Shown here: piece after piece, positions 1 through 61,970 of the stretch
How positions within the stretch are numbered: the first letter of the stretch is position 1
How the letters are laid out: each line of letters starts with the position of its first letter
Origin: an uncultured Bacteroidales bacterium
GTDB taxonomy: Bacteria; Bacteroidota; Bacteroidia; Bacteroidales; UBA3663
Direction: 5' to 3'
Assembly (NCBI GenBank): GCA_937899265.1
Contig: CALBPV010000002.1
Location: 1-61,970, forward strand
Length of the DNA stretch: 61,970 nt
The notes under the pieces: generated by a model
Told to the model about the DNA's origin: nothing
Database searches by the model: none
The model's input: only the letters and a program-made list of their open reading frames with translations
Translations under genes and position numbers: made by a program

Positions 1-14
1 TTTAGTGTGGCTGG

Positions 15-311
15 TCACACGCGATTATGCAGGTGACCCGTAAGTTTGTTGACCATCACGAAGTCAATGTCGGCATCAGGCTCGCTGACCACGTCGGTCA
101 CACCCCACTCGAAGGCCTGCTTCAAATTGTCGTCCAGACCGTCGGCCAGATATGCCTTGCCTATCAGCAGCACTGTTGGTTCGAATTTGTCTGTACCTTC
201 ACCATACTCTGTCAGGGGGTCAGCTACCGAGTTGTCGCTGTTGTCTGAGCACGATGCCATTCCTAACGCGAATGGGACAAGCATAATAAGGTTTCTAAAC
301 AGTTTTCTCAT
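15..311 (-). CDS. small lipoprotein of unknown function (98 aa)
   Basis: ATG at 309-311 (rc). Signal peptide ends in the lipobox LGMAS-C. The mature part is acidic. No family recognised. Confidence 0.55.
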   Translation of the reverse strand: MRKLFRNLIMLVPFALGMASCSDNSDNSVADPLTEYGEGTDKFEPTVLLIGKAYLADGLDDNLKQAFEWGVTDVVSEPDADIDFVMVNKLTGHLHNRV

Positions 312-496
312 CGCCTATAGAAATTTTTGTTGTTATTAAGGTTGGTTCTATTAATTCCACACGGTGTAGTTTGATATTGAGAGTGACACGAATACAGGTC
401 AGTGTCACACAAAAACCACAGAAATTCTTGCAGCAACGTTAATTTATTCTTTACCTTATATGAGGAAATATCTATCCCGTATGAGGGAATGTCCTA

Positions 497-537
497 ACGA
501 GGTCCGTACAGATCCGATGCCATGCACGGACCTCGTG
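497..537 (-). terminator. 11-bp-stem hairpin downstream of the Mfa2-like gene
   Basis: ACGAGGTCCGT-N18-ACGGACCTCGT lies about 50 nt past the stop at 584. There is no clear U-run. Confidence 0.3.
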
Positions 538-583
538 ATTAGAATCTAATTACAGTGCATAATAGCCTTTGGTCTTCTTATGA

Positions 584-1483
584 CTAAAAACTCATGTGCG
601 TTTCGCCGGCCCAGTCGGTATTCACCGTGACACCGGTCACCGAAGTAGATGACGAGCTGGAGCCGTTGAAGAAGGTGCCCGTGAGCCACGTGATATGGTT
701 CTGCTGCATGGGTACGTCGAACTCGCGCACATAGAGTTCATTACCACTGGCATCAAGGGCCGTCACCTTCATGGCGATGTTGTCCGACTGCTCGTGCAGG
801 AAGGTGTAGAGGTCGAACTGCGTCTGGCTACCGTCTGTCACATCGAACGTCACCGTCTGCTTACTATTCACGCTGCCCAAACCAGTGTATGCATTGAATG
901 CGCCCGAACCGCCGGTATAGTAGAACTGCATCTTCTTCACGTCAGCAGGAATGTCATCGGTAATCACAAAGCGACAGAGTGCTATGATGCGTTCGAGCGT
1001 CACGTCAACCTCCCAGGATTCTTCAGGTTCGATGGTGATGTCGCCACTCGAAAGGAACGTGTCGGTATAGCCCTGAGCATTGGTGAACGATATCTTCAGA
1101 GGGTTCGTTGATGTGGGGTTGCCGTTGGCGCTGTGGCCCACAACCACCAGCTGGTAGTCGCCCTCGTCAAGTTGGAACGAAGCCGTGCCGAACCCCGCAT
1201 TATCCGAAGTCTGGTTGACCATCTTCGCCCGCGAACCGTCCGTATTGTATATCAGGAAGTTCAGTCGGGTACACACTTCTGAGGCTGGCTGAGCGGCACG
1301 CGTCAGGCTGCCAAACGGTGTCTTCTCTATTTGGAACACCCGCACTCGCAGGTTGCCGTCAGGTTCTCCTGTCGTCTCATCGTCGGAGAAAATCGCCTTT
1401 TCACAGGACGTGAAGACCAGAGCGGTCAGCACGGACATCATCAGTGCTATGAAGGCACTGAACGAAAATATTTTTCGTGTCAT
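584..1483 (-). CDS. FimB/Mfa2-family (type V pilus anchor-like) lipoprotein, 299 aa
   Basis: Lipoprotein signal (LVFTS-C). Beta-rich sequence resembling Bacteroidales Mfa2/FimB proteins. ATG at 1481-1483 (rc). Confidence 0.6.
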   Translation of the reverse strand: MTRKIFSFSAFIALMMSVLTALVFTSCEKAIFSDDETTGEPDGNLRVRVFQIEKTPFGSLTRAAQPASEVCTRLNFLIYNTDGSRAKMVNQTSDNAGFGTASFQLDEGDYQLVVVGHSANGNPTSTNPLKISFTNAQGYTDTFLSSGDITIEPEESWEVDVTLERIIALCRFVITDDIPADVKKMQFYYTGGSGAFNAYTGLGSVNSKQTVTFDVTDGSQTQFDLYTFLHEQSDNIAMKVTALDASGNELYVREFDVPMQQNHITWLTGTFFNGSSSSSTSVTGVTVNTDWAGETHMSF

Positions 1484-1500
1484 AGTTGTGTCCTCCCTGC

Positions 1501-2433
1501 TTAGAAGTCCTTGTTGAACTCAGAATCCCACTCAGTCTCCAAAGTGAAAGCCCCTGCAGCATCACCGAAATGATACATCGCACCGGTGAGCTTTGTTGTT
1601 CGGTTACGCCTGAAAGGCACGTCGGTCACCACCTTGCTGAAAAGTACATTGCCTTCATCATCCAGTGTCTCGATGGTGACATCCATCGTCTCACCTTCTT
1701 CGGTGATGAAAAAGTTGATGGAGGAAAGCGTCGTCGCTCCTGCTGCCGTACTGGTTGTTGCCACATTGACAAAACCGGCATCCGATGTAGCAAAGCCAGT
1801 TATCGGGTTGAATCCCCTGCCGCCTTTCGACAACGAGATACGCACCTTCGTGGCCGCTTCCGTGCGATTGTCCGAAGACTGCACATTCAGTCGAGTAACA
1901 ATGCGGTTGAGCGTGGCTGTCAGGTCAACAGGCGTTTCATCGTCAATCGTCACATCCTGCGTGTAGCAGAACGTCTCGCGCGACTTGTCCTCGCCAAACA
2001 CGACATCCGTCATACTGTTGAACATCACAGGATAGTCACTGTTGTAGCCCAAGACAATCATCTTGTAGCTGCCCACCGGGAGGGTCAAACTGAAACTGCC
2101 CAACGTCGTATAGGTCGTGTTGTCGTTCTTCAGTTGCGTGAAGCAATAAACTTGCCTTGCTCCGTCGGAAGTGTAGAACGCCAGCGTCAGCGCCTTCACG
2201 TCGCTGTAAGATGCCGGAGCAGTTGCTGCACGCGTCGTTCCACGAGTCTCGCCGCTTCTTGTCGTTCCACTAGAAAACTCTTCTTGCGACACCGCGAACC
2301 CGCTCACACTCACCGTCACCGGTGCCAGCGCCTGCCCGTCAGAAGGATTAACACTTGAGTCCAAAGACTCGTCACTGCTGCACGAAGCAGCCAGCAGCAT
2401 GAATGCTGCGAAGAAAAACTTAACGTTCTTCAT
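1501..2433 (-). CDS. FimB/Mfa2-like lipoprotein paralogue (~310 aa)
   Basis: The track ORF runs to 2478. The internal ATG at 2433 gives MKNVKFFFAAFMLLAAS-C, a clean lipoprotein signal. Same overall layout as the 584-1483 product. Confidence 0.55.
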   Translation of the reverse strand: MKNVKFFFAAFMLLAASCSSDESLDSSVNPSDGQALAPVTVSVSGFAVSQEEFSSGTTRSGETRGTTRAATAPASYSDVKALTLAFYTSDGARQVYCFTQLKNDNTTYTTLGSFSLTLPVGSYKMIVLGYNSDYPVMFNSMTDVVFGEDKSRETFCYTQDVTIDDETPVDLTATLNRIVTRLNVQSSDNRTEAATKVRISLSKGGRGFNPITGFATSDAGFVNVATTSTAAGATTLSSINFFITEEGETMDVTIETLDDEGNVLFSKVVTDVPFRRNRTTKLTGAMYHFGDAAGAFTLETEWDSEFNKDF

Positions 2434-2469
2434 AATGTTTAATTGTTTTGAATTTAATAAATAATAAAC

Positions 2470-2496
2470 GGCAGACACTCTTCGTCTGCCTTTTTT
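2470..2496 (-). terminator. hairpin GGCAGAC-N7-GTCTGCC flanked by T/A runs
   Basis: Lies downstream of the CapD-like gene. T6 follows on the + side and a U-rich tail on the - side. It overlaps the discarded 5' extension of ORF 1501-2478. Confidence 0.4.
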
Positions 2497-2681
2497 ATTT
2501 ACATTACAAAGAACTTAAGTGTGATTACATACGCCACTCCACCTTCCCTCTTCGCAGAAATTTAGATTAGCGTCGTTTTGTGTTCGTTCAACTTCATACG
2601 TGATTTAGTTATCAATGCGATTTTTGCGGAACCGATTCTCCCCCAATGTTATACGTATCAACTGATTGAATCCGAGGGGGA

Positions 2682-4625
2682 TTATTTGGCGGGAGTATCG
2701 AGGACCTCATATTTGGAGTGGTTGCTCTTGTACTCTGGCACAATCTCCTTCATCTTGCGGACGGTGTCCATATCATCGTAGTTGTGGGCGATGGCGATGA
2801 GGTCGCAAATCTCGCGGTCGGCCTCTGTATATTCGTACTCCCGCACCTCGGCAATCTTGATTTTCTCGTGGAAGGTGGGTTTGACGTGCTCCTGCTCGTT
2901 AAGCACTTCTTCGTAGAGTTTTTCTCCGTCGCGGAGACCTGTGAAAGTAATCTTGACGTTATCGGCTCCGGAAAGGAGTATCATGCGGCGGGCCAAATCG
3001 ACAATCTTGACGGGGTTGCCCATGTCGAAGACGAATATCTCTCCGCCCTTGCCCATGACTCCTGCCTCCAAGACGAGTTTGCAGGCCTCGGAAATCAACA
3101 TGAAGTAGCGGATGATGTCGGGATGGGTGACTGTGAGGGGGCCACCTTTTTTGAGCTGCTCCTTGAAGAGGGGGATAACCGAGCCGTTGGAGCCGAGCAC
3201 ATTGCCGAAACGGGTGGTGACGAACTGTGTCGAACCCTTGACCGAACCTTCTGTTATCGCTTTGTTGAGCGACTGGACGTAAATCTCACAGATGCGTTTG
3301 GAGCATCCCATGACGTTGGTGGGATTGACGGCCTTGTCGGTGGAAACCATCACGAACTTCTTGACCCCATACTTGACGCTGAGGTCGGCAATGACCTTGG
3401 TGCCATAGATGTTGTTGTAAACGGCCTCGGAGGGATTGTCCTCCATCATGGGGACATGTTTGTAGGCCGCTGCGTGGAAGACATAGTCGGGACGGAACGC
3501 TCCGAAGATGTGCTCCATGCGGTCGTGGTCGGTAATGCTGGTGACCACCGTCTCGGACGGAATGTAGGGGAAATCGCGTTTCATCATGAGACGGACATCA
3601 TGCTGGGGTGTCTCGGCCTGGTCTATCAACATCATGGCAGCCGGATGGAATTTGGCCACCTGACGCACCATCTCGGAGCCGATGGAGCCGGCAGAGCCGG
3701 TGATGAGAACCTTGGTGCCCTTGAGCATCTTCTCGACCTCTTCGAGGCTGATTTTGATTTCATCGCGGGGCAGTAGGTCTTCGATGCTGACCTCCTTGAG
3801 ACGGATTTGCGAGAAATCGTCGTCGGTGCCGGTCCATTCCCGGGCACTTTGAGCCATGTATATCTTCACCCCCTCGGAGATGAGCATGTCTTGGAACTCC
3901 TGTTCGGCACGGAAATTCTTCATGCGATAGGGCGAAACGATGAGACCCCGTATGTGGCGTTGGCGGATAACGGAGCGAAGGTCATCGTCCTTGGTATAAA
4001 CCGGCTCCTGCAAAAGCGTGCTGCTGGCGAGTTTGCTGTCATGGGAGATGAAACCGCGCAAGAGATATTTGGCGGGCTTCTGACTGCGGAGGTTCTTGGC
4101 GATGCCTACACCGCCTGTCATGGCACCGTAGATAAGCACCGGGACGGCATTGGAATCGCGGGTGGAGATTTCGAACAAAGTCTTCACCAAGACACGCACG
4201 CCTCCCATCAGGAGGGTCGCCAGGATGTAGAGGGTGACCAAAACGCGCGGGGGCAGCCAAGTGAACCAGGCAGACAGACCCGATTCCTCCCAGAAAGGAA
4301 GAAGGATGTAGTGGAGGGCCAATGTCACGAGGAGGGCTGTGAGATTGGCAAATGCCACATGCTGAAGATCCGCGAACGAAGAATAACGGACAATACCCGT
4401 GTAAGTGCGGAAAATCCGGAATGTCACGACACTGACAACAATGGCTATCAGCAGGCTGTGGGTCAACGAGTAGAAATTGACCGTCATCTGATATCCGCCG
4501 TTGAACAGATAATAGGCGAACAACCCTGAAAACCAAATAATCAGAACATCAAGCAAGAGAATGCACCAATAGGGCAGTGCACTCTTGCGGAAATACCAAT
4601 TAAAAAATTGTTTCAATTGCTTCAT
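2682..4625 (-). CDS. polysaccharide biosynthesis protein, CapD/WbpM-type membrane-anchored nucleotide-sugar 4,6-dehydratase (647 aa)
   Basis: Start MKQLKQFFNWYF (ATG 4623-4625 rc). Four N-terminal TM helices, then a Rossmann motif LITGSAGSIGSE and the SDR core YKHVPMME / STDKAVNPTNVMG. Confidence 0.85.
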   Translation of the reverse strand: MKQLKQFFNWYFRKSALPYWCILLLDVLIIWFSGLFAYYLFNGGYQMTVNFYSLTHSLLIAIVVSVVTFRIFRTYTGIVRYSSFADLQHVAFANLTALLVTLALHYILLPFWEESGLSAWFTWLPPRVLVTLYILATLLMGGVRVLVKTLFEISTRDSNAVPVLIYGAMTGGVGIAKNLRSQKPAKYLLRGFISHDSKLASSTLLQEPVYTKDDDLRSVIRQRHIRGLIVSPYRMKNFRAEQEFQDMLISEGVKIYMAQSAREWTGTDDDFSQIRLKEVSIEDLLPRDEIKISLEEVEKMLKGTKVLITGSAGSIGSEMVRQVAKFHPAAMMLIDQAETPQHDVRLMMKRDFPYIPSETVVTSITDHDRMEHIFGAFRPDYVFHAAAYKHVPMMEDNPSEAVYNNIYGTKVIADLSVKYGVKKFVMVSTDKAVNPTNVMGCSKRICEIYVQSLNKAITEGSVKGSTQFVTTRFGNVLGSNGSVIPLFKEQLKKGGPLTVTHPDIIRYFMLISEACKLVLEAGVMGKGGEIFVFDMGNPVKIVDLARRMILLSGADNVKITFTGLRDGEKLYEEVLNEQEHVKPTFHEKIKIAEVREYEYTEADREICDLIAIAHNYDDMDTVRKMKEIVPEYKSNHSKYEVLDTPAK

Positions 4626-4688
4626 ACTGAAAAATTTGTGAGATAAAAAATCTGCAGAAAACCTGCGGTTCATGAGAATGAGAGAAAC

Positions 4689-4829
4689 GGAGAATGGCAT
4701 TCTCCAAAATACAAAGAAGATAGAGCGAGAAAAGGGAGAATCTCTCCTCCGAAATACAAAGAAGATAGAGCGAAAGAGGGAGAATCTCTTCTCCGAAATA
4801 CTCCGAAATACAAAGAAGACGGCGCGAGG
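4689..4829 (-). repeat. three ~44-bp tandem units, each with a short hairpin, between upxY and the capD-like gene
   Basis: Unit reads GGAGAAT..ATTCTCC / GGAGAA-TCTC-TTCTCC plus CGAAATACAAAGAAGATAGAGCGA. Read directly from the sequence. Confidence 0.8.
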
Positions 4830-4834
4830 GGCAC

Positions 4835-5410
4835 TCAGACGGGCTGCACATCTTCTGCGAGGATCTCGCTGAAAACGTAGTTGGTCTGTCCCATTTCGAC
4901 GCGGATGACGATGTAGGCCGTGTGGCCTTTCTTTGTGAACCAGCCACGGAAGCCGGCCATGGGGCCCCTTATTATCTGCACTTCCTGGTTGGGATGGAAA
5001 TCCTCGACCGAGAAGATGACGGGAGTTGTGGACTCTTTCAAGACAAACTGCAGTTGCTGCATCTGGTCTTCCGGCACGAAAGCATAGGGGAGGATGCCGT
5101 TTGCGTTGGGTTTGGCGGCCCGGTTCTTTTGGAAACGCCAGACGGAAGAATAGGCGAGCAGGATGTCCATGAGCTTGCGTTCCTCGGTGCGGACAAAAAT
5201 CCGTCCGGAGAGGAGAACCCGTTCGACCTCGCGACGATTGCGGCTCTTGTAAATGTGGGTTTCCTTCCGGGATGCGACATAAACCTCGTAACCGGCTTTC
5301 TGCAAACAGGCACGAATGGAAAGCTCTCTGGTTGGCTTGCATTCGGCAATGTACCATTTGGCGTTGCGTACGGCAACGCCAGAGCCCTTATGCAGAACAT
5401 TGAGACCCAT
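4835..5410 (-). CDS. UpxY-family (NusG-like) transcription antiterminator
   Basis: NGN-like KWYIAECKPTRE...GRIFVRTEE and KOW-like IIRGPMAGFRGWF. Start placed at ATG 5408-5410 (MGLNV). ATG 5446 is an alternative. The track start at 5524 is TTG. Confidence 0.8.
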   Translation of the reverse strand: MGLNVLHKGSGVAVRNAKWYIAECKPTRELSIRACLQKAGYEVYVASRKETHIYKSRNRREVERVLLSGRIFVRTEERKLMDILLAYSSVWRFQKNRAAKPNANGILPYAFVPEDQMQQLQFVLKESTTPVIFSVEDFHPNQEVQIIRGPMAGFRGWFTKKGHTAYIVIRVEMGQTNYVFSEILAEDVQPV

Positions 5411-5578
5411 TTTATCTGTGTCAGAGGATTGAATCACATCAGACATATAAGAAACTGTATCAGACCTTTCTTTCTTGAAGTTTTTACCCCCCCCTATGAC
5501 CATAGGGGAAATCACATCATGCAATCTTGAATTCAGAGCTTGACTCCTTTACAGATGAAAGGGTTGACATTTCGTGTG

Positions 5579-5586
5579 CAAATTTA
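5579..5586 (-). promoter_or_regulatory. candidate -7 box TAAATTTG for upxY
   Basis: Matches the Bacteroides TAnnTTTG consensus on the minus strand in an AT-rich region about 170 nt upstream of the start. No good -33 TTTG seen. Confidence 0.3.
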
Positions 5587-5964
5587 CAAAAAAACTTTAA
5601 TAAAAGAGCTAATTTACCCCATTTTTCTATCAGAACGGGGGCGATTTTAACAGAAAAGGGGGTGTTTTTTGATGTTCAGATGACAAAAAATCATGATTTC
5701 CCGTGTTATTTATGGCCGTTTTGTATATTTTCCGTATCTTTGTTGCCGCAAAGGCCAACGAAGCCGGAAAAACCACAAGGAAGCCGGTGAAGCCGAATCG
5801 GCTCCATGCAGGCGAGGCCGAAAATACCGGCTGTCCAGAGAGGTGACATTCGAACTCTGGGGCAGCCGGGGCAAGGAAGAAACTCCCGTGAGGTTTGTAA
5901 CCCGGTGGGCAACGCATGACAGCAGCATCGACCGGCAGGGAACACCTTTGGAGGAGGTGTTGAA

Positions 5965-6657
5965 TCAATCGAGGAAATAATCGACGGTGGTAACGACGCG
6001 AATCTTCTTGATGTAGGGCGTGTTCTCGTTGAGTGCTTCGATGGAGAACTGTCCTTGGGAAGCGCGACGGATGGAGCCGAGGTCGCACTGCGCATCGGCT
6101 GCAAATTTTTGGGCCACGGCACGGGCATTGCGAGTAGCCTCTTCAATCATGGAGGGCTTAAGGTCGTTAAGTCCCGTGAATTCGTAGTTTACATTCCAGT
6201 CGTTGTTGCCGATATTGATTCCCTCACGCATGAGTTCCCCTTGCCGAGCCCGGAGTTCCAGAACCTTGTCGATATTGGAGGTGACGACGGTGACCGTGGC
6301 GGATACCTGATAGCGGAAAGGGGCGTTGCTGTTCCAAGAATCTGCTTGACGGTCCTCAAGACGTGGAGCGGCCACATAGATTTCGGACTCGGGAATGCCG
6401 TTTTTCTTGAGGAAAGAGAGGACGGAAGCCTGTTTGCGGTCGAGGTCACCCCAAACGGAAGATACATCGTTGCTGACGATGCTGAAAGTGAGAGCCCAGG
6501 TGACACGGTCGGCCTTCACTTCACGTTCGGAAAGTCCTTTTACCGTGACGAAACGGTCCTTGGACGCCATCTCGTGAATACCCTTGTAAACAGCGTTTCC
6601 TGCGAGGAAAATACCCAACGCGAGGACAAAAACATTGATAAAGCTTTTGAGATTCAT
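5965..6657 (-). CDS. SIMPL-domain (DUF541) periplasmic protein, 230 aa
   Basis: N-terminal signal/anchor. Sequence resembles SIMPL / 26-kDa periplasmic immunogenic protein family. Only 18 bp downstream of the TolC-like gene. Confidence 0.7.
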   Translation of the reverse strand: MNLKSFINVFVLALGIFLAGNAVYKGIHEMASKDRFVTVKGLSEREVKADRVTWALTFSIVSNDVSSVWGDLDRKQASVLSFLKKNGIPESEIYVAAPRLEDRQADSWNSNAPFRYQVSATVTVVTSNIDKVLELRARQGELMREGINIGNNDWNVNYEFTGLNDLKPSMIEEATRNARAVAQKFAADAQCDLGSIRRASQGQFSIEALNENTPYIKKIRVVTTVDYFLD

Positions 6658-6675
6658 AGAATTGAAGTTTAAAAA

Positions 6676-8106
6676 TTACATAAGGCCGGCGGCCTTGTCA
6701 TAGCGTATGCTCTGCAGCGACCAGTTGCATCGGGCTTGCACATTGCGGGCGTAAGCCTGTTGCCAAAGGGTCTGTGCTTCGAGGAGGTCGGACAGCGACT
6801 CGAGACCGACATCGTAGGAACGACGCGAAGAACGGAGATTCTCAGCGGCCTGTTCGAGTGCCGTTTCGGTCATCTGAGCCTCCAGCCGAGCCTCATCGAG
6901 ATTGTTCCAAGCCTGACGGAGTTCGAGATTCATCTGTTCGTCGAGGTCGAGCTGGGAGAGGCGGGTACGGTCTGCCTCGAGTCGGGCTGCTTTGACTTTG
7001 TGATAACCTTCACCGAAATGGAAGAGGGGAACCTTTACGTTGACCAGCACCCCGAAATCTGCGCCATCGAGGAACTTACTGTTGTTCAGTTCGACGCCAT
7101 TGACATAGCTATATCCGGCAGCAACTCCCACCTGGGGCAAGAAATCTGCACGGGCGAGTTTTACCTTCTGGACAGCGAGTTGCGTCTGATAATCCAAGAT
7201 TCGATACTCGGGACGGGAAGAGATGTCGCCCATGGAAACTTCCTCATGAAGCGAAAGACTTTGGGGGTCAGCCAGAATCTTATCGGTGAGCGGCAACCCC
7301 AATTTCTGGGCCAGATTCATCTGCGCCAATTTGACGGCATTGTCGGCACGGCGCACTTGGAGTTCGGCCTCATTTTTCTTGACCTGAACCTTCAAGACCT
7401 CGTTTTTGGAAACCATGCCGTGGCGTTTGGCCGACTCGACATCGCGCAGGAGGCGGGACAAGAGGGTGTCATAGTCCAAAGCCACCTTGTTCATCTCCTG
7501 GGCCTGGACCAAGAGAGTATAAGCCTCGGTCACATCGACCAAAGTCTGGGAGACAGAAAGCTGCTCGTTGAGTTGGGACATGCGGTAGCCCAACTGTCCC
7601 ATACGATAGCCTGCAGAGACTTTGCCGCCCATGTAGAGCGGCTGTTCGACCGTCAGTCCGACCTGAATGACGTTCCCGATTTTATAGTCGATGTCCGCGC
7701 CCGGGAAGTAGGCATACTCCTTGAACACAGGCGTGGAGCCGTTCATGACAGGATTTCCGGTTGCATCGGTCAGAACATTGGGCACCATTGTGCCTGTTGC
7801 AGCGCTATAGCTGAAGGTAGGCAAATAACCGCCCGCAATGGAGAAGGTGCCGTCGCAAGTGGCCCAAAAGTCGTTGGCCTGCACCTTGAAATTGGGGAAG
7901 AAATTGGCACGGAGAGACTTCATCGTGTGCTCATACTGCTGCGTCTGGAGACGTGCAGAGGCCAAAGACCGATTGTGCTCCAAGGCCAAGCTTCGCGCAG
8001 AATCGAGGGAGAGAGTCTGAGCCGAGGAGGCACCGGCGACCGACAAGAGCACGACGAGGAAAGACACCCGAAGTCGGGAGGGCAGAATATAAAAAGGACT
8101 TGTCAT
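6676..8106 (-). CDS. TolC-family outer-membrane efflux protein
   Basis: Signal peptide, two OEP-type repeats, coiled-coil-rich. ATGA overlap with the RND gene stop. Confidence 0.85.
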   Translation of the reverse strand: MTSPFYILPSRLRVSFLVVLLSVAGASSAQTLSLDSARSLALEHNRSLASARLQTQQYEHTMKSLRANFFPNFKVQANDFWATCDGTFSIAGGYLPTFSYSAATGTMVPNVLTDATGNPVMNGSTPVFKEYAYFPGADIDYKIGNVIQVGLTVEQPLYMGGKVSAGYRMGQLGYRMSQLNEQLSVSQTLVDVTEAYTLLVQAQEMNKVALDYDTLLSRLLRDVESAKRHGMVSKNEVLKVQVKKNEAELQVRRADNAVKLAQMNLAQKLGLPLTDKILADPQSLSLHEEVSMGDISSRPEYRILDYQTQLAVQKVKLARADFLPQVGVAAGYSYVNGVELNNSKFLDGADFGVLVNVKVPLFHFGEGYHKVKAARLEADRTRLSQLDLDEQMNLELRQAWNNLDEARLEAQMTETALEQAAENLRSSRRSYDVGLESLSDLLEAQTLWQQAYARNVQARCNWSLQSIRYDKAAGLM

Positions 8107-11100
8107 CTCTTTTTTACATTAAAGAATATAGCATAGAGAACCGGAATGATGACCAGCGTGATGATGGTTCCAACGAAGAGACCGCCCATGATGGTCACAG
8201 CCATGGAACCGAAGAAAGCATCGGGCACCAGCGGCACCATACCGAGAATTGTGGTCAAAGCGGCCATCATCACAGGGCGAAGACGGGAGAGAGAAGCATC
8301 GATGAGACACCGGTAGGGATCTTTGCCCGTGGATATTTGGAGACGAATCTCGTCCATGAGCACGATGCCGTTCTTGAGCATCATGCCAATGAGACCCAAG
8401 ACACCCACGATAGCCACGAATCCGAACGTTTTGCCGGAAATCAAGACAGAGGGAATGACGCCTATCAGAATCATCGGGATGCAGCAGAAGAGAATCACGG
8501 GCGACTTGTAGTCCTTGAAAAGGAGAATGAGAATGGCGATGATGAGAATGATGGCCAAGGGGAAGTTGCGGAAGAGGTACTTCATGGATTGGGTCGAAGC
8601 CTCAGCCTCGCCGCCCCACGAGAAAGAATAGCCGTCGGGAAGCTGCAATTCGCGTTCAAGCGCTGCCTCGACCTCACGACGCGCCTCCTCGGTACCCATT
8701 TCGGCCACGGGGGAGCACTGGACACGCTGAGCACGTTTGCCATTGTAGCGTATCACGAGCGGATCTTCCCATTCGACGTGGACGCCGTCGGCCACTTGGC
8801 GTAGGGGCACCATGCGCATGACCTCCTCGAGGATTTCCTCCTTGGAGATAGCTCCTGTGGCATAGCCCATAATGGTCTCCTCGGTGAGGACACCGAAAAT
8901 GTTGGGCAGCAAACCGAAGACAGTGGCGTCCTCAAGGCGGTCGATGGGATTACCGTCTGCATCGACACATTTAATGTATATGGGAACGTTGTGGATACCC
9001 TCATAGAAAGAACTGGCGGGAATACCGTCGGTAGCGGCCAGTATGGAGGTGGCCACCTCCCTGCGGGAAAGACCCACTTCGCGGGCATTCTGTTGGTTGT
9101 AATCGACGACCAACACCGGCTGACGCGGACCCCAATCGGTGGTGATGAGACGCACTGCTCCGGTGCGCAGCATGATGGCTCGGCAGGAATCGCTCAAGGC
9201 ATGGAGCACGGCAGGATCCGAGCCCTCGAACTTGACCTCGATGGGGTATTTCTTGTACATGAGGTTGTATCGCTTCAGCTTCACGTACGCATCGGGGAAC
9301 ATGCGGGAGAGTTCCGTCTGGATTTCCTCCATATTGGACACGAGGGCATCGGGGGACTCGAAATCGATAATCAATTCGCCGTAAGACAGGGAAGGCGAAG
9401 CGATGGAACGCACGAGATTGTAGCGGGAAGGTGTTCCACCGGTAGAAGCGGTGATGTGGCGTATCTCGGGACGTTTGCGGAGCCACGACTGAATCGAATC
9501 CAAATCGGAGGCAATGCGCGTCCAGTTGGTTCCTTCCGGCATTTTGTACTCCAGATAAAGCTGGTCGTAGGTCATGTCGGGGAAGAATCCCTGAGGCAGG
9601 AAGCGATAGCAATAGCCTGCGAAAACCAGGGCACCCAGAAGCAGGGCGACCGTAGCCCACCGGAAACGGATAGCGAGAACGAGGAAACTGCGCAAGCCTC
9701 GGTAGATCTTTCCTGTATATGGTCCGGGGTCATCTTCACTGGGAGCGGTGACAGCCGAGGCATCCACGGCCTCGAAAGCGATGGTCTGCTGGGTATCGGC
9801 TTCCTCATCGTCAGCCTCCTTGCGACCGGCATGGCTGTCGCGGGGGCGTTCTTTGTCCTCACTCTTCTCCATGATGACATCGGGCAAAGTATGAAGACGT
9901 CGCTGGCGACGCAAGCGTCGCAGGCGATATTCGCGGGCCAGAAGGTCCTGCCAGTTGCGTTTCTTCCGATAGAATGCAACACCGGCCATGAGCGGCACAT
10001 GCACCAAAGCCAGAATCCAAGAAAGGAGGAGCGAAATGGCAATGACGATAAAGAGGTCGCGCACGTATGTGCCCGTAGTATCGGGCGACATGAAAATGGG
10101 AAGGAAGGCCAGAATCGCAATCAACGTGGCCCCGAGCAGCGGCATGGCGGTCTGCCGTCCGATAGACGTAAGAGCCTCCAGACGGGGTTTTCCCTGGCTG
10201 CGGGCCACCAGAATACCGTCCACAATCACAATGGCGTTATCGACCAGCATGCCCATGGCCAGAATGAACGAACCGAGAGACACACGCTGCAAAGTTCCGT
10301 CTTGGGAATTGAGGACGAGAATCGAACCCGCAACGATGACCACCAAAGAAGCACCGATGATGAGACCGGACTTGAGACCCATGGTAAAGATGAGAACCAC
10401 AACGACGAGGATGACAGACTCGAGCAAGTTAATCATGAACGTACCCAAGGCATCGCTGACGCGTTCGGGTTGGAAAAACACCTGATGGAACTCCACACCG
10501 ACGGGCAAGCGGGACTGGCGACACTGTTCCATGACCGTCTCAACCTTGCTTCCGATTTTGGTTATGTCGGTGCCGGAAGTCGCGGAGATGGAAATACCGA
10601 GGGCACGCTGTCCGTCGTAGGACATCGAATTGCGGACGGGGTCCGCATATCCCATCGTTACATCGGCAATATCATGAAGACGTATCTGGTCATCCTCATG
10701 GCCTGCAATCAAAAGATTGGCAATATCTTCGGCTGTACGATATTTGTCGCCCACGGTGACACGTACGCGCAAGTCTTTGGCACGATAGTAACCGGAATAA
10801 GCGGTTGTGTTCTGTCCGCTGAGCGTGGTAAGCACCTCCATGGGGGTAACGCCCAGAGACGAAAGACGATCCTGATTGATGGTCACATCTATACACTCCG
10901 TGCGTTTGCCGTAGATGTCGATACGCGACACCCCGTCGATGGCAGACAATTCGCGTTTGAGGAGTTCGGCATAATCGGAGAGTTCACGGTCGGAGAGGCC
11001 GTCGCCCGTGAGTGCATAAAACATGCCGAACACATCGCCGAAATCATCCTTGACCGCAATGGTAGCGCCTTCCGGCAGATTGGCCGAGTTCACCTTGCGT

Positions 11101-11441
11101 CGGAGAATATCCCACGTCTGTTCGAGTTCGTTGCCTTTGACTATACTCTCGAGTTCGACCGTAAGAATGGCCATGTCGGCGAAACAATAGGACTCCACGT
11201 GATGGATGTTCTTCATCTGGCGAATGCTCTTCTCGAGGGGATCGACCATCTCGAGTTCGACCTGATAGGCAGAAGCGCCGGGATAGATGCCCACGACCAA
11301 AGCCTGGCGCACCCGAATCTCGGGGTCCTCCAGTTTAGGCATTATATAATAGGAATAGGCTCCGCCCAACAATAGCACCAGCACGAGGAATGAGACGAGG
11401 CGGTTGTTGTCGAAAGCCCATTTACCGAAATCCAGTTTCAT
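8103..11441 (-). CDS. RND (AcrB/HAE1-type) efflux permease, 1112 aa
   Basis: Twelve-TM RND layout with the conserved GMLVDNAIV motif. ATGA overlaps at both ends. Long charged insertion between TM6 and TM7. Confidence 0.9.
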   Translation of the reverse strand: MKLDFGKWAFDNNRLVSFLVLVLLLGGAYSYYIMPKLEDPEIRVRQALVVGIYPGASAYQVELEMVDPLEKSIRQMKNIHHVESYCFADMAILTVELESIVKGNELEQTWDILRRKVNSANLPEGATIAVKDDFGDVFGMFYALTGDGLSDRELSDYAELLKRELSAIDGVSRIDIYGKRTECIDVTINQDRLSSLGVTPMEVLTTLSGQNTTAYSGYYRAKDLRVRVTVGDKYRTAEDIANLLIAGHEDDQIRLHDIADVTMGYADPVRNSMSYDGQRALGISISATSGTDITKIGSKVETVMEQCRQSRLPVGVEFHQVFFQPERVSDALGTFMINLLESVILVVVVLIFTMGLKSGLIIGASLVVIVAGSILVLNSQDGTLQRVSLGSFILAMGMLVDNAIVIVDGILVARSQGKPRLEALTSIGRQTAMPLLGATLIAILAFLPIFMSPDTTGTYVRDLFIVIAISLLLSWILALVHVPLMAGVAFYRKKRNWQDLLAREYRLRRLRRQRRLHTLPDVIMEKSEDKERPRDSHAGRKEADDEEADTQQTIAFEAVDASAVTAPSEDDPGPYTGKIYRGLRSFLVLAIRFRWATVALLLGALVFAGYCYRFLPQGFFPDMTYDQLYLEYKMPEGTNWTRIASDLDSIQSWLRKRPEIRHITASTGGTPSRYNLVRSIASPSLSYGELIIDFESPDALVSNMEEIQTELSRMFPDAYVKLKRYNLMYKKYPIEVKFEGSDPAVLHALSDSCRAIMLRTGAVRLITTDWGPRQPVLVVDYNQQNAREVGLSRREVATSILAATDGIPASSFYEGIHNVPIYIKCVDADGNPIDRLEDATVFGLLPNIFGVLTEETIMGYATGAISKEEILEEVMRMVPLRQVADGVHVEWEDPLVIRYNGKRAQRVQCSPVAEMGTEEARREVEAALERELQLPDGYSFSWGGEAEASTQSMKYLFRNFPLAIILIIAILILLFKDYKSPVILFCCIPMILIGVIPSVLISGKTFGFVAIVGVLGLIGMMLKNGIVLMDEIRLQISTGKDPYRCLIDASLSRLRPVMMAALTTILGMVPLVPDAFFGSMAVTIMGGLFVGTIITLVIIPVLYAIFFNVKKR

Positions 11442-12502
11442 AGCAAGCCTCCTACATTGGTTTCAGACGGAACGGGGAACGGCTGGGCGGGCTGACCGTC
11501 GGTGAGATTGGAAGCGCCGGAGAGCACCACCTGGTCCCCCGCATGAAGATTGCCCCGGATCTCGGCCATCCCCGAGCCATGGATAAACGTCATTTCGACA
11601 GGGGTACGCCACACATGTCCGTCGCGCCATACAAACACTGCGGGACCCTCCGAACCGGAAACGATGGCAGTGGCCGGCAACTGAATTTCCTGACTTCCCT
11701 CGGCGCGGTAGGAAATGATGACCATGGCAGTCATTCCCGGGGTAATCTCGGGATGATTGCCCTCGATGTCGAGGTGGACCTCATAGAGCTGGTTGACATT
11801 GGCATTGTGGGAGATACTGGTGAGCCGGAGGTCATAGAACTTGTCTTTGATGCTGGCGAAGGAAGCCTTCATGTTCTCGAAACTGTGACGACGGAGATAC
11901 TCAGACACGGGGATGTGGATGACAATCTCCTTCTTTCCCGACGCGAATACGGAAACGATGGGCATACCTGCGCCCACCGTCTCGTGGGCATCGCGAAACA
12001 CTTTCTGTACATAGCCGTCGAAAGGAGCCGTAATGACACAATCGTTCAATTGGTCGCGATGGTGTTGCAACTTTTGGGTAATCTGCTCCAAGCCATAACG
12101 GGCCTTGTCGTAGTTGTTTTGGGAAGTGCCCTCGTCTTCGTAAAGAGCAATGATACGTTCGGCCTGCGCCTTCACCTGGGCATATTCGGCCTCGGTGGCC
12201 TGAAGCTGTACACGATAGTCCCTGTCATCCAAGCGAGCCAAAACCTGTCCGCGGGAAACGTGTTGGCCTTCCTTCACGGGCACCGAAGCCAAGGTACCGC
12301 TGACACGGAAAGCCACACTGGAGGTTTCGACCGAATGGGTTTTGCCGGGATAGCTGGTCGATGGCAAGTTGTTGACCTTTTCAACGGTGGTGAGCCTAAC
12401 CAAGGGGACGGCCACTTCGGCCTTCTCCTTACTGCCGCAAGCGGAGAGAAAGGCCCAAGCCAAAGTCAAGCATAAAAGAGCTCTAAAAGATTTCATAAAC
12501 AT
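11438..12502 (-). CDS. efflux RND periplasmic adaptor (MFP/HlyD family) lipoprotein
   Basis: Barrel-sandwich and lipoyl-type motifs (GQVLARLDDRDY..). Start moved to ATG 12502 or 12496 (MFMKSFRALLCLTLAWAFLSA-C lipobox). Confidence 0.85.
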   Translation of the reverse strand: MFMKSFRALLCLTLAWAFLSACGSKEKAEVAVPLVRLTTVEKVNNLPSTSYPGKTHSVETSSVAFRVSGTLASVPVKEGQHVSRGQVLARLDDRDYRVQLQATEAEYAQVKAQAERIIALYEDEGTSQNNYDKARYGLEQITQKLQHHRDQLNDCVITAPFDGYVQKVFRDAHETVGAGMPIVSVFASGKKEIVIHIPVSEYLRRHSFENMKASFASIKDKFYDLRLTSISHNANVNQLYEVHLDIEGNHPEITPGMTAMVIISYRAEGSQEIQLPATAIVSGSEGPAVFVWRDGHVWRTPVEMTFIHGSGMAEIRGNLHAGDQVVLSGASNLTDGQPAQPFPVPSETNVGGLL

Positions 12503-12690
12503 ACACCTTATTACATATATTACAACAGCTAATTCAGAATACTCGGGGATGAAGAGTTGTCGAAAACAGTGTGCAAAGATAGCTTTTTTTTCGGATAAAA
12601 GCGAAATTTTGTGCATAAAAACGCACTAAATATAAGTTTTTTTGCACTTTTGGGAAGAGTTTTAAAAGAATTTTGAGGATTCAGGAGCCA

Positions 12691-13701
12691 TTATATCCGA
12701 ATTTGGAGCTCCGTTTCATAGCGTCCCTTTCCTGTCGGACCGACCGAAAGGCTATAGTTGTCGGGATAGAGAAGCTCCAGACGGCGACGCAGGGTATTGA
12801 GTCCCAATCCGTGGCTTCCGGAATGGGAGGGCGGCGCGGAGGGGAGATTGTTGTCGGAACGAAAACGGAGGATGCCATCCCTCTCGGACAGCGAGAGGCG
12901 GATGGCTCCGGACTCGTTGAGATTTCCGCAATGTTTGAAACAATTTTCCACCAACGGCATAATCAACAGGGGCGCGATGCGAGCCTGCGGATTCTCGACC
13001 TCGGGAGTCCACTGCAGGGCATCATCGACCGGCATCCGCAAACGCTGGAGGGCCACCAGTTGGGACAGATGTTGCTGTTCTTCGTCCAGCGAGACACTTT
13101 CCTGACGGGAAGCATAAGTGAGATAACGCATGAGGTCGGAAAGATTGCCCACCGCCCGGGAGGCACGATCGCGATCCAGCCAAATGAGCGCATCGATATT
13201 GTTCAACGTATTGTAAAGGAAGTGCGGATTGAGTTGGGCCTTGAGGAGGCGGTTTTCGTTCTGGGCATTGAGCAGGCGTATCTCGTGGAAATTCTGTCCC
13301 AAAAGGATACTCCACAGGGCAGCCACCGTGAGAAGGGCGCAAAAGACATAGAAGAGGACTTCGAGCCAAGGCACCAGCTGCCGGACGGAGTCACTGAGGA
13401 GAGCCCACATCCACCGAAAAGTGACCACCAGAGCCACACCCATGACGATGACGGCCCAACACTTGAGCGAGAGCCAAAGCATCTGCCTTGTGGAGAGCAA
13501 GAGACCGGAACTCTTCATCATCCTCTCGGACAGCAGCAACCAAAGATGGACGATACCGATGGCCGTAACGAACAGCACCATCAACATCATGGGAATCAAA
13601 ATAATCACCCACGACAAGTCAGCCTCAAACAATGCGTTGAGGAGCCAGGCGGAGAATATCGCACCGACAATGATGTAGAGCAGGGACGAAAGGAATCGCA
13701 T
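12691..13701 (-). CDS. LytS/YehU-type sensor histidine kinase, 336 aa
   Basis: Multi-TM N-terminus. His_kinase motif LNPHFLYNTLN. HATPase motifs LVENCFKH and GLGL. Confidence 0.8.
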   Translation of the reverse strand: MRFLSSLLYIIVGAIFSAWLLNALFEADLSWVIILIPMMLMVLFVTAIGIVHLWLLLSERMMKSSGLLLSTRQMLWLSLKCWAVIVMGVALVVTFRWMWALLSDSVRQLVPWLEVLFYVFCALLTVAALWSILLGQNFHEIRLLNAQNENRLLKAQLNPHFLYNTLNNIDALIWLDRDRASRAVGNLSDLMRYLTYASRQESVSLDEEQQHLSQLVALQRLRMPVDDALQWTPEVENPQARIAPLLIMPLVENCFKHCGNLNESGAIRLSLSERDGILRFRSDNNLPSAPPSHSGSHGLGLNTLRRRLELLYPDNYSLSVGPTGKGRYETELQIRI

Positions 13702-13731
13702 CGGAGAGAAGGGCAGAGGGGAAGGGGGGGC

Positions 13732-16224
13732 TCAGAGGAGTTTGCGCTCAGCCCCGGGTTTGAGAGAGACAGACCAGGAACGTTTTCCTTGACGGAGCTG
13801 CAACCGGGCCTTGTCCGCACGGAGGGATTTGACCGACAGTGCGGTAATCAGACCGTCGCGCCAAGAGAAGGAGACCTCAAAACCGCCACGCACACGCACT
13901 CCCCGAAGGGAACCCGCAGCCTTCCATGCGCGGGGCAGTGCAGGCAACAGTTCCACTCCGTCAACGAGCGAGGACTGGACGAGCATTTCCATCACACCGG
14001 CCGTCCCCCCGAAATTGCCGTCAATTTGGAAGGGCGGATGGGCATCGAAAAAATTGGGATAGGTTCCCCCGCGATGGACACGGTCGGGACCTTGATAATC
14101 ATCCGGGGTCACATAACTGAGCAGGCGATGATAGATTCTGTAGGCAGCCTCGCCGTCGCGCAGGCGGGCATAGAGATTCACACGCCAACCCGTGGACCAG
14201 CCCGTGGTATTGTCGCCCTTGATTTCCAGTGTTTTGGCACAAGCCTTGGCGAGTTCGGGCGTTTTGTCGGGTGTAATCTGATGGCCCGGGAAGAGTCCGA
14301 AGAGATGGCTCTGATGGCGATGGCAGGGATCCTGGTCTTCCCAGTCGTGATACCATTCCTGCAAGTTGCCCTTGACCCCGATTCTGTAGGGCAAGAGACG
14401 GTCGATGGTCTGTTGGAGCCGGTTCTGATAGGAACGGTCGAAATTCAAGACTTGGGCAGCAAGCAAAGCATCGGTAAGACATTCACGGATGATGGCAATG
14501 TCGGCAGTGGCGCCATAGAGCACAGAGCCCTCATATCCGTCGGCCAATTTGTATTTGTTCTCGGGAGAAGTGCCGGGAGCCGTGAGCAGGAAGCCGTCTT
14601 TTTCGACCAGCCATCCCATACAGAAATCTGCAGCCCCTTTCAAAACCGGGAAAGACTCCTCGAGAAAAGACCTGTCCATCGTGAAGGCATAATGTTCCCA
14701 AAGATGGGTGGCGAGCCATGCGCCGCCCATCGTCCAACAAGCCCAAGAGGGATCGCCCTGCTGCATTCCGACGGGACAGGTCATGGCCCAAATGTCGGTA
14801 TTGTGACCGAGATTCCATCCTTCCTGCACGCCGTAATAGGCCCTGGCAGAAGCCTGGCCTGTAGCGGGCAATTGAGCAATGAAACCCGTCAGGGATTCGT
14901 CCGCCTCGGCCAAATTCCCGGTCAAAGCAGGCCAATAGTTCTCCTCCACATTGATGTTGGCTGTGTAGTTGGAAGACCACGGCGGGGTGATATATTCGTT
15001 CCAAAGACCTTGAAGATTGGCCGGCACATTGGGCGTACGGGACGATGCAATCAAGAGATACCTTCCGTACTGGAAATAGAGTTCCTCGAGATCGGGGTTT
15101 GCCTCGGCTCCTGGCTCCGAATAGAGACGGAGTTGCCGGTCGGTAGGTTTGGCGGCCAGTTCTGCATCGGTGGTTCCGAGATCGATGGAAAGACGGGAGA
15201 AAAGCTTCTGATAATCGTCCAAGTGACGGCTGAGCAGGAGGTCGAATCCTTTGGCCGCTGCCGAGTCGATGCGAGCGACAGCACTCTGCTGATACTCCCG
15301 CCCCACTCCCACCGGATTGCGGTGCGCTCCGTTGAAGGAAGAGACGTTGGTGATATAAAGCGTGAGTTCACGGGCATCTTTCACACGAAGCTCGTCGGTA
15401 TAGGGGGCTTCAACGACACCGTCTGTAACCACACGAATCAAGGTGCGGAAATGAATGCCACGATTGGGGTCGGAGCTATGGGTTTTCTGTCCGCGATTGA
15501 CATAAGACGGCATAGACGTATAGCTGCAATAGCCGTCGATGCAAAGTTCACCGCTGTGGCCCGTGGGACCGCGGTCATGGCGCAAAACGCGATAAAACTT
15601 GGAGCTTTCGCCCTTGGCATCGTCCATCACGCAGGCCTGTGTCTGGGTCTCGAGCATCGAATGGAAACGAATGGAACGGTTGACGGTCTCGCCGTTTTGC
15701 GACCTCCAGCGATAGACAATCACCGAGTCGGGAGCCGAGGCAAAGGCTTCCCTGCGGGTTTCTCCCTGTCCGGTCGAACAGTCAATTCTGACGGTGGCTG
15801 TTTCCAAATCCAGACAACGCATGTAGCCGGTGACCTCCCCTCCGGCAGAGAGATTCCTCATGGAGAGCGTCCCCAGGGGCTGGTAGTTTTGGGAATAGTG
15901 TCCCTGGACTTTGCGATTGAGTTCATTCGCCTCTTTGTATTTTTCGGCAAAAAGCAGTTGGCGGATTTCCCGAATATAAGTATGGGCATCGGGTGTAAAT
16001 ACCGCCGTGTCGGGTTCGCCGGTCCAAAGCGTAATGTCGTTGAGGGAGATGCGTTCCTCATCGTTGCCTCCATAAATAACGGCACCCAAGTTGCCGTTGC
16101 CTATCACGAGACTTTCTTCGAAATAGGTCGCGGGCTTGTCATAACGAAGGGACAATGCGGAGACGGGATTGGCCTGAAGGGACAAACCCGTTGTCAAGAA
16201 AAGTACAACAAACAGGATTCTCAT
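13732..16224 (-). CDS. glycoside hydrolase family 95 (alpha-L-fucosidase-like), ~830 aa
   Basis: Typical GH95 N-terminus LRYDKPA..ESLVIGNGNLGAVIYGG..ISLNDITLWTGEP. Start set at ATG 16224 (MRILFVVLFLTTGLSLQA signal). Confidence 0.85.
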   Translation of the reverse strand: MRILFVVLFLTTGLSLQANPVSALSLRYDKPATYFEESLVIGNGNLGAVIYGGNDEERISLNDITLWTGEPDTAVFTPDAHTYIREIRQLLFAEKYKEANELNRKVQGHYSQNYQPLGTLSMRNLSAGGEVTGYMRCLDLETATVRIDCSTGQGETRREAFASAPDSVIVYRWRSQNGETVNRSIRFHSMLETQTQACVMDDAKGESSKFYRVLRHDRGPTGHSGELCIDGYCSYTSMPSYVNRGQKTHSSDPNRGIHFRTLIRVVTDGVVEAPYTDELRVKDARELTLYITNVSSFNGAHRNPVGVGREYQQSAVARIDSAAAKGFDLLLSRHLDDYQKLFSRLSIDLGTTDAELAAKPTDRQLRLYSEPGAEANPDLEELYFQYGRYLLIASSRTPNVPANLQGLWNEYITPPWSSNYTANINVEENYWPALTGNLAEADESLTGFIAQLPATGQASARAYYGVQEGWNLGHNTDIWAMTCPVGMQQGDPSWACWTMGGAWLATHLWEHYAFTMDRSFLEESFPVLKGAADFCMGWLVEKDGFLLTAPGTSPENKYKLADGYEGSVLYGATADIAIIRECLTDALLAAQVLNFDRSYQNRLQQTIDRLLPYRIGVKGNLQEWYHDWEDQDPCHRHQSHLFGLFPGHQITPDKTPELAKACAKTLEIKGDNTTGWSTGWRVNLYARLRDGEAAYRIYHRLLSYVTPDDYQGPDRVHRGGTYPNFFDAHPPFQIDGNFGGTAGVMEMLVQSSLVDGVELLPALPRAWKAAGSLRGVRVRGGFEVSFSWRDGLITALSVKSLRADKARLQLRQGKRSWSVSLKPGAERKLL

Positions 16225-16234
16225 ATAAGTCATG

Positions 16235-16708
16235 TTATTTGGCAGTTGGGGCAGTTGGGGCAGTCGGGGCATCCGGGAGTTCGGTCTCATTGTCCTCCTT
16301 CAAATATTCACATTGGATACCAGCCCTGAGCAGGAGTTCGAGACCGTCTTTGATGCGATATTCTTCGCTATAGACGACGCGTCGAATACCGGCCTGGATG
16401 ATAAGTTTACTGCACTCTATGCAGGGAGACGCCGTCACATAAAGTGTAGCTCCTTCGCTGCTGTTATGGGATTTGGCGATTTTGGTGATGGCATTTGCCT
16501 CGGCATGGAGCACGTAGGGTTTGGAAACGTTGTTATCGTCCTCACATCCGTTTTCGAACCCGTGAGGAGTTCCGTTGTAGCCATCGGAAATAATCATCTG
16601 ATTCTTGACCAACAGACATCCCACCTGACGTCGTTTGCAGTAGGAATTTTCTGCCCATATACGCGCCATCCGAAGGTATCGGCGATCCAATTGTTCTTGT
16701 TTCGGCAT
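16235..16708 (-). CDS. dCMP deaminase (ComEB-type cytidine/deoxycytidylate deaminase)
   Basis: Zinc motifs HAEANA and PCIECSKLI. The C-terminal tail PDAPTAPTAPTAK is encoded by a 9-bp repeat. Confidence 0.85.
   Translation of the reverse strand: MPKQEQLDRRYLRMARIWAENSYCKRRQVGCLLVKNQMIISDGYNGTPHGFENGCEDDNNVSKPYVLHAEANAITKIAKSHNSSEGATLYVTASPCIECSKLIIQAGIRRVVYSEEYRIKDGLELLLRAGIQCEYLKEDNETELPDAPTAPTAPTAK
16241..16276 (-). repeat. four 9-bp units (GGCAGTTGG-like)
   Basis: Read directly: ggcagttgg ggcagttgg ggcagtcgg ggcatccgg. Confidence 0.85.
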
Positions 16709-16786
16709 ATCAAGTCGTTGTCAAAATTATTATTTGACAGAACCAGGCAGGATGTCCGGGAAAGCGGCACCCCGCGATGTTACTGT

Positions 16787-18415
16787 CTATTTCTTCAGTT
16801 CTTCAAGACCTCTCAAATAGGTGGCATCCCCTTGGTTGTAGGCCTGATAGTAATAATCCTGTTTGAGTTGGCGGAGGATATGCGCCGTGACGAGCCTCTC
16901 GAGGAAAGGTCCGCTCTTGGCCAGTTCGGCTGACGAAGGCTGCACTCCGGCTTTGGCTGCAAACCGGAGGAAATCCTTCCATGCGCCTTTCTCTTTTACG
17001 TAGGCATAGGCCGATGCAAAATCTTCGTACAGGGAGAGTTCGTTCTGGTGCTCCACCTTCCATCGGAAAGCAAAGGTGAAATAGAGGTTCTTGGAGATAC
17101 ACTGATCGTAGAATTTGGAGACATGGCTGGTATCACTCGGCACAAATACATCGGGCATAATGCCGCCACCGCCATAGACGGTACGGCCACCGACGGTCGT
17201 ATATTTGAGAGAATCGGCCAAATGGATGCTGTCGGCGCTGTAGAACTCTCCATTCTCAAAGCGATGGACGATATCCATGCTGTAATCCTGCCCGTCGCCC
17301 ATGGTGTAGGGTTTCTGGATGCAACGACCCGAGGGCGTATAGTAGCGAGCCATCGTGAGTCGGAGAGCAGAACCGTCGTTGAGTTCAAACTGTTGCTGAA
17401 CCAATCCTTTTCCGAAACTGCGACGTCCCACGATAGTACCCCTGTCGTTGTCCTGAATGGCTCCTGCAAAAATTTCGGATGCCGAAGCAGACCATTCGTC
17501 GATGAGCACCACGAGTTTGTCCTCCTGCAAATTGCCTTGTCCGTTGGCATCCACATCCCGACGGGGAGAACTGTTGCCCTCGGTATAGACAATCTTTGCA
17601 TTTTTGGGAAGAAATTCATTGACCATCTGGCAGCACACTTCCATGTATCCGCCTCCGTTGCCCCTGAAATCGAGCAAGTAGCGTTTGGCTCCCTGTGACT
17701 TGAGGCGAATCAAAGCCGTGAAAAATTCGTTGTAGGTATTGGCTCCGAAATTATCAATCTTGATATAGCCGGTCTCATCATCCTGCATATACTGGGCCAC
17801 AACACTGTAGAGCGGGATATCGTCACGCACCACGCTGAAGTGGAAAATCTCGGAAGCATGAGGGCGCATCACACTGAGTTTCACCTCCGAACCCTTCTTG
17901 CCGCGCAGTGTTTTGAGTACCTGATTGTTGTTCACCCCGATAAACGAAGAATCATCGACGGCGACAATACGGTCTCCGGGCTGAATCCCCACCTGTTCGG
18001 AAGGGCCGCCTGCGATGACCTGAACCACCATAACGGTATCCTCCTGGATATTGAATTGAATACCCACGCCGGAGAAAGAGCCTTCCAATTCTTCATTGAT
18101 GCTCTGCAAATCCTTGGCTGGAATGTACATGGAATGGGGGTCCAACTGCTCCACAATGGTAGGAATCGCCTCCTCGACCAACTGATTGAGATTGAGAGTA
18201 TCGACATAATGTTCGCGCAGAAGGTCGAAGAGATAAATCAGCTTGGACGAAGCAACCGACGAAGAAATGCCGCCCCGGACGGCTGAGAACTCTTTCGTGC
18301 CGGGTTCGTAACCTGCAGAAGCTACCGAACGGATTTCGCCCAGCCGGACACCGAACCAGATGAAGAAAGCGATGCAAAAAGCCACAATGAGTGGCATCCA
18401 CGATTTATTGTTCAT
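16787..18415 (-). CDS. S41-family C-terminal processing (tail-specific) peptidase
   Basis: PDZ region (GIQPGDRIVAVD) and S41 catalytic region (GASASEIFAGA.. / GKGLVQ). Confidence 0.85.
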   Translation of the reverse strand: MNNKSWMPLIVAFCIAFFIWFGVRLGEIRSVASAGYEPGTKEFSAVRGGISSSVASSKLIYLFDLLREHYVDTLNLNQLVEEAIPTIVEQLDPHSMYIPAKDLQSINEELEGSFSGVGIQFNIQEDTVMVVQVIAGGPSEQVGIQPGDRIVAVDDSSFIGVNNNQVLKTLRGKKGSEVKLSVMRPHASEIFHFSVVRDDIPLYSVVAQYMQDDETGYIKIDNFGANTYNEFFTALIRLKSQGAKRYLLDFRGNGGGYMEVCCQMVNEFLPKNAKIVYTEGNSSPRRDVDANGQGNLQEDKLVVLIDEWSASASEIFAGAIQDNDRGTIVGRRSFGKGLVQQQFELNDGSALRLTMARYYTPSGRCIQKPYTMGDGQDYSMDIVHRFENGEFYSADSIHLADSLKYTTVGGRTVYGGGGIMPDVFVPSDTSHVSKFYDQCISKNLYFTFAFRWKVEHQNELSLYEDFASAYAYVKEKGAWKDFLRFAAKAGVQPSSAELAKSGPFLERLVTAHILRQLKQDYYYQAYNQGDATYLRGLEELKK

Positions 18416-19445
18416 AAGTCTTGATTGAACCGTTTACAGGATGGAACGTGGCGGAGCCCGCCCGTTTACCCGTGAAATAAGAATTGGGCAACTGCACCTC
18501 GCGTCCGAACTGTCCCATTTGGAAAACCCCTTCTACAAGGGACTTGCCGTTGAGACAAACAGCGACACGGGCTTTGCCGGGAAGCAGGTAAACGACCCCT
18601 TTTTCCCGTTTCCCCTCCACCACGGGCGTTGAGCGATTGTCTTCCAGCAAATCTACAGTTATATAATAAGGTGTTCCGCTCAAATCGTCGTCATCGACCA
18701 ATCCGAAGCGTTTGGAAAAACGGAAAAGGGTCTCGCCCTTGCTGTTGGCTTCGCGAGGCCGATAAGAGAAGGTCCGTTGGACCGTTCTGACGGAAGACTC
18801 CCCGGTAAAGAGGGCAGTATAGGCTTCTTCCTGTTGCTGGAGTTGTCCGAGCACAAGTTGCAGACCCTGTCCATCGGCAGGACGGTTGTCCGCCTCCCCG
18901 GTAAGCAAAGCCATACGGCTCTCACGAATGCGGAAAATCTGGGCGGCGGCAGCCTCGGCCTGTCGTGCCACAGAGCCGGCCCTGAGCATCTCCTCGGTCA
19001 TAATGGGGGCGGATGTCAGAGGCTTCTCCTCAAACTGGACAGCCGGTGCGGCCGGGGTCTCCAAGGGCTCCGGCTCCCGGTTGATGCTCAGCAGGATATT
19101 GTCGGGCGAAAGCCAGACGGCGGGCTGTTCTTTGGAGGGCACAATCGTGAACGTGCGTGCCGTGTCGGCCACGCCGGAGACGGATAGTTCAATTTTGTCG
19201 ATATTCCACACCGTCTGATTCTCGGTGGGGACATCTTTGAGCGCCAACAGTTTTTCTGCATAGGCTGCATAACGGCCGGCTTGGGTGGTAGTACATGTAG
19301 CCGTCACCTCCACCTCCACAACGGCAGCGGGCAGGCGATAGACGATGCCCTCGGCCAAAGTGGGATTGGGTACGATTTTCCGTACTTCCTGTGCGTTGGC
19401 GGCCAAGGCGAAGAGACTGGCTGCCCAAAGTATGATATTTTTCAT
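18405..19445 (-). CDS. secreted hypothetical protein (possibly DUF4831-like), 346 aa
   Basis: Signal peptide [19 protein letters not shown]. Overlaps the recR stop (ATGA) and the peptidase start. The family guess is from memory only. Confidence 0.5.
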
Positions 19446-20071
19446 TTTTGAGGAAATGAATGGGTAAATAATGTTCTGTTCTGAATACTGCGGCCCAAGG
19501 TCACGGAATCGGTGTATTCCAATTCATCGCCCACAGAGACACCGCGGGCCAGAGTTGTAATCTTGAGCCGGCTGAATTCTGCCAGTTTGCGGAAAATATA
19601 AAAATCGGTAGTGTCGCCCTCGATGGTGGTGGAGAGAGCCAGAATCACTTCATCCACCTCACCTCCACGAACGCGCTCCACCAGACTTTCAATCTCGAGT
19701 TGGGAAGGCCCGATGCCGTCCATTGGAGAAATCAGACCGCCCAAGACGTGATAGACGCCGGAGAACTGATGGGTGGATTCAATCATCATGACATCCTTGA
19801 CGTTCTCGACCACACAGACCGTGCGGTGGTCCCGACGGGGATTGCTGCAGATGGAGCAAGTCCCGTTATCGGAGATATTGTGGCACACCTTGCAATAGCA
19901 GACCTCGCGCCGCAGTCGTATGATGCTTTCGCCCAAAGCCTCGGCCCGGGCGGGGTCCTGTCGCAAAAGGTGCAGCACCAGTCGCAGCGCAGTCTTATGT
20001 CCCACTCCCGGGAGTTTACCGAATTCGTCAACTGCAGTCTGAAGCAATTGAGAGGGATATGCGTCTATCAT
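19442..20071 (-). CDS. recR: recombination protein RecR
   Basis: HhH motif [13 protein letters not shown]4 zinc finger CKVCHN..CSIC, and a Toprim region. Confidence 0.9.
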
Positions 20072-20107
20072 TCTTCTATTCTTTCGGCGTTTGTCCGATT
20101 TTATGAA

Positions 20108-20590
20108 TCAATAGCGTCGGGCATCCTTGAACGCGCGGTCCATGAGACGGCGGTCTTCTTTCTCCTTGATGGAGTCGCGTTTGTCGAACTCTTTCTTGCC
20201 CCGACAAAGGGCAATCTCCATTTTTGCATAACCCTTGTCGTTGATAAAAAGTCTGAGAGGGACAATGGTCATACCCGCCTCCTTGCTGTCCTGAGCCAGC
20301 GCGCGAAGCTCCTTTCGGTTGAGCAGGAGTTTGCGGTCCCTATGGGCATTGTGATTGTTGTATGTGCCGTAGAAATATTCGGCAATATATACATTTTTGG
20401 CCCACAACTCACCCTTGTCGAAGATACAGAAGGAGTCGGTCAAACCGGCCTTTCCTGCACGAAGCGACTTGATTTCGGTACCGGTGAGCACAATGCCCGC
20501 CGTCCAAGTGTCAAGTATTTCGTAGTCAAAAGAAGCCCGCTTATTGCGAATATTGACTGCTGTCTTAGTTTGTTTGTTCTTTTCTGACAT
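20108..20590 (-). CDS. smpB: SsrA-binding protein SmpB
   Basis: Characteristic [28 protein letters not shown]. Confidence 0.9.
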
Positions 20591-20599
20591 TCTTATTCC

Positions 20600-21172
20600 T
20601 TAATTTCCAAAGAGGCCCATGACGGTTGCTATCAGCCACTGAGACAGGAAGAGAACGGTTGAGGTAACAATCGTGAAAGAAATCCTTCTCCGTGCCGGAA
20701 TCCCCAAATAAGGCAGAGCAGCGCACCATACTATATAAAAAAGGTATATATAGACCAAGTTGAACAGACTGGCGCGAAAAATCTCTGTCAGGAGATAAGC
20801 CAGCATCTGAACACTCATCGTATAATAGATGAAAACCAACAGCCGCTCTTTGGTATGTTCTACGCCCCAAATCAACGGAATCACCCACGACAGGGCAAAT
20901 TGAGCCATATAGGGACCCAGGAAGAAAGATGCGAGGAAGGTCACAACGCTACGCATTGCCGTTGCAGCCCACATGGATTCTCTGGCATAGAATCCGACAA
21001 CCAGAAAGACCAATATGCCCACGAATCCCATCAAATAGAGATAGTATTCCGAGAACACGTGATTCTCGCGGGATTCAGGCTGTTGGTCATCGGACGCCAA
21101 CATCTTCCAGCGTTCCTGAGGCGTAACCACAAGGGCCACCAAATACTTCAAGACAAGCTTAATATGATTCAT
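20600..21172 (-). CDS. Yip1-like integral membrane protein
   Basis: Five predicted TM helices. The track start at 21181 is TTG, so I prefer ATG 21172 (MNHIKL). Confidence 0.55.
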   Translation of the reverse strand: MNHIKLVLKYLVALVVTPQERWKMLASDDQQPESRENHVFSEYYLYLMGFVGILVFLVVGFYARESMWAATAMRSVVTFLASFFLGPYMAQFALSWVIPLIWGVEHTKERLLVFIYYTMSVQMLAYLLTEIFRASLFNLVYIYLFYIVWCAALPYLGIPARRRISFTIVTSTVLFLSQWLIATVMGLFGN

Positions 21173-21177
21173 CTGTT

Positions 21178-22425
21178 TCAATCCTCGAGCTTATGAACCA
21201 CAAGGCCGGAACGGAGTTTCGGTTCGAACCATGTTGTCTTGGGCGGCATGATATTGCCGGAGTCGGCGATGGCGATGAGTTGGGCCATTGAGACGGGATA
21301 GAGCGCCAATGCCACACGCATTTCACCGTTATCGACACGTTCCTTGAGATTGCCCAACCCTCGCAGACCGCCCACGAAATCAATACGTTTGTCACGTCGC
21401 AAATCTTTGATGCCGAGGATTCTGTCGAGAATGAGGTTGGACGAAATTGTGACATCCAAAACACCGATGGGGTCATCATCGTCGTATGTACCCGGCTTGG
21501 CCGTGAGGGAATACCAGGAACCGCTCAAATAGAGTGCGAAATTGTGGAGCCGGGTCGGATGATAAATCTCGGCACCTTTCTTTTCGACCTCGAAGTTCTC
21601 GGCCAGGGCAGAGAGGAACTGTTCATCGGTCAGACCGTTGAGATCCTTGACAACACGGTTGTAGTCCATAATCTTGAGCTGGGATGCCGGAAAACAAACG
21701 GCCAGGAAGTAATTGTATTCCTCGTCGCCCGTATGGTGCGGGTCGTTTTTGGCCTTCTCCTCACCCACTCTCGCGGCAGCGGCCGTGCGGTGGTGTCCGT
21801 CAGCTATATAGAGGGCGGGCAGGGCGTCAAACCCTGCGGTGACAGCCTGAATGTCGGCCTCGTCATCAATGAGCCAGAACTCATGGCCGAAGCCTTCAGC
21901 GGAAGTAAACTTGCACGCGGAAGGTTTCTTGGCCGTCTTGGCGATTATGGACATCAACGTTTCGTTGTCCTCAAAAGCGAAAAAGACGGGTTCCATGTTG
22001 GCATTGAGACAACGCACATGCTTCATGCGGTCTTCCTCTTTGTCGGCACGGGTCAGTTCGTGTTTCTTGATTACGCCTGAAAGGTAATCTTCGACCGAAG
22101 CAGCCACCACCAGTCCATACTGGGTACGGCCCTCCATCGTCTGGGCATAGAGATAATACACGGGTTTGGCATCCTGCCGGAGCCAGCCCTCCCGCTGGAA
22201 TTTGGCGAATTGCTCTACCGCCTTGTCATAGACTTTGGGGTCGTGTTCGTCTGCAATGGGGTCGAAATTGATTTCAGGTTTGATGATATGATAGAGCGAT
22301 TTCTCGTTGCCGAGACATTCGTCGTATGCTTCCTGAGAAGAGAGCACGTCGTATGGACGTGAAGATACTGTGGGAGCGAGTTCTGCTGTAGGACGCAATC
22401 CCTTGAAAGGTCTAACTTTTGCCAT
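21178..22425 (-). CDS. DUF1015-family protein, 415 aa
   Basis: N-terminus MAKVRPFKGLRP...SRPYDVLS is typical of DUF1015 proteins. Confidence 0.7.
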   Translation of the reverse strand: MAKVRPFKGLRPTAELAPTVSSRPYDVLSSQEAYDECLGNEKSLYHIIKPEINFDPIADEHDPKVYDKAVEQFAKFQREGWLRQDAKPVYYLYAQTMEGRTQYGLVVAASVEDYLSGVIKKHELTRADKEEDRMKHVRCLNANMEPVFFAFEDNETLMSIIAKTAKKPSACKFTSAEGFGHEFWLIDDEADIQAVTAGFDALPALYIADGHHRTAAAARVGEEKAKNDPHHTGDEEYNYFLAVCFPASQLKIMDYNRVVKDLNGLTDEQFLSALAENFEVEKKGAEIYHPTRLHNFALYLSGSWYSLTAKPGTYDDDDPIGVLDVTISSNLILDRILGIKDLRRDKRIDFVGGLRGLGNLKERVDNGEMRVALALYPVSMAQLIAIADSGNIMPPKTTWFEPKLRSGLVVHKLED

Positions 22426-22427
22426 TT

Positions 22428-23936
22428 TTATTTAAGATATTTTCTAATCATTTCGTTGACTTTACGCAATGTCAGCGGGTTGGTTAACAAATATTGTGCG
22501 CCCAGGTCTCTCACCTTCCTGTGGAGAATCCTGTGGGCATAATCTGCAGTTACGACAATCGGGGTGTCGGCGGACTCTTTCCTCATCATTGCAACCGAAT
22601 CCAGAGGAGCGACATTCCCCTTGAGGTTATAGTCGATAAAGACCATGTCGGGACGATGCTCCCGGAAGAGACTTTCGACCTCATCGCTGGTCTTTGCCGT
22701 GATGGCCCTGAAAAGATGCTGGTCGCGGAAGATGGAGGCATCCCCGAGAATCCCAATCAGAACCAGCGGCAATCCTTGCGCAGACATTTCTCCCCGGGGA
22801 TATGTTTCCACAGAACCGCCGGGCAGCTCGTCAAACACATCGAGTTTGGTGGATTGTTCGCCCGTAGCCTTGTAGATGTCTGTGGGCAAAGTTATCGTGT
22901 AGTAAATCTTGCCGTCGTCATCTTTGGTCACGTCGATTTTGCCCCACAAACGCTGCAACATCATACGGCTGACGCTGAGTCCGAGTCCGCTTTCCGTCTT
23001 CACGCTCTGCAAATGTTCCGTTGTGGCATCTCCGTTGATGCAAGTAATTGTGAGCGTAAAGTAATCGCCGTTTATCTTGTAACTCATGGTCAGATAACCG
23101 TCTTTGGCGTTATGTGCCTGAGAGTAGATGAGGTTCTCAATGACCGAATCGAACAATTTCTCGTTAATGACGATTTGTGCGTTGTCGTATTGGTTGGCGA
23201 AATAAAGTTTGGGCACAGCCGGCAGACGCAGAGAATAGAGCTGTTGCAACTCGGCCAAATGTTCCCAAAGCTGTATCGTGCGGAAACTTTGGTTCTTGTC
23301 GATGGGGTCCCCGAGGAAACTGCGCACCTTGTCATTGAGTCTGAGAATGGTCGAAACCTTTTCTTTCATTTCCGAGAGCATTGTCAGACGCTCGTCTCTG
23401 GAAAGGATGCTGTCTCCCGAGATGATACTTTCGGAATTGGAGGCAAGCGTTTCAAGGATGGTCACCACTTCCTGCATCGTCGAAGCGCAGAATTCCGTCT
23501 TCTGCCGCTCGCTCTCCGCCTGATAGTTTTTGATTTGCAGCAGGCGCTCCTGGGTTCGAAACCGGCGGTCGGCATTGATGGCCACTCCGCGCAGATAGAC
23601 CGGACGCCCCTTGACCCTTCGCAATGTCTTGCCTCTGAACACGAACCATTCGTAATGGTCACTGAGGCGCAACCGCAAATCGACCTCGAACATTTCATTG
23701 GTCACATAAATGGGAGAGTTTTTGGAGACAAAAATTTTGGCGATGTCATCGGGATGAACGCGTTCCAACACGGTTACCAGACGGAAAATCTTCTTCTTGT
23801 CGTCAATCCACAAGCCATTGAGAGAAGGCACGCCGAAACGCACGTACTTCTCGGGCAAGTACCATTCCCAGACGTACATGTCGCATTCGTTCAGGAACGC
23901 TTCATATTCATTGACAATCGGTGTCTTTTTTGACAT
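22428..23936 (-). CDS. PAS - histidine-kinase-like - receiver-like hybrid protein with degenerate catalytic residues
   Basis: PAS (VHPDDI). H-box-like EFCASTMQEV with Q where His is expected. N-box NAK and G2 GLGLS present. C-terminal REC-like domain (MVFIDYNL). Start at ATG 23936 (MSKKTPIV). Confidence 0.65.
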   Translation of the reverse strand: MSKKTPIVNEYEAFLNECDMYVWEWYLPEKYVRFGVPSLNGLWIDDKKKIFRLVTVLERVHPDDIAKIFVSKNSPIYVTNEMFEVDLRLRLSDHYEWFVFRGKTLRRVKGRPVYLRGVAINADRRFRTQERLLQIKNYQAESERQKTEFCASTMQEVVTILETLASNSESIISGDSILSRDERLTMLSEMKEKVSTILRLNDKVRSFLGDPIDKNQSFRTIQLWEHLAELQQLYSLRLPAVPKLYFANQYDNAQIVINEKLFDSVIENLIYSQAHNAKDGYLTMSYKINGDYFTLTITCINGDATTEHLQSVKTESGLGLSVSRMMLQRLWGKIDVTKDDDGKIYYTITLPTDIYKATGEQSTKLDVFDELPGGSVETYPRGEMSAQGLPLVLIGILGDASIFRDQHLFRAITAKTSDEVESLFREHRPDMVFIDYNLKGNVAPLDSVAMMRKESADTPIVVTADYAHRILHRKVRDLGAQYLLTNPLTLRKVNEMIRKYLK

Positions 23937-24043
23937 TGGCTTGGATAAATTAGCGTGGGCCGGAAGGCCTCCTACAAGTGACATCGAAACGCGGAGTCCC
24001 ATTGAGAACCCCGCGTTCGAGCTGTTCAAGGGCGGTCAACCAA

Positions 24044-24961
24044 TCAGTTGACACGGAATTTGTCGATACCGTTCTTGAGGAAACCGACGCTCTGGTGAGC
24101 AGCAGCCACACCTGCGTTGGCATTGGCCTCGGCCGTCTGGGCTCCGCTCTTCTTGGGGGTGAAGAAGACGCGGTCGCCGAACTTGGCTGCAAACTCGTCA
24201 GCTGCATTGGGTTTCACATCGGCAATATAACGCAAGTCTTCACGCTCCTCAAGCAATTTCTCCAGACCTGCCTCGTCGATTACTTCCTTGCGAGCCGTAT
24301 TGATGAGCACACCGTTCTTGGGCAGGTTCTTCACGAGGTCGTAGTTGATGGAGCCGATGGTCTCCTTCGTTGCGGGGCAGTGGAGCGACACATACTGACA
24401 GGTTTTGTAGAGCTCTTCGAGAGAATCCACGGCCTTGGCTCCGGCAGCCTCAATCTGTTCCTTGGTGAGGAAAGGATCGTAGGCATACACTTCCATACCG
24501 AATCCTTTGGCGACACGAGCCACATTGCGGGCCACGTTGCCGAAGGCCTGAAGGCCCAATTTCTTGCCCAGAAGTTCCGAGCCGGCCTTTCCGCTGAAGT
24601 GGTTGCGAATCACGAAGAGCACCATGCCGAAGACAAGTTCTGCCACGGCATTGGCATTCTGACCGGGAGTATTCATCACGACCACCTTGTGGGCCGTGGC
24701 AGCTTCGAGGTCGATGTTGTCATATCCGGCACCTGCACGAACGACAATCTTGAGGTTCTTGGCGGCATCCATCACCTCGGCATCGATGATATCGCTGCGT
24801 ACGATGATACCGTCCACATCCTTGACAGCTTCGAGGAGCTGTTGTTTTTCCGTATATTTCTCGAGAGCCGCAAATTGCACTCCGCCTTCCTCGACAATCT
24901 GTTTGATTTGGGCTACGGCGGCAGCAGAAAAAGGCTTCTCGGTTGCTACTAAAATTTTCAT
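24044..24961 (-). CDS. serA: D-3-phosphoglycerate dehydrogenase / D-2-hydroxyacid dehydrogenase
   Basis: NAD-binding GFGNVARNVA. Lies next to serC. Start at ATG 24961 (MKILVATEKPF). Confidence 0.8.
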   Translation of the reverse strand: MKILVATEKPFSAAAVAQIKQIVEEGGVQFAALEKYTEKQQLLEAVKDVDGIIVRSDIIDAEVMDAAKNLKIVVRAGAGYDNIDLEAATAHKVVVMNTPGQNANAVAELVFGMVLFVIRNHFSGKAGSELLGKKLGLQAFGNVARNVARVAKGFGMEVYAYDPFLTKEQIEAAGAKAVDSLEELYKTCQYVSLHCPATKETIGSINYDLVKNLPKNGVLINTARKEVIDEAGLEKLLEEREDLRYIADVKPNAADEFAAKFGDRVFFTPKKSGAQTAEANANAGVAAAHQSVGFLKNGIDKFRVN

Positions 24962-24972
24962 TTCTTTTGCGA

Positions 24973-26040
24973 TTAATGTTTCTTTTCGAATTCCTGCATG
25001 CAAGCGACGAGGGCCTTGACACCTTCGAGGGGCATTGCGTTGTAGAGTGATGCACGGAAACCGCCCACGGAACGATGTCCCTTGACACCCACCATGCCGT
25101 TATCCTTGGCAAAGGCGGCGAACTCTTCTTCCAGCTCCTTGTATTCCGGAGCCATCACGAAGCAGACGTTCATGCGGGAACGGTCTTCGGGAACGGCTGT
25201 TCCGACGAAAAGTTTGTTGCGGTCAATCTCGTCATAGAGCATCGAGCTGCGTTCTATGGCACGCTGTTCGAGCACCTTCAGTCCGCCCAACTCCTTGTAC
25301 CATTTCAAGGTCTGGAGTACGGTGAAGACGGGGAGACAGGGAGGTGTATTGAACATCGAACCCTTCTTCACATGTGTTTCGTAATTGAGCATCGTGGGAA
25401 TTGGACGGGGAGCCTGACCCAGCACATCCTTCTTCACGATAATTACAGTGACACCTGCAGGACCTGCGTTCTTCTGAGCGCCGGCATAAATCAGGTCATA
25501 CTTGCTTATATCAACGGGATGGCTCATGAAGTCGGACGACATGTCGCAGACCAAACGAAGCGGAACGTCGGGCGTTTCAAGCGTCTCGGTACCGTAAATC
25601 GTATTGTTCGATGTGTAGTGGAAATAGTCGCTGTCGGCGCTGGCCTTCCATCCCTTGGGGATATAGGTGTAGTTTTTGTCTGCAGACGAAGCAACGACCT
25701 CGACCTCGCCGAAAAGCTTGGCTTCCTTGATGGCCTTGTTTGCCCATGTGCCTGTGTCGATGTAACTTGCTTTCTTTTTGAGCAAGTTATAAGGCACCAT
25801 GCAGAACTGCAGAGAAGCACCGCCGCCGAGGAATACTACATCGTAACCTTCCGGCACGTCATAAAGTTCCTTGACCAAAGCCTGGGCTTCGTCCATTACA
25901 GCCTGAAATTCTTTACTGCGGTGAGAGATCTCGAGGAGACTCAGGCCTGTGCCTGCAAATTCTTTGACAGCCTTGGCGGTCTCTTCAATCGCATACGGAC
26001 TCAAAATAGAAGGTCCTGCGTAAAAATTGTACTTCTTCAT
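24973..26040 (-). CDS. serC: 3-phosphoserine aminotransferase
   Basis: [11 protein letters not shown]..., with PLP lysine region [11 protein letters not shown]. Confidence 0.9.
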
Positions 26041-26261
26041 TCCGATGTTAATTTATTAGTGAAGTTGTTGATTTCAATACACTGCTTACATGAATCCCGT
26101 CTTGGGAATTCTTTAAAAGAAAGCACATGCAAAGAAAATGATTTTTTTTGACTTGACCAAATCAAAAGCAGGAAAGTTTTCGAGTTTCGTCAAATATTAA
26201 CCTTTTATTCGCCATTTCTTTCATTTTGACACCACTACTTTGCATTTTTCTTGCATAAATT

Positions 26262-27545
26262 TCAGAATCTTCCCTTCCACTTTTCACGGAGATAAGCGGC
26301 AAGTTTTGCCTCCTGTGCATTCTCTTGGGGGAAGTAGAGACGGAGGTCTTTCAGCGCATCGGGCAGATATTGCTGGAGCACGAAATGGCCGGGATAGTCG
26401 TGGGCGTATTTGTAACCCTTCCCGTAATCCATTTTTTTCATCAGCGAAGTGGGTGCATTCCGCAGGTGCAGCGGCACCGGTGCGTTGCCGGTTTCCCGGA
26501 CCTTGGCCAAAGCTGACTCTATGGCCATATAGGCGCTGTTGCTTTTGGGCGACGAGGCGAGATAGACACAGGCTTCGGCCAGCGGAATCCTTCCTTCGGG
26601 CCACCCCAGTTTATTGACGGCATCGAAGGCGGCGTTGGCCAGCAGCAGGGCGTTGGGATTGGCCAGCCCCACGTCCTCGGAGGCGGAGATGACGAGTCTT
26701 CGGGCGATGAAGAGCGGATCCTCCCCGCCCTCAATCATCCGTGCCATGTAATAGACGGCGGCATCCGGGTCTGAGCCACGGATACTTTTTATCATGGCGG
26801 ATATCAGGTCATAGTGCATCTCTCCGTCCTTGTCGTAGGCCATGGGATTTTCCTGAAGTTTGAGCGTCACCAGCTCATCGGTAATGACGATGGGTGTGCC
26901 ATCGTCTGTCACATCGGCATACTCTCCGCACAGCAAATCCAGAATATTCAGGAATTTGCGGGCATCGCCGCCGGCATATCTCAGCAAAGCTTGGGTTTCC
27001 TTGACTTCCACCTTGCGGTTTTTGACCACTTCGTCCTCTTTCAGCACCCTGTCCATCAGTTCCGTCAAATCGGCGTCTTCGAGCGGATTCAAGGTATAGA
27101 CCTGGCAGCGGGAGAGAAGCGGACGAATCAGCTCAAACGAAGGATTCTCCGTCGTAGCACCGATGAGGGTCACGATGCCCTGTTCCACGGCCTCCAAGAG
27201 GCTGTCCTGCTGACTTTTGGAGAACCGGTGAATTTCATCGATGAAAAGAATCGGACTCCTCGGGTCGAAGAATTGGTCCTTCTTGGCCCGTTCAATCACC
27301 TCGCGCACGTCCTTCACTCCGCTCGAAACGGCGCTGAGCGTATAGAAGGGCAAATCCAAGGTATTGGCTATGATTTTGGCCAGCGTAGTTTTGCCTACGC
27401 CGGGAGGACCCCACAGGATAAAACTGACGAGATGTCCCGACTCCACCATTTTGCGAAGCACTGCATTCTCGCCTACGAGATGTTTCTGTCCGATATATCC
27501 GTCCAATTTCTTCGGACGCATTCTTTCTGCCAAAGGTGCTGCCAT
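26262..27545 (-). CDS. rarA: replication-associated recombination protein A (AAA+ ATPase)
   Basis: Walker A GPPGVGKTT and MgsA C-terminal region. Start at ATG 27545 (MAAPLAERMRPKKLD). Confidence 0.88.
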   Translation of the reverse strand: MAAPLAERMRPKKLDGYIGQKHLVGENAVLRKMVESGHLVSFILWGPPGVGKTTLAKIIANTLDLPFYTLSAVSSGVKDVREVIERAKKDQFFDPRSPILFIDEIHRFSKSQQDSLLEAVEQGIVTLIGATTENPSFELIRPLLSRCQVYTLNPLEDADLTELMDRVLKEDEVVKNRKVEVKETQALLRYAGGDARKFLNILDLLCGEYADVTDDGTPIVITDELVTLKLQENPMAYDKDGEMHYDLISAMIKSIRGSDPDAAVYYMARMIEGGEDPLFIARRLVISASEDVGLANPNALLLANAAFDAVNKLGWPEGRIPLAEACVYLASSPKSNSAYMAIESALAKVRETGNAPVPLHLRNAPTSLMKKMDYGKGYKYAHDYPGHFVLQQYLPDALKDLRLYFPQENAQEAKLAAYLREKWKGRF

Positions 27546-27607
27546 ATTCTGATTATCGGTTCTGTATTGTTGTCTGATACTGTCAAGCCGGAGGTCTGAA
27601 TCCCGGC

Positions 27608-28942
27608 CTATAACTTTGCATTGAAGGTAAATGCTGCGCCGTCCCATTTGCCGTCATCCAATCCGAAAGCCACTCCGAACCGGATTTTCCCGGTCATGTC
27701 AATTCCATACGACATCTCGGTATGAAGAGGAGCTCCATCGACTTTGACGGCATGCGCTTGCACGAAGTCCGTAAATCCGTATTTTGCCAACCACCGGCTC
27801 AGCCCCTGCATGCCCATGTTCCATTCTCCGTGCGCCTCTGTCCAGCAGAGGTCGGTTGACAGCTCGTAATTGTCCAACAGCGCAAATTGGGTGAGATCGC
27901 CCGTCGTTCTGCTGCTCAAGGCATAGCCTGTCCTGTCTTTTCTTTCGCCCCAGGAGAAGGCCTGCACATCGAAGTGCCGGAAATCCATCAAATCCACGTC
28001 TTTGTGGACAAGAAATCCACCCACGGAGCCGTAAAGCTTCAATTCGTGAAGGTTATCCTCCCACCGCAGGGTATGAGACGCACTCAAGTCGAGGCTCAGG
28101 AACCCGCGATTGACCTCATCGTCGTTCGGATGATTCCACCCGGTTTCCAACTGCAGCGAAAAGACCGGCAGAGTGCTGCGGGCTTCCACATCCATGTCGT
28201 TGAGCACATGAATCTTGCGTCCCGGAATGTAATCCAATTGCAATCCGGCTTTCCACAGATTCCACCTCGGTTGACGCGCCGTTGCCGGATTGAGGTTTCT
28301 CGCATCGACGATATAGTTGGCGGGCACATTCCACTTGCCTTCGGCCTTGCTGAGGCCATGCACGCGATGGTTTTCCATCAGTTCGCGTTGTTCCCATGAC
28401 AAATGTCCGGAGAGTTGGGTCACGCCTGTCAGGGCTATCGAGCCTTTGACTTCTGCCCCGACACGTTCATACAGTTTTACATGGTTCCATCCGAACAGGG
28501 CGGAGAAGAGAGAATTGGCCTGCTCCGTCAGTACGGCATCCCGGTCGAAATCTTCGGACCACTTGCCGCCGTTCAGCTCCACATATCCGTATTTGGACGG
28601 TGTAATATGATAACGCACTGTCGCGCCGCCCATCCACACATGACGGTCTTGTGCCCACATCAAACGCGGACGCAGTTCCAGGCGGCTGCAATCCCTGAAG
28701 ATACGTCCCACGGCGAAATCATGGATTCCCCATTTGTAACCGTCCACAAAGTTCATCGAGACGAGACTGCCCACAACCGAATGGTCGAGACGCAGATAAT
28801 CATTGTCCCATCGTCGCATGCCGCCTTCGAGCAATGTCTTTTGCCATTTGTCCTGTGCCTTGCGGGGTACGCGCAGAACCTGTTGTGCGTGAAGTATTCC
28901 TCCAAGCGCCAACCCGAGAAGCAGTAACAATGTTCGTCCCAT
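27608..28942 (-). CDS. putative outer-membrane beta-barrel protein, 444 aa
   Basis: Signal peptide ending ILHA-QQ. Alternating beta-strand pattern. C-terminal FTFNAKL. Confidence 0.5.
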   Translation of the reverse strand: MGRTLLLLLGLALGGILHAQQVLRVPRKAQDKWQKTLLEGGMRRWDNDYLRLDHSVVGSLVSMNFVDGYKWGIHDFAVGRIFRDCSRLELRPRLMWAQDRHVWMGGATVRYHITPSKYGYVELNGGKWSEDFDRDAVLTEQANSLFSALFGWNHVKLYERVGAEVKGSIALTGVTQLSGHLSWEQRELMENHRVHGLSKAEGKWNVPANYIVDARNLNPATARQPRWNLWKAGLQLDYIPGRKIHVLNDMDVEARSTLPVFSLQLETGWNHPNDDEVNRGFLSLDLSASHTLRWEDNLHELKLYGSVGGFLVHKDVDLMDFRHFDVQAFSWGERKDRTGYALSSRTTGDLTQFALLDNYELSTDLCWTEAHGEWNMGMQGLSRWLAKYGFTDFVQAHAVKVDGAPLHTEMSYGIDMTGKIRFGVAFGLDDGKWDGAAFTFNAKL

Positions 28943-29046
28943 ATATTATAAAGGTGTCGTTTTTAAATGGGTATCGCTCCTTCGAAGGGAGGAGCGATCC
29001 GAGTTATTCTTTCAATGGTCGGATTCCCTTGCACAAGGGACAATCC

Positions 29047-30072
29047 TTAATTGTGAGCAGCCTCAAATTCGTCGAGGAAGCGCTGGTCGTTCTCCGAGAA
29101 GAGTCGGAGGTCATTCACCCTGTATTTCAAGTTGGCAATACGCTCCACGCCCATACCGAAAGCGTAGCCTGTATATTCTTTCGAATCGATGCCGCAACTT
29201 TCGAGCACGGCGGGATCGACCATGCCGCAGCCCAGAATTTCCAGCCACCCGGAACCTTTGCACATGGCGCATCCTTTACCGTGGCAAAGGGTGCAGCTCA
29301 CGTCCATTTCGGCACTTGGCTCCGTGAAGGGGAAATAGGACGGACGCAATCTGATTTGCGTGTCGCTTCCGAACATCTCGCTCGCAAAAGCCTGAAGCAC
29401 TTGCTTGAGATCGGCAAACGAAACATTCTTGTCCACATAGAGACCTTCCACCTGATGGAAGAAGCAGTGCGCACGTGCCGAAATCGCCTCGTTGCGATAC
29501 ACACGGCCCGGGCAAATCACACGGATGGGCGGTTTCTGCGTGGTCATCACACGTACCTGAACACTCGAAGTGTGGGTACGGAGCAGGACATCGGGGTTGC
29601 GTTGGATGAAGAAGGTGTCCTGCATATCGCGAGCCGGATGGTCTTCGGCAAAGTTCAGGGCGCTGAACACATGCCAGTCGTCTTCCACCTCGGGACCTTC
29701 AGCCACGCTGAAGCCGAGTTTGGTGAAGATATTGATGATTTCCTGCTTCACAATACTGAGGGGGTGGCGTGTTCCGACCTCTGCCGGATAAGCCGTGCGG
29801 GTCAAGTCGATGTCGGCTTCCACATGATCTTCGGAAGCGACATTTTCCCGGAGCGCATTGAGCTTGTCGGTAGCGGTTTGCTTGAGGGCATTGATGGCCT
29901 GGCCCAATTCGCGTTTTTGGTCGGCAGCCACCGTGCGGAACTCGGCCATCAGGTCGTTGATTGCGCCCTTTTTGCTGAGATACTTGATTCTCATCGCCTC
30001 GATTTGCTCGGCATTTTCTGCCTTGAGTTCTTCAATCTCGGCCTTGAGTTCGTTGATTTTGTCAATTAACAT
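29047..30072 (-). CDS. pheS: phenylalanine--tRNA ligase alpha subunit
   Basis: Class II motifs (FRNEAISARAHCFFHQVEG, GMGVERI). Confidence 0.92.
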   Translation of the reverse strand: MLIDKINELKAEIEELKAENAEQIEAMRIKYLSKKGAINDLMAEFRTVAADQKRELGQAINALKQTATDKLNALRENVASEDHVEADIDLTRTAYPAEVGTRHPLSIVKQEIINIFTKLGFSVAEGPEVEDDWHVFSALNFAEDHPARDMQDTFFIQRNPDVLLRTHTSSVQVRVMTTQKPPIRVICPGRVYRNEAISARAHCFFHQVEGLYVDKNVSFADLKQVLQAFASEMFGSDTQIRLRPSYFPFTEPSAEMDVSCTLCHGKGCAMCKGSGWLEILGCGMVDPAVLESCGIDSKEYTGYAFGMGVERIANLKYRVNDLRLFSENDQRFLDEFEAAHN

Positions 30073-30107
30073 ATAGTTGTTCGTTATTATTTCATTTAAA
30101 ATCGCCG

Positions 30108-30115
30108 CAAAGATA
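30108..30115 (-). promoter_or_regulatory. -7 box TATCTTTG upstream of pheS
   Basis: CAAAGATA on the + strand, about 35 nt from the pheS ATG. Confidence 0.4.
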
Positions 30116-30210
30116 TTGAAAATTTCTCACATTTCCAATTATTTCCCTTATTTTTTTCAATTTCCGGCATTTTCTTCGCCTTTGTTGCAACTCCATCCGT
30201 CAAAATTCGC

Positions 30211-30218
30211 TATCTTTG
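30211..30218 (+). promoter_or_regulatory. -7 box TATCTTTG upstream of tilS
   Basis: Eight nt before ATG 30227. Confidence 0.4.
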
Positions 30219-30226
30219 CGGCAATT

Positions 30227-31609
30227 ATGACGATTTCCGAAAAAGTTTCAGCGTTTATTCAGTCCCGTTGTCTTTTCGACGGCGAAGTTCTGTCATCCGC
30301 CCCGGGCGAAGCCTCCGTTCTTGTAGGACTGAGCGGGGGATGTGACTCCGTGGCCACCCTTTTCATCCTCCGTCAATTGGGGTATCGCGTTCGGGCCATC
30401 CACTTCAACTTCGGCATTCGCGGGGCGGAGGCTGACCGCGACGAGGCGTTTTGCCGACAGCTCTGTTCCGATTGGCAGGTTCCCTTCCTGAGCCATCGTT
30501 TCGATGCGCCGGCCTATGCCTCCGCCCACAAATGTTCTTTGGAGTTGGCCTGTCGCGAACTGCGCTACGACTATTGGGAAACGCTTCGGCAGTCCGACCC
30601 CTCCATTCGATACGTTGCCTTGGGGCATCACCTCAACGACACGGTCGAAACGGTGCTCTTCAACCTGATGCGCGGCACCGGCTTGGCCGGACTTCAGGGC
30701 ATCTCCCCTGCCCGTGACTTCTATCGCCGTCCGCTGCTGTGTCTGTGGCGCGAAGAAATCCAAGCCTATCTTGAGGAAAACCGTGTTTCATGGGTCACCG
30801 ACTCCACCAATCTGACCGACGACTGTACCCGCAACCGGATTCGCAACCGTCTGCTCCCCCTGATGCTCCAAATCAACCCCAATGCGGCTATGGGCGTCAG
30901 CGTCACGGCCCGCAACCTCGGCAATCTCCGATTTGTATTCGATGCCGGCATGAAATCGCTCCGTTCCCGTTTTGTCGAACAGCGCGAAATCGAGGGCTAC
31001 GAATGCTTCACGATAAGGTTCCACGACCTCATGCGCGAAAAGGACCCCGAGGAGATGCTCCGGGCACTGCTCCGCCTGTTGTATCCCGACGCTCAAATCA
31101 TACCTGCATGGATTCCGTCCATGTTCAAGGCATTTGAGCAATGGAAGCACACGGTTTTTGCCAATGACAGTTTCTGGAGTTTCATGGACCGCCGAGCCAT
31201 GGCGGGCGGTTTGACCGTCGTTCCCGCGCTGTTCGGTGTACATCTTCCGTTGCCCGACGACCCCCAGCCCCAATATTACAGCGAGGAAAAACCTCTTACC
31301 GACAGTCTGCGCTCCGAGATTCGCAAAGCCGACCCCTATGAACTCTACGCCGATGCCGACAAGGTTCAGCAACCCCTTCGGTTCTGCCATTGGCGCGGAG
31401 GTGAACGCATCGCTCCCCTCGGCATGAACGGCAGGGAGAAACTGGTCTCCGACCTCTTCTCCAATGCCGGCTATACGCCCCTGCAAAAACTCAGCACCTG
31501 GCTTCTCGCCGATGCCGGGGGCAGGATTCTGTGGGTTACGGGGTTGCGTGTTTCCGAACTGACAAAAATCGACGGGAACACCCGTCGGGTACTTTATGTC
31601 ACGGTCTGA
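30227..31609 (+). CDS. tilS: tRNA(Ile)-lysidine synthetase
   Basis: PP-loop LVGLSGGCDS. Start at ATG 30227 (MTISEKV). The track start at 30077 lies in an AT-rich promoter region. Confidence 0.88.
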   Translation: MTISEKVSAFIQSRCLFDGEVLSSAPGEASVLVGLSGGCDSVATLFILRQLGYRVRAIHFNFGIRGAEADRDEAFCRQLCSDWQVPFLSHRFDAPAYASAHKCSLELACRELRYDYWETLRQSDPSIRYVALGHHLNDTVETVLFNLMRGTGLAGLQGISPARDFYRRPLLCLWREEIQAYLEENRVSWVTDSTNLTDDCTRNRIRNRLLPLMLQINPNAAMGVSVTARNLGNLRFVFDAGMKSLRSRFVEQREIEGYECFTIRFHDLMREKDPEEMLRALLRLLYPDAQIIPAWIPSMFKAFEQWKHTVFANDSFWSFMDRRAMAGGLTVVPALFGVHLPLPDDPQPQYYSEEKPLTDSLRSEIRKADPYELYADADKVQQPLRFCHWRGGERIAPLGMNGREKLVSDLFSNAGYTPLQKLSTWLLADAGGRILWVTGLRVSELTKIDGNTRRVLYVTV

Positions 31610-32372
31610 CCGTCAAGTGGAAGCACGCCTGTTTCTTTTCGTATTTCACATAGCAATGGCCTGAGTTCTTCAAATCCCAGAGAGCCCGGGCCAAATCCAC
31701 TTTGAGTTGTCCGTCTGAACGGGAGGCTCCGTGGTGGTCAAAGCGGTTGTAGGTGATATCTATGGTCGTGCCGTAGCAATGGCATGAATTCCGGGTGGCA
31801 TTGGCATTGCTTTTCGACAGACTTTTGACATCCGAGCCGGACCGCAGCACCGAAGTCACTACGAATCTGGTCTCCGTCCCGCTGTACTCTTGGAAAAGGG
31901 CACCCAGAGCCAACAGAAAATCCGACGCTTCCGGAACCATGTAAGGCACCGAATGGGTCATTCTGTCCATCTTGTAATATTTGCAATTTTCCAGCCGCAC
32001 AAGTTTTCCGGCATCCAACAAGCCGTCGAAGTCTTCCCGTTTTTCACAGGGACGGATGCCCAGCCGCTGTGCTGCGGCAAGTTGCGTGTCGTTGATGTCA
32101 TTGAAATCCCGCGCCAGATGCATCGTGCGACGGGGGTGTTTCCCGTTGGTCAGGACGAAAGTTCTGTCCGTCCAACGTTTGCCCTCGGGGAAACGGGCTG
32201 TCGGCATTTCCATTTCCGTCCCCCACGAAATCCGCTCAAGGATGGCCTCGACACCCTTGATGACACCCCAGACCAGCACGAGGAAGAGGGCGATGCCGAG
32301 CGCTACAATGCTCCACCCCGCCAGACGGCGTTGTCGCGACGGCAGTGACCAGTATTTATCTGAAAGACTCAC
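31599..32372 (-). CDS. LAS/M15-like metallopeptidase-fold protein (DUF5715-like) with N-terminal TM anchor
   Basis: H..G..D-like SCHCYGTTIDI and C-terminal CFHLTV. GTG start at 32372. The 3' end overlaps tilS by 11 bp. Confidence 0.5.
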   Translation of the reverse strand: MSLSDKYWSLPSRQRRLAGWSIVALGIALFLVLVWGVIKGVEAILERISWGTEMEMPTARFPEGKRWTDRTFVLTNGKHPRRTMHLARDFNDINDTQLAAAQRLGIRPCEKREDFDGLLDAGKLVRLENCKYYKMDRMTHSVPYMVPEASDFLLALGALFQEYSGTETRFVVTSVLRSGSDVKSLSKSNANATRNSCHCYGTTIDITYNRFDHHGASRSDGQLKVDLARALWDLKNSGHCYVKYEKKQACFHLTVRP

Positions 32373-32390
32373 GTCTGGCTGCTCCTCTTC

Positions 32391-34697
32391 TTATGGCAAC
32401 GGCTGCAAGCCTTCCCACTTCACATCCCAACCTTCGGGGAATCCGGGATTCTCTTCCTCGCAACCGTCCCATCCTGCACAAAGGGCGGCGACAGCCGTCA
32501 GCAAACCTCCGTTGCCGGGCAGGTAAAGACGCAGTCTCGAATCTTGATAATTGTGTCCCGACACCAGATACGTATTGGTACGCTTCGGAACCACGAGGGC
32601 ATCCACCGCGATTTGTTTCTCGCCCAGACGGGCTGCACACATGGATGTCATCGGATAATCCCATCCCCAGGTCTTGCCCCAGTTCCAGTTGTCCCAAACC
32701 CAATGCAGCGTATTTGACATCACATCGGCGCGCACCTGCGGTGTCTTCGGGAAAATGCCCAAAGCGCCCAGCACCGCCATGTGGTCCGAGGTAAAACGGA
32801 TGTCGCGATAGGTTTCGCGTGCCGTCTCGGCAGCCAGGTAGAGTTTGCCGTATTGGGCGATATAGGTCTTTTCGTCCTCGGTCAGGTCGGTGTCTGTTTC
32901 CGAGATATATGTCAACGGCGAGAGTTTGTCGATGAGTTCCTCCCACTCCATATTTCTTTGCAGTCCCTTTCTTTCTCTCCACAGCTGAGCCACGCCCATG
33001 CAGTAATGCCACTGGGAGAGTTCAAAGGGGGTGTTTTGCGTTTCCGAAGCCTTCAGTGTTTCCTGAGCGGGAATGGCGCCTTTCAGCACATAACGTCCCT
33101 CCATGCCGTCGTAGTCTGCGAAGTCGAACATAAACTCGGCGGTTTCCTGCACCAGGGTGTAATAACGGTCCAACACATCCTGAGCCCGGAAACTGTGGTC
33201 GCCCTGTGCCTCCTGGGCCACCGCAGCGCGGTAAAGCAGCTCCGCAAGATAGATAATGTGGGGCTGTTGCCAGATGAGGAACGAACCTACGTTCGACGGA
33301 GCTTCCGTGCCCGAGGGGTCGGTCATCTTCATCCAGCGCACTCCTTTGAAGCCCTGTCTTTGGGCAATCAGACGAGCCACGGGTTCTGCGTGTTTATACC
33401 ACCGGAGGGTATGATCCAGTTTCTCGGGGTGTCCCCACAAAGCGAACTGGGCCTGATGCCACCATATCATTTCCAGATGGTATTTTCCGAACCATGAGTT
33501 ATAGGTCAGACCTGTTTCCTGAGGGGGGACACTTCCTGCGCAGTTGACGGCCAAAAGATACTGTGAGAGCACGATGCGGCGTTCCAATTCCCGTGCGCCC
33601 TCTGCTTTTGTGCCTGAAAGATCCACCATGGCTCCTTTCTGCCAATAGTGTTTCCAGTAATTCTCCGAGGCTTGGAAAACGTCTTTCGCATCGAGGGGGT
33701 CCTGACGATGGTCGTAATATTCGGCCACGCTTTTGCGGTCGCCGACGGGATAGAACCAGGCGGTGAAAGAATAATCCTTCGTCGATGGAAGAAGCACGAT
33801 TCGGTTGTCGCCCTTCCGCTCGATTTTCATTTCGGTGTTGCCTGTCCATTCGATGGCCACGCCGTAGGTATAGTCGTGTTCCACGGCTGCGTTCAGTTCC
33901 TCGGCCACAATCACTTTCGGGAACCAATGCGTCAATTCGAGCCGCTTGGGAGCCTTGAGCGTATCGTAGGTGTAATGCAGCCGTTTGTCGTCTTTCCAGT
34001 CGCAGGCATTGTCGGCATGTTTTCCCGTGGGATAAGGCATCGAAATGACAATCGGCAAGGGGTCGCCGTCGCTTTTCACTTTGACGGCTATCTGGTCGGC
34101 CTTCGGGTTGCAGGCCGTCTCCACTTCATATTTCACTCCGCCAAGGCGGAATTTGCTTGCTATCACGCCGTCCTCCAAGTCGAGTTTTTGATGCACATCC
34201 GAGAATGAGGCATACGTCGTTCCCTCGGGCAGCCGGAAGCCGATGTTGCCCAAATGCAGACGGTGGGGATTCTCGCGGAAGTAGTTATAGGCTTCCATTG
34301 CCCGCTCGCTGTCCTTGTTCTTGGTTGTATAGAGTTCTTTGTGGCCGTGTCCGAAGTCATATTCGAGATAAGTGTCTTCGATTTTGAAGCCTTTGGGGTT
34401 GCCCCACGAATGCCAGCCCCACGTGCTCTGTGTGCCCAACGGCACGCCGGAAGCATACTCCACGGGGAAGGTCTGAAGACCTGTGGCATCCACGGTGAAT
34501 GCAAAATCGCCGTTGCCCACTGTCAGTGAGGCCAGTGAGTCAAAAGCCGTCACCACAGGACTGTTTCTTTCCAGAAGGGACTTCCTGTCAATGGGAGTCT
34601 TCGCACTGTGTCCGCTGCCGCTTTGGCTGCAAGCTGTCAACATCACAATTCCCGAGGCGAGAGTTACGACCGCCTTTATTCGATTTTTCTTGTCCAT
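32391..34697 (-). CDS. putative glycoside hydrolase lipoprotein, 768 aa, family not assigned
   Basis: Lipobox MLTA-C. N-terminal beta-sandwich-like TVGNGDFAFTVDATG, as in GH65/GH95-type enzymes, followed by a helical-repeat-like C-terminal half. Confidence 0.5.
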   Translation of the reverse strand: MDKKNRIKAVVTLASGIVMLTACSQSGSGHSAKTPIDRKSLLERNSPVVTAFDSLASLTVGNGDFAFTVDATGLQTFPVEYASGVPLGTQSTWGWHSWGNPKGFKIEDTYLEYDFGHGHKELYTTKNKDSERAMEAYNYFRENPHRLHLGNIGFRLPEGTTYASFSDVHQKLDLEDGVIASKFRLGGVKYEVETACNPKADQIAVKVKSDGDPLPIVISMPYPTGKHADNACDWKDDKRLHYTYDTLKAPKRLELTHWFPKVIVAEELNAAVEHDYTYGVAIEWTGNTEMKIERKGDNRIVLLPSTKDYSFTAWFYPVGDRKSVAEYYDHRQDPLDAKDVFQASENYWKHYWQKGAMVDLSGTKAEGARELERRIVLSQYLLAVNCAGSVPPQETGLTYNSWFGKYHLEMIWWHQAQFALWGHPEKLDHTLRWYKHAEPVARLIAQRQGFKGVRWMKMTDPSGTEAPSNVGSFLIWQQPHIIYLAELLYRAAVAQEAQGDHSFRAQDVLDRYYTLVQETAEFMFDFADYDGMEGRYVLKGAIPAQETLKASETQNTPFELSQWHYCMGVAQLWRERKGLQRNMEWEELIDKLSPLTYISETDTDLTEDEKTYIAQYGKLYLAAETARETYRDIRFTSDHMAVLGALGIFPKTPQVRADVMSNTLHWVWDNWNWGKTWGWDYPMTSMCAARLGEKQIAVDALVVPKRTNTYLVSGHNYQDSRLRLYLPGNGGLLTAVAALCAGWDGCEEENPGFPEGWDVKWEGLQPLP

Positions 34698-34820
34698 AAT
34701 TTAGTATTTGTAGTTTGCAAAGATAGTATTTTTCAGGCAATTTCCTGACTTTTCGGGTTCAAAAAATCATTAAATCCTTAAATATTCTTATGAAATGTCC
34801 CATTTTTCGCCGGAAAACGC

Positions 34821-34828
34821 TATATTTG
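34821..34828 (+). promoter_or_regulatory. -7 box TATATTTG
   Basis: Thirty nt upstream of ATG 34858. Confidence 0.4.
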
Positions 34829-34857
34829 CGTCCAAATTTCCATAGTTTCAAATTAAA

Positions 34858-36033
34858 ATGAAAGAACTCGAACTCAAGTACGGGTGCAATCCCAACCAGA
34901 AACCCGCTCGCGTTTTCATGACCGAAGGGGAACTTCCCTTCAGCGTCCTCAACGGCCGTCCCGGCTACATCAACCTTCTCGATGCCTTCAACTCCTGGCA
35001 ATTGGTCAGGGAGCTCAAGGAGGCCACGGGTCTTCCAGCCGCCACGTCGTTCAAACATGTTTCGCCGGCCGGTGCGGCCGTAGGTCTTCCCCTCTCCGAC
35101 ACATTGAAGAAGATTTATTTCACCGATGACTACGAACTCACGCCCCTCGCCTCGGCCTACTGCCGTGCACGCGGTGCCGACCGCATGTCGTCCTTCGGCG
35201 ATTTCATCGCTCTCTCCGATGTCTGCGACGTTGCCACCGCCAAACTCATCAACCGGGAGGTCAGCGACGGCATCATTGCCCCCGGCTATGAGGCCGAAGC
35301 CCTCGACATTCTGAAAAACAAACGCAAAGGCACCTATTGTGTGCTCCAAATCGACCCGGATTACACGCCCGAGCCCCTGGAACGCAAGCAGGTCTTCGGC
35401 ATCACCTTCGAACAGCTTCGCAACGAAGTGAAGCTCAACGACCCGACTCTCTTCGCCAACATCCCCACCCAAAACAAAGACATCCCCGAGGCGGCGCGGC
35501 GCGACCTCATGATAGCGCTCATCACGCTCAAATACACCCAGTCCAACTCCGTATGCTACGTCAAGGACGGACAGGCCATCGGCATCGGCGCCGGCCAGCA
35601 GAGCCGCATCCACTGCACACGTCTCGCCGGCAACAAGGCCGACATCTGGTGGCTTCGTCAAGCTCCTCAGGTGCTCAACCTTCCCTTCAAGGAAGGCATC
35701 CGCCGTGCCGACCGGGACAACACCATCGACGTATATATCAGCGAGGACCACGACGATGTGCTTGCCGACGGCGTTTGGCAGAATTTCTTCACCGAGAAAC
35801 CTGCCGTCTTCACTCGCGAAGAAAAGAAAGCGTGGTTGGCCCAAAACACGGGTGTCTCCCTCGGTTCCGATGCTTTCTTCCCCTTCGGCGACAACATCGA
35901 GCGGGCCCACAAAAGCGGTGTCCGGTGGATTGCCGAGGCCGGCGGCTCGGTGCGCGACGACAATGTGATTGCCACCGCCGACAAGTACGGCATCGCCATG
36001 GCCTTCATCGGCATCCGCCTCTTCCACCATTAA
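34858..36033 (+). CDS. AICAR transformylase-domain protein (PurH C-terminal domain only), 391 aa
   Basis: KYGCNPNQ..., SFKHVSPAG..., GSDAFFPF.D..GGSVRDD...RLFHH. There is no MGS/IMP-cyclohydrolase domain. Confidence 0.8.
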   Translation: MKELELKYGCNPNQKPARVFMTEGELPFSVLNGRPGYINLLDAFNSWQLVRELKEATGLPAATSFKHVSPAGAAVGLPLSDTLKKIYFTDDYELTPLASAYCRARGADRMSSFGDFIALSDVCDVATAKLINREVSDGIIAPGYEAEALDILKNKRKGTYCVLQIDPDYTPEPLERKQVFGITFEQLRNEVKLNDPTLFANIPTQNKDIPEAARRDLMIALITLKYTQSNSVCYVKDGQAIGIGAGQQSRIHCTRLAGNKADIWWLRQAPQVLNLPFKEGIRRADRDNTIDVYISEDHDDVLADGVWQNFFTEKPAVFTREEKKAWLAQNTGVSLGSDAFFPFGDNIERAHKSGVRWIAEAGGSVRDDNVIATADKYGIAMAFIGIRLFHH

Positions 36034-36062
36034 TCCGCCGAATGGATTAACGGACGGGACGA

Positions 36063-36104
36063 TTCATGGTTCACGGTTCACGGTTCATGGTTCATGGTTC
36101 ACGG
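36063..36104. repeat. six heptamer units TTCA(C/T)GG
   Basis: Read directly, 30 nt after the stop at 36031-36033. Confidence 0.9.
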
Positions 36105-36213
36105 TTCAAGAAAGAGAAAAATTCTCCAATTCTCAAATTCTTGATAAAAATCAGAATTAACGGCTATGAGAATGTCTATGCCGTCGAGATAGCTCCTGCC
36201 AAATAAAGGAAAA

Positions 36214-36250
36214 AGAAACGGCACACCGTCCGGGATGTGCCGTTTCTTTT
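36214..36250. terminator. bidirectional rho-independent terminator
   Basis: AGAAACGGCACA-N10-TGTGCCGTTTCT with A-run and T-run flanks, between convergent genes. Confidence 0.75.
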
Positions 36251-36257
36251 CTGCTGT

Positions 36258-36800
36258 TTATTTCTTTCTTCTCGTGCCTCCCGGGCGCTGTGCTTTGGCC
36301 TTGGGATTGACACCTTCCACGCGCCTCACCTTCACGTTCATCAGTTTCTGTTTGTCCGAGAGGGCTTCGCTGAAGGTCTTGGCCTTACGGTTCTCTTCGC
36401 GTTTGGCTTCCCGTGCGGCCAGTTCGGCGGGCGTGAGCTGCGACTTGGGAATCTTCACAAACTTTTTGCCCTGTGGATTGTGACGCACCAGTTTGCTTTT
36501 GGGGTTCTGACGCATCTCTTCCAGCCGTTCGGCTTTCTCTTCGTTATGCTCCACCCACCAGGGAGTCCTGTGGGTTTTCTCATAACTCTCCGCCGAGATG
36601 GCGTTGCCCAACGGATTCTCGGGATTGACTTTCTGTCCATCGACAGTCACGGTGTCGGTTTCGGTGTCGATGACCTGCCCCACCCGGGCCGTCACGCCGT
36701 TCACCTCGACTCTCCCGTCAGCAATCAAAGCGTCCGTTTCGCGTCGCGAACAAACGCCTGTTTCGCTCAAATATTTGTTGATTCTTTCTAATTTTTCCAT
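36258..36800 (-). CDS. stand-alone S4-domain RNA-binding protein with Lys/Arg-rich tail, 180 aa
   Basis: MEKLERINKYLSETGVCSRRETDALIADGRVEVNG is a RsuA/RluF-type S4 domain. No pseudouridine synthase core follows. Confidence 0.65.
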   Translation of the reverse strand: MEKLERINKYLSETGVCSRRETDALIADGRVEVNGVTARVGQVIDTETDTVTVDGQKVNPENPLGNAISAESYEKTHRTPWWVEHNEEKAERLEEMRQNPKSKLVRHNPQGKKFVKIPKSQLTPAELAAREAKREENRKAKTFSEALSDKQKLMNVKVRRVEGVNPKAKAQRPGGTRRKK

Positions 36801-36821
36801 AAAACCGTCTTTTTTCGGCTG

Positions 36822-36829
36822 CAAAGATA
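36822..36829 (-). promoter_or_regulatory. -7 box TATCTTTG for the S4 gene
   Basis: CAAAGATA on the + strand, about 22 nt from the start. Confidence 0.45.
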
Positions 36830-36850
36830 CAAAGTTTTCGCGAATTTTTG

Positions 36851-36858
36851 TATATTTG
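36851..36858 (+). promoter_or_regulatory. -7 box TATATTTG for the LTA-synthase-family gene
   Basis: Eleven nt before ATG 36870. Divergent partner of the box at 36822. Confidence 0.45.
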
Positions 36859-36869
36859 CACCCGTAAAA

Positions 36870-38789
36870 ATGTCAAAAACTTCGTTTATGAAGAAAAAAA
36901 TAGCCATCTTTTTGGCCTTTGTGCTGTTTTTTGAGCTTTGCAGACTCATCTTTATGTTCTGTTATTGGGACATTTACAGGGCCTACTCGCTGCTTGACTG
37001 GCTCAAGGCTCTTTCCCATGGCTTCGCCCACGACTTCACCGTCTCCGGCCTCATTATGCTGGTGCCCTTTGCGCTCGAAATCGTGCGCATCCTGCGTCCC
37101 GGAGCCTGGCATGACATCACGATGCGCCTCTGGTTCAGCATCATCATCCTGCCTGTTCTGACGTTTCTGGGGGTCGATTTCGTGCTCTACGGCTTTTGGG
37201 GGTTCCGTCTTGACACGACACCTCTCATCTACCTCTTCGACGACCCCGTCGAGGCGCTCAAACTGTCTCCGCCGGCAGCGCTCGTTGCCTCGCCCATTGC
37301 CTTGATTCTTTTTCTGTGGCTTATCCAGAAGCCTCTCCGCCGCCTTTTCCCCGCCGTCAGCCCCAACAAGCAGACGGCCACGGACCGTTCTTCGCGTTTC
37401 ACCATCGAACGCGCCACAGGCCATCGCCTCTCCCACATCCTCATGGCTCTTGCCATGATTCTGTTTTTCATTCTTCTCGAACGTTCTGTCACGCTCGGCA
37501 CGGCCTACTACACCACCGACATGCGCCTCAACCAGGCGGCCATCAACCCGGTCTATTCCGTTTGGTACTCGCTCAACCGTCCGTCCGACTTCCGTGCGCA
37601 ATATCGGTTCATGGGCGATGAGGACTGCCGTGCGGCTCTCGCCGAATTGGAATCCGTCCCGAGCCTTCAGGCTCCGTCCGACAGCCTGCCCGCCGGGCCT
37701 TCCGTTTCGCTCCTCTCCGTGAAGCGTCCCAACATTTTGCTCATTCTTCTCGAGTCGTTCTCCGGCATGGCGTGCCACGCCCTTTCGCCGGAGGCCAATC
37801 CTGCCATTATGCCGTGCATCGGCGAGCTCTATTCATCGAGCGTAGCTTTCACACGCTTCTACGCCAACTCTTTCCGTACCGACCGCGGCATGGCCTCCGT
37901 ACTTGCGGCCTATCCTTCCCAGCCCTGCTACACCGTTATGAACAATCCCGCCAAGGTAGGGTCGCTCCAGTACATCCCCCAGCGGCTCCGCGAATACGGC
38001 TGGACCACACAGTTCATCTACGGAGGCGATGCCGGGTTCACCAATCTCAAAGGCTTCCTCCATGCCGGTGCCATTGACGACATTGTCGAGAAGGACGACT
38101 TCCCCTCCGAACAGCTCACCATTCAAGCCGGAGCCCCCGACGAATTTCTTTTCGACCGCCTCTATAATATAATAGGTATGGAAACCGAGGCCCAGCGACG
38201 CGACAGCACGTTGGCCCCGTTCTTCAAAGCCACGCTCACCCTTTCGAGCCACGAACCCTTCGATACGCCCTTCGGCAGATTCGACGACCCCTACATCAAC
38301 TCTGTGGCTTACACCGATTCGTGTCTGGGTCTTTTCATCGACCGGCTGCGCGTGTCTCCCTCGTGGGACAATCTGCTGGTCATCGCCGTGGCCGACCACG
38401 GCTATGCCAACTATCCTCCCGGCGTGCAGAACCACGAGATGAAGCGACAGCTCATTCCCATGTTGTGGACCGGCGGCGCAATCGCCCGTCCGATCACCGT
38501 CCCTGCCCTCGCCTCCCAAGTCGATATCGCGGCTACGCTGCTGAGCCAGCTGGGGCTGCCCCACGACGATTTCAACTTCAGCCACGACATCTTTGATGCC
38601 GGTGCGCCCCGCTTCGTGGAATACACCTGGCCCGACGGCTTCGGATTCCTGACCGACAGCATCCGCTACATCCAGGACAACGAATACGACGGCCACGGCC
38701 TTGACGGCACCTTCGACCCCGAAGGCAAAGCCGAGCGTTGGGGCAAAGCCCTCCTCCAGGCCCTCTTCGACGACCTGGCGGAAAGATAA
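36870..38789 (+). CDS. LTA-synthase-family sulfatase-fold membrane protein (phosphoglycerol/phosphoethanolamine transferase-like)
   Basis: Five N-terminal TM helices plus a sulfatase domain (LILLESFSG..., VADHG). Confidence 0.8.
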   Translation: MSKTSFMKKKIAIFLAFVLFFELCRLIFMFCYWDIYRAYSLLDWLKALSHGFAHDFTVSGLIMLVPFALEIVRILRPGAWHDITMRLWFSIIILPVLTFLGVDFVLYGFWGFRLDTTPLIYLFDDPVEALKLSPPAALVASPIALILFLWLIQKPLRRLFPAVSPNKQTATDRSSRFTIERATGHRLSHILMALAMILFFILLERSVTLGTAYYTTDMRLNQAAINPVYSVWYSLNRPSDFRAQYRFMGDEDCRAALAELESVPSLQAPSDSLPAGPSVSLLSVKRPNILLILLESFSGMACHALSPEANPAIMPCIGELYSSSVAFTRFYANSFRTDRGMASVLAAYPSQPCYTVMNNPAKVGSLQYIPQRLREYGWTTQFIYGGDAGFTNLKGFLHAGAIDDIVEKDDFPSEQLTIQAGAPDEFLFDRLYNIIGMETEAQRRDSTLAPFFKATLTLSSHEPFDTPFGRFDDPYINSVAYTDSCLGLFIDRLRVSPSWDNLLVIAVADHGYANYPPGVQNHEMKRQLIPMLWTGGAIARPITVPALASQVDIAATLLSQLGLPHDDFNFSHDIFDAGAPRFVEYTWPDGFGFLTDSIRYIQDNEYDGHGLDGTFDPEGKAERWGKALLQALFDDLAER

Positions 38790-38790
38790 G

Positions 38791-39054
38791 CCGGAAACTC
38801 CGGAAACTCCGGAAGCTCCGGAAAATCCGGAAAACTCCGGAAAATCCGGGAAATCCGGGAAATCCGGGAAGTCCGGAAAGTCCGGAAAATCCGGAAACTC
38901 CGGAAAATCCGGAAAATCCGGGAAATCCGGAAAGTCCGGAAAATCCGGGAAACTCCGGAAAATCCGGGAAACTCCGGAAAATCCGGAAAATCCGGAACCT
39001 CCGGAAAATCCGGGAAATCCGGAACCTCCGGAAAATCCGGAAAATCCGGAACCT
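38791..39054 (+). repeat. 29-unit tandem array, consensus CCGG(A/G)AANT (26 nine-mers and 3 ten-mers)
   Basis: Counted unit by unit. TCCGGA is recreated at almost every junction. Confidence 0.95.
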
Positions 39055-39092
39055 CCGAAAAAGAAACCACCTAAAAAAACAACAGAAATAAA

Positions 39093-40505
39093 ATGAAGCG
39101 ATTTCTCTCCCTCCTCTGTCTGGCCGGACTCCTCGTTTCGGCCCATGCAAAAGTGTATGACGTGCGCGACTACGGAGCCAAAGGCGATGGCAAGACGCTC
39201 GACTCCCCCGCTCTCAACGCAGCCATCGATGCAGCTGTCGCCGACGGCGGCGGAACCGTCGAAGTGCCGGCAGGCACCTGGCTCTGCGGCAGCATCCACC
39301 TCAAGAGCAACATTGAGTTGCATTTGTCTCCCGGGGCCGTCATCAAAGCAGCCCCCCAAAAACTCAACGCCTACGATGAAAGCGAACCCTGGGAAGGACC
39401 CATGTACCAGGACGGCGGTCACACCTTCTTCCACAACAGCCTCATCTGGGCCGAAGGACAGAGCAACGTCTCCATCACGGGACACGGCATGATTGACGGT
39501 TCCAACCTCACCAAGAAGGACAAAGAGAAAGCCGGCATTGTGCTGGGCGGCAGCATCGGCATGGGCGACAAAGCCATTGCCCTCAAACTCTGCCGCAACA
39601 TCACCATCCGCGACATCACCATCTCGCGGGGCGGCCATTTTGCCATCATCATCACCGGGTGCGACATCGGCACGATAGACAATGTGACCATCGACACCAA
39701 CCGCGACGGCATCGACATCGACTGCTGCAAATACATCTCTGTCACCAACACGCGTGTCAATACGCCCCACGACGATGCCATCGTGCTCAAGAGTTCTTTT
39801 GCACTCAAGCGGAACGTTGCCTGCGAACACATCCTCATCGACAATTGTACAGTCACCGGCTACAAGGAAGGGTGCCTCCTCGACGGCTCCTACATCCCCG
39901 AGGAGGTCAACTGGGTGTGCGGTCGCATCAAACTGGGCACCGAGAGCAACGGCGGATATCAGGACATCGCCATCACCAACTGCTCCTGCCACTGGAGCTC
40001 CGGCTTGGCCTTCGAGGAAGTCGATGGAGGTCTGATGCGTAACATTGTGGTCGATAACATCACGATGAACCACGTGCACCATTATCCCATCTACATTACC
40101 ACCGGCTCCCGCTATCGCGGCCCGCAGGATTCCGTGGGCGTTTCGACGGGACAGAATATATATATTAATAATGTAGTGGCCAACGATGTCGATTCCCTTG
40201 CCGGCATCATCGTCACGGGCATGGAAGGCGCGCCCCTCCGCAACATCACCCTCTCCAACATCTATGTCAGCAGCCGGGGCGGCACGACCGAGGCACAGGC
40301 TCAGGAACTGGCCTCCACGCCCTATCGCGAACAGGGAACCAACTATCCCGAGCCCCGTTGGGCCGGTCCCACTCCTTCCTACGGAATGTTCGCCCGCCAC
40401 GTTGACGGCCTCCGTCTCGACAACGTCAACTTCGAGCTCCTACGTCCCGACGCCCGTCCCTGCATCATCACCGATGATGTACAGAACTACAAGAGAATAG
40501 AATAA
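39093..40505 (+). CDS. glycoside hydrolase family 28 (polygalacturonase-like)
   Basis: Signal peptide. YDVRDYGAKGDGKTLDS. Parallel beta-helix repeats with NTPHDDAIV / RIKLGTES. Confidence 0.85.
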   Translation: MKRFLSLLCLAGLLVSAHAKVYDVRDYGAKGDGKTLDSPALNAAIDAAVADGGGTVEVPAGTWLCGSIHLKSNIELHLSPGAVIKAAPQKLNAYDESEPWEGPMYQDGGHTFFHNSLIWAEGQSNVSITGHGMIDGSNLTKKDKEKAGIVLGGSIGMGDKAIALKLCRNITIRDITISRGGHFAIIITGCDIGTIDNVTIDTNRDGIDIDCCKYISVTNTRVNTPHDDAIVLKSSFALKRNVACEHILIDNCTVTGYKEGCLLDGSYIPEEVNWVCGRIKLGTESNGGYQDIAITNCSCHWSSGLAFEEVDGGLMRNIVVDNITMNHVHHYPIYITTGSRYRGPQDSVGVSTGQNIYINNVVANDVDSLAGIIVTGMEGAPLRNITLSNIYVSSRGGTTEAQAQELASTPYREQGTNYPEPRWAGPTPSYGMFARHVDGLRLDNVNFELLRPDARPCIITDDVQNYKRIE

Positions 40506-40541
40506 AAAATCCCGTCCGATGATTGTCGGACGGGATTTTTT
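40505..40541. terminator. bidirectional rho-independent terminator
   Basis: ATCCCGTCCGA-N6-TCGGACGGGAT flanked by A6 and T5. Confidence 0.8.
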
Positions 40542-40555
40542 ATGATGACGCGGGA

Positions 40556-40963
40556 TTAATAGGTGATGATGGGCTCGAGCTCCTTGGCCTGAGCTATCAT
40601 CTTCTCCACTTCTGTAACGGAAGGAACGCGGTTGCAGAGGTTCTTCTCTTTGTTCACTTCCTCAAGCTTGGGCTGGAGGTTGGCAGCTACGCGATGACGG
40701 AATTCCTTCACGGTGTCAACACCGGCTGCTTCGAGCAGTTCTGCAAACTGGCCTGCGATACCGTTGATGCGGAAAAGGTCTGCATGGTTGGTCCACTTGA
40801 GAATGAGTTTCTCTGAGATACCTGTCTTCTCGGCCAAAGCCTTGCGGCCGGCGGGGGCAGCGCAGTTCTTGAGAAGGTCTTCTGTGGTTTTGACACCTGC
40901 ATCCTGAAGTTTCTGTGCATAAACTTCGCCGATGCCTTCGATTTCGATAATCTTGTAAGCCAT
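40556..40963 (-). CDS. DUF4332-type helix-hairpin-helix protein, 135 aa
   Basis: IEGIGEVYAQKLQDAGVKTTEDLL and a second HhH-like repeat. Confidence 0.7.
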   Translation of the reverse strand: MAYKIIEIEGIGEVYAQKLQDAGVKTTEDLLKNCAAPAGRKALAEKTGISEKLILKWTNHADLFRINGIAGQFAELLEAAGVDTVKEFRHRVAANLQPKLEEVNKEKNLCNRVPSVTEVEKMIAQAKELEPIITY

Positions 40964-41000
40964 TGTCGTAAAAAAGTTTTTAGTGTTAAGAATGTTGCTG

Positions 41001-41031
41001 CAAATGTACGTATTTTTTTTGAAATTGCAAA
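41001..41031 (-). promoter_or_regulatory. Bacteroides-type promoter TTTG-N19-TACATTTG
   Basis: On the + strand, CAAATGTA at 41001-41008 and CAAA at 41028-41031. About 38 nt upstream of ATG 40963. Confidence 0.55.
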
Positions 41032-41077
41032 TGTTTTTTCAAAAAAAATGGATATTTGTCGCCAAAATGAGACTTTT

Positions 41078-42631
41078 TTATGCGTTTATTCCCCTTTTGA
41101 TGGCCTTAAATGCTGCGCCGAGGTGCGAAATGAGGTCGCTCGGAAGGAAGGATTCTTCGCTTTCTCCGTCCAAAGCCGCATCGGCCGCGAGGTTGTGGAG
41201 TGTCACGCCGAGGGCGGCTGCATCCTTCGGTTCGTAATGTTGTGCCAGGAGGGACAGTAGGATTCCCGTGAGCGTGTCGCCCGAACCGCCCACAGCCATG
41301 CCGGGATGTCCGTGACCGTAATTGAAGCGGACGCTTCCGTCGGCTCCTATCACTGCCGTATAGGTTCCCTTGAATACGATGTTGACATACAGTTTCTGTG
41401 CCAGCATCCGCAGGCCACGCAGCAGCTGCAGCGAGGTCTCTGCGGGAGGAGCTTCCCAGTCGGAGAAGCGGCTTCCGGCGGCTTTGAGCAGTCGCCGTGC
41501 CTCGCCCGGATGGGGCGTGAGGATGGAGTTGCGGGGAAGGAGGGTCAGCCTGTCGGGATGTGCGGCGATGAGATTCAGGGCGTCGGCGTCTATCACCATG
41601 GGGCGCACCGCAGTGCGAAGCAATTCCTGCAAGGCCTGGCCGGTCTCGGAAGCCTGTCCCAAACCCGGTCCCACGGCGATGGCATCCCATCCGGCCTCTT
41701 TGTCGGGCAGGCTCTTCCAATGGTCGGGATGCGTGTCCGTCTCGCACTTGGCTTCCGGGCAACCCTGTTGCAGGATTTCATAGCCGCAGCCCGGCACATG
41801 CACCGTGAGCAGTCCCACGCCGCTGCGCATACAGGCTCTGGCCGCCAGCAGTGCAGCCCCCATCATGCCCCGCGACCCGGCCACGAGGAGGGCTTGTCCG
41901 TAGTCGTTCTTGTGGCTGAAACGCGACCGTCGTTTGAGCAGCGCCGCCATTTCCCTCTCCTCTATAATATAATATGGAGAGACCGAATTGGCGATGGCCT
42001 CGGCATCGATGCCGATGTCCAGGACCGTGACTTCTCCGCAATAACTTCCGCCCTCGGGAAAAAGCATCGAGAGCTTGGGATGGGTGAAGGTGAGGGTGTA
42101 GTCTGCCTGTACGCATTTGCCCTTGACACCTTCTTCGCCCGTCAGCCCCGACGGCACGTCGATGGACACTACGGTGCCTTCCGACTCGTTGATGCGGTCG
42201 GTCATATAGCCGAACATGCCTTCTATCGGACGGTTCAAGCCGCTGCCGAAGAGTGCGTCCACCACCCAGTCGTCCGGCCCCGTTGCGGGCAGTTCCGTGG
42301 ACAGGGTCATCATCACAGCCGCCTCGCCGGCATCGCGGAAGGCACGTTCGCAATCGCCCGACAGACGGCCCGACGGCGAAGGCACCAGATAGGCCGTCGC
42401 ATTCCTGTAGCCTTTCTCCCGCAACAGGCGCACCAGCACCAGCGCATCGCCTCCGTTGTTGCCGGGCCCGGCGAAGAGTGTGATGCGGGTCTCGCGCGAC
42501 GTTATGCGTGAGCAGAACCAGCGGGCCAGTTCCCCGGCCGCGCGGTTCATCAGCTCGTAGCTGTCAATCCCTTGCCGCTCGCACGTCTTGCGGTCAAGGT
42601 CGGGGACTTCGGAGGTAAAGGGGAGTTTCAT
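41078..42631 (-). CDS. nnr: bifunctional NAD(P)H-hydrate epimerase / ADP-dependent dehydratase
   Basis: YjeF-N (GPGNNGGDALV) and YjeF-C (GPGLG..., GSGDTLTG) domains. ATG at 42631 (the track start at 42640 is TTG). Confidence 0.88.
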   Translation of the reverse strand: MKLPFTSEVPDLDRKTCERQGIDSYELMNRAAGELARWFCSRITSRETRITLFAGPGNNGGDALVLVRLLREKGYRNATAYLVPSPSGRLSGDCERAFRDAGEAAVMMTLSTELPATGPDDWVVDALFGSGLNRPIEGMFGYMTDRINESEGTVVSIDVPSGLTGEEGVKGKCVQADYTLTFTHPKLSMLFPEGGSYCGEVTVLDIGIDAEAIANSVSPYYIIEEREMAALLKRRSRFSHKNDYGQALLVAGSRGMMGAALLAARACMRSGVGLLTVHVPGCGYEILQQGCPEAKCETDTHPDHWKSLPDKEAGWDAIAVGPGLGQASETGQALQELLRTAVRPMVIDADALNLIAAHPDRLTLLPRNSILTPHPGEARRLLKAAGSRFSDWEAPPAETSLQLLRGLRMLAQKLYVNIVFKGTYTAVIGADGSVRFNYGHGHPGMAVGGSGDTLTGILLSLLAQHYEPKDAAALGVTLHNLAADAALDGESEESFLPSDLISHLGAAFKAIKRGINA

Positions 42632-42639
42632 AATACACA

Positions 42640-42661
42640 AATCGCCGGTTTCCCGGCGATT
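42640..42661 (-). terminator. 9-bp-stem hairpin AATCGCCGG-TTTC-CCGGCGATT between GH28 and nnr
   Basis: Seven nt after the GH28 stop and followed by a U-rich stretch. It may only attenuate, because nnr starts 9 nt later. Confidence 0.45.
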
Positions 42662-42667
42662 GGAACT

Positions 42668-44113
42668 TCAGAGCACATCCGGAATGGCGGGACTGTTCTC
42701 GCCGTTGAGGAGCACATCGGTTTGTCGGATGTTGCGGTACTTTCCGCGCAGGTTGTGACGTCCTTTCTCCACGTTGCTCCAGTTGCAGTTCTTGACGTTC
42801 ACGTCATAGAGGTTGCATTCGTCCTCCAGACCGATGAGGTAAATGCCGAACCGGGACTTCTTGCAGTTGACGTTCTCGAGGTTGACGTTACGCACAACGG
42901 GATTGTTGCCGCGACGACACACCTCGTTGTGTTCGTAGTCGAGGTTGATGCGGAGCACCGCCTCGCGGCACTGTCCCACCTCCACGTTTCTCACATAGAT
43001 GTTCTCTATCGTTCCGCCTCGGCAGGAACTGGTCTTGATACGTATCACGCGGTCCAAGTTGGGCGAGTCCATCGTGCAGTTCTCCACATAGAGGTTGCGG
43101 TAACCGCCGGAAATCTCCGAACCTATCACCACGCCGCCGTGCCCGGCTGCAAAGTGGCAGTCTCTCACCACGATGTTCTGCGAGGGGGTGTTCCACTTGC
43201 GTCCGTCCATGTTGCGTCCGCTCTTGATGGCGATGCAGTCGTCGCCCGTGTTGAACGTGCAGCCTTCAATCAGGACGCGGTTGCAGGACTCGGGGTCGCA
43301 GCCGTCGCCGTTGGGACCTTGGTTGTTCACCTTCACGCGGCGCACTATCAGGTCGTTGCAGAACAGGGGGTGAATCACCCAGAAAGGCGAGCTTTCCAAC
43401 GTCACGTCCTCAATGAGCACCTGCGTGCAGCGGTAGAAGTTGACAAACTGCGGACGCATGCCGTCATTGGCCGTAAACTGGCGCAGATAGACGGGGGTCT
43501 GGCTCTCGCCCCACTGCAGAAGCTGGGCTCGCGAACCGTTGCGCTGGCTCACTTTGCCGTCCGACCATCCGTAGTGCTCGGCTCCGCACATCGCCCACCA
43601 GTTGTCGTTCGTGGCCTGCGCGTCGAGTTTGCCCTTGCCCGTGAGGGCGATGTTGGTGCAGCCGTAGGCGTAAATCAGCGGATGCGTATTGTAACAATCC
43701 AAACCTTCCCAACGCGTCAGCACGGCGGGGAAATAGAGATTGGGCTCGGTCGAGAATTTCAGCACGGCACCGTCCGAGAGATGCAGGTTCACATTGCTCA
43801 TCATCGTGATGGGACCCGTGATGTAGGTGCTGTCGGGAATCACTACCGTGCCGCCGCCTTCCTGCGAACAGGTGACGATGGCCAGATTGATGGCATCGTG
43901 GGCCAGGGCCAAACGCCGTTGCGGAACGGCGGCCTTGGCTCCGAAATCCGTGATATTATATACCCGGTCGGGGAACTGTGTCTTTTTGATTGCATTCACG
44001 ATTGAGTCGGCTTGTTGCCAGGGACCGGAGGCCGGCCTCGGCTTCGCCTTGGCATTGACGGCAGTGAATACACAGAGCGACGCCAACGCGGTCAGTAAGG
44101 TGGTTTTAATCAT
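42668..44113 (-). CDS. glycoside hydrolase family 28 (exo-polygalacturonase-like)
   Basis: Signal peptide. NITDFGAK. Beta-helix with NTGDDCIAIKSG / GHGGVVIGSE / RIKT. Confidence 0.88.
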   Translation of the reverse strand: MIKTTLLTALASLCVFTAVNAKAKPRPASGPWQQADSIVNAIKKTQFPDRVYNITDFGAKAAVPQRRLALAHDAINLAIVTCSQEGGGTVVIPDSTYITGPITMMSNVNLHLSDGAVLKFSTEPNLYFPAVLTRWEGLDCYNTHPLIYAYGCTNIALTGKGKLDAQATNDNWWAMCGAEHYGWSDGKVSQRNGSRAQLLQWGESQTPVYLRQFTANDGMRPQFVNFYRCTQVLIEDVTLESSPFWVIHPLFCNDLIVRRVKVNNQGPNGDGCDPESCNRVLIEGCTFNTGDDCIAIKSGRNMDGRKWNTPSQNIVVRDCHFAAGHGGVVIGSEISGGYRNLYVENCTMDSPNLDRVIRIKTSSCRGGTIENIYVRNVEVGQCREAVLRINLDYEHNEVCRRGNNPVVRNVNLENVNCKKSRFGIYLIGLEDECNLYDVNVKNCNWSNVEKGRHNLRGKYRNIRQTDVLLNGENSPAIPDVL

Positions 44114-44155
44114 CTTTTTTCTTGGTTTGTACTAAAACTTGCAAATTAATCGGTG

Positions 44156-44163
44156 CAAAGATA
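44156..44163 (-). promoter_or_regulatory. -7 box TATCTTTG for GH28
   Basis: CAAAGATA on the + strand, about 43 nt from ATG 44113. Confidence 0.4.
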
Positions 44164-44205
44164 AAAAAAATATGTGAAATATCGAAATATTTGGAGAATT
44201 TTCTT

Positions 44206-44213
44206 TATCTTTG
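44206..44213 (+). promoter_or_regulatory. -7 box TATCTTTG for the DUF456 operon
   Basis: About 55 nt upstream of ATG 44269. Confidence 0.4.
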
Positions 44214-44268
44214 CAGTGTTTTTTAAGAAAAAAATACATTTTTCCACCGCTTTGTTTGTCCTGTTGCA

Positions 44269-44766
44269 ATGACAACACTTACCGTCATACTCGTCATCGT
44301 CGCCATCCTCTTGGCGCTCACCGGCATCGTCGGAGCCGTCGTTCCCGCCCTGCCCGGTCCTCCTCTCACGTTTGCCGGCATGCTGACCGCCTATTTTCTT
44401 TTCCCGGGCGAGATTTCCGGCTCCACGGTGCTTGTGATGTTCACGCTCACCGTGGTTGTCTCCATCCTCGACTATGTGGCGCCCGTTCTCCTGACCAAAA
44501 TGGGAGGCGGCTCCAAGCCGGGTGTGACGGGCACGACCATCGGCACTGTCGTGGGGTTGTTCTTCTTGCCGTCCGGCATCATTTGGGGACCTTTCCTGGG
44601 GGCTCTCATCGGAGAACTCATCCACGGAGCCACTTTGGGCCGAAGCCTCAAGGTGGCCGTGATTTCCTTCATCTCGTTTCTGCTCACCACAGGCTTCAAA
44701 CTGATTCTCTCCATCGCAATGACCTGGCTCACGATGTCGGCCACCTATTCTCACATCACGGGATGA
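44269..44766 (+). CDS. DUF456-family membrane protein, 165 aa
   Basis: Four TM helices. LTGIVGAVVPALPGPPL is typical of DUF456. Confidence 0.7.
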   Translation: MTTLTVILVIVAILLALTGIVGAVVPALPGPPLTFAGMLTAYFLFPGEISGSTVLVMFTLTVVVSILDYVAPVLLTKMGGGSKPGVTGTTIGTVVGLFFLPSGIIWGPFLGALIGELIHGATLGRSLKVAVISFISFLLTTGFKLILSIAMTWLTMSATYSHITG

Positions 44767-45674
44767 GACTTTTCTTTCCGGAACACGACATGGCGCTGGC
44801 CAATGGCGTGAAGCATTTCAATCCGCCGCGCATGGCTGTCGAACTGGCCGCACGCGGCGAATCTCTTGCGCCCTGGTGGCAACGGCTCGGCCAAGGACCC
44901 CTGCCCTGGGGCTGGAACTGGGATTCTCGCGCGGAACTGCGCCGGAGCGGGGTGCCCTTCGAGGCTCTGCCCTCCGACGGGGAACTTCACGAGATACGCC
45001 GCCTTTCGAGCCGCGAACAGACACTCTCCATATTGTCTCGCATGAGGGAGCTTTGTCCCGCCATCGCCCTCCCCGAACGCATCGACAGTGCCGAGGCGCT
45101 CGACAGGTATCTGTCCCTCCACGAGAAGGACACTTACGTGCTCAAAAGCCCTTGGAGCAGCAGCGGACGCGGCCTTTCGCTCCATCCCGCCCAGGACAGT
45201 GCCTCGCTCCGCCGCCGAGGGCTGCACGTGCTCCGTCGGATGGGATGCATCCTGGCCGAACCCTGGTACGACAAGGTGCAGGACTTTGCGATGCTCTTTT
45301 TCATCGACCGCGAACGGCGCGTCTCCTTCGAGGGCTACTCCCTCTTCGACAACGATGCACGGGGCACTTACCTCCGAGGTCTTCTGGCCTCCAATGCCGA
45401 GATAGAAGCGACCCTCGCAAGACGGGGTGCCGATTCCTTGCTGTTGGCCGGCATCCGCGACATCCTGCTCGGATGGCTCCGCGAGGCCGTAACGCCCTTC
45501 CGCTCCAACTTCCCCCTCGGCTGGGTCGGCGCGGACATGATGATTGTACGGAAGAACGGCTCCTTGACGGTGCATCCTTGCGTCGAACTCAACCTGCGAT
45601 GCACCTTGGGGGTGGTGGCCAGAAATATGTACGACCGCGAGGGAAAGACCGGCTTTTTCACCTTCAAAAAGTAA
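44763..45674 (+). CDS. ATP-grasp-like hypothetical protein, 303 aa
   Basis: ATGA overlap with the DUF456 stop. YVLKSPWSSSGRG..., ..VELNLR resemble ATP-grasp cores. Confidence 0.5.
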   Translation: MRLFFPEHDMALANGVKHFNPPRMAVELAARGESLAPWWQRLGQGPLPWGWNWDSRAELRRSGVPFEALPSDGELHEIRRLSSREQTLSILSRMRELCPAIALPERIDSAEALDRYLSLHEKDTYVLKSPWSSSGRGLSLHPAQDSASLRRRGLHVLRRMGCILAEPWYDKVQDFAMLFFIDRERRVSFEGYSLFDNDARGTYLRGLLASNAEIEATLARRGADSLLLAGIRDILLGWLREAVTPFRSNFPLGWVGADMMIVRKNGSLTVHPCVELNLRCTLGVVARNMYDREGKTGFFTFKK

Positions 45675-45756
45675 AATCGAGGGGACAAAAGACGAAAATG
45701 TAGGGGTATTTTGACGAAAAGTCAAGGATATTGATCCTTATTTCAAAAAAAAACAT

Positions 45757-45764
45757 TATCTTTG
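45757..45764 (+). promoter_or_regulatory. -7 box TATCTTTG upstream of lpxD
   Basis: Twenty-two nt before ATG 45787. Confidence 0.45.
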
Positions 45765-45786
45765 CTGCAAAAAGAATACGCAAAGT

Positions 45787-46803
45787 ATGGAATTTACCGC
45801 TCAACAAATTGCAGAATTTCTGCATGGCACGATTGTGGGCGACGCCACCGTCAAGGTGCATGACGTCTCCAAAATCGAAGAGGGCCGTCCCGGCACGCTG
45901 ACGTTCATGGCCGACCCCAAGTTCGCCCATTATCTGCTCTCCACGGAGGCTGCCGTTGCCATCGTGAACCGCAGCTACGAGGTGGAGCCCGGCGTGAAGC
46001 CCACGCTCATCCAAGTCGAGGATGCCCGTGCCGCCGTGGCCCAGTTGCTCACCATGGTTCAGATGGCCACCACGCCCCGCCGTTCGGGCATCGAACAGCC
46101 TTCCTTCATCGCCGAGGGTGTCGAGGTTCCGGCCTCGGCTTGGGTGGGAGCTTTCTCCTACATCTCGCGCGGTGCCAAAATCGGCGAGGGTTGTCAGATT
46201 TATCCCCAGGTCTTCATCGGCGAAGGTGTCGAAATCGGAGCCGGCACAACGCTCTACGCCGGCGTGAAGATTTATGCAGGCTGCAAAGTGGGACCCGACT
46301 CCATACTCCACGCCGGGTGCGTGATAGGTGCCGACGGCTTCGGCTTCGTGCCGCAGGGCGATGCCTATCAGAAGATGCCCCAAATCGGAAACGTCATCCT
46401 GGAGGGCAACAACGAAATAGGAGCCAACACGACCATCGACCGCTCGACCATGGGCTCCACCATTGTGCGCAAGGGTACGAAAATTGACAATCTGGTACAA
46501 ATCGGGCACAACTGCGAAATCGGACAGAACACGATTCTCTGCGCCCAGGTGGGCGTAGCAGGTTCGACCAAGGTGGGCGACTGGTGTACGCTGGCCGGAC
46601 AAGTGGGTGTGGCCGGACACATCGCCATCGGCGACCGTGTCACCGTCGGCGCCCAGTCCGGCATCCCCGGCAACGTCAAGTCCGATCAGGTGCTCATGGG
46701 CTATCCCGCCATTCCCGCCCGCGACTGGTCCCGTCAGGCCGTCATGCTCAAGCGTCTCGAACAGATGTGGCATGACCTCGACACCCTCAAAAAGAAGAAA
46801 TAG
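45787..46803 (+). CDS. lpxD: UDP-3-O-acylglucosamine N-acyltransferase
   Basis: LpxD N-terminal domain plus hexapeptide (LbH) repeats. Confidence 0.92.
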
Positions 46804-46809
46804 AACAGG

Positions 46810-46921
46810 CCGGAAATCCCGGAATCTCCGGAAGCCCCGGAATCTCCGGAAACCCCGGAAACCCCGGAATCTCCGGAATCTCCGGAAAATCCGGAAAATC
46901 CGGAAAATCCGGAAAATCCGG
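46810..46921 (+). repeat. 12 x 9-bp CCGGAANNN array plus CCGGCTCCC cap
   Basis: Counted. Same family as the array at 38791. Confidence 0.95.
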
Positions 46922-46955
46922 CTCCCCCCGAAAAAAAAACTCAACAACAAGAAAT

Positions 46956-48347
46956 ATGACAAAACAACACACGCTGAAGGAAAGCATTACCTTCACAGGC
47001 AAAGGCCTCCACACGGGCCTCGACATCACATTGACCCTCAACCCCGCGCCCGCCGACAACGGCTACACTTTCCAGCGCGTCGATCTCGAAGGGCAGCCCG
47101 TGCTTGAAGCCGTGGCCAGCAACGTCACCCAGACCCAGCGCGGAACGGTGATTGAGAAGGACGGTATTTCCGTTTCCACCATCGAACACCTCATGGCAGC
47201 GCTCTATGCTGCCGACATCGACAACTGCCTCATTCAGGTCAATGCCCCCGAAGTGCCCATCCTCGACGGAAGTTCCGTCCTCTACTGCGAAGCCATCGAG
47301 AAGGCCGGCATCGTCGAACTGGAGGCCAAGCGCGAGGTGTTCCGCATCACCAAGCCCTATCACGTCATCGACGAGGAAAAAGGCATCGACCTCGCCATCT
47401 ATCCCGACGACCATTTCTCCGTCACCGTCCTGGTCGATTTCCCGTCGCCCGTGCTCAACAACCAGTATGCCGTACTCAACAGCCTCGACGACTTCAAGAC
47501 GCAGGTGGCTGCCGCACGCACCTTTGTCTTCGTGCGAGAAATACAGCCGCTCTTGGCGGCCAACCTCATCAAGGGCGGAGACCTCGACAACGCCATCGTC
47601 ATCTACGACAGCAAGATACAGCAGGAAGAGATGGACAAACTGGCCGCTGTCATCCAGACCAAGGCCCCCTCGGCCGAAACGCTCGGCTACGTCCAGAACC
47701 GTCCCCTCACCTGGGACAACGAACCCGCGCGTCACAAACTGCTCGACCTCATCGGAGACCTTGCCCTCATCGGCAAGTACATCCAGGGGCGCGTTGTGGC
47801 CACCCGTCCCGGCCACGGCTTCAACAACAAGTTGGCACGCGCCGTCCGCAAGGACATGCGACGCACCGAGGTGCAGGTACCTGTCTATGACCCCAACAAA
47901 GAGCCGCTGCTCGACAACATCGGCATCAAGGCCATCCTCCCCCACCGCTATCCCATGCAGTTGGTCGATAAGATTATCGTGTGCGAACCCAACGACTATT
48001 GCGTGGGCGTCAAGAACGTCACGGCCAACGAGCCTTTCTTCCAGGGACACTTCCCCGAGGAACCCGTCATGCCCGGCGTCCTTCAGGTCGAGGCCATGGC
48101 CCAGTGCTCCGGCATCCTTGTGCTCAACTGCGTCGATGAACCCGAGAAGTACTCCACCTATTTCATGAGCATCAACAACGTCAAGTTCCGCCAGAAGGTG
48201 GTGCCCGGCGACACGCTCATCTTCCGCGTCTCCTTCCTCACACCCCTGCGGCGCGGCTGTGCCCAGATGAAGGGCTACGCTTTCGTGGGCGACAAGATTG
48301 TGAGCGAAGCCGAGTTCATGGCCCAAATCATCAAGAATAAAGAATAA
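46956..48347 (+). CDS. lpxC/fabZ: bifunctional UDP-3-O-acyl-GlcNAc deacetylase / 3-hydroxyacyl-ACP dehydratase
   Basis: LpxC N-terminal part (TIEHLMAAL) and FabZ hot-dog C-terminal part (FFQGHFP..PVMPGVL). Confidence 0.92.
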   Translation: MTKQHTLKESITFTGKGLHTGLDITLTLNPAPADNGYTFQRVDLEGQPVLEAVASNVTQTQRGTVIEKDGISVSTIEHLMAALYAADIDNCLIQVNAPEVPILDGSSVLYCEAIEKAGIVELEAKREVFRITKPYHVIDEEKGIDLAIYPDDHFSVTVLVDFPSPVLNNQYAVLNSLDDFKTQVAAARTFVFVREIQPLLAANLIKGGDLDNAIVIYDSKIQQEEMDKLAAVIQTKAPSAETLGYVQNRPLTWDNEPARHKLLDLIGDLALIGKYIQGRVVATRPGHGFNNKLARAVRKDMRRTEVQVPVYDPNKEPLLDNIGIKAILPHRYPMQLVDKIIVCEPNDYCVGVKNVTANEPFFQGHFPEEPVMPGVLQVEAMAQCSGILVLNCVDEPEKYSTYFMSINNVKFRQKVVPGDTLIFRVSFLTPLRRGCAQMKGYAFVGDKIVSEAEFMAQIIKNKE

Positions 48348-48376
48348 CAACCACCTAAAGACTAACGACATAGACT

Positions 48377-49171
48377 ATGACCGAAGAACTTATCTCCCCC
48401 CTTGCCGTTGTCAATCCCGGCGCAAAAATCGGACCCAATGTGAAAATCGGACCTTTCTGCGTCATTTACGATGACGTGGTCATCGGCGAAGGAACTGTGC
48501 TCGAAAATTCCGTCACCGTATTCCCCGGCGCACGCATCGGCAAGTTTTGCCACATCTTCCCCGGAGCTTGTATAGCCACCACGCCTCAGGACCTCAAGTT
48601 CAAGGGCGAATACACCACGGCCGAAATAGGCGACTACACCCAGATTCACGAGTGTGTCACGGTTCATCGCGGCACGGCATCCAAGCAGGTGACACATGTG
48701 GGTAGCCATTGCCTCATCATGGCCTACAGCCATGTGGCCCACGACTGCTACGTCTCCGACGGCGTCATCATGAGCAACTGCGTCCAGATGGCCGGCGAGG
48801 TCGTCGTGGAGCCCAATGCCGTGATAGGCGGCGGCGCCCTCATCCACCAGTTCACCCACATCGGTGCCTACTGCATGATTCAGGGCGGCGCACAAATCAA
48901 CAAGGACGTACCGCCCTACACCATGGCCGCCCGCGTTCCCACCGTCTATGTGGGTCTCAACACCGTGGGACTGCGCCGTCACAACATCGATGCCGAGACC
49001 ATCCTCAACATCCAGGAGATGTATCGCATCATCTACATGTCGGGCCTCAACGTCACCCACGCCCTCGACAAGGTCGAGGCCGAGTTCCCGCAGAGCCCCG
49101 AACGTGACCATATCCTCGATTTCATACGTTCCTCCGACCGCGGAATCCTCCGCAGCATGATAGGATCGTAA
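48377..49171 (+). CDS. lpxA: acyl-ACP--UDP-GlcNAc O-acyltransferase
   Basis: Hexapeptide repeats plus an LpxA C-terminal helical domain. Confidence 0.92.
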   Translation: MTEELISPLAVVNPGAKIGPNVKIGPFCVIYDDVVIGEGTVLENSVTVFPGARIGKFCHIFPGACIATTPQDLKFKGEYTTAEIGDYTQIHECVTVHRGTASKQVTHVGSHCLIMAYSHVAHDCYVSDGVIMSNCVQMAGEVVVEPNAVIGGGALIHQFTHIGAYCMIQGGAQINKDVPPYTMAARVPTVYVGLNTVGLRRHNIDAETILNIQEMYRIIYMSGLNVTHALDKVEAEFPQSPERDHILDFIRSSDRGILRSMIGS

Positions 49172-49174
49172 GCT

Positions 49175-49290
49175 TCGGAACCACCGGAAAGTCCGGAAAG
49201 ACCGGAATCTCCGGAAGCTCCGGAAAGTCCGGAAAGTCCGGAATCTCCGGAAAATCCGGGCCCTCCGGGACCTCCGGAAACTCCGGCTCC
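49175..49290 (+). repeat. 12 x 9-bp (T/C)CGGRNNNN array plus CCGGCTCCC cap
   Basis: Counted. Paralogous to the array at 46810-46921. Confidence 0.95.
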
Positions 49291-49319
49291 CTCCCCTCCC
49301 ACGAAAAAAAACAACAGCT

Positions 49320-49865
49320 ATGGTTTATCATTTTGTAATACTTTCAGACGAAGTCGAAGATTTTCGCCGCGAGATTGACATCGATGCGACGGCAACCTTC
49401 CAAGACCTGCAGGACATTATCCTGAAGTCCTGCAACTACAAAAACGATCAGATGACCTCGTTCTTCATCTGCGGTGCCGACTGGAGCAAGGACTACGAGA
49501 TTACCATGATTGACATGAACGACAAGGACTCTGTGCTGCCCGTCACGAAGGTCATGGACCGCACCCACCTCGACGACACGTTCGGCAAGGAACCCGGAGC
49601 CAAGGTGATGTTCCTCTTCGACCCGATGTGCGAACGCTATCTCTACATGCAGCTCAAGTCGCTCGAAGACAAACGCCACATCCTGAAACCCGAAATAACC
49701 CTCTCCAAGGGCAAAGCCCCCAAGCAAATCGAAGACTTCGACAAACTCGTCGGAGGCATCGACGACGACATGTACGGCTCCGACGACTTCGACCCCGAGG
49801 AAATGGACCTCGACGGCTACCAAAGCCTCGACGACATCGAGGGCATCGAAAGCGGCGAATATTGA
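49320..49865 (+). CDS. acidic hypothetical protein, 181 aa
   Basis: Good coding appearance, no signal peptide, Asp/Glu-rich tail. Faint resemblance to pRiA4b-ORF3/MM3350-type domains (unverified). Confidence 0.5.
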   Translation: MVYHFVILSDEVEDFRREIDIDATATFQDLQDIILKSCNYKNDQMTSFFICGADWSKDYEITMIDMNDKDSVLPVTKVMDRTHLDDTFGKEPGAKVMFLFDPMCERYLYMQLKSLEDKRHILKPEITLSKGKAPKQIEDFDKLVGGIDDDMYGSDDFDPEEMDLDGYQSLDDIEGIESGEY

Positions 49866-49992
49866 GGCCGGCCCTCCCCCCCCCCTCGAAATCTCGAAAG
49901 GCCGGCCCTCCCCCCTCGTCATCTCGAAATCTCGTTATCTCGTCATCTCGAAACGCCGGCCCCCTCGAAATAACGCCCTCCCCCCTCGAAAT
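49866..49992. repeat. irregular C-tract / CTCGAAAT repeat block
   Basis: GGCCGGCCCTCCCC..CTCGAAAT modules with a C10 run at 49876-49885. Confidence 0.85.
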
Positions 49993-49993
49993 G

Positions 49994-50025
49994 AAAAAAG
50001 CCTCCCGCTCTCGGGAGGCTTTTTT
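49994..50025. terminator. bidirectional rho-independent terminator
   Basis: A6-GCCTCCCG-CTCT-CGGGAGGC-T6 between convergent genes. Confidence 0.8.
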
Positions 50026-51059
50026 CATTTCTTGAACAGGTGGCGTATCTTGGCGAACATCGCCTCGCACTTCGATTTCGAGGGCGTGAAGTCGCTCTTG
50101 TCGCGCAGCGCCTCGATGTGGCGGCGCTCCTCGTCGGTCAGCGTCTCGGGCACATAGACCAGGATGTTAATCAGCAGGTCGCCCGTGCCGTAGCCGTCGG
50201 ACTTGGGCAGTCCTTTGTTCTTGAGACGCAGGATGGTGCCGGGCTGTGTGCCGGCAGGCACATTGATGCGCACGCGTCCTGTCAGCGTCGGTATCTCGAC
50301 GGGCGAACCCAATGCCGCCTGCGGGAACGTCAGCGTGAGGTTATAGACCAGGTCGTCCTCGTCGCGTAGCAGTTCGGTGTCGTTCTTCACCTGGATGACC
50401 ACTATCAAGTCGCCGGCAGAACCGCCCGAATTGGAGGCGTGTCCCTTGCCTTGGAGCGAGAACTGCTGACCGTCGGTCACGCCCTTGGGGATGGGCAGAG
50501 CCACGACCTCTTCCTTTTCCACAACAGAAGAGCCTTCCTGCACATTGTGGCGGATTTTGACTTTCTTGGTCACACCGGTGGCCACCTCCTGCAACGTGAG
50601 CGGCACGGTGATGCGGATGTCCTGTCCTTTCATCGCGCGCGAACGTCCGCTGCGACTGCTGCGCCCGCCGCCCATGTGGACACGCTGTCCGTTGATATAA
50701 AACTCGCCGTCTCCGCCGAACATGTCGGCGAATCCGCCGAACCCTCTTCCCCCGCCGAAGATGTCTCCGAAACGGGAGAAGATGTCGTTGATATCCATAT
50801 TCTCGAAGCCTCCGCCATATTGCTGGCTGAAGCTCGAGGGATCCTGATAGCCGAACTGGTCATAGCGCGCCTTCTTCTGAGGGTCGCTCAACACCTCGTA
50901 AGCCTCTGCGGCTTCCTTGAATTTCTCTTCTGCCGCCTTATCGCCCGGATTCTTGTCCGGGTGATATTTCAAAGCAAGCTTACGATAGGCGCGTTTGATT
51001 TCGTCGGCACTGGCGCTCTTTGCCACGCCAAGCACTTCGTAATAATCTCTTTTTGCCAT
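50025..51059 (-). CDS. J-domain co-chaperone (DnaJ family) lacking the Cys-rich zinc-finger domain, 344 aa
   Basis: J domain [12 protein letters not shown]...HPDKN, G/F region and two C-terminal beta domains. Only one Cys in the whole protein. ATG at 51057-51059 (rc). Confidence 0.85.
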
Positions 51060-51082
51060 AATCGTAGTTTTATTTTTTTTAG

Positions 51083-51244
51083 TCCGGAGAGCCCGGAGAG
51101 TCCGGAGATTCCGGGGCTTCCGGAGTTTCCGGAGGGTCCGGAGGGTCCGGGGCTTCCGGAGGGTCCGGAGGTTCCGGAGCTTCCGGAGTTTCCGGGGTTT
51201 CCGGAGAGTCCGGAGATTCCGGGGATTCCGGGGCTTCCGGAGGC
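51083..51244 (-). repeat. 18 x 9-bp TCCGGRNNN array (family member, minus orientation)
   Basis: Counted. Lies in the spacer between grpE and the J-protein gene. Confidence 0.95.
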
Positions 51245-51267
51245 TCCGCCCCGCTTTTTCGTCCATT

Positions 51268-51350
51268 GCGCGGCGCTTGGAGCGCCGCACATCTTCCCGC
51301 GCGGCGCTTGGAGCGCCGCACATCTTCCCGCGCGGCGCTACATCCTCACG
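51268..51350 (-). repeat. 2.6 x 31-bp tandem repeat, each unit with hairpin GCGGCGCT-TGG-AGCGCCGC
   Basis: Read directly. The last partial unit overlaps the grpE stop. Confidence 0.9.
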
Positions 51351-51924
51351 CCCCGACGACCACCTTGGCGAAACGGATGACCTTGTCGTCGAGTTTGTAG
51401 CCCTTGGTGGGACAGTCGATGATTTTGCCCTTCAGGTCGGGGGTCGGAGCCGGGAAGGTGGTAATCGCCTCGTGGAGGGTGTCGTCGAAGTCGTCGCCGG
51501 CGGCGGCGGGAATCTCCGTCACCTTGTTTTTGGCGAGGAAGCCCGTGAACTTCTGGTAGATGAGCTCCACGCCCTGCTTCACGCCTTCGAGGTCGTCACT
51601 CGTCCCGAGAGAGGCGAGGCCTCGCTCGAAGTCGTCGATGACGGGCAGCAGCTCCTTGAGCACGCCCTCACCGCCGTATTTGAGCAGAGCCTGCTTGTCT
51701 TTGGCGGTGTTCTTGCGGTAGTTGTCGAACTCCGCCATCAGTCGCAGGTAGGCATCCTTGTGGGCTGCCACCTCCTTTTCGAGGGCTGCGATGCGCTCCT
51801 CCGGCGATTCCGGCGATTCCTGAGTTTCCGGATTTTCCGGAGATTCCGGATTTTCCGGGGCTTCCGGAGTTTCCGGATTCACTTGATTTTCCTGAGTTTC
51901 GTTGATATTCTTTGTTTCTTCCAT
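51346..51924 (-). CDS. grpE: nucleotide exchange factor GrpE with repeat-encoded PE-rich N-terminus
   Basis: Coiled coil plus [14 protein letters not shown]. Start at ATG 51924 (MEETKN). Confidence 0.88.
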
Positions 51925-51995
51925 TGCTAAAAAAATTAAAATTTTATAACTTCCGCGTAGCAAAAAACGTGCCAAAGGGCACTGTTTCCCGCCTC

Positions 51996-52053
51996 TGACA
52001 AATTGTCACAGCAAAAAAACGATGAAATATTTGGGTTTTCTGACAATTTGTCG
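51996..52053. promoter_or_regulatory. two copies of palindrome TGACAA(A/T)TTGTC(A/G), 45 bp apart
   Basis: Copies at 51996-52008 (perfect 13-mer) and 52041-52053, in the divergent grpE/ispE intergenic region. Confidence 0.4.
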
Positions 52054-52061
52054 TATCTTTG
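52030..52061 (+). promoter_or_regulatory. Bacteroides-type promoter TTTG-N20-TATCTTTG for ispE
   Basis: TTTG at 52030-52033 and TATCTTTG at 52054-52061. The ATG is only 5 nt downstream. Confidence 0.5.
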
Positions 52062-52065
52062 CAAC

Positions 52066-52893
52066 ATGCTTACCTTTCCCAACGCCAAGATTAACCTTGG
52101 ACTCTTCGTTACCCGTCGCCGCGAGGATGGATACCACATCCTCCAGACGCTGTTCTATCCCATCGACTGGTGCGACGCCCTCGAAATAGTGCCTGCCGGC
52201 GAGGCGGGCGAAGTGAAGTTCTTTGCCACCGGCATCGCCGTCGATGGCGATGCTGCCGACAACCTCTGTGTGCGGGCCTATCGCGCCCTGCAGCAACTGA
52301 GACCCGACCTGCCGGGCTGCGAGATACACCTCGAAAAACGCATCCCCTTCGGTGCCGGTCTGGGCGGCGGCTCCAGCGACGCTGCATTTACGCTGACGAT
52401 GCTCAACAAACTGTTCGCGCTCGGGCTCAATCAGGAACAGCTGGAAGCCGTTGCGGCCTCACTCGGCGCCGACTGCGCCTTCTTCTGTCGGCAGGGCGCC
52501 CAATACTGCGAGGGCATAGGCAGCGAGATGGAGCCCTATCCCCTCTCGCTCGCCGGCCGTTGGCTCGTCGTCGTGAAGCCCTCCTTCGGGGTGAGCACAC
52601 GCGAAGCCTACGCCCATGTGCGGCCGCAACAACCGGCCACCCCGCTCTACGAACTCCTGAAACAGCCCGTCGAGGCGTGGCGCGACACCGTCCGCAATGA
52701 CTTCGAAGCTTCCGTCTTCCCCGCCCATCCCGAACTCCAAACGGCCAAGGACACCCTCTACGCCCACGGTGCCCTCTACGCCTCGATGTCAGGCTCCGGC
52801 AGCGCCATGTTCGGCATCTTCGACCGCGAGGCCGACCCCGCCGGCTGGTTCCCCGCCGGCTGGGAAGCCCGCTGCATAAAGGACGGAGAGTAG
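52066..52893 (+). CDS. ispE: 4-diphosphocytidyl-2-C-methyl-D-erythritol kinase
   Basis: MLTFPNAKINLGL..., GHMP motif PFGAGLGGGSSDAA. Confidence 0.9.
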   Translation: MLTFPNAKINLGLFVTRRREDGYHILQTLFYPIDWCDALEIVPAGEAGEVKFFATGIAVDGDAADNLCVRAYRALQQLRPDLPGCEIHLEKRIPFGAGLGGGSSDAAFTLTMLNKLFALGLNQEQLEAVAASLGADCAFFCRQGAQYCEGIGSEMEPYPLSLAGRWLVVVKPSFGVSTREAYAHVRPQQPATPLYELLKQPVEAWRDTVRNDFEASVFPAHPELQTAKDTLYAHGALYASMSGSGSAMFGIFDREADPAGWFPAGWEARCIKDGE

Positions 52894-53172
52894 CCCGGAG
52901 AGTCCGGAAAGCCCGGAGTTTCCGGAGTTTCCGGGAGTTTCCGGGAGTTTCCGGAGTTTCCGGAGATTCCGGAGTTTCCGGAGTTTCCGGAGATTCCGGA
53001 GTTTCCGGGAGTTCCGGAGTTTCCGGAGATTCCGGAGTTTCCGGGACTTCCGGAGTTTCCGGGGGTTCCGGAGATTCCGGGAGTTCCGGGGGTTCCGGAG
53101 ATTCCGGGAGTTCCGGGGGTTCCGGAGTTTCCGGGAGTTCCGGGGTTTCCGGAGAGTCCGGAGGTTCCGGGA
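52894..53172 (-). repeat. ~30-unit 9/10-bp TCCGG(A/G)RNT array (family member, minus orientation)
   Basis: Fills almost the whole gap between the convergent ispE and ABC permease genes. Confidence 0.95.
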
Positions 53173-53184
53173 GAGGCTACTGCC

Positions 53185-54495
53185 CTACTGCCTAATCCAC
53201 TTGAGGATTTCCTTCAGCGTGTATTTCTTGCCGTACATCAGGATGCCGGTGCGATAGATGCGAGAAGCGACCCAGAGCACCGCGAAGGCGACAAGGTAGA
53301 GCAGGGCGATGGAGGAGAGAAGCTCCCAGGCAGGCACGTCGTAGGGCAGTCGCACCATCATGACGATGGGCGACGTGAACGGTATCATGCTGCACCACCA
53401 CGCCAGCGGGCCGTCGGGGTTCTCCATCGAGAACATGCCGGCATAGAGGGCGAAAATCATTATCACCATGATGGGCCACGTGAACTGCGAGGCGTCGCTG
53501 GCCTCGTCCACGGCAGACCCGAAGGCGGCAAACAATGAAGCGTAGAGCAGGTAGCCCCCGATGAAATAAAGCACGAAACACAGGAAAATTTTCGTGAAGT
53601 GGATGCCCATAATCATCTGGAGAATCTTCTCCATCACAGTCGGGTCGGCCTGTGTCACGGCCTCCACCTCGGCCATGGCCGTCGTGACCTCGGGCGTGGT
53701 CATCATGTTGATGCCCAACACGAGGCCTGCGATGCCGAGCATGCCCGCCCAGATAACCACCTGCGTGAGACCCACGAGGGCCACACCTATGATTTTGCCC
53801 AACATGAGTTCGATGGGTTTGCACGACGAGATAATGACCTCGACAATGCGGTTGGCCTTTTCTTCTATCACACCGTTCATAATCATCGCGCCGTACATCA
53901 GCACGAAGGTGTAGGTGAGCAGGGCGAGCACGAGTCCCAGGATGGCACTCAGGGCCGATGACGACACATTCTCCTCGCCCTTCTCGTTCCACTGGATGGA
54001 GTTGACCCCCACGTGGCGGTCACAGCGCTGATAGATGCTTTGGAGCGAATCCACGCCATACCCTTTGAGGCGTTCGTCGCGCAGGATGGGTCGCAGCTGG
54101 CCTGCAATGTTCTGTTCGAGCGTCATGTTGACCGACTGCGAAGAGTACAGACTCACGGTCGATGTCTCCAGCACATCGGCCGGAATCTCGACGATGGCAT
54201 AGAGCTCTCCCTTGCGGGTCTCGAAATAGTCATAGAGCGACAGGTCGCCCGAAAGGCGCACCGTCCGGTATTCGTAATCGTCGCTGTCTTCGATGAACTG
54301 CGCATAGTGTGACTCTGTGCGATCCACGATCTCCACGGTTTTCTTCTCGTCGTTCTTGACGGTGGAAAGCAGGGCGGGCAACACGCCGCAGATAACTATC
54401 ATCAATATCGGGATGAGTATGGTCATCACGATGAAGCTTTTCTTCATCACGGTGGTCAGATACTCTCGTCTTACTATCAATCCTAATCTGTTCAT
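53185..54495 (-). CDS. ABC-2-type transporter permease (NatB-like)
   Basis: N-terminal TM, a large extracytoplasmic loop, then five TM helices. Confidence 0.8.
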   Translation of the reverse strand: MNRLGLIVRREYLTTVMKKSFIVMTILIPILMIVICGVLPALLSTVKNDEKKTVEIVDRTESHYAQFIEDSDDYEYRTVRLSGDLSLYDYFETRKGELYAIVEIPADVLETSTVSLYSSQSVNMTLEQNIAGQLRPILRDERLKGYGVDSLQSIYQRCDRHVGVNSIQWNEKGEENVSSSALSAILGLVLALLTYTFVLMYGAMIMNGVIEEKANRIVEVIISSCKPIELMLGKIIGVALVGLTQVVIWAGMLGIAGLVLGINMMTTPEVTTAMAEVEAVTQADPTVMEKILQMIMGIHFTKIFLCFVLYFIGGYLLYASLFAAFGSAVDEASDASQFTWPIMVIMIFALYAGMFSMENPDGPLAWWCSMIPFTSPIVMMVRLPYDVPAWELLSSIALLYLVAFAVLWVASRIYRTGILMYGKKYTLKEILKWIRQ

Positions 54496-54525
54496 TGTCG
54501 TTTTATTTTTCGGGGCCGGCCTTCA

Positions 54526-55434
54526 TCACTCCTTCCCCACGGTTTCGATGAAGATTTCCTGCATGGAGGGCAGGATTTCCTCGAAGCCTGTGAGGGTATA
54601 TTTCTCGTTGAGGACGCTGACGACCTCGCGTATGCGCACTCCTTCGGCCAGGCGGATCTGGAGAGTCAGGCCACCGCCGTAGGACGGCGACTGCTCCTCC
54701 ACGGTGAAGAGAGCCGGCTCGGGCAGGAAGGTCTCCTCTTGGACGCTGATGCGGTAGATGTTCTTCTTGAATCGCTGGCGCACCTCGCCCACTTCGCCCT
54801 GGAGCACCACTTTGGCGTGGTTGATGAGCGAGATCTCCTGGCAGATTTCCTCGACCGACGACATGTTGTGGGTCGAGAAAAGGATGGCGGAGCCTTCGTC
54901 GCGCAGACGCAGGATCTCCTTCTTCAGAATCTCGGCATTCAGCGGGTCGAAGCCCGAGAAGGGTTCGTCGAAGATAAGGAGCGGCGGCTGGTGGATGACG
55001 GTGGCGATGAACTGCACCTTCTGTGCCATGCCCTTGGAGAGCTGTTCCACCTTTTTGTCCCTCCACTGTGTGAGGTCGAACCGTTCGAGCCAGGACTTCA
55101 TGCGCGTCTGTGCATCGTGGCGCGTCATGCCGCGCAGACGGGCCAGATAGATGATTTGGTCCTCCACCTTCATTTTCTTGTACAAGCCTCGTTCCTCGGG
55201 CAGATAACCTATCTTCATCACATCGTTGTCGGTCATCGGACGGCCGTGGAGCAACACCTCGCCGCTGTCGGCGTGGGTGATGCGGTTGATGATGCGTATC
55301 AGCGATGTCTTGCCGGCACCGTTGGGACCCAGCAGACCGTAGATGCAGCCGTCGGCGACCGAGATGGACACATGGTCCACGCCCCAGTGCTCGCCGTACT
55401 GCTTGCAAACCTCACGGGTTTCTATGAATGCCAT
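54526..55434 (-). CDS. ABC transporter ATP-binding protein (NatA-like)
   Basis: Walker A GPNGAGKTS, signature LSKGMAQ, Walker B LLIFDEP. Confidence 0.9.
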   Translation of the reverse strand: MAFIETREVCKQYGEHWGVDHVSISVADGCIYGLLGPNGAGKTSLIRIINRITHADSGEVLLHGRPMTDNDVMKIGYLPEERGLYKKMKVEDQIIYLARLRGMTRHDAQTRMKSWLERFDLTQWRDKKVEQLSKGMAQKVQFIATVIHQPPLLIFDEPFSGFDPLNAEILKKEILRLRDEGSAILFSTHNMSSVEEICQEISLINHAKVVLQGEVGEVRQRFKKNIYRISVQEETFLPEPALFTVEEQSPSYGGGLTLQIRLAEGVRIREVVSVLNEKYTLTGFEEILPSMQEIFIETVGKE

Positions 55435-55506
55435 TGAGTGTATAATTGAATCTGATTTTTATAATGTGGAATTGCCCGAAACAAAGACATGGACAAAATC
55501 CAGCCG

Positions 55507-55538
55507 CAAATATAGCGTTTTTTTATGAGACAGCCAAA
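55507..55538 (-). promoter_or_regulatory. Bacteroides-type promoter TTTG-N20-TATATTTG for the ABC operon
   Basis: On the + strand, CAAATATA at 55507-55514 and CAAA at 55535-55538. Confidence 0.5.
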
Positions 55539-55580
55539 TTTTTTGCGGAAAAAGTGGCGAATGTTCCCTGTTTGCCATAA

Positions 55581-55870
55581 AAAGTGCCAAAAGGTCGCCT
55601 ACATTTTGGGCAAGCCTTTGGCAGTTGCGGAAATCGCCATCGATTATCGATGGACCCAAAAGAAAGTGCCAAAAGGTCGCCTACATTTTGGGCAAGCCTT
55701 TGGCAATTGCTGAAATCGCCATCGATTATCGATGGAACCAAAAGAAAGTGCCAAAAGGTCGCCCAGAATCTGGGCAAGCTTTTGGCAATTGCGGAAATCG
55801 CCATCGATTATCGATGGACCCAAAAGAAACTGCCAAAGGCTTGCCCGGATTTTGGGCAAGCCTTTGGCAG
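55581..55870 (-). repeat. 3.5 x 82-bp tandem repeat, each unit carrying two palindromes (REP/REPIN-like)
   Basis: Units start at 55581, 55663, 55745 and 55827. P1 is TGCCAAAGG..GCC-N7/8-GGGCAAGCCTTTGGCA, a perfect 17-bp stem at 55830-55870. P2 is CCATCGAT-T-ATCGATGG. Confidence 0.9.
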
Positions 55871-55880
55871 TTTTCTTCTC

Positions 55881-56864
55881 TCATTCTGCCAGCCACTCGA
55901 CCAGCACATTGTTTCGCATCATCTGCCAGCGGGCGGAGTCGTGAGGCAGCGGAGCGTAAGCCCTGTGGCGAGCCTCCGCTTTGGCACGCAAGGCGTTGTC
56001 GGTCCGCGTGACGACGGTGGAGTCTTCCGCTGTCCCGGCAGTCGGTTCCAAAAGGAGGAGACGACCCAAACTGCACGTTTCGAAATAAACGCCGCCGGGC
56101 TTGAAGTAGCGCTCGTGGGGAGACCCCTCGGGCGGGAAGCCGTCTTTCAGGACGATTACCATGGGGAACCGGTTCTCTCGAACGGCTCGCATGATGAACT
56201 GTTCGCCGTGGCTGATGGCACCGCTGTAGGTCACGCAGCCCGTTCGCGCAGCCTGATGGAGGACGAGGTTGCATTGCGACTCTATCTGTTCGTCGGTCAG
56301 AGAACGGGAACATTGCACCGCCTGTCGTTCCGGATAGTCCAACAGGAAGGGGTTGCCCATCGCGGAGAAGGTGAGCGTGTGACCGCCGCGCGTCACCGGG
56401 AGGTTTCTCCTCAGGTGGAAGAGGCCGGGGTTGTGGCGTTTGACGAGTGCCCGGCGCGGGTTGTCGTGCACGTACTCTATCATGCTCTTGAGCTGTCCTT
56501 TGCGCGAAAGCGTGCGGATGAACGGGGGCTCGAAATCCAGCGCATGGTCTTTCAGCCACCACCCTTGTCGCATACCGCGCGCCAGCTGTTTGATGCTCTC
56601 GCCGATGTCCGACTTCACGTAGATGAGCACGTGGATATGGTCGGGCATCATGCTTACGGCGAGGAACTGGATGTTGGGGCGCAGTAGCAGGGTGTGGTTC
56701 ATCTGGGTGAGCGCATCGATGCCAAGCTGGGAAAGGGCGGTACGGGGGTTGACCTTGTCGTCAACGAGGGTGCCCAGCAGCGGACGGCGCGGTCGCAGCA
56801 CGAAGGTGAGGTGGTAGATGCCTACGCCCTTCCAGATGTCTTCGCGTTTTTTCCAATGGAACAT
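55881..56864 (-). CDS. HUH/Y1 tyrosine transposase-like protein (IS200/RAYT-like) with ~160-aa C-terminal extension, 327 aa
   Basis: HUH motif PDHIHVLI (His76/His78) and Tyr motif YVHDNPRRALV (Tyr131). Start at ATG 56864 (MFHWKK). The upstream part of track ORF 55881-57371 is repeat-encoded. Confidence 0.7.
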   Translation of the reverse strand: MFHWKKREDIWKGVGIYHLTFVLRPRRPLLGTLVDDKVNPRTALSQLGIDALTQMNHTLLLRPNIQFLAVSMMPDHIHVLIYVKSDIGESIKQLARGMRQGWWLKDHALDFEPPFIRTLSRKGQLKSMIEYVHDNPRRALVKRHNPGLFHLRRNLPVTRGGHTLTFSAMGNPFLLDYPERQAVQCSRSLTDEQIESQCNLVLHQAARTGCVTYSGAISHGEQFIMRAVRENRFPMVIVLKDGFPPEGSPHERYFKPGGVYFETCSLGRLLLLEPTAGTAEDSTVVTRTDNALRAKAEARHRAYAPLPHDSARWQMMRNNVLVEWLAE

Positions 56865-56950
56865 AGGGGGGGATGTTATAGAGGGTGAATGCCCGTAGAA
56901 TGGGGCGGATGATGGAGGATGGAGGATGGAGAATAGAGGAGCGAGGATGG

Positions 56951-56985
56951 CAGATAATAATCTGCCCATTATAAACGGGGAGAGA
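56951..56985. repeat. hairpin module A: GGATGGCAGAT-AATA-ATCTGCC + ..AACGGGGAG
   Basis: Stem at 56957-56963 / 56968-56974. Direct repeat of module B. Confidence 0.8.
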
Positions 56986-57035
56986 CGAACCGCGACAACA
57001 ACCACGGGGCGAGGCACCACAGCGGGCACCACCGC

Positions 57036-57145
57036 GCGAGCCGCGACCGGGCGAGCGCCACGAGGGCGAGCCGCGACCGGGCGAGCGCCACGAGGGCGAG
57101 CCGTGACCGGGCGAGAGCCACGAGGGCGGGCCGCGACCAGGCGAG
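57036..57145. repeat. ~3.7 x 30-bp GC-rich tandem repeat (GCGAGCCGCGACCGGGCGAGCGCCACGAGG)
   Basis: Units start at 57036, 57066, 57096 and 57126. Confidence 0.9.
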
Positions 57146-57149
57146 ATGT

Positions 57150-57210
57150 CGCCCGTCTCCCCCGTTTGTAGGATGGGCAGATTAAAATCTGCCCGACATA
57201 GACGGGGGGC
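57150..57210. repeat. hairpin module B: extended imperfect palindrome around GGGCAGAT-TAAA-ATCTGCCC
   Basis: Stem at 57175-57182 / 57187-57194. The outer C5GT / ACG6 arms also pair. Confidence 0.8.
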
Positions 57211-57369
57211 GAGGCTCCACGAGACAAGAGCCGCGACCGGGCGAGAGCCACGAGACGCGGGCCACGGAGGGGCGAGGCTCCACGAGGGGCGAGAGCCACG
57301 AGGGCGAGCCGCAACGAGAGCCGCGCACACCAGAGGCGGAGCCGCCGCTGTCGCCACCTCCCCTGCTGC

Positions 57370-57398
57370 AAAAAGAGGGCGCTCGTTGGAGCGCCCTC
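57370..57398 (-). terminator. rho-independent terminator of the T9SS surface-protein gene
   Basis: GAGGGCGCTC-GTTG-GAGCGCCCTC followed by U5 on the minus strand, 22 nt after the stop. Confidence 0.8.
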
Positions 57399-57420
57399 GA
57401 TTATTGTGGGGAGATTCGGG

Positions 57421-60400
57421 TTAGCGAACCTGGAACTTCTTACCGTTGGAGATGTAGTTCTGACCCTTCTGGATCTTATCTACGCGGATACCGTTGATGT
57501 TGTAGATAGGACCGTCGTTGGTGAGAGCGTCATCGGTGGTGAGAGTCTCGATGCCGGTAGCAGCCTGACCGAGGACGGTGACGAGAACGTCGTTGCCCTG
57601 GATTGTGGTCGAAACGACAATCATCACTGTCTGGCCAGCCTCGCCGCCCTTGATTGTAGCGGTGTAGTTAGCACCTTCTACGTTCTTAGCGGTAGCAGTA
57701 CCTGCGAGCACGGTGGTATCTGCTGTTACGACATACATCTCAACCGTGTAGGTGAGGTCGAGACCTTCCACTGCCGAGTACTCATCGAGTACGAGATCGT
57801 AGGTCACGGGCATAGCCGAGAACTTAACCTCAACGTTGCCGTCGGCGAGAGTTGCACTCTTGATGTCGATAGCGGCACCCTTGTGAGCATACTCGAGATC
57901 AACCGTATCCTTGAGAGCAGCGGTGTCGGCTACGATAACTGCCGTGAAGGGAGCAATCGTGAACAAGCTGTCTTTTGTGAACTTGGCGGGATCGCGGAGA
58001 ACGAGAACCGAGCCGAGGTGACCGTTGCTGGGCCGAGGATTAGCCACTACCTCATAGTAAGGTACGGTAGGTGTCTGATTCTTGAAGGTGTTGTTGGCAA
58101 CAATCTGCCAGCCTTCCTTACGTTCAGCCATCGTAATCGTGTTGTTGGCGCGGAACTGTACGCCGGCGCTGCTTACGAAGATGACCTCACGCCCTACCTC
58201 GGAGTAGAAGAGGTAACTGCCGGTGTAGGCGTTCATCTTCTGCGTGCGGCGGTAATTATCAAGATCGCCTGTCAACAAGGTTTCCATATCCGTGTCAGAG
58301 GTAGCGTTGCCGTTACCCTTGGCGGTGAAGTTGTAAATCTTGTAGTCCACACCGTCTTCGAGTACGTTGCCATACCTATCCGTTACGTAAGCGGGTACGA
58401 AGGGCAGTACAATCGAGTTGAAGCCGGCCTCCACATTCTTGTGATAGTAAACGTTACCGGAAGCACGGAGCGTTGTCGAGGTGAAGCGAGCCCCATAACC
58501 GATTTCGAAGTCAGCCGTCGAAGCGGGCATGATCGTATCAGATGCATAGTTAGCCCTGCGGAATGCCGTGTACTTCTCGTTATGGGTTTCGCGAGCATCG
58601 TTGTAGCGGAAGGCAGTACTACTCCGACGGTAGCCATCGGCGTAGGCTTCTGCATAAATCCAGCCGGCACTATCCTTGGCAAAGGCAATCGTGTCGCCGT
58701 TGGCAATGCCATCGATGTCGAAGTAGTTATAGTTACCGTCCTTGGCGAGAGAGCCCCAGCATTCAATCTGGCAGTTGGGCTTCGACAGAACCTCGCTGTT
58801 GTCAACCGTGATGGTGTAGAGGTTGGTCGTGTCGGTCTCACCCACGAAGGTGATAACGGGACGAGCCAACTGAACTAAAGTTCCTGCAGCGATGGTATCG
58901 ATAACTACGCCAGACTCCTGATCCTGATACCATGCATAAGCACGGGCTACAATGGTATCGGAAATCCAGAAGGTCTTCTCCTCATACTTCTGATAAGGAG
59001 TCCACCACATTTCTCGTGTCCAATATGAGGTATCCAACTTGGAAGTATAACCGGATTCGTAATTTGTCCAAGTGGAAACGCGGAATCCTGTCGTATCGAT
59101 ACCGGCATACTCATAACCCAAGTTTGCAATGGCGGCAGAATCGAGACTATAATCGCCCTCATTAGACTTCACATCCCAAACGGACAACTGATATGAGTAG
59201 TAGTAGTCGTATGCTGCACATTCCTCAGAGCCTGTACTCTCAACCTTGACAGAGTAATTGTAGTAGTAAGCGCTGTCAATCGAGAACGAAGGCTCAACAA
59301 TCTCAGCGGTATTGATGAGGATACCAATAGAGTGGAGCGCACCATAACGCTGCATTGTGAACTGAACATCGCCAGATTCTGTGCAGGTGAATACGTGGTG
59401 GAACCCTTCGGTCAGAGCAATATTCTCTTTAAGGTTCGAAGACCATGACTCAACAATAGGATTAGATTGATTGTTTGTAGTATTGTAGTCAACCACAACC
59501 AACTGACCCTTAGCAACATTTCTCAAAGCGACATGGTAGCGGTTACCGTTGGGAGTTTCTTGAGTTTTGAAAGCATACATACCCTCATAAGCCGTCTGGT
59601 AGCGAGTCAGCCAAGATTCTCCAACGGCAATACCGAAGGAAGGAGTGATGACAGAGTCGGCAAACGAAATAGGAGCATACTCAAGTCCATTTACGGTGAA
59701 ATGACTATCATCCAAAAGAACTACGTCTACACGTGACTTGCCCTGAATACGGTCAATTTCTCCGAAATCAATCCACATTACGGTGTCGAGCTTGGGAGCG
59801 GGACGGAAGAATATATGACCGTAGCTGTCCTCATAACCGTCGGCGTGAGCTGTTGCGAATACGCCGCCGTAAGGAATGTGATATACGGTATCACCGGAAT
59901 TGTATGTTCCGAGATCTGTGGTATCCTTCTTATCGGAAGTCACGTAGATCAAGCTAATCTTCTTGTCGGGATTACCAATAATCTGATCGGGATCGAGGTA
60001 AACCTTCCAAGCGGAGAGTTCCTTGGCAGCGTAGTCAGCCTCCTGAGCGGTGTCGGCAGCCGTAGCACCTTCCTTCTCGTCGAAGTGAACGCGAGTGAAG
60101 AGAACGGTGTCGAGTTTGATCGTCGTACCGGCGGTGAAATCGAAGCCAACCTTTTCAGAGTAGAAATATGTATCGGTATAAACGTCCTTCATCTTGGCAA
60201 TTACATCGACGTGAGCATCTGCAGTGATTTCGAAATGTCCATCGTAATCGACAAATGTTCCACTTTCGTTAATGTCGTAAGTGAAGGTAGCCTTCGTGCT
60301 GTCATTAGCCAAGGCAATCCAACGCGAGCCCTCATAAGCCGAGTCGATAGCAGCCGTGGGAGCGGGTACAATACCGGCAACGACATCATACTTCTTCGTG

Positions 60401-61970
60401 AACGAGAAGACACCGTCAGAATCGCATCGATAGGTTATCTTCGCAGATTCAGTAATACGGAATTCAGCGATTGTATCGTTAACAGTCTGTACTGCATTAT
60501 CGTCAATCTGATAATAGATATTCTTTGCACGAGGCTGTGTCAACCGAATAAGTTTGGATGTACCGATATTGCCCTCTACTTCCTTAACTACGGGAGCAGG
60601 GAACAGTGACTCCGCAGTAACTGCGATGTTGTCAACCCAAACACCGTTACTTCCATTGCGGGGTGCAACAACACACAGACCGGCCAGATTAAGGGATGTT
60701 CCGTCATTGAGTACAAACTGATTCCTAACAACGTCTGTCCCATCAGCAACCTTTGTAATGATATACGTAATCTTTGAGTCTTGCTTATTTACAGCGAGTG
60801 AAATATGATACCAAGTACCGTCCTCAAAGGTAAACGTGTTGTTTGAATCTTCGTTAATGGTACCATTTGTAATTCTCAAGAGATAATTACGTTTATCGGG
60901 ATTTCGATAATTCCAATCTCCCCAGTCAGGGTTACCGCACTGCGGAAGGCTAGCTCCATCAGCGTAAATAGCAAATGTATTTGTTCTGCTAGATACAGTC
61001 TGAAGCATTACATCGACATCGAAGAAATAGACATCGAGAGGAGCGAGAGGATTATCTCCCGAGAAGAATGGCTTGTATGCTCCTCTTTCGCCACCACCAT
61101 TATACGTAATCTTTGCATAGTGGTTCGTACCATCTGTTTCATATGACAGAGTTGCTGCTGCTCTTGTTCCTAACCAGTCGGTTACATTGTCACGATCTTC
61201 ATAATCCTCATAGAATACATAGTCAACATTACCCTTGTTGATAGTGATATTGACAATCACATCAACCGAAGCGGTAGTAACTGTGTCCTGACCCTTAACG
61301 AGGTATGCGTTGATGGCAACCGTGTCAGCGCTGACACCGATTACCTCACCTTTCTCGTTGACGGTGGCGATTTCGGGATCTGCGGACGTGTAAATCACGG
61401 AGTAGCCGAGGCTATCAACGTAAGAAGTGGGAACAACAGTAGCCGTCAGCTTGGCGGTATCACCTACGCCGATAGAAGTCTTGTCGGCCTTGAGGTTAAT
61501 CTCGGGTGTCTCATAAACGATGGTGTATTTGAAGACAGCGACCTTGTTAGCCTTAACGTTCGTGTTGTCGAAGGTGAAGACGATGCTTTCCTTGACATTC
61601 GTCGTGTCGAGGACGGTCACCATCTTGGGATATGTAGGCAGACCGATGATGTCGGTTACGACATTGAGCGGACGTACAGACTTGGCAGCTGCAGCAGGCT
61701 CAAGGATGTTGTCACCGCCGTCGATGGAGATGCCGGTCACATAGATAGGCGTAGAGGTCTCTGCGCGACCCTCATCGTTGGCACCAGCCTCGATGACGAT
61801 GCTGCGGATACGAGAACCCTTCTTCACCTTAATTTCCAGAGTGTTGTCGGAAGTAACGTCGGTAGCAAAGGTCTCATAGCCGTTCTCGAGTTCGCCGAGT
61901 ACATATTCGCCGGCTACGGTGTAGCTCTTGCCAACGAGTTCAACGCCCTTGGCACCCTGTACGGTCTGTT
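57421..61970 (-). CDS. very large T9SS-sorted surface protein (over 1,516 aa, 5' end outside the window) with Big_2 and LamG-like regions
   Basis: C-terminal GPIYNINGIRVDKIQKGQNYISNGKKFQVR is a T9SS CTD. A Big_2-like segment lies at 61249-61506. I translated the frame upstream of the GTG at 61827, and it stays open to position 61970. Confidence 0.8.
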   Translation of the reverse strand, partial: QTVQGAKGVELVGKSYTVAGEYVLGELENGYETFATDVTSDNTLEIKVKKGSRIRSIVIEAGANDEGRAETSTPIYVTGISIDGGDNILEPAAAAKSVRPLNVVTDIIGLPTYPKMVTVLDTTNVKESIVFTFDNTNVKANKVAVFKYTIVYETPEINLKADKTSIGVGDTAKLTATVVPTSYVDSLGYSVIYTSADPEIATVNEKGEVIGVSADTVAINAYLVKGQDTVTTASVDVIVNITINKGNVDYVFYEDYEDRDNVTDWLGTRAAATLSYETDGTNHYAKITYNGGGERGAYKPFFSGDNPLAPLDVYFFDVDVMLQTVSSRTNTFAIYADGASLPQCGNPDWGDWNYRNPDKRNYLLRITNGTINEDSNNTFTFEDGTWYHISLAVNKQDSKITYIITKVADGTDVVRNQFVLNDGTSLNLAGLCVVAPRNGSNGVWVDNIAVTAESLFPAPVVKEVEGNIGTSKLIRLTQPRAKNIYYQIDDNAVQTVNDTIAEFRITESAKITYRCDSDGVFSFTKKYDVVAGIVPAPTAAIDSAYEGSRWIALANDSTKATFTYDINESGTFVDYDGHFEITADAHVDVIAKMKDVYTDTYFYSEKVGFDFTAGTTIKLDTVLFTRVHFDEKEGATAADTAQEADYAAKELSAWKVYLDPDQIIGNPDKKISLIYVTSDKKDTTDLGTYNSGDTVYHIPYGGVFATAHADGYEDSYGHIFFRPAPKLDTVMWIDFGEIDRIQGKSRVDVVLLDDSHFTVNGLEYAPISFADSVITPSFGIAVGESWLTRYQTAYEGMYAFKTQETPNGNRYHVALRNVAKGQLVVVDYNTTNNQSNPIVESWSSNLKENIALTEGFHHVFTCTESGDVQFTMQRYGALHSIGILINTAEIVEPSFSIDSAYYYNYSVKVESTGSEECAAYDYYYSYQLSVWDVKSNEGDYSLDSAAIANLGYEYAGIDTTGFRVSTWTNYESGYTSKLDTSYWTREMWWTPYQKYEEKTFWISDTIVARAYAWYQDQESGVVIDTIAAGTLVQLARPVITFVGETDTTNLYTITVDNSEVLSKPNCQIECWGSLAKDGNYNYFDIDGIANGDTIAFAKDSAGWIYAEAYADGYRRSSTAFRYNDARETHNEKYTAFRRANYASDTIMPASTADFEIGYGARFTSTTLRASGNVYYHKNVEAGFNSIVLPFVPAYVTDRYGNVLEDGVDYKIYNFTAKGNGNATSDTDMETLLTGDLDNYRRTQKMNAYTGSYLFYSEVGREVIFVSSAGVQFRANNTITMAERKEGWQIVANNTFKNQTPTVPYYEVVANPRPSNGHLGSVLVLRDPAKFTKDSLFTIAPFTAVIVADTAALKDTVDLEYAHKGAAIDIKSATLADGNVEVKFSAMPVTYDLVLDEYSAVEGLDLTYTVEMYVVTADTTVLAGTATAKNVEGANYTATIKGGEAGQTVMIVVSTTIQGNDVLVTVLGQAATGIETLTTDDALTNDGPIYNINGIRVDKIQKGQNYISNGKKFQVR

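Follow-up and report, generated by a model that had tools for sequence, protein, structure and literature searches.

A CCGG-cored nine-base tandem repeat in Bacteroidales spacers, a probable hypermutable minisatellite

Several described repeat systems can be compared with the arrays reported here. REPs, which RAYT (TnpA_REP) transposases mobilise, are imperfect palindromes of 20-40 nt; each forms a stem-loop of its own, and neighbouring copies often alternate in direction. CRISPR arrays are built of 21-48-nt repeats with unique spacers of similar length, and the PGRS of Mycobacterium tuberculosis, 9-bp repeats of the type (CGGCGGCAA)n, are essentially coding (PE_PGRS proteins). The intervening sequences (IVS) of 23S rRNA carry an S23p/four-helix-bundle ORF of the PF05635 family. 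MIRU units of 40-100 bp contain a small ORF which is coupled to the downstream start, its ends overlapping the flanking stop and start codons; in mycobacteria, MIRU insertion is tolerated because the gene downstream continues to be expressed (PMC12548453). Within Bacteroidales, BrickBuilt of Porphyromonas gingivalis is a minisatellite/MITE composed of 23-nt units, with leader and tail subunits, inverted-repeat ends and promoter activity (PMC4596501). In another phylum, long-read MAGs show indels of intergenic tandem repeats (PMC9426551).

The arrays were identified in a stretch of 61,970 nucleotides from an uncultured Bacteroidales bacterium (GenBank assembly GCA_937899265.1, contig CALBPV010000002.1), referred to here as the window (Table 1). 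The site and make-up that the original prediction gave for array A1 were reproduced by TRF (period 9, 38791-39062, 29.9 copies, score 363), by a direct count of 29 successive CCGG-anchored units from 38791 to 39054, and by the distances to the flanking genes, A1 beginning one base past the TAA (38787-38789) of a 639-aa Sulfatase/LTA-synthase-type gene (36870-38789) and ending 38 nt short of the start codon (ATG, 39093) of a GH28-type gene. The repeat was also said to form a family at six loci of the window, and the sister arrays are indeed present where predicted; a three-unit degenerate pattern matched 167 times in the window and 0 times in 100 dinucleotide shuffles, so that the family is non-chance. 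Family-wide, the unit can be written CCGGAANNY, nine bases with a self-complementary core. The CCGG core is kept, with 0 changes in 112 cores of the window, and the three to four bases after it vary freely (entropy of 1.5-1.7 bits at positions 7-8). None of the five intergenic arrays contains a stop codon in any of the six frames, as had been predicted for A1; this accounts for ORFs of the PE, SGK and RKL types and for an 855-aa antisense ORF. The DNA-level unit of the intergenic arrays also occurs in frame in ORFs, as (Pro-Glu-X)n.

Table 1. Repeat arrays and adjoining features of the window.
Feature	Position	Strand	Description
Array A1	38791..39054	+	29 units CCGG(A/G)AANT (26 of 9 nt, 3 of 10 nt); from the Sulfatase-family gene to the GH28 gene
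A-rich, U- and G-poor leader CCGAAAAAGAAACCACCTAAAAAAACAACAGAAATAAA	39055..39092	+	A1 to GH28 ATG; unpaired in the predicted RNA fold
Array A2	46810..46926	+	13 units; in the lpxD / lpxC-fabZ / lpxA cluster, from lpxD to lpxC-fabZ
Array A3	49175..49294	+	One degenerate unit and 12 units; begins 4 nt past the lpxA stop
Array A4	51083..51248	-	18 units, sense on the minus strand; from grpE to dnaJ
GC-rich hairpin GCGGCGCT-nnn-AGCGCCGC, repeated perfectly in tandem (31 bp, x2.3)	51268..51339	-	From the grpE stop to A4; REP-like module adjoining A4
In-frame coding copy, (Pro-Glu-X)n at the GrpE N-terminus	51800..51900	-	Strain differences in whole units, 193 vs 192 aa
Array A6	52892..53175	-	31 units, 2 of them ten-mers; fills the spacer where the GHMP-kinase (+) and ABC-2 permease (-) genes converge

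The array sites are 5' leaders and intercistronic spacers, with no specific placing at 3' ends. A2 is followed by a leader with a C-run and an A-run and by the lpxC-fabZ ATG at 46956, and A3 by a C-rich and A-rich leader and by the ATG (49320) of a PRiA4_ORF3-like gene (181 aa); 24 nt separate the end of A4 from the ATG of dnaJ (51059), and A6 is in sense relative to the ABC-2 permease gene.

Among the known systems, one likeness is to MIRU-VNTRs, i.e. operon-spacer tandem minisatellites which are oriented with transcription, lie next to start codons and vary in copy number between strains, as found here in the lpxD>lpxC-fabZ and grpE>dnaJ spacers, in a 16:1 orientation bias and in six variable arrays (see below). 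Unlike MIRU, the unit is 9 nt long with a palindromic core, has no frame relation to the flanking genes and also invades ORFs as Pro-Glu-X repeats. As with REP/BIME elements, the arrays are extragenic, transcribed, within operons and self-complementary, and at several loci they are joined to GC-rich hairpin modules, sometimes in tandem, giving a mosaic (the 31-bp repeat next to A4; contig L210). They differ from REPs in being head-to-tail 9-mers of one orientation with a palindromic core of 4-6 nt; only the 31-bp hairpin repeat is REP-like. The asymmetric flanks (a C-run after 26/55 and before 7/55 arrays, among the matches listed) and the presence without spacers at many loci per genome, variable between strains, recall BrickBuilt as a Bacteroidales intergenic minisatellite, whereas neither inverted-repeat ends nor a conserved head was found and inter-locus homology stops at the ORF. 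The 23S IVS have in common with the present family an FHB (four-helix-bundle) ORF within stem-capable sequences, the Prevotellaceae FHB gene being flanked by 9-mer or inverted 7-mer arrays, but the arrays lie in mRNA spacers rather than rRNA and those of the window have no FHB ORF nearby. Gain and loss of units of the slippage type near gene starts and inside ORFs are shared with contingency loci (phase-variable SSRs), where altered repeat numbers shift the reading frame or promoter spacing and so turn a gene on or off, and from which the arrays differ by their association with housekeeping genes (lpxC, dnaJ) and by their position between a stop or promoter and an A-rich leader, not between promoter hexamers; as a 9-nt unit preserves the frame and the array lies in the leader, an on/off switch is not expected. 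PGRS are likewise 9-bp GC-containing tandem repeats, first seen as a DNA repeat and giving a repetitive peptide in ORFs, but most of the present arrays are non-coding.

The original exclusion of CRISPR, REP/BIME, BOX and ERIC was supported. Unlike CRISPR repeats, the units of 9-10 nt lie head to tail without spacers. The whole window gave 0 Rfam matches at gathering thresholds, and a permissive search with the array gave a best sub-threshold score of 40 bits against 235 (tsr1), and 18.9 against 57 for RsmY. Literature searches on the unit and on intergenic tandem repeats of Bacteroidetes turned up no account of the family, which is apparently an undescribed bacterial intergenic minisatellite. 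A1 is not a founding example in the wider sense, since intergenic arrays of the CCGGAANNY type occur, among the matches listed, in many Prevotellaceae/Bacteroidales MAGs from rumen and gut and in one isolate, Prevotella sp. tc2-28. Contig L064 of this isolate carries three arrays inside 8 kb, and a gene for an FHB-suffix protein at 5994-6683. In relatives, arrays are sometimes located inside ORFs as (Pro-Glu-X)n, and other tandem arrays of 7-9 nt are common in Bacteroidales spacers. In viral contigs the pattern search gave only 2 matches, both apparently coding, and blastn against a plasmid collection found no match. Open frames running on through arrays lead to purH homologues being annotated with 418-500 aa, where the proper length is 393 aa.

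The suggestion that the arrays are hypermutable spacers was supported by comparing orthologous spacers. Two contigs of the same species, L001 and L002, are ~98% identical to the window across 14 kb and carry arrays at all six sites, all of which differ in unit number or order (29 vs ~20; 13 vs 14 vs 11; 12 vs 15; 18 vs 14; 8 vs 9; 31 vs at least 37 units, the window first), the numbers being as given by the assemblies of this species, which are all short-read. The differences arise from whole units having been duplicated in blocks; one more independent assembly (L003) carries an identical A2. Whole-9-mer blocks are thus gained, lost and reshuffled among near-identical strains. In a sister species (L125; LpxC-FabZ 95% identical in amino acids, ~84% nucleotide identity to the window species), the lpxD>lpxC spacer holds an array of 5-6 units, the grpE>dnaJ spacer an array of 4-5 units decayed by transitions, and no array lies downstream of lpxA; more distant relatives (L126, L127) have no array, or other short repeats instead. 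Decayed cores read CCAG, CTGG or TCGG, transitions in every case. Arrays have therefore arisen, expanded and decayed between sister species. In another contig (L034), a run of four TCCGGA units gives way to eight TCTAGA units whose spacers differ, and within intergenic arrays eight- and ten-mers shift the frame.

Each array of the window had been described as oriented like the gene that precedes it. Orientation does follow transcription, but it is the following gene, not the preceding one, that generalises: among the matches listed, independent Bacteroidota loci at which an ORF of 100 aa or more opens with an ATG 18-59 nt downstream comprised 16 arrays in sense and 1 in antisense (p = 2.7e-4), with a median distance from array end to ATG of 36 nt in relatives. 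The general rule is that the array is in sense to the following gene and ends ~20-60 nt before its ATG, the sense strand of that gene carrying the A/C-rich, U-poor array strand. The order of strands in the window (+ + + - - -) would by itself be compatible with an explanation by replication strand; the 16:1 ratio across unrelated loci argues for transcription as the basis. In Prevotella sp. tc2-28 (L064) and in contig L136 the arrays are closely preceded by a -7 box of the Bacteroidota type (TAtcTTTG), which places those arrays in the 5' UTR. In Bacteroidota, including Bacteroidales, translation is initiated without Shine-Dalgarno pairing, at an A-rich start region. Masking of this region by a U-rich antisense array was considered as the cause of the orientation bias and not supported, differences in accessibility not being significant (predicted unpaired probability from -20 to +6: 0.78 for the native array, and 0.76, 0.77 and 0.76 when it was inverted, deleted or shuffled).

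At the RNA level, A1 is predicted to fold at -146.7 kcal/mol (z = -6.9), the entire array folding back on itself as a ladder in which helices of 6 bp are separated by 3x3 loops and the leader and AUG are unpaired; the ensemble is highly degenerate. Adjacent units had been proposed to pair as mini-hairpins; the self-complementary core can pair, but in the predicted fold the degenerate whole-array ladder takes the place of a string of mini-hairpins. A closing pair between unit positions 5 and 9 was rejected, as these showed no covariation and outside the window A..C was as frequent as A..T; pairing between positions 5 and 9 is thus unconstrained and only the CCGG core matters. A scan for intrinsic (Rho-independent) terminators flagged only array edges on the antisense strand, at the level of the shuffle expectation (22 vs 19.1), so a role of the arrays as such terminators was not supported, and inverted arrays are not canonical ones; genuine terminators are found elsewhere in the window, e.g. 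at 40502-40543.

It is considered that the arrays represent a lineage-specific hypermutable minisatellite (VNTR) residing in transcribed spacers, i.e. 5' leaders and intercistronic gaps, with a probability of about 0.55. Expansion and contraction would proceed by slipped-strand mispairing or unequal recombination, and the self-complementary core may stabilise slipped hairpins so that units with intact cores are copied, a molecular drive that would mimic conservation. Arrays would persist only at those sites, and only in that orientation, where they do no harm; the unit is unable to give a stop codon in any frame, and the array RNA would pair with itself and not with the A-rich, Shine-Dalgarno-less start region. 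Any function would be modulatory rather than locus-specific, a candidate role being that of a self-folding spacer which affects mRNA processing or stability or insulates cistrons, with unit number as a tunable knob; on the best reading of such a model, the role would be at most modulatory and exerted at the RNA level.

Some observations do not sit easily with a minisatellite. The unit recurs at many loci in several Bacteroidales families, for which in-situ slippage alone is insufficient; the orientation bias is explained neither by predicted accessibility, which inversion leaves unchanged, nor by canonical terminators, which the inverted arrays are not; and positions 5-6 (AA) and 9 (Y) are conserved outside the CCGG palindrome, which hints at possible sequence-specific recognition. 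The arrays could be imagined as multivalent platforms, in leader RNA or duplex DNA, for a protein reading YCCGGAA every 9 nt along (CCGGAAACU)n. Such a protein would govern translation, the fate of the mRNA or the structure of the nucleoid nearby, much as with CsrB and RsmY, which are sponges made of GGA repeats, but in cis. Such a platform would suit the conservation of CCGG, A5, A6 and Y9 with positions 7-8 free in coding and non-coding copies alike, the strict 9-nt period, and the fixed orientation and position before start codons, and the likeness to RsmY is weak and sub-threshold. It is rendered improbable by the gain and loss of arrays at housekeeping loci between sister species and by downstream genes that share no common function, which together make a regulon unlikely, as well as by the tolerated block replacement of CCGG by CTAG in L034; the conservation apparent in other genomes is largely imposed by the search pattern used. 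Also unpredicted for a neutral repeat is the ~100-fold enrichment of Prevotellaceae arrays beside one gene family, that of the FHB proteins of 23S rRNA intervening sequences. In an array-ascertained sample, 4/16 downstream genes, among the matches listed, were orthologous FHB + '4helix_suffix' genes (PF05635, TIGR02436, TIGR04258), 60-72% identical and in non-syntenic contexts. The unbiased test used 80 metagenome homologues: an array was located at the stop codon in 44/75, the stop often falling within the first units, and upstream in 13-19/74, compared with only 4 arrays in the remaining 228 kb. The neighbouring genes were very diverse (104 ORFs in 78 clusters), and no conserved flanks were found around the FHB gene, homology ending at the ORF. 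At the purH spacer, strains with identical PurH carry either a hairpin plus 9-mer array, or an FHB gene (121 aa, between inverted 7-mer arrays), or nothing. These data raise the possibility, which is the less likely one, that the arrays are stem-forming cis parts of an IVS-like element tied to FHB genes, in which pairing within or between arrays would give long RNA stems, in line with the predicted ladders, to be cut (e.g. by RNase III) or bound, freeing or insulating the cistron; the solo arrays of the window would then be ORF-less stems, either cassette remnants or landing pads. In its boldest and more doubtful form, 9-mer and inverted 7-mer arrays would be the RNA-stem part of a new class of Bacteroidales spacer mosaics tied to FHB IVS/Avd-family proteins, processed or protein-bound so as to separate cassettes and neighbouring cistrons at the RNA level, with the solo arrays as active cis sites or relics. 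PF05635-family ORFs enclosed by stem-forming repeats are present at many Prevotellaceae loci and absent from the window, and no FHB homologue was found in the 62-kb window, L001 or L125-L127; the association comes from Prevotellaceae-type sequences only, and 6-bp helices with 3x3 loops would be poor classical RNase III substrates. That a cassette splits an array is not favoured, a downstream array occurring in 12/19 homologues with an upstream array against a 59% baseline, i.e. independently.

The remaining explanations carry little weight. The original prediction saw in the A-tracts a spacing close to one helical turn and hence bent DNA. Their period is very regular, with a resultant of 0.92 at 9.1 bp. 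It does not match the helix, however: at a helical repeat of 10-11 bp the vectors cancel (0.11-0.17, roughly what 24 randomly placed tracts would give; 0.17 at 10.5 bp), so planar bending was not supported. Action at the DNA level more generally, through curvature or as a nucleoid- or promoter-structuring element, is very unlikely, given that units without an A-tract are frequent in other arrays (e.g. CCGGACCCT, CCGGAAGCC), that an orientation bias linked to transcription is unexpected for a symmetric DNA-shape element, and that arrays lie downstream of promoters wherever a -7 box is visible. It is even harder to believe that intergenic arrays are translated, either as Pro-Glu-X C-terminal extensions by readthrough or frameshift or as small coupling ORFs ending on the next start codon. 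All array frames are open, the PE frame of A2, A3 and A4 (3/5 window arrays) is in frame with the upstream stop, the PE-frame ORF of A1 and A2 stops at a TGA overlapping the ATG (ATGA), and genuine coding copies exist in GrpE and elsewhere, as does the mycobacterial MIRU precedent (PMC12548453). These suggestive frames of the window become uniform in the larger sample (9:9:6 to the upstream stop and 8:9:12 to the downstream ATG in 24-29 arrays, among the matches listed), eight- and ten-mers break the frame within arrays, and array heads lack a start codon, so the readthrough or coupling ORF was rejected. Equally remote is the idea that the arrays, or the lengths recorded for them, are artefacts of short-read metagenome assembly. 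Short reads underlie every assembly of this species, and unit numbers are unlike between assemblies of one project; against this, the same six sites carry arrays in independent assemblies, with A2 identical in two, the units follow one another in an order complex enough for reads to be anchored, the GrpE frame is kept in the coding copy, the family occurs in the isolate genome, and arrays of the same unit lie on multi-megabase contigs (L031, L105, L080) whose names suggest long-read assemblies.

Bacteroidales are dominant bacteria of the gut and rumen, and the arrays add a new piece to their genome architecture: a widespread, strand-specific and fast-evolving repeat located 20-60 nt before gene starts and within housekeeping operons (lpxD-lpxC, grpE-dnaJ). 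The repeat has a possible use as a VNTR marker for strain typing, and it provides a natural series for the effects of leader length and structure on Shine-Dalgarno-independent translation. The open frames of the arrays are a source of annotation errors, in the form of spurious long ORFs, such as the 855-aa antisense ORF, and of N-terminal extensions. The ~100-fold link to the FHB genes offers a concrete way into the repeats as well as into that functionally uncharacterised gene family.

The 38791-39062 array (A1) was detected by TRF with a period of 9 (29.9 copies, score 363), and a CCGG-anchored count gave 29 consecutive units spaced at 9 (25 times) or 10 nt (three times), the last unit ending at 39054. 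Both the composition claimed in the original prediction (26 nine-mers and three ten-mers) and its placement, one base 3′ of the TAA that closes a 639-aa Sulfatase/LTA-synthase-type gene and 38 nt 5′ of the ATG of a GH28/pectate-lyase-fold gene with a signal peptide, were confirmed, and five sister arrays were recovered where it had located them, by TRF and CCGG-anchored counting. A three-unit degenerate pattern matched the window 167 times, compared with no match in 100 shuffles.

Tandem arrays of the CCGG family and other repeats noticed in the window.
Feature	Position	Strand	Units or copies	Setting
A1	38791-39054	+	29	Spacer Sulfatase > GH28
A2	46810	+	13	Spacer lpxD > lpxC-fabZ
A3	49175	+	12-13	Spacer lpxA > PRiA4_ORF3-like gene
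A4	51083	-	18	Spacer grpE > dnaJ
Coding copy	51800			In frame within grpE; (Pro-Glu-X)n at GrpE N-terminus
A6	52892	-	31	Between convergent GHMP kinase and ABC-2 permease genes
44-45-bp repeat (87-92% match)	4680-4811		2.7	
Heptamers ACGGTTC/ATGGTTC, then AAATTCTC	36059-36141		7, then 2.9	Intergenic
GGCCGGCCC-T-C(6-10)-TCGAAAT modules interleaved with 8-mer ATCTCGAA repeats	49868-50026		4 modules	Followed by a clean bidirectional terminator hairpin; between two convergent genes
Perfect 31-bp GC hairpin (GCGGCGCT-nnn-AGCGCCGC), REP-like	51268-51339		2.3	Between grpE stop and A4
82-bp repeat (91% match); internal palindromes ATCGATTATCGAT and GCCAAAAGG...CCTTTGGC	55581-55869		3.5	5′ of ABC-transporter operon
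GC-rich repeats, periods 7 and 15-32 bp (GGAGGAT; GGGCGAG..CCACGAG)	56907-57318			

The CCGG core is intact in all 112 consecutive units of the window, degenerate units being confined to the array edges, and the decayed cores seen in relatives (CCAG, CTGG and TCGG) are all transitions. Of 93 window units, 84 have A at position 5, 83 have A at position 6 and 92 have a pyrimidine at position 9, with positions 7-8 nearly free (1.5-1.7 bits). In a foreign array (L034, 700-820), four TCCGGA-core units are followed by eight TCTAGA-core units, and nearly all of these units differ in their 3-nt spacer; the palindromic core has been swapped here as a block. Variable spacers around an unchanging self-complementary core would be expected if pairing, in slipped DNA or in RNA, decides which units persist. 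The fifth base pair (positions 5 and 9) of the mini-hairpins proposed between adjacent units showed no constraint. The sense strand of the arrays is U-poor (11-13% T), and C lies well above G in four of the five arrays. RNA of A1 with its flanks is predicted to fold at -146.7 kcal/mol (z = -6.9), with z values of -3.9 for A2 and -6.0 for A4. In the MFE shape the whole array folds back as a ladder of 6-bp UCCGGA helices with 3x3 loops between them, in a highly degenerate ensemble (MFE frequency 0.0009, centroid almost unpaired), and this predicted self-folding spares the start region, leader and AUG being single-stranded. A search for intrinsic terminators gave no excess over shuffles and flagged arrays only at their edges.

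Placement and orientation of the arrays follow a rule. Window arrays upstream of genes read, in their own orientation, from the array through a short C-rich stretch and an A-rich leader to the ATG. The lack of a Shine-Dalgarno sequence in the A-rich leaders and the fusion of lpxC with fabZ mark the organism as one of the Bacteroidales, as does a nearest named homologue from a 'Bacteroidales bacterium'. When ATG-led ORFs of at least 100 aa starting 5-90 nt past an array were sought on either strand, independently of gene calling, the CCGGAA strand was sense in 16 independent Bacteroidota loci and antisense in one (p = 2.7e-4); the last CCGG lay 18-59 nt (median 36) before the ATG. Masking of the start site was not supported as the cause of this bias, predicted accessibility being equal whether the array was native, inverted, deleted or shuffled. 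In an isolate Prevotella sp. tc2-28 locus (L064) and a metagenome locus (L136), a Bacteroidota -7 promoter box (TAtcTTTG) lies just 5′ of the array, which would place the array within the 5′ UTR. The window arrays begin 1-12 nt past the upstream stop, leaving no space for a promoter, and are therefore expected to be co-transcribed.

The arrays are hypervariable within the species. Contigs of the species come from PRJEB12797, a bioreactor metagenome. Two that match the window at 98% identity along 14 kb (L001 and L002) and a third at 99.7% (L003) carry arrays at all six sites, and each of the six differs in unit number or order among these contigs, unit counts resting on short-read metagenome assemblies throughout the species. 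The differences resemble gain or loss of one to three whole units; A2 of L001, for example, equals that of L002 plus a 27-bp block. Orthologous spacers in relatives vary in the presence and copy number of arrays, and arrays turn over between species. The syntenic sister species L125 (LpxC-FabZ 95% identical in amino acids; 77-89% nucleotide identity) has a 5-6-unit array between lpxD and lpxC, and a 4-5-unit array of TCGGAGTAC / TCAGAATAA between grpE and dnaJ, whose units keep the orientation and derive from CCGGAATAC by transition decay. Its GrpE has a degenerate PEx tract, and lpxA is followed by only 12 nt of spacer, without an array. No such arrays were present in relatives with 83% and 79% LpxC-FabZ identity. 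The arrays are thus ancestral at some loci; they have grown greatly in the lineage of the window, whereas its neighbours have decaying arrays or none. In three of its spacers L125 also carries arrays of the 8-mer ATTTCGAN; together with the repeats at 49868-50026, they may be a TCGA-core relative of the CCGG family.

A strict pattern scan (four units plus CCGGAA) of GTDB species representatives matched at least 118 stretches; because the unit was set by the search pattern, the distribution is to be read as a minimum, for the CCGG unit only. Among the matches listed, about one third belonged to Prevotella, Prevotellaceae, Bacteroidaceae or Bacteroidales MAGs and the isolate Prevotella sp. tc2-28, about one quarter to Planctomycetota, mostly Phycisphaerae with CCGGAACCC-type units, and most of the remainder to actinomycetes, in which the repeat is apparently coding. 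Based on ORF-derived gene calls, Bacteroidota loci show two settings, namely stop or hairpin, array, C-run, A-rich leader and ATG, or an in-frame (Pro-Glu-X)n, and at several of them two to four arrays are clustered inside 8 kb. Other 7-, 8- and 9-mer arrays were detected by TRF in the same loci. Heptamer arrays of other sequence are common in Bacteroidales loci (AGTGAAG x16, GAATTGA x12, TAAACTG x10), some as inverted pairs, and hairpin modules resembling the one at 51268-51339 (CCCTCCCC-n4-GGGGAGGG; GGGGCC-n4-GGCCCC) occur 5′ of arrays in Prevotella loci. A second 9-mer family (GTCCGACAA) was noticed in two Prevotellaceae MAGs (L051 3290-3400 and L021 4888-4967), and in L051 a terminator hairpin (…GTCCGACAGGTCAGACTTGTCGGAC + T7) has its 5′ arm amplified in tandem to form the array.

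Of the 16 genes that follow arrays in Prevotellaceae, four are orthologues (60-72% identical, 230-274 aa) combining a four-helix-bundle domain (PF05635 23S_rRNA_IVP; TIGR02436), the '4helix_suffix' TIGR04258 and a coiled coil, and lie in unrelated neighbourhoods (L028, L035, L041 and L064). In an unbiased retrieval of 80 homologous metagenome loci (L128-L207), an array lies at the stop codon of the four-helix-bundle gene in 44 of 75, with offsets of -7, -16, -25 and -34, so that the stop often falls inside the first units, and 5′ of the ATG in 13-19 of 74, depending on the counting window. Only four arrays were found in the other 228 kb, corresponding to an approximately 100-fold enrichment beside this gene. 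The neighbours are very diverse, 104 ORFs falling into 78 clusters, and the loci are homologous to one another only within the four-helix-bundle ORF. The spacer 3′ of purH (L208-L220, ~4180-5300) differs among strains with identical or near-identical PurH, containing either a GC hairpin module (one or four copies) with a 6-9-unit array, a 121-aa four-helix-bundle gene between inverted 7-mer arrays (GAATTGA...TCAATTC), or almost nothing, and is an occupied/empty-site polymorphism.

The claim that the arrays are stop-free stood, with no stop codon in six frames in every intergenic window array, and this openness explains the PE, SGK and RKL ORFs and the 855-aa antisense ORF called through A1 (37833-40400, minus strand), since gene callers run ORFs through such arrays. 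Array-extended calls were also noticed for purH homologues (418-500 aa versus 393 aa; P0121, P0155, P0156, P0175, P0215 and others) and for a four-helix-bundle gene stretched as far as the purH start (L208 2225-2998). That the spacers are translated is nevertheless very improbable: frames are uniform (9:9:6 when counted from upstream stops, 8:9:12 when counted to downstream ATGs), 8- and 10-mers shift the frame inside arrays, and the arrays show no translational constraint. Equally remote is curved DNA, proposed from the phasing of the A-tracts, whose vectors add up at 9.1 bp (0.92) and cancel at 10-11 bp (0.11-0.17). An assembly artefact is given as little credence, as L003, an independent assembly, carries an A2 identical to that of the window. 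The recurrence of the unit across loci and families, the kept AA and pyrimidine, the orientation and the clustering with four-helix-bundle genes keep two further rivals alive. An IVS-like processing or cassette system is considered unlikely, no four-helix-bundle homologue being found in the window or its close relatives, and a sequence-specific binding platform is more doubtful still.

At somewhat better than even odds (about 0.55), the best-supported reading makes the arrays a minisatellite of transcribed spacers, driven by slippage and built on a palindromic core, which would be tolerated in sense orientation only, just outside the start region. Slipped-strand events would gain and lose units, a form of drive may keep the core intact, and any effect of co-transcribed arrays on expression would be at most modulatory. 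No Rfam gathering-score match was obtained for the arrays, and no description of the 9-mer family was found in Rfam or in searchable literature; a long-read study describes variable intergenic tandem repeats in Planctomycetota in general terms only (PMC9426551). The nearest functional analogues are MIRU-VNTRs and REP/BIME mosaics and, within the order, the BrickBuilt minisatellite of P. gingivalis (PMC4596501), although the CCGG arrays differ in the defining features tested (unit size, unit hairpin and coupled ORF) and no inverted ends were seen. The CCGG arrays belong with the bacterial intergenic minisatellite or mosaic repeats.

Follow-up and report, generated by a model that had tools for sequence, protein, structure and literature searches.

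A predicted RAYT-like HUH/Y1 nuclease fused to a divergent DprA-like domain belongs to a large Bacteroidales family with hairpins largely confined to its own gene locus

In an uncultured Bacteroidales bacterium a single gene joins a predicted HUH/Y1 domain of the RAYT-like kind to a divergent DprA-like domain. It lies in a stretch of 61,970 nucleotides, here called the window, where it occupies 55,881..56,864 on the minus strand (327 codons plus stop, a stop-free translation). The gene is a member of a large unnamed family which carries matching hairpins. The family hairpin is nearly confined to the gene locus and its sequence co-varies with the protein tree. We consider it fairly probable that the product is a RAYT-like, hairpin-specific single-strand DNA (ssDNA) nuclease-ligase whose DprA-like module grasps ssDNA, with a possible further role in recruiting RecA.

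The 327-residue product starts with MFHWKKRED, and the start methionine is common to relatives with 98% (P0002) and 63% (P0003) identity. The open reading frame can be extended in frame up to 57,371. This start was rejected because the extension runs through GC-rich repeats and because the relatives begin with MFHWK. The two-domain fusion is real and not an artefact. A frameshift or an artefactual fusion of two genes was excluded because the two-domain architecture is conserved in more than 1000 relatives and the predicted model is compact (AlphaFold2 of the full-length protein; two domains, pLDDT 94.5, pTM 0.87). The initial annotation had described a single-copy-looking gene embedded in palindromic repeats. 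Both descriptions held up. In the 2.35-Mb draft genome one divergent paralog was found on contig C109 (35-39% identity over two aligned stretches), i.e. there was no multicopy insertion sequence (IS) with identical copies. Palindromic repeats lie on both sides of the gene, an 82-nt tandem array (55,499..55,872) on one and hairpins together with a GC-rich 30-nt array (56,949..57,323) on the other. An Rfam scan of the window from 52 to 62 kb yielded nothing but spurious sub-threshold miRNA matches on the repeats.

The N-terminal domain spans residues 1-149 (56,418..56,864, minus strand). Its HUH motif PDHIHVLI contains H76-I-H78 (56,631..56,639, minus strand, read as CAT ATC CAC). The tyrosine motif YVHDNPRRALV begins 53 residues past H78 at Y131 (codon 56,472-56,474), with Y131-V-H-D-N135 at 56,460..56,474 on the minus strand. 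H76, H78, Y131, N135 and R138 were invariant in an alignment of 30 diverse relatives (alignment A1, 30-63% identity). Thus the HUH motif, the single tyrosine and the polar residue four positions on (N135) that mark a TnpA-Y1 are all present, and the Y-x3-N-P form of the tyrosine motif is that of class-2, RAYT-like TnpA-Y1 (PMC6006769). Foldseek matched residues 1-149 with ISDra2 and IS608 TnpA and with TnpA-REP 4er8 at E-values of 3e-5 to 1.6e-4 and target-normalised TM scores of 0.5-0.59; with IS200 included, the Y1 transposase folds were matched at 3e-5 to 1e-3 and a Foldseek probability of 1.0. The family profile retrieved ISDra2 TnpA from the PDB (E=5e-5). A PDB sequence search with the window protein alone gave nothing meaningful. 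Pfam Y1_Tnp (PF01797) did match the window protein (20.1 bits, E=7e-4), below its gathering threshold of 23 bits, and equally sub-threshold matches (E<=0.01) were obtained with 18 of the 30 family members. The NCBIfam model REP_Tyr_transpos (NF047646) scored 23.5 bits (E=4e-5) and did not reach its equivalog cut-off of 80 bits. The two motifs and their spacing had been pointed out in the initial annotation, which had placed the N-terminal half among HUH/Y1 proteins of the RAYT-like YxxxNP kind. Translation, fold search and family profile agree with it; by sequence alone the curated Y1_Tnp and RAYT thresholds are missed. Based on motifs and predicted fold we assign residues 1-149 to an intact class-2 HUH/Y1 domain, a predicted ssDNA nuclease-ligase.

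Beyond this domain about 160 further residues had been noted previously and a Rossmann-like, nucleotide- or DNA-binding fold had been suspected. The extension actually comprises about 178 residues (150-327; 55,884..56,417, minus strand), and a domain model, Foldseek and profile searches now allow it to be assigned to DprA/Smf. The isolated domain was modelled with confidence (pLDDT 96.2) as an alpha/beta Rossmann-type fold, to which a beta-hairpin at the N-terminus and helices at the C-terminus are added. The best 14 Foldseek matches in the PDB were all of the DprA family, headed by the antitoxin ShosA (8zva) and including DprA structures 4ljk, 5mll, 3uqz and 3maj (E 4e-4 to 2e-2, Foldseek probability 0.98-1.0, query-normalised TM score 0.40-0.46). 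The Pfam DprA model did not match residues 150-327 at E<=10. Profile comparisons reached further. With H. pylori DprA the family profile gave E=0.15 and collinear motifs, GN.fLLd.P...V..SR...GaVlVSp in the family being aligned with VGDTKLLDTPLKVAIIGTRR...GAVIVSG, and hhalign against Bacteroidales DprA gave E=1.1e-3 across 120 aligned columns. Stand-alone relatives of the domain match profile A2 at E=3.5e-13 and in turn PF02481 at E=3.7e-6 (26.7 bits in a stand-alone relative, cut-off 29.6) and PsyrA at E=2.5e-12, which links the C-terminal domain transitively to both.

The residues that characterize DprA are partly retained. Motif 1 (G-S/T/A-R) reads C185-S186-R187; the Gly is absent and the Arg is conserved to at least 90%. 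By profile alignment R187 falls on Arg52, the ssDNA-binding switch residue of H. pylori DprA (PMC3950713). Motif 2 (F/L/Y-x-x-R-N/D) is reduced to the invariant Asn (N319), the Arg position being variable, hence the C-terminal domain need not bind ssDNA. An acidic residue, E221, is at the DprA GID position. SLOG-fold domains can bind nucleotide ligands instead. Judged by fold and profile, residues 150-327 form a divergent DprA/Smf-family Rossmann (SLOG) domain.

The fusion family amounts to 1380 matches at 90% clustering and to 1076 clusters at 50% identity; its more than 1000 protein clusters stem mostly from rumen and gut Bacteroidales. All-against-all clustering of the flanking open reading frames at 80 loci did not identify a conserved partner gene, the largest shared neighbour cluster spanning 6 syntenic loci. 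Large surface proteins, hinted at as neighbours by the window and by a second contig (G013:C12), were dismissed since neighbours of at least 700 amino acids occur at only 16 of 80 loci.

The family hairpin is GC[A/G]GAT-N3-ATC[T/C]GC with a RACGG motif on its 3' side; the stem has 7-8 bp and the loop 3 nt. Its position is upstream of the gene, at the stop codon, or within the coding region, where it sits in frame between HUH and Tyr motifs. Loci were searched with a 10-sequence alignment, the 30-sequence alignment being too diverse for a pattern scan. We counted 88 instances in 47 of 83 loci compared to approximately 0.4 expected by our own estimate. Cognate palindromes flanking the gene, as in a REPtron, are thus a feature of the family at 47 of 83 loci; the window has two, both upstream. 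A strict-pattern hairpin was absent from 37 of the 83 loci, several of which carry other hairpins. In 8 genomes (about 25 Mb) 24 of 25 GCGGAT-N-ATCCGC matches were at the gene locus and the control had none. GCAGAT-type hairpins were similarly confined in 6 genomes. Copy numbers were 1-14 per genome, mostly at the gene loci, as opposed to a dispersed high-copy REP; the genome of the window has 2.

Protein and hairpin changed together. Within the stem one pair is A-T in 32 and G-C in 42 distinct sequences; its neighbour on the outer side is C-G, G-C or T-A. When hairpin types were mapped on the protein tree 11 changes were needed versus a mean of 36 with shuffled labels, and all 15 A-type loci, including the window, fell within one clade of 18. 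A RACGG-type 3' motif adjoins 44 of 52 G-type hairpins (background 8%). At the 5' hairpin foot the flanks are variable and the guide tetranucleotide GT[AG]G is absent; instead, the 3' RACGG is conserved. G-type relatives carry a first hairpin upstream of the gene and a second at its stop codon. Since the stop-codon hairpin is on the sense strand in many relatives, an RNA-level role would fit as well. In the clade of the window the second hairpin is inside the coding region, and the number of in-frame hairpin repeats differs between genes that are 98% identical. REPs inserted in frame between HUH and Tyr motifs are known from RAYT subclass 2.4 (PMC6006769). Here, such repeats explain the variable repeat inserts in the family proteins.

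In the window hairpin H1 (56,949..56,984, plus strand) consists of GGCAGAT-AATA-ATCTGCC followed by CATTATAAACGGGGAG, that is, core hairpin and 3' RACGG as in the relatives. It lies on the upstream side, 85 nt from the start codon, and is antisense to the gene; as ssDNA it folds with -9.9 kcal/mol (z=-3.2). H2 (57,151..57,215, plus strand) is an extended imperfect palindrome around GGGCAGAT-TAAA-ATCTGCCC, followed by GACATAGACGGGGGG, with its core hairpin at 57,176. Its ssDNA fold is at -20.2 kcal/mol (z=-5.3), and 0 of 200 shuffles were as good. H1 and H2 have the 3' motif AAACGGGG in common. Among five loose GCAGAT..ATCTGC matches in the genome, these two are the only ones which adjoin the gene or possess the GGCAGAT..ATCTGCC stem. 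Between and beyond them run GC-rich 15/30-nt tandem repeats (GCGAGCCGCGACCGGGCGAGCGCCACGAGG and variants; 57,021..57,323; repeat family D2) of which no copies were present elsewhere in this genome. Comparable hairpin-plus-GGGACGAGG arrays adjoin the genes of relatives. Both window hairpins are 5' of the gene and antisense, unlike in most relatives. By family association H1 (56,949) and H2 (57,176) are the best reading of the cognate sites in the window. As to the link between gene and repeats proposed in the initial annotation, the family evidence connects the protein with the upstream GGCAGAT...ATCTGCC hairpins and not with the downstream 82-nt array, whose link would be speculative. The family hairpins are almost confined to their own locus and not dispersed like REPs.

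From this association we infer that the window protein cleaves at the hairpin. The enzyme would bind the family hairpin when the DNA is single-stranded, e.g. on the lagging-strand template. H76, H78 and N135 would coordinate a metal, and cutting and rejoining near the hairpin would proceed via a 5'-phosphotyrosine link to Y131. The DprA-like domain would grip the flanking ssDNA, probably dimerise the protein and possibly recruit RecA. The outcome would be changes in copy number and an occasional relocation of hairpin repeats and gene unit, hence a REPtron-like unit with the gene and the hairpins around it as its main components.

This unit may be domesticated or still mobile. In three species-representative genomes (loci L053, L054 and L055) we observed a shared unit of about 1.5 kb, 97-98% identical, within unrelated flanks. 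A hairpin-forming sequence of about 65 nt borders the unit at either end in direct orientation, and solo copies of these ends are present elsewhere in the same genomes. Because gene and hairpin ends of relatives occur as such near-identical units in unrelated flanks, the earlier designation 'domesticated' is not established. Possibly, gene and hairpin ends constitute an active IS from a new long-transposase, IS200/IS605-like branch, transposing as a whole by single-strand 'peel and paste', with the hairpins as left and right ends and the DprA-like domain as an aid on SSB-coated DNA. We regard this as rather unlikely. It would account for the paired hairpins of the G-type relatives and for the patchy occurrence of the family within the genus (13 of 25 genomes). 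It would also agree with the lack of synteny: the ABC operon downstream of the gene is conserved in 13 relatives, and in all 13 the fusion gene is absent beside it. In these relatives an empty-site search could not define insertion ends: the upstream side differs in all 13, and divergence within the genus is too great (62-69% amino-acid identity in full-length alignments). However, each of four other genomes tested had one full-length copy, and genomes with several family members hold divergent paralogs in place of the near-identical copies of an active IS. Subterminal hairpins at both ends in different flanks were seen for L053, L054 and L055, and not for the window, where both lie on one side of the gene, nor for L024 and L068. 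In the latter two the breakpoints do not coincide with hairpins but lie within the coding start and in a promoter-like stretch; the intragenic position of the second hairpin in the window's clade is equally at odds with IS ends. The tyrosine motif is Y-x3-N as in RAYTs, not Y-x3-Q as in IS200, and there was no tnpB partner at the 80 loci.

The 82-nt tandem array (55,499..55,872, about 4.5 units with two hairpins each; repeat family D1) begins 9 nt past the stop codon. Its repeat family is species-specific: copies were detected on at least 16 contigs of this genome, whereas 25 related genomes had none. For the inner hairpin CCATCGA-N3-TCGATGG we counted 15 occurrences in the genome versus 0 for a control. 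The gene could therefore be the RAYT of these double-hairpin repeats, essentially the reading of the initial annotation. In that case the abutting array would be one arm of its REPtron, and the REPs spread by the enzyme would be those at the other loci (roughly 16 or more). The inner hairpin resembles the family hairpin in geometry (7-bp stem, 3-nt loop, GA/TC by the loop), and arrays start directly past the stop codon in relatives L073 and L075, too. Yet the stem is different (CCATCGA versus GGCAGAT), the 3' RACGG motif is missing, and no 82-nt unit is present upstream of the gene or near the C109 paralog. Furthermore, the genome harbors many unrelated intergenic repeat families as well as an ordinary short RAYT on contig C19, though the latter has its own distinct REP. 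As a whole this explanation is improbable; a link between array and enzyme is possible but unproven. Highly improbable is a defence or sensor enzyme whose DprA/SLOG-like domain senses foreign ssDNA or a nucleotide signal, like ShosA/PsyrA or the SLOG domain of ThsA, and activates the HUH nuclease against ssDNA that enters by conjugation or from phages: the best fold match is to ShosA, which binds ssDNA and RecA (PMC12961424), and the PsyrA-matching stand-alone relatives adjoin, from behind, Eco57I-like methyltransferase genes, but PADLOC had no match for the window protein or two relatives, no conserved neighbour or defence-island context emerged at 80 loci, and a self-associated, co-evolving hairpin suggests a specific self site, not foreign DNA.

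The favoured reading, a RAYT-like hairpin-specific enzyme with a DprA-like module, places the family next to known systems without merging it with any. Shared with RAYT/TnpA-REP proteins (class 2 TnpA-Y1; Quentin et al., 2018, PMC6006769) are the HUH/Y1 fold with its Y-x3-N-P motif, the W[EQ] motif of the broader family (LWE.GY.D in alignment A1), a low number of divergent copies in each genome (one or a few) with patchy distribution, cognate hairpins which flank the gene and co-evolve with the protein and, as in subclass 2.4, in-frame hairpin insertions between the HUH and Tyr motifs. By contrast, the combination of DH[ILF]H, Y[VI]xDNP and about 330 amino acids fits none of the 12 described subclasses, and a DprA-like C-terminal domain of about 180 residues is not described there (PMC6006769). 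The hairpins lack the GT[AG]G foot of canonical REPs and are nearly locus-confined, whereas REPs are dispersed in tens to hundreds of copies; the score with the curated RAYT model likewise stays far from its cut-off (23.5 versus 80 bits). IS200/IS605 TnpAs (IS608, ISDra2) provide the best structural and profile matches for residues 1-149. They share the hairpin-based DNA partner, and some relatives look like units with direct hairpin-bearing ends. They differ by a Q instead of N in the tyrosine motif, the window protein is 2.4 times longer, the family has neither identical multicopies nor tnpB, and in the window hairpins at both ends are missing. With DprA/Smf (PF02481) and ShosA/PsyrA the C-terminal domain shares the Rossmann-type fold and the collinear motif positions R187, E221 and N319. 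Unlike DprA it has no Pfam match, no motif-1 Gly and no motif-2 Arg. The flanking SAM and winged-helix domains of DprA are absent, the extra beta-hairpin and helices are additional, and the domain is fused to a nuclease. The host genome separately encodes canonical DprA (contigs C35 and C72).

Single-strand DNA transposition has its model in the Y1 HUH enzymes (IS200/IS605 TnpA and RAYTs), which also find use in DNA tagging; for the loading of RecA onto incoming ssDNA the model is DprA. A widespread natural fusion of Y1 HUH and DprA joins these two model systems; a full-text literature search for DprA or SLOG combined with HUH or IS200 returned no description of it. Conceivably, though we hold this to be doubtful, the family represents a new class of Y1-HUH elements in which a built-in RecA-loading module of the DprA type couples nicking of hairpin ssDNA to RecA-mediated strand invasion. 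If true, gene unit and hairpin arrays would be moved and remodelled with the assistance of recombination, unlike peel-and-paste transposition or the dissemination of REPs. The short, well-defined and co-evolving hairpin, present almost only beside the gene, offers a clean protein-site pair for testing. It could address how Y1 enzymes read hairpins, what added domains contribute, and how a RAYT-like gene persists without a large REP population.

The gene at 55881-56864 (minus strand) encodes a protein of 327 residues, P0001, with a two-domain architecture and intact catalytic residues. Its start was placed at 56864 because relatives at 98% and 63% identity share its MFHWK start. A longer in-frame ORF to 57371 was rejected; the extra stretch is read-through of GC-rich repeats. 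The translation confirmed the two signatures recognized in the initial annotation, the HUH motif PDHIHVLI (H76, H78; 56631-56639, minus strand) and, 53 residues further, the Tyr motif YVHDNPRRALV with Y131 (56472-56474, minus strand). Sequence models weakly suggested a Y1 domain. The Pfam Y1_Tnp profile matched at E=7e-4, yet its 20.1 bits were below the cut-off of 23 bits; NCBIfam REP_Tyr_transpos reached 23.5 bits (E=4e-5, cut-off 80) and NCBIfam IS200 E=0.047. An AlphaFold2 model from the family alignment (pLDDT 94.5, pTM 0.87) was resolved by Foldseek against the PDB into two separately matching parts. For the N-terminal part the matches were TnpA of ISDra2 and IS608 together with 4er8, a REP-associated transposase from E. 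coli (E 3e-5 to 1.6e-4); for the C-terminal part they were the DprA proteins of H. pylori, S. pneumoniae and R. palustris, along with ShosA, a DprA-like antitoxin.

A Rossmann-like fold had been proposed for the C-terminal half. Residues 150-327, modelled separately, bore this out (pLDDT 96.2). The best 14 PDB matches were ShosA or DprA chains throughout (E 4e-4 to 2e-2, query-normalised TM score 0.40-0.46), and other SLOG-fold proteins ranked below them with E>0.2. The domain profile retrieved H. pylori DprA at E=0.15 with a collinear alignment, GN.fLLd.P...V..SR...GaVlVSp in the profile against VGDTKLLDTPLKVAIIGTRR...GAVIVSG in DprA. Comparison with a Bacteroidales DprA profile by hhalign gave E=1.1e-3 over 120 columns. 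The domain profile also matched stand-alone proteins of 153-173 aa (E=3.5e-13 to 1.5e-9; loci L101, 3992-4453; L102, 4237-4722; L103, 4160-4681), and the 153-aa protein of L101, tested directly, matched PF02481 at E=3.7e-6. DprA carries two signature motifs, G-S/T/A-R and F-x-x-R-N, and mutation of Arg52 in the former cuts ssDNA affinity about 315-fold (PMC3950713). This arginine is kept as R187; of F-x-x-R-N the asparagine alone is kept (N319). The domain thus belongs to the DprA/Smf superfamily but is divergent, and it is not a canonical DprA. Canonical DprA genes are encoded elsewhere in the window's own draft genome.

Among proteins in 90%-identity clusters, P0001 has 1380 relatives; the majority are unnamed, a few are called 'hypothetical' and two 'transposase', and none carries a precomputed Pfam domain. 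An exhaustive HMMER search yielded 1076 clusters at 50% identity, 541 with E<=1e-10. In an alignment of 30 members with 30-63% identity, H76, H78, Y131, N135 and R138 were invariant in the N-terminal half and G170, L174, E221, P256, G267, L270 and N319 in the C-terminal half; R187, S218 and K255 were at least 90% conserved. Since each half has invariant residues, selection acts on both, and this ruled out a frameshift fusion of two genes, which the initial annotation had considered, as the origin of the architecture. Where the source is named, it is a Bacteroidales MAG from rumen or gut (Paludibacteraceae, Prevotella, Bacteroidaceae, Muribaculaceae). The family was present in 13 of 25 genomes of the window's genus, with none to several divergent paralogs each; phylum-wide, few genomes have the C-terminal domain (6 of 301, evenly drawn).

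A recurrent hairpin, GC[A/G]GAT-N3-ATC[T/C]GC, co-evolves with the protein and is almost entirely restricted to its locus. Among 83 loci (80 from species-representative genomes, two metagenome loci and the window) 47 carried it, in 88 instances; by our own estimate about 0.4 are expected by chance. In the window's clade the stem is GCAGAT/ATCTGC (A-type), 64-175 nt upstream of the start, with a second site in frame within the gene (nt 300-455), i.e. in the loop that separates the HUH motif from the Tyr motif. Tandem repeats of 48 or 61 nt often include the hairpin, and those in the gene are translated (..PQMPSAEEYKQMPKGV..). In other clades the stem GCGGAT/ATCCGC (G-type) is located at the stop codon, frequently with extra copies or arrays upstream or downstream. 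Past the 3' side of the hairpin, at a distance of 7-9 nt, comes a motif (A/G)(A/G)ACGG(G/A)AC; its core RAC[AG]G was within 22 nt in 44/52 G-type cases (background 8%), mostly on the sense strand of the gene. Among distinct sequences, 32 had A-T and 42 had G-C as the variable stem pair, and the next outer pair was C-G, G-C or T-A in 55/74. On a maximum-likelihood protein tree, hairpin type changed 11 times versus 36 with shuffled labels (0/200 as low), and a single clade of 18 with good support, to which the window belongs, contained all 15 A-type loci. Few hairpins lie away from the gene: in 8 genomes, 24 of 25 GCGGAT hairpins were located at its locus (control matches 0). The A-type occurred in 1-14 copies in 6 genomes (control 0-1), many with the paired spacing of gene loci. 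In the window two hairpins lie upstream, both antisense to the gene: GGCAGAT-AATA-ATCTGCC at 56949 and GGGCAGAT-TAAA-ATCTGCCC at 57176. Both match those of the relatives in the core, the extended arms (CGTCT.TA...GGGCAGAT) and a 3' A(A/G)ACGGGG motif. The hairpin at 57176 lies within a palindrome of 60 nt (-20.2 kcal/mol, z=-5.3), and a 30-nt GC-rich tandem repeat separates the two hairpins; no further copy of the hairpin or repeat sequences was found in the draft genome.

Do gene and hairpins form an active IS-like element? At L053, L054 and L055 a common unit of about 1.5 kb (97-98% identity) has unrelated flanks; its ends are direct copies of a hairpin-forming sequence of about 65 nt, with solo copies elsewhere in these genomes. 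Identity between L024 and L068 is 98%, and their breakpoints fall at the coding start and some 150 nt beyond the stop; repeat number differs between 98% identical genes. Therefore, gene units change context and arrays are dynamic. The gene had been read as fitting a domesticated enzyme. One full-length gene per genome tested, divergent paralogs and synteny in some lineages, e.g. the L041 group, support this, but the near-identical units in unrelated flanks do not. Its single-copy appearance was borne out: the draft genome holds one copy and a sole paralog, 35-39% identical over aligned stretches (482 aa; contig C109, 26385-27833, minus strand, equivalent to L002, 388-1836). Its HUH and Tyr motifs are separated by a low-complexity in-frame insert of SPRLHD repeats, in which an 8-bp/3-nt hairpin different from that of the family, CCCCGCCT-CCA-AGGCGGGG, is present twice; three units of a 48-nt tandem repeat follow the stop of this paralog. 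Near-identical genes (L024 versus L068; proteins P0017, P0022, P0054 and P0117) vary by whole units in their count of in-frame 48-nt hairpin repeats, which sets protein length (346 to 436 aa); the coding-region array thus evolves fast. L024 is a 4.2-kb contig (CADBAC010000185.1) binned as Ruminococcus flavefaciens (Bacillota), and its gene shares 98% identity with a copy from a Bacteroidales MAG, which reflects either transfer or mis-binning.

Alternatively, P0001 might be a RAYT serving an 82-nt repeat. The palindromic setting described initially is real: an array of this repeat (55499-55872), with two hairpins per unit, begins 9 nt past the P0001 stop, downstream, in addition to the upstream hairpins. 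Copies are scattered over at least 16 contigs of the draft genome, and 0/25 genomes of relatives had any. The flanking ABC transporter operon and T9SS surface protein gene are not conserved beside family members at other loci. Between ispE and the ABC operon, a dense short-period array (52897-53141) gave many Rfam miRNA-family matches, all sub-threshold and artefacts of hairpin-like repeats.

A defence or sensor enzyme is the remaining alternative; the L101 stand-alone protein matched PADLOC PsyrA (E=2.5e-12). At L104 (G013, contig C12, 64000-81000) three divergent paralogs within 12 kb alternate with genes for surface proteins of the Big_3 and Listeria-Bacteroides-repeat kinds and with an Endonuclease_1 gene; a general association of the family with large neighbour genes was not found over 80 loci. 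The stand-alone genes of L101 and L103 are directly behind an Eco57I-like N6-methyltransferase gene (about 780 aa), at L103 with a gene which reads as NYN-domain-like; at L101 and L102 a Y1 transposase-like gene is less than 2 kb away.

The family resembles RAYT/REPtron systems in that the gene is accompanied by its own co-evolving hairpin, and RAYT subclass 2.4, for which insertions in frame are described in the HUH-Tyr interval (PMC6006769), in that hairpins are also inserted there in frame. However, it lacks a dispersed REP population. None of the 12 TnpA-Y1 subclasses (PMC6006769) combines DH[ILF]H, Y[VI]xDNP and a DprA-like tail of about 180 aa, and full-text literature searches, of incomplete coverage, returned no description of DprA/SLOG combined with HUH, IS200 or transposase. 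The draft genome also encodes an ordinary short Bacteroidetes RAYT at a contig start outside the window (C19, about nt 60-590, plus strand; NHLH ... YIHNNP), resembling subclass 2.6. Directly past its stop comes its own REP, GGTCGGATTGCAAATCCGACC, of which 7 contigs carry 8 copies in all (control 0); the gene holds an in-frame CGGAT..ATCCG hairpin. For P0001 we propose that the Y1 domain would bind the family hairpin in ssDNA and cut and rejoin DNA nearby via Y131. The flanking ssDNA would be held by the DprA-like domain which, on the model of DprA and ShosA, probably dimerises and may recruit RecA (PMC3950713; PMC12961424).
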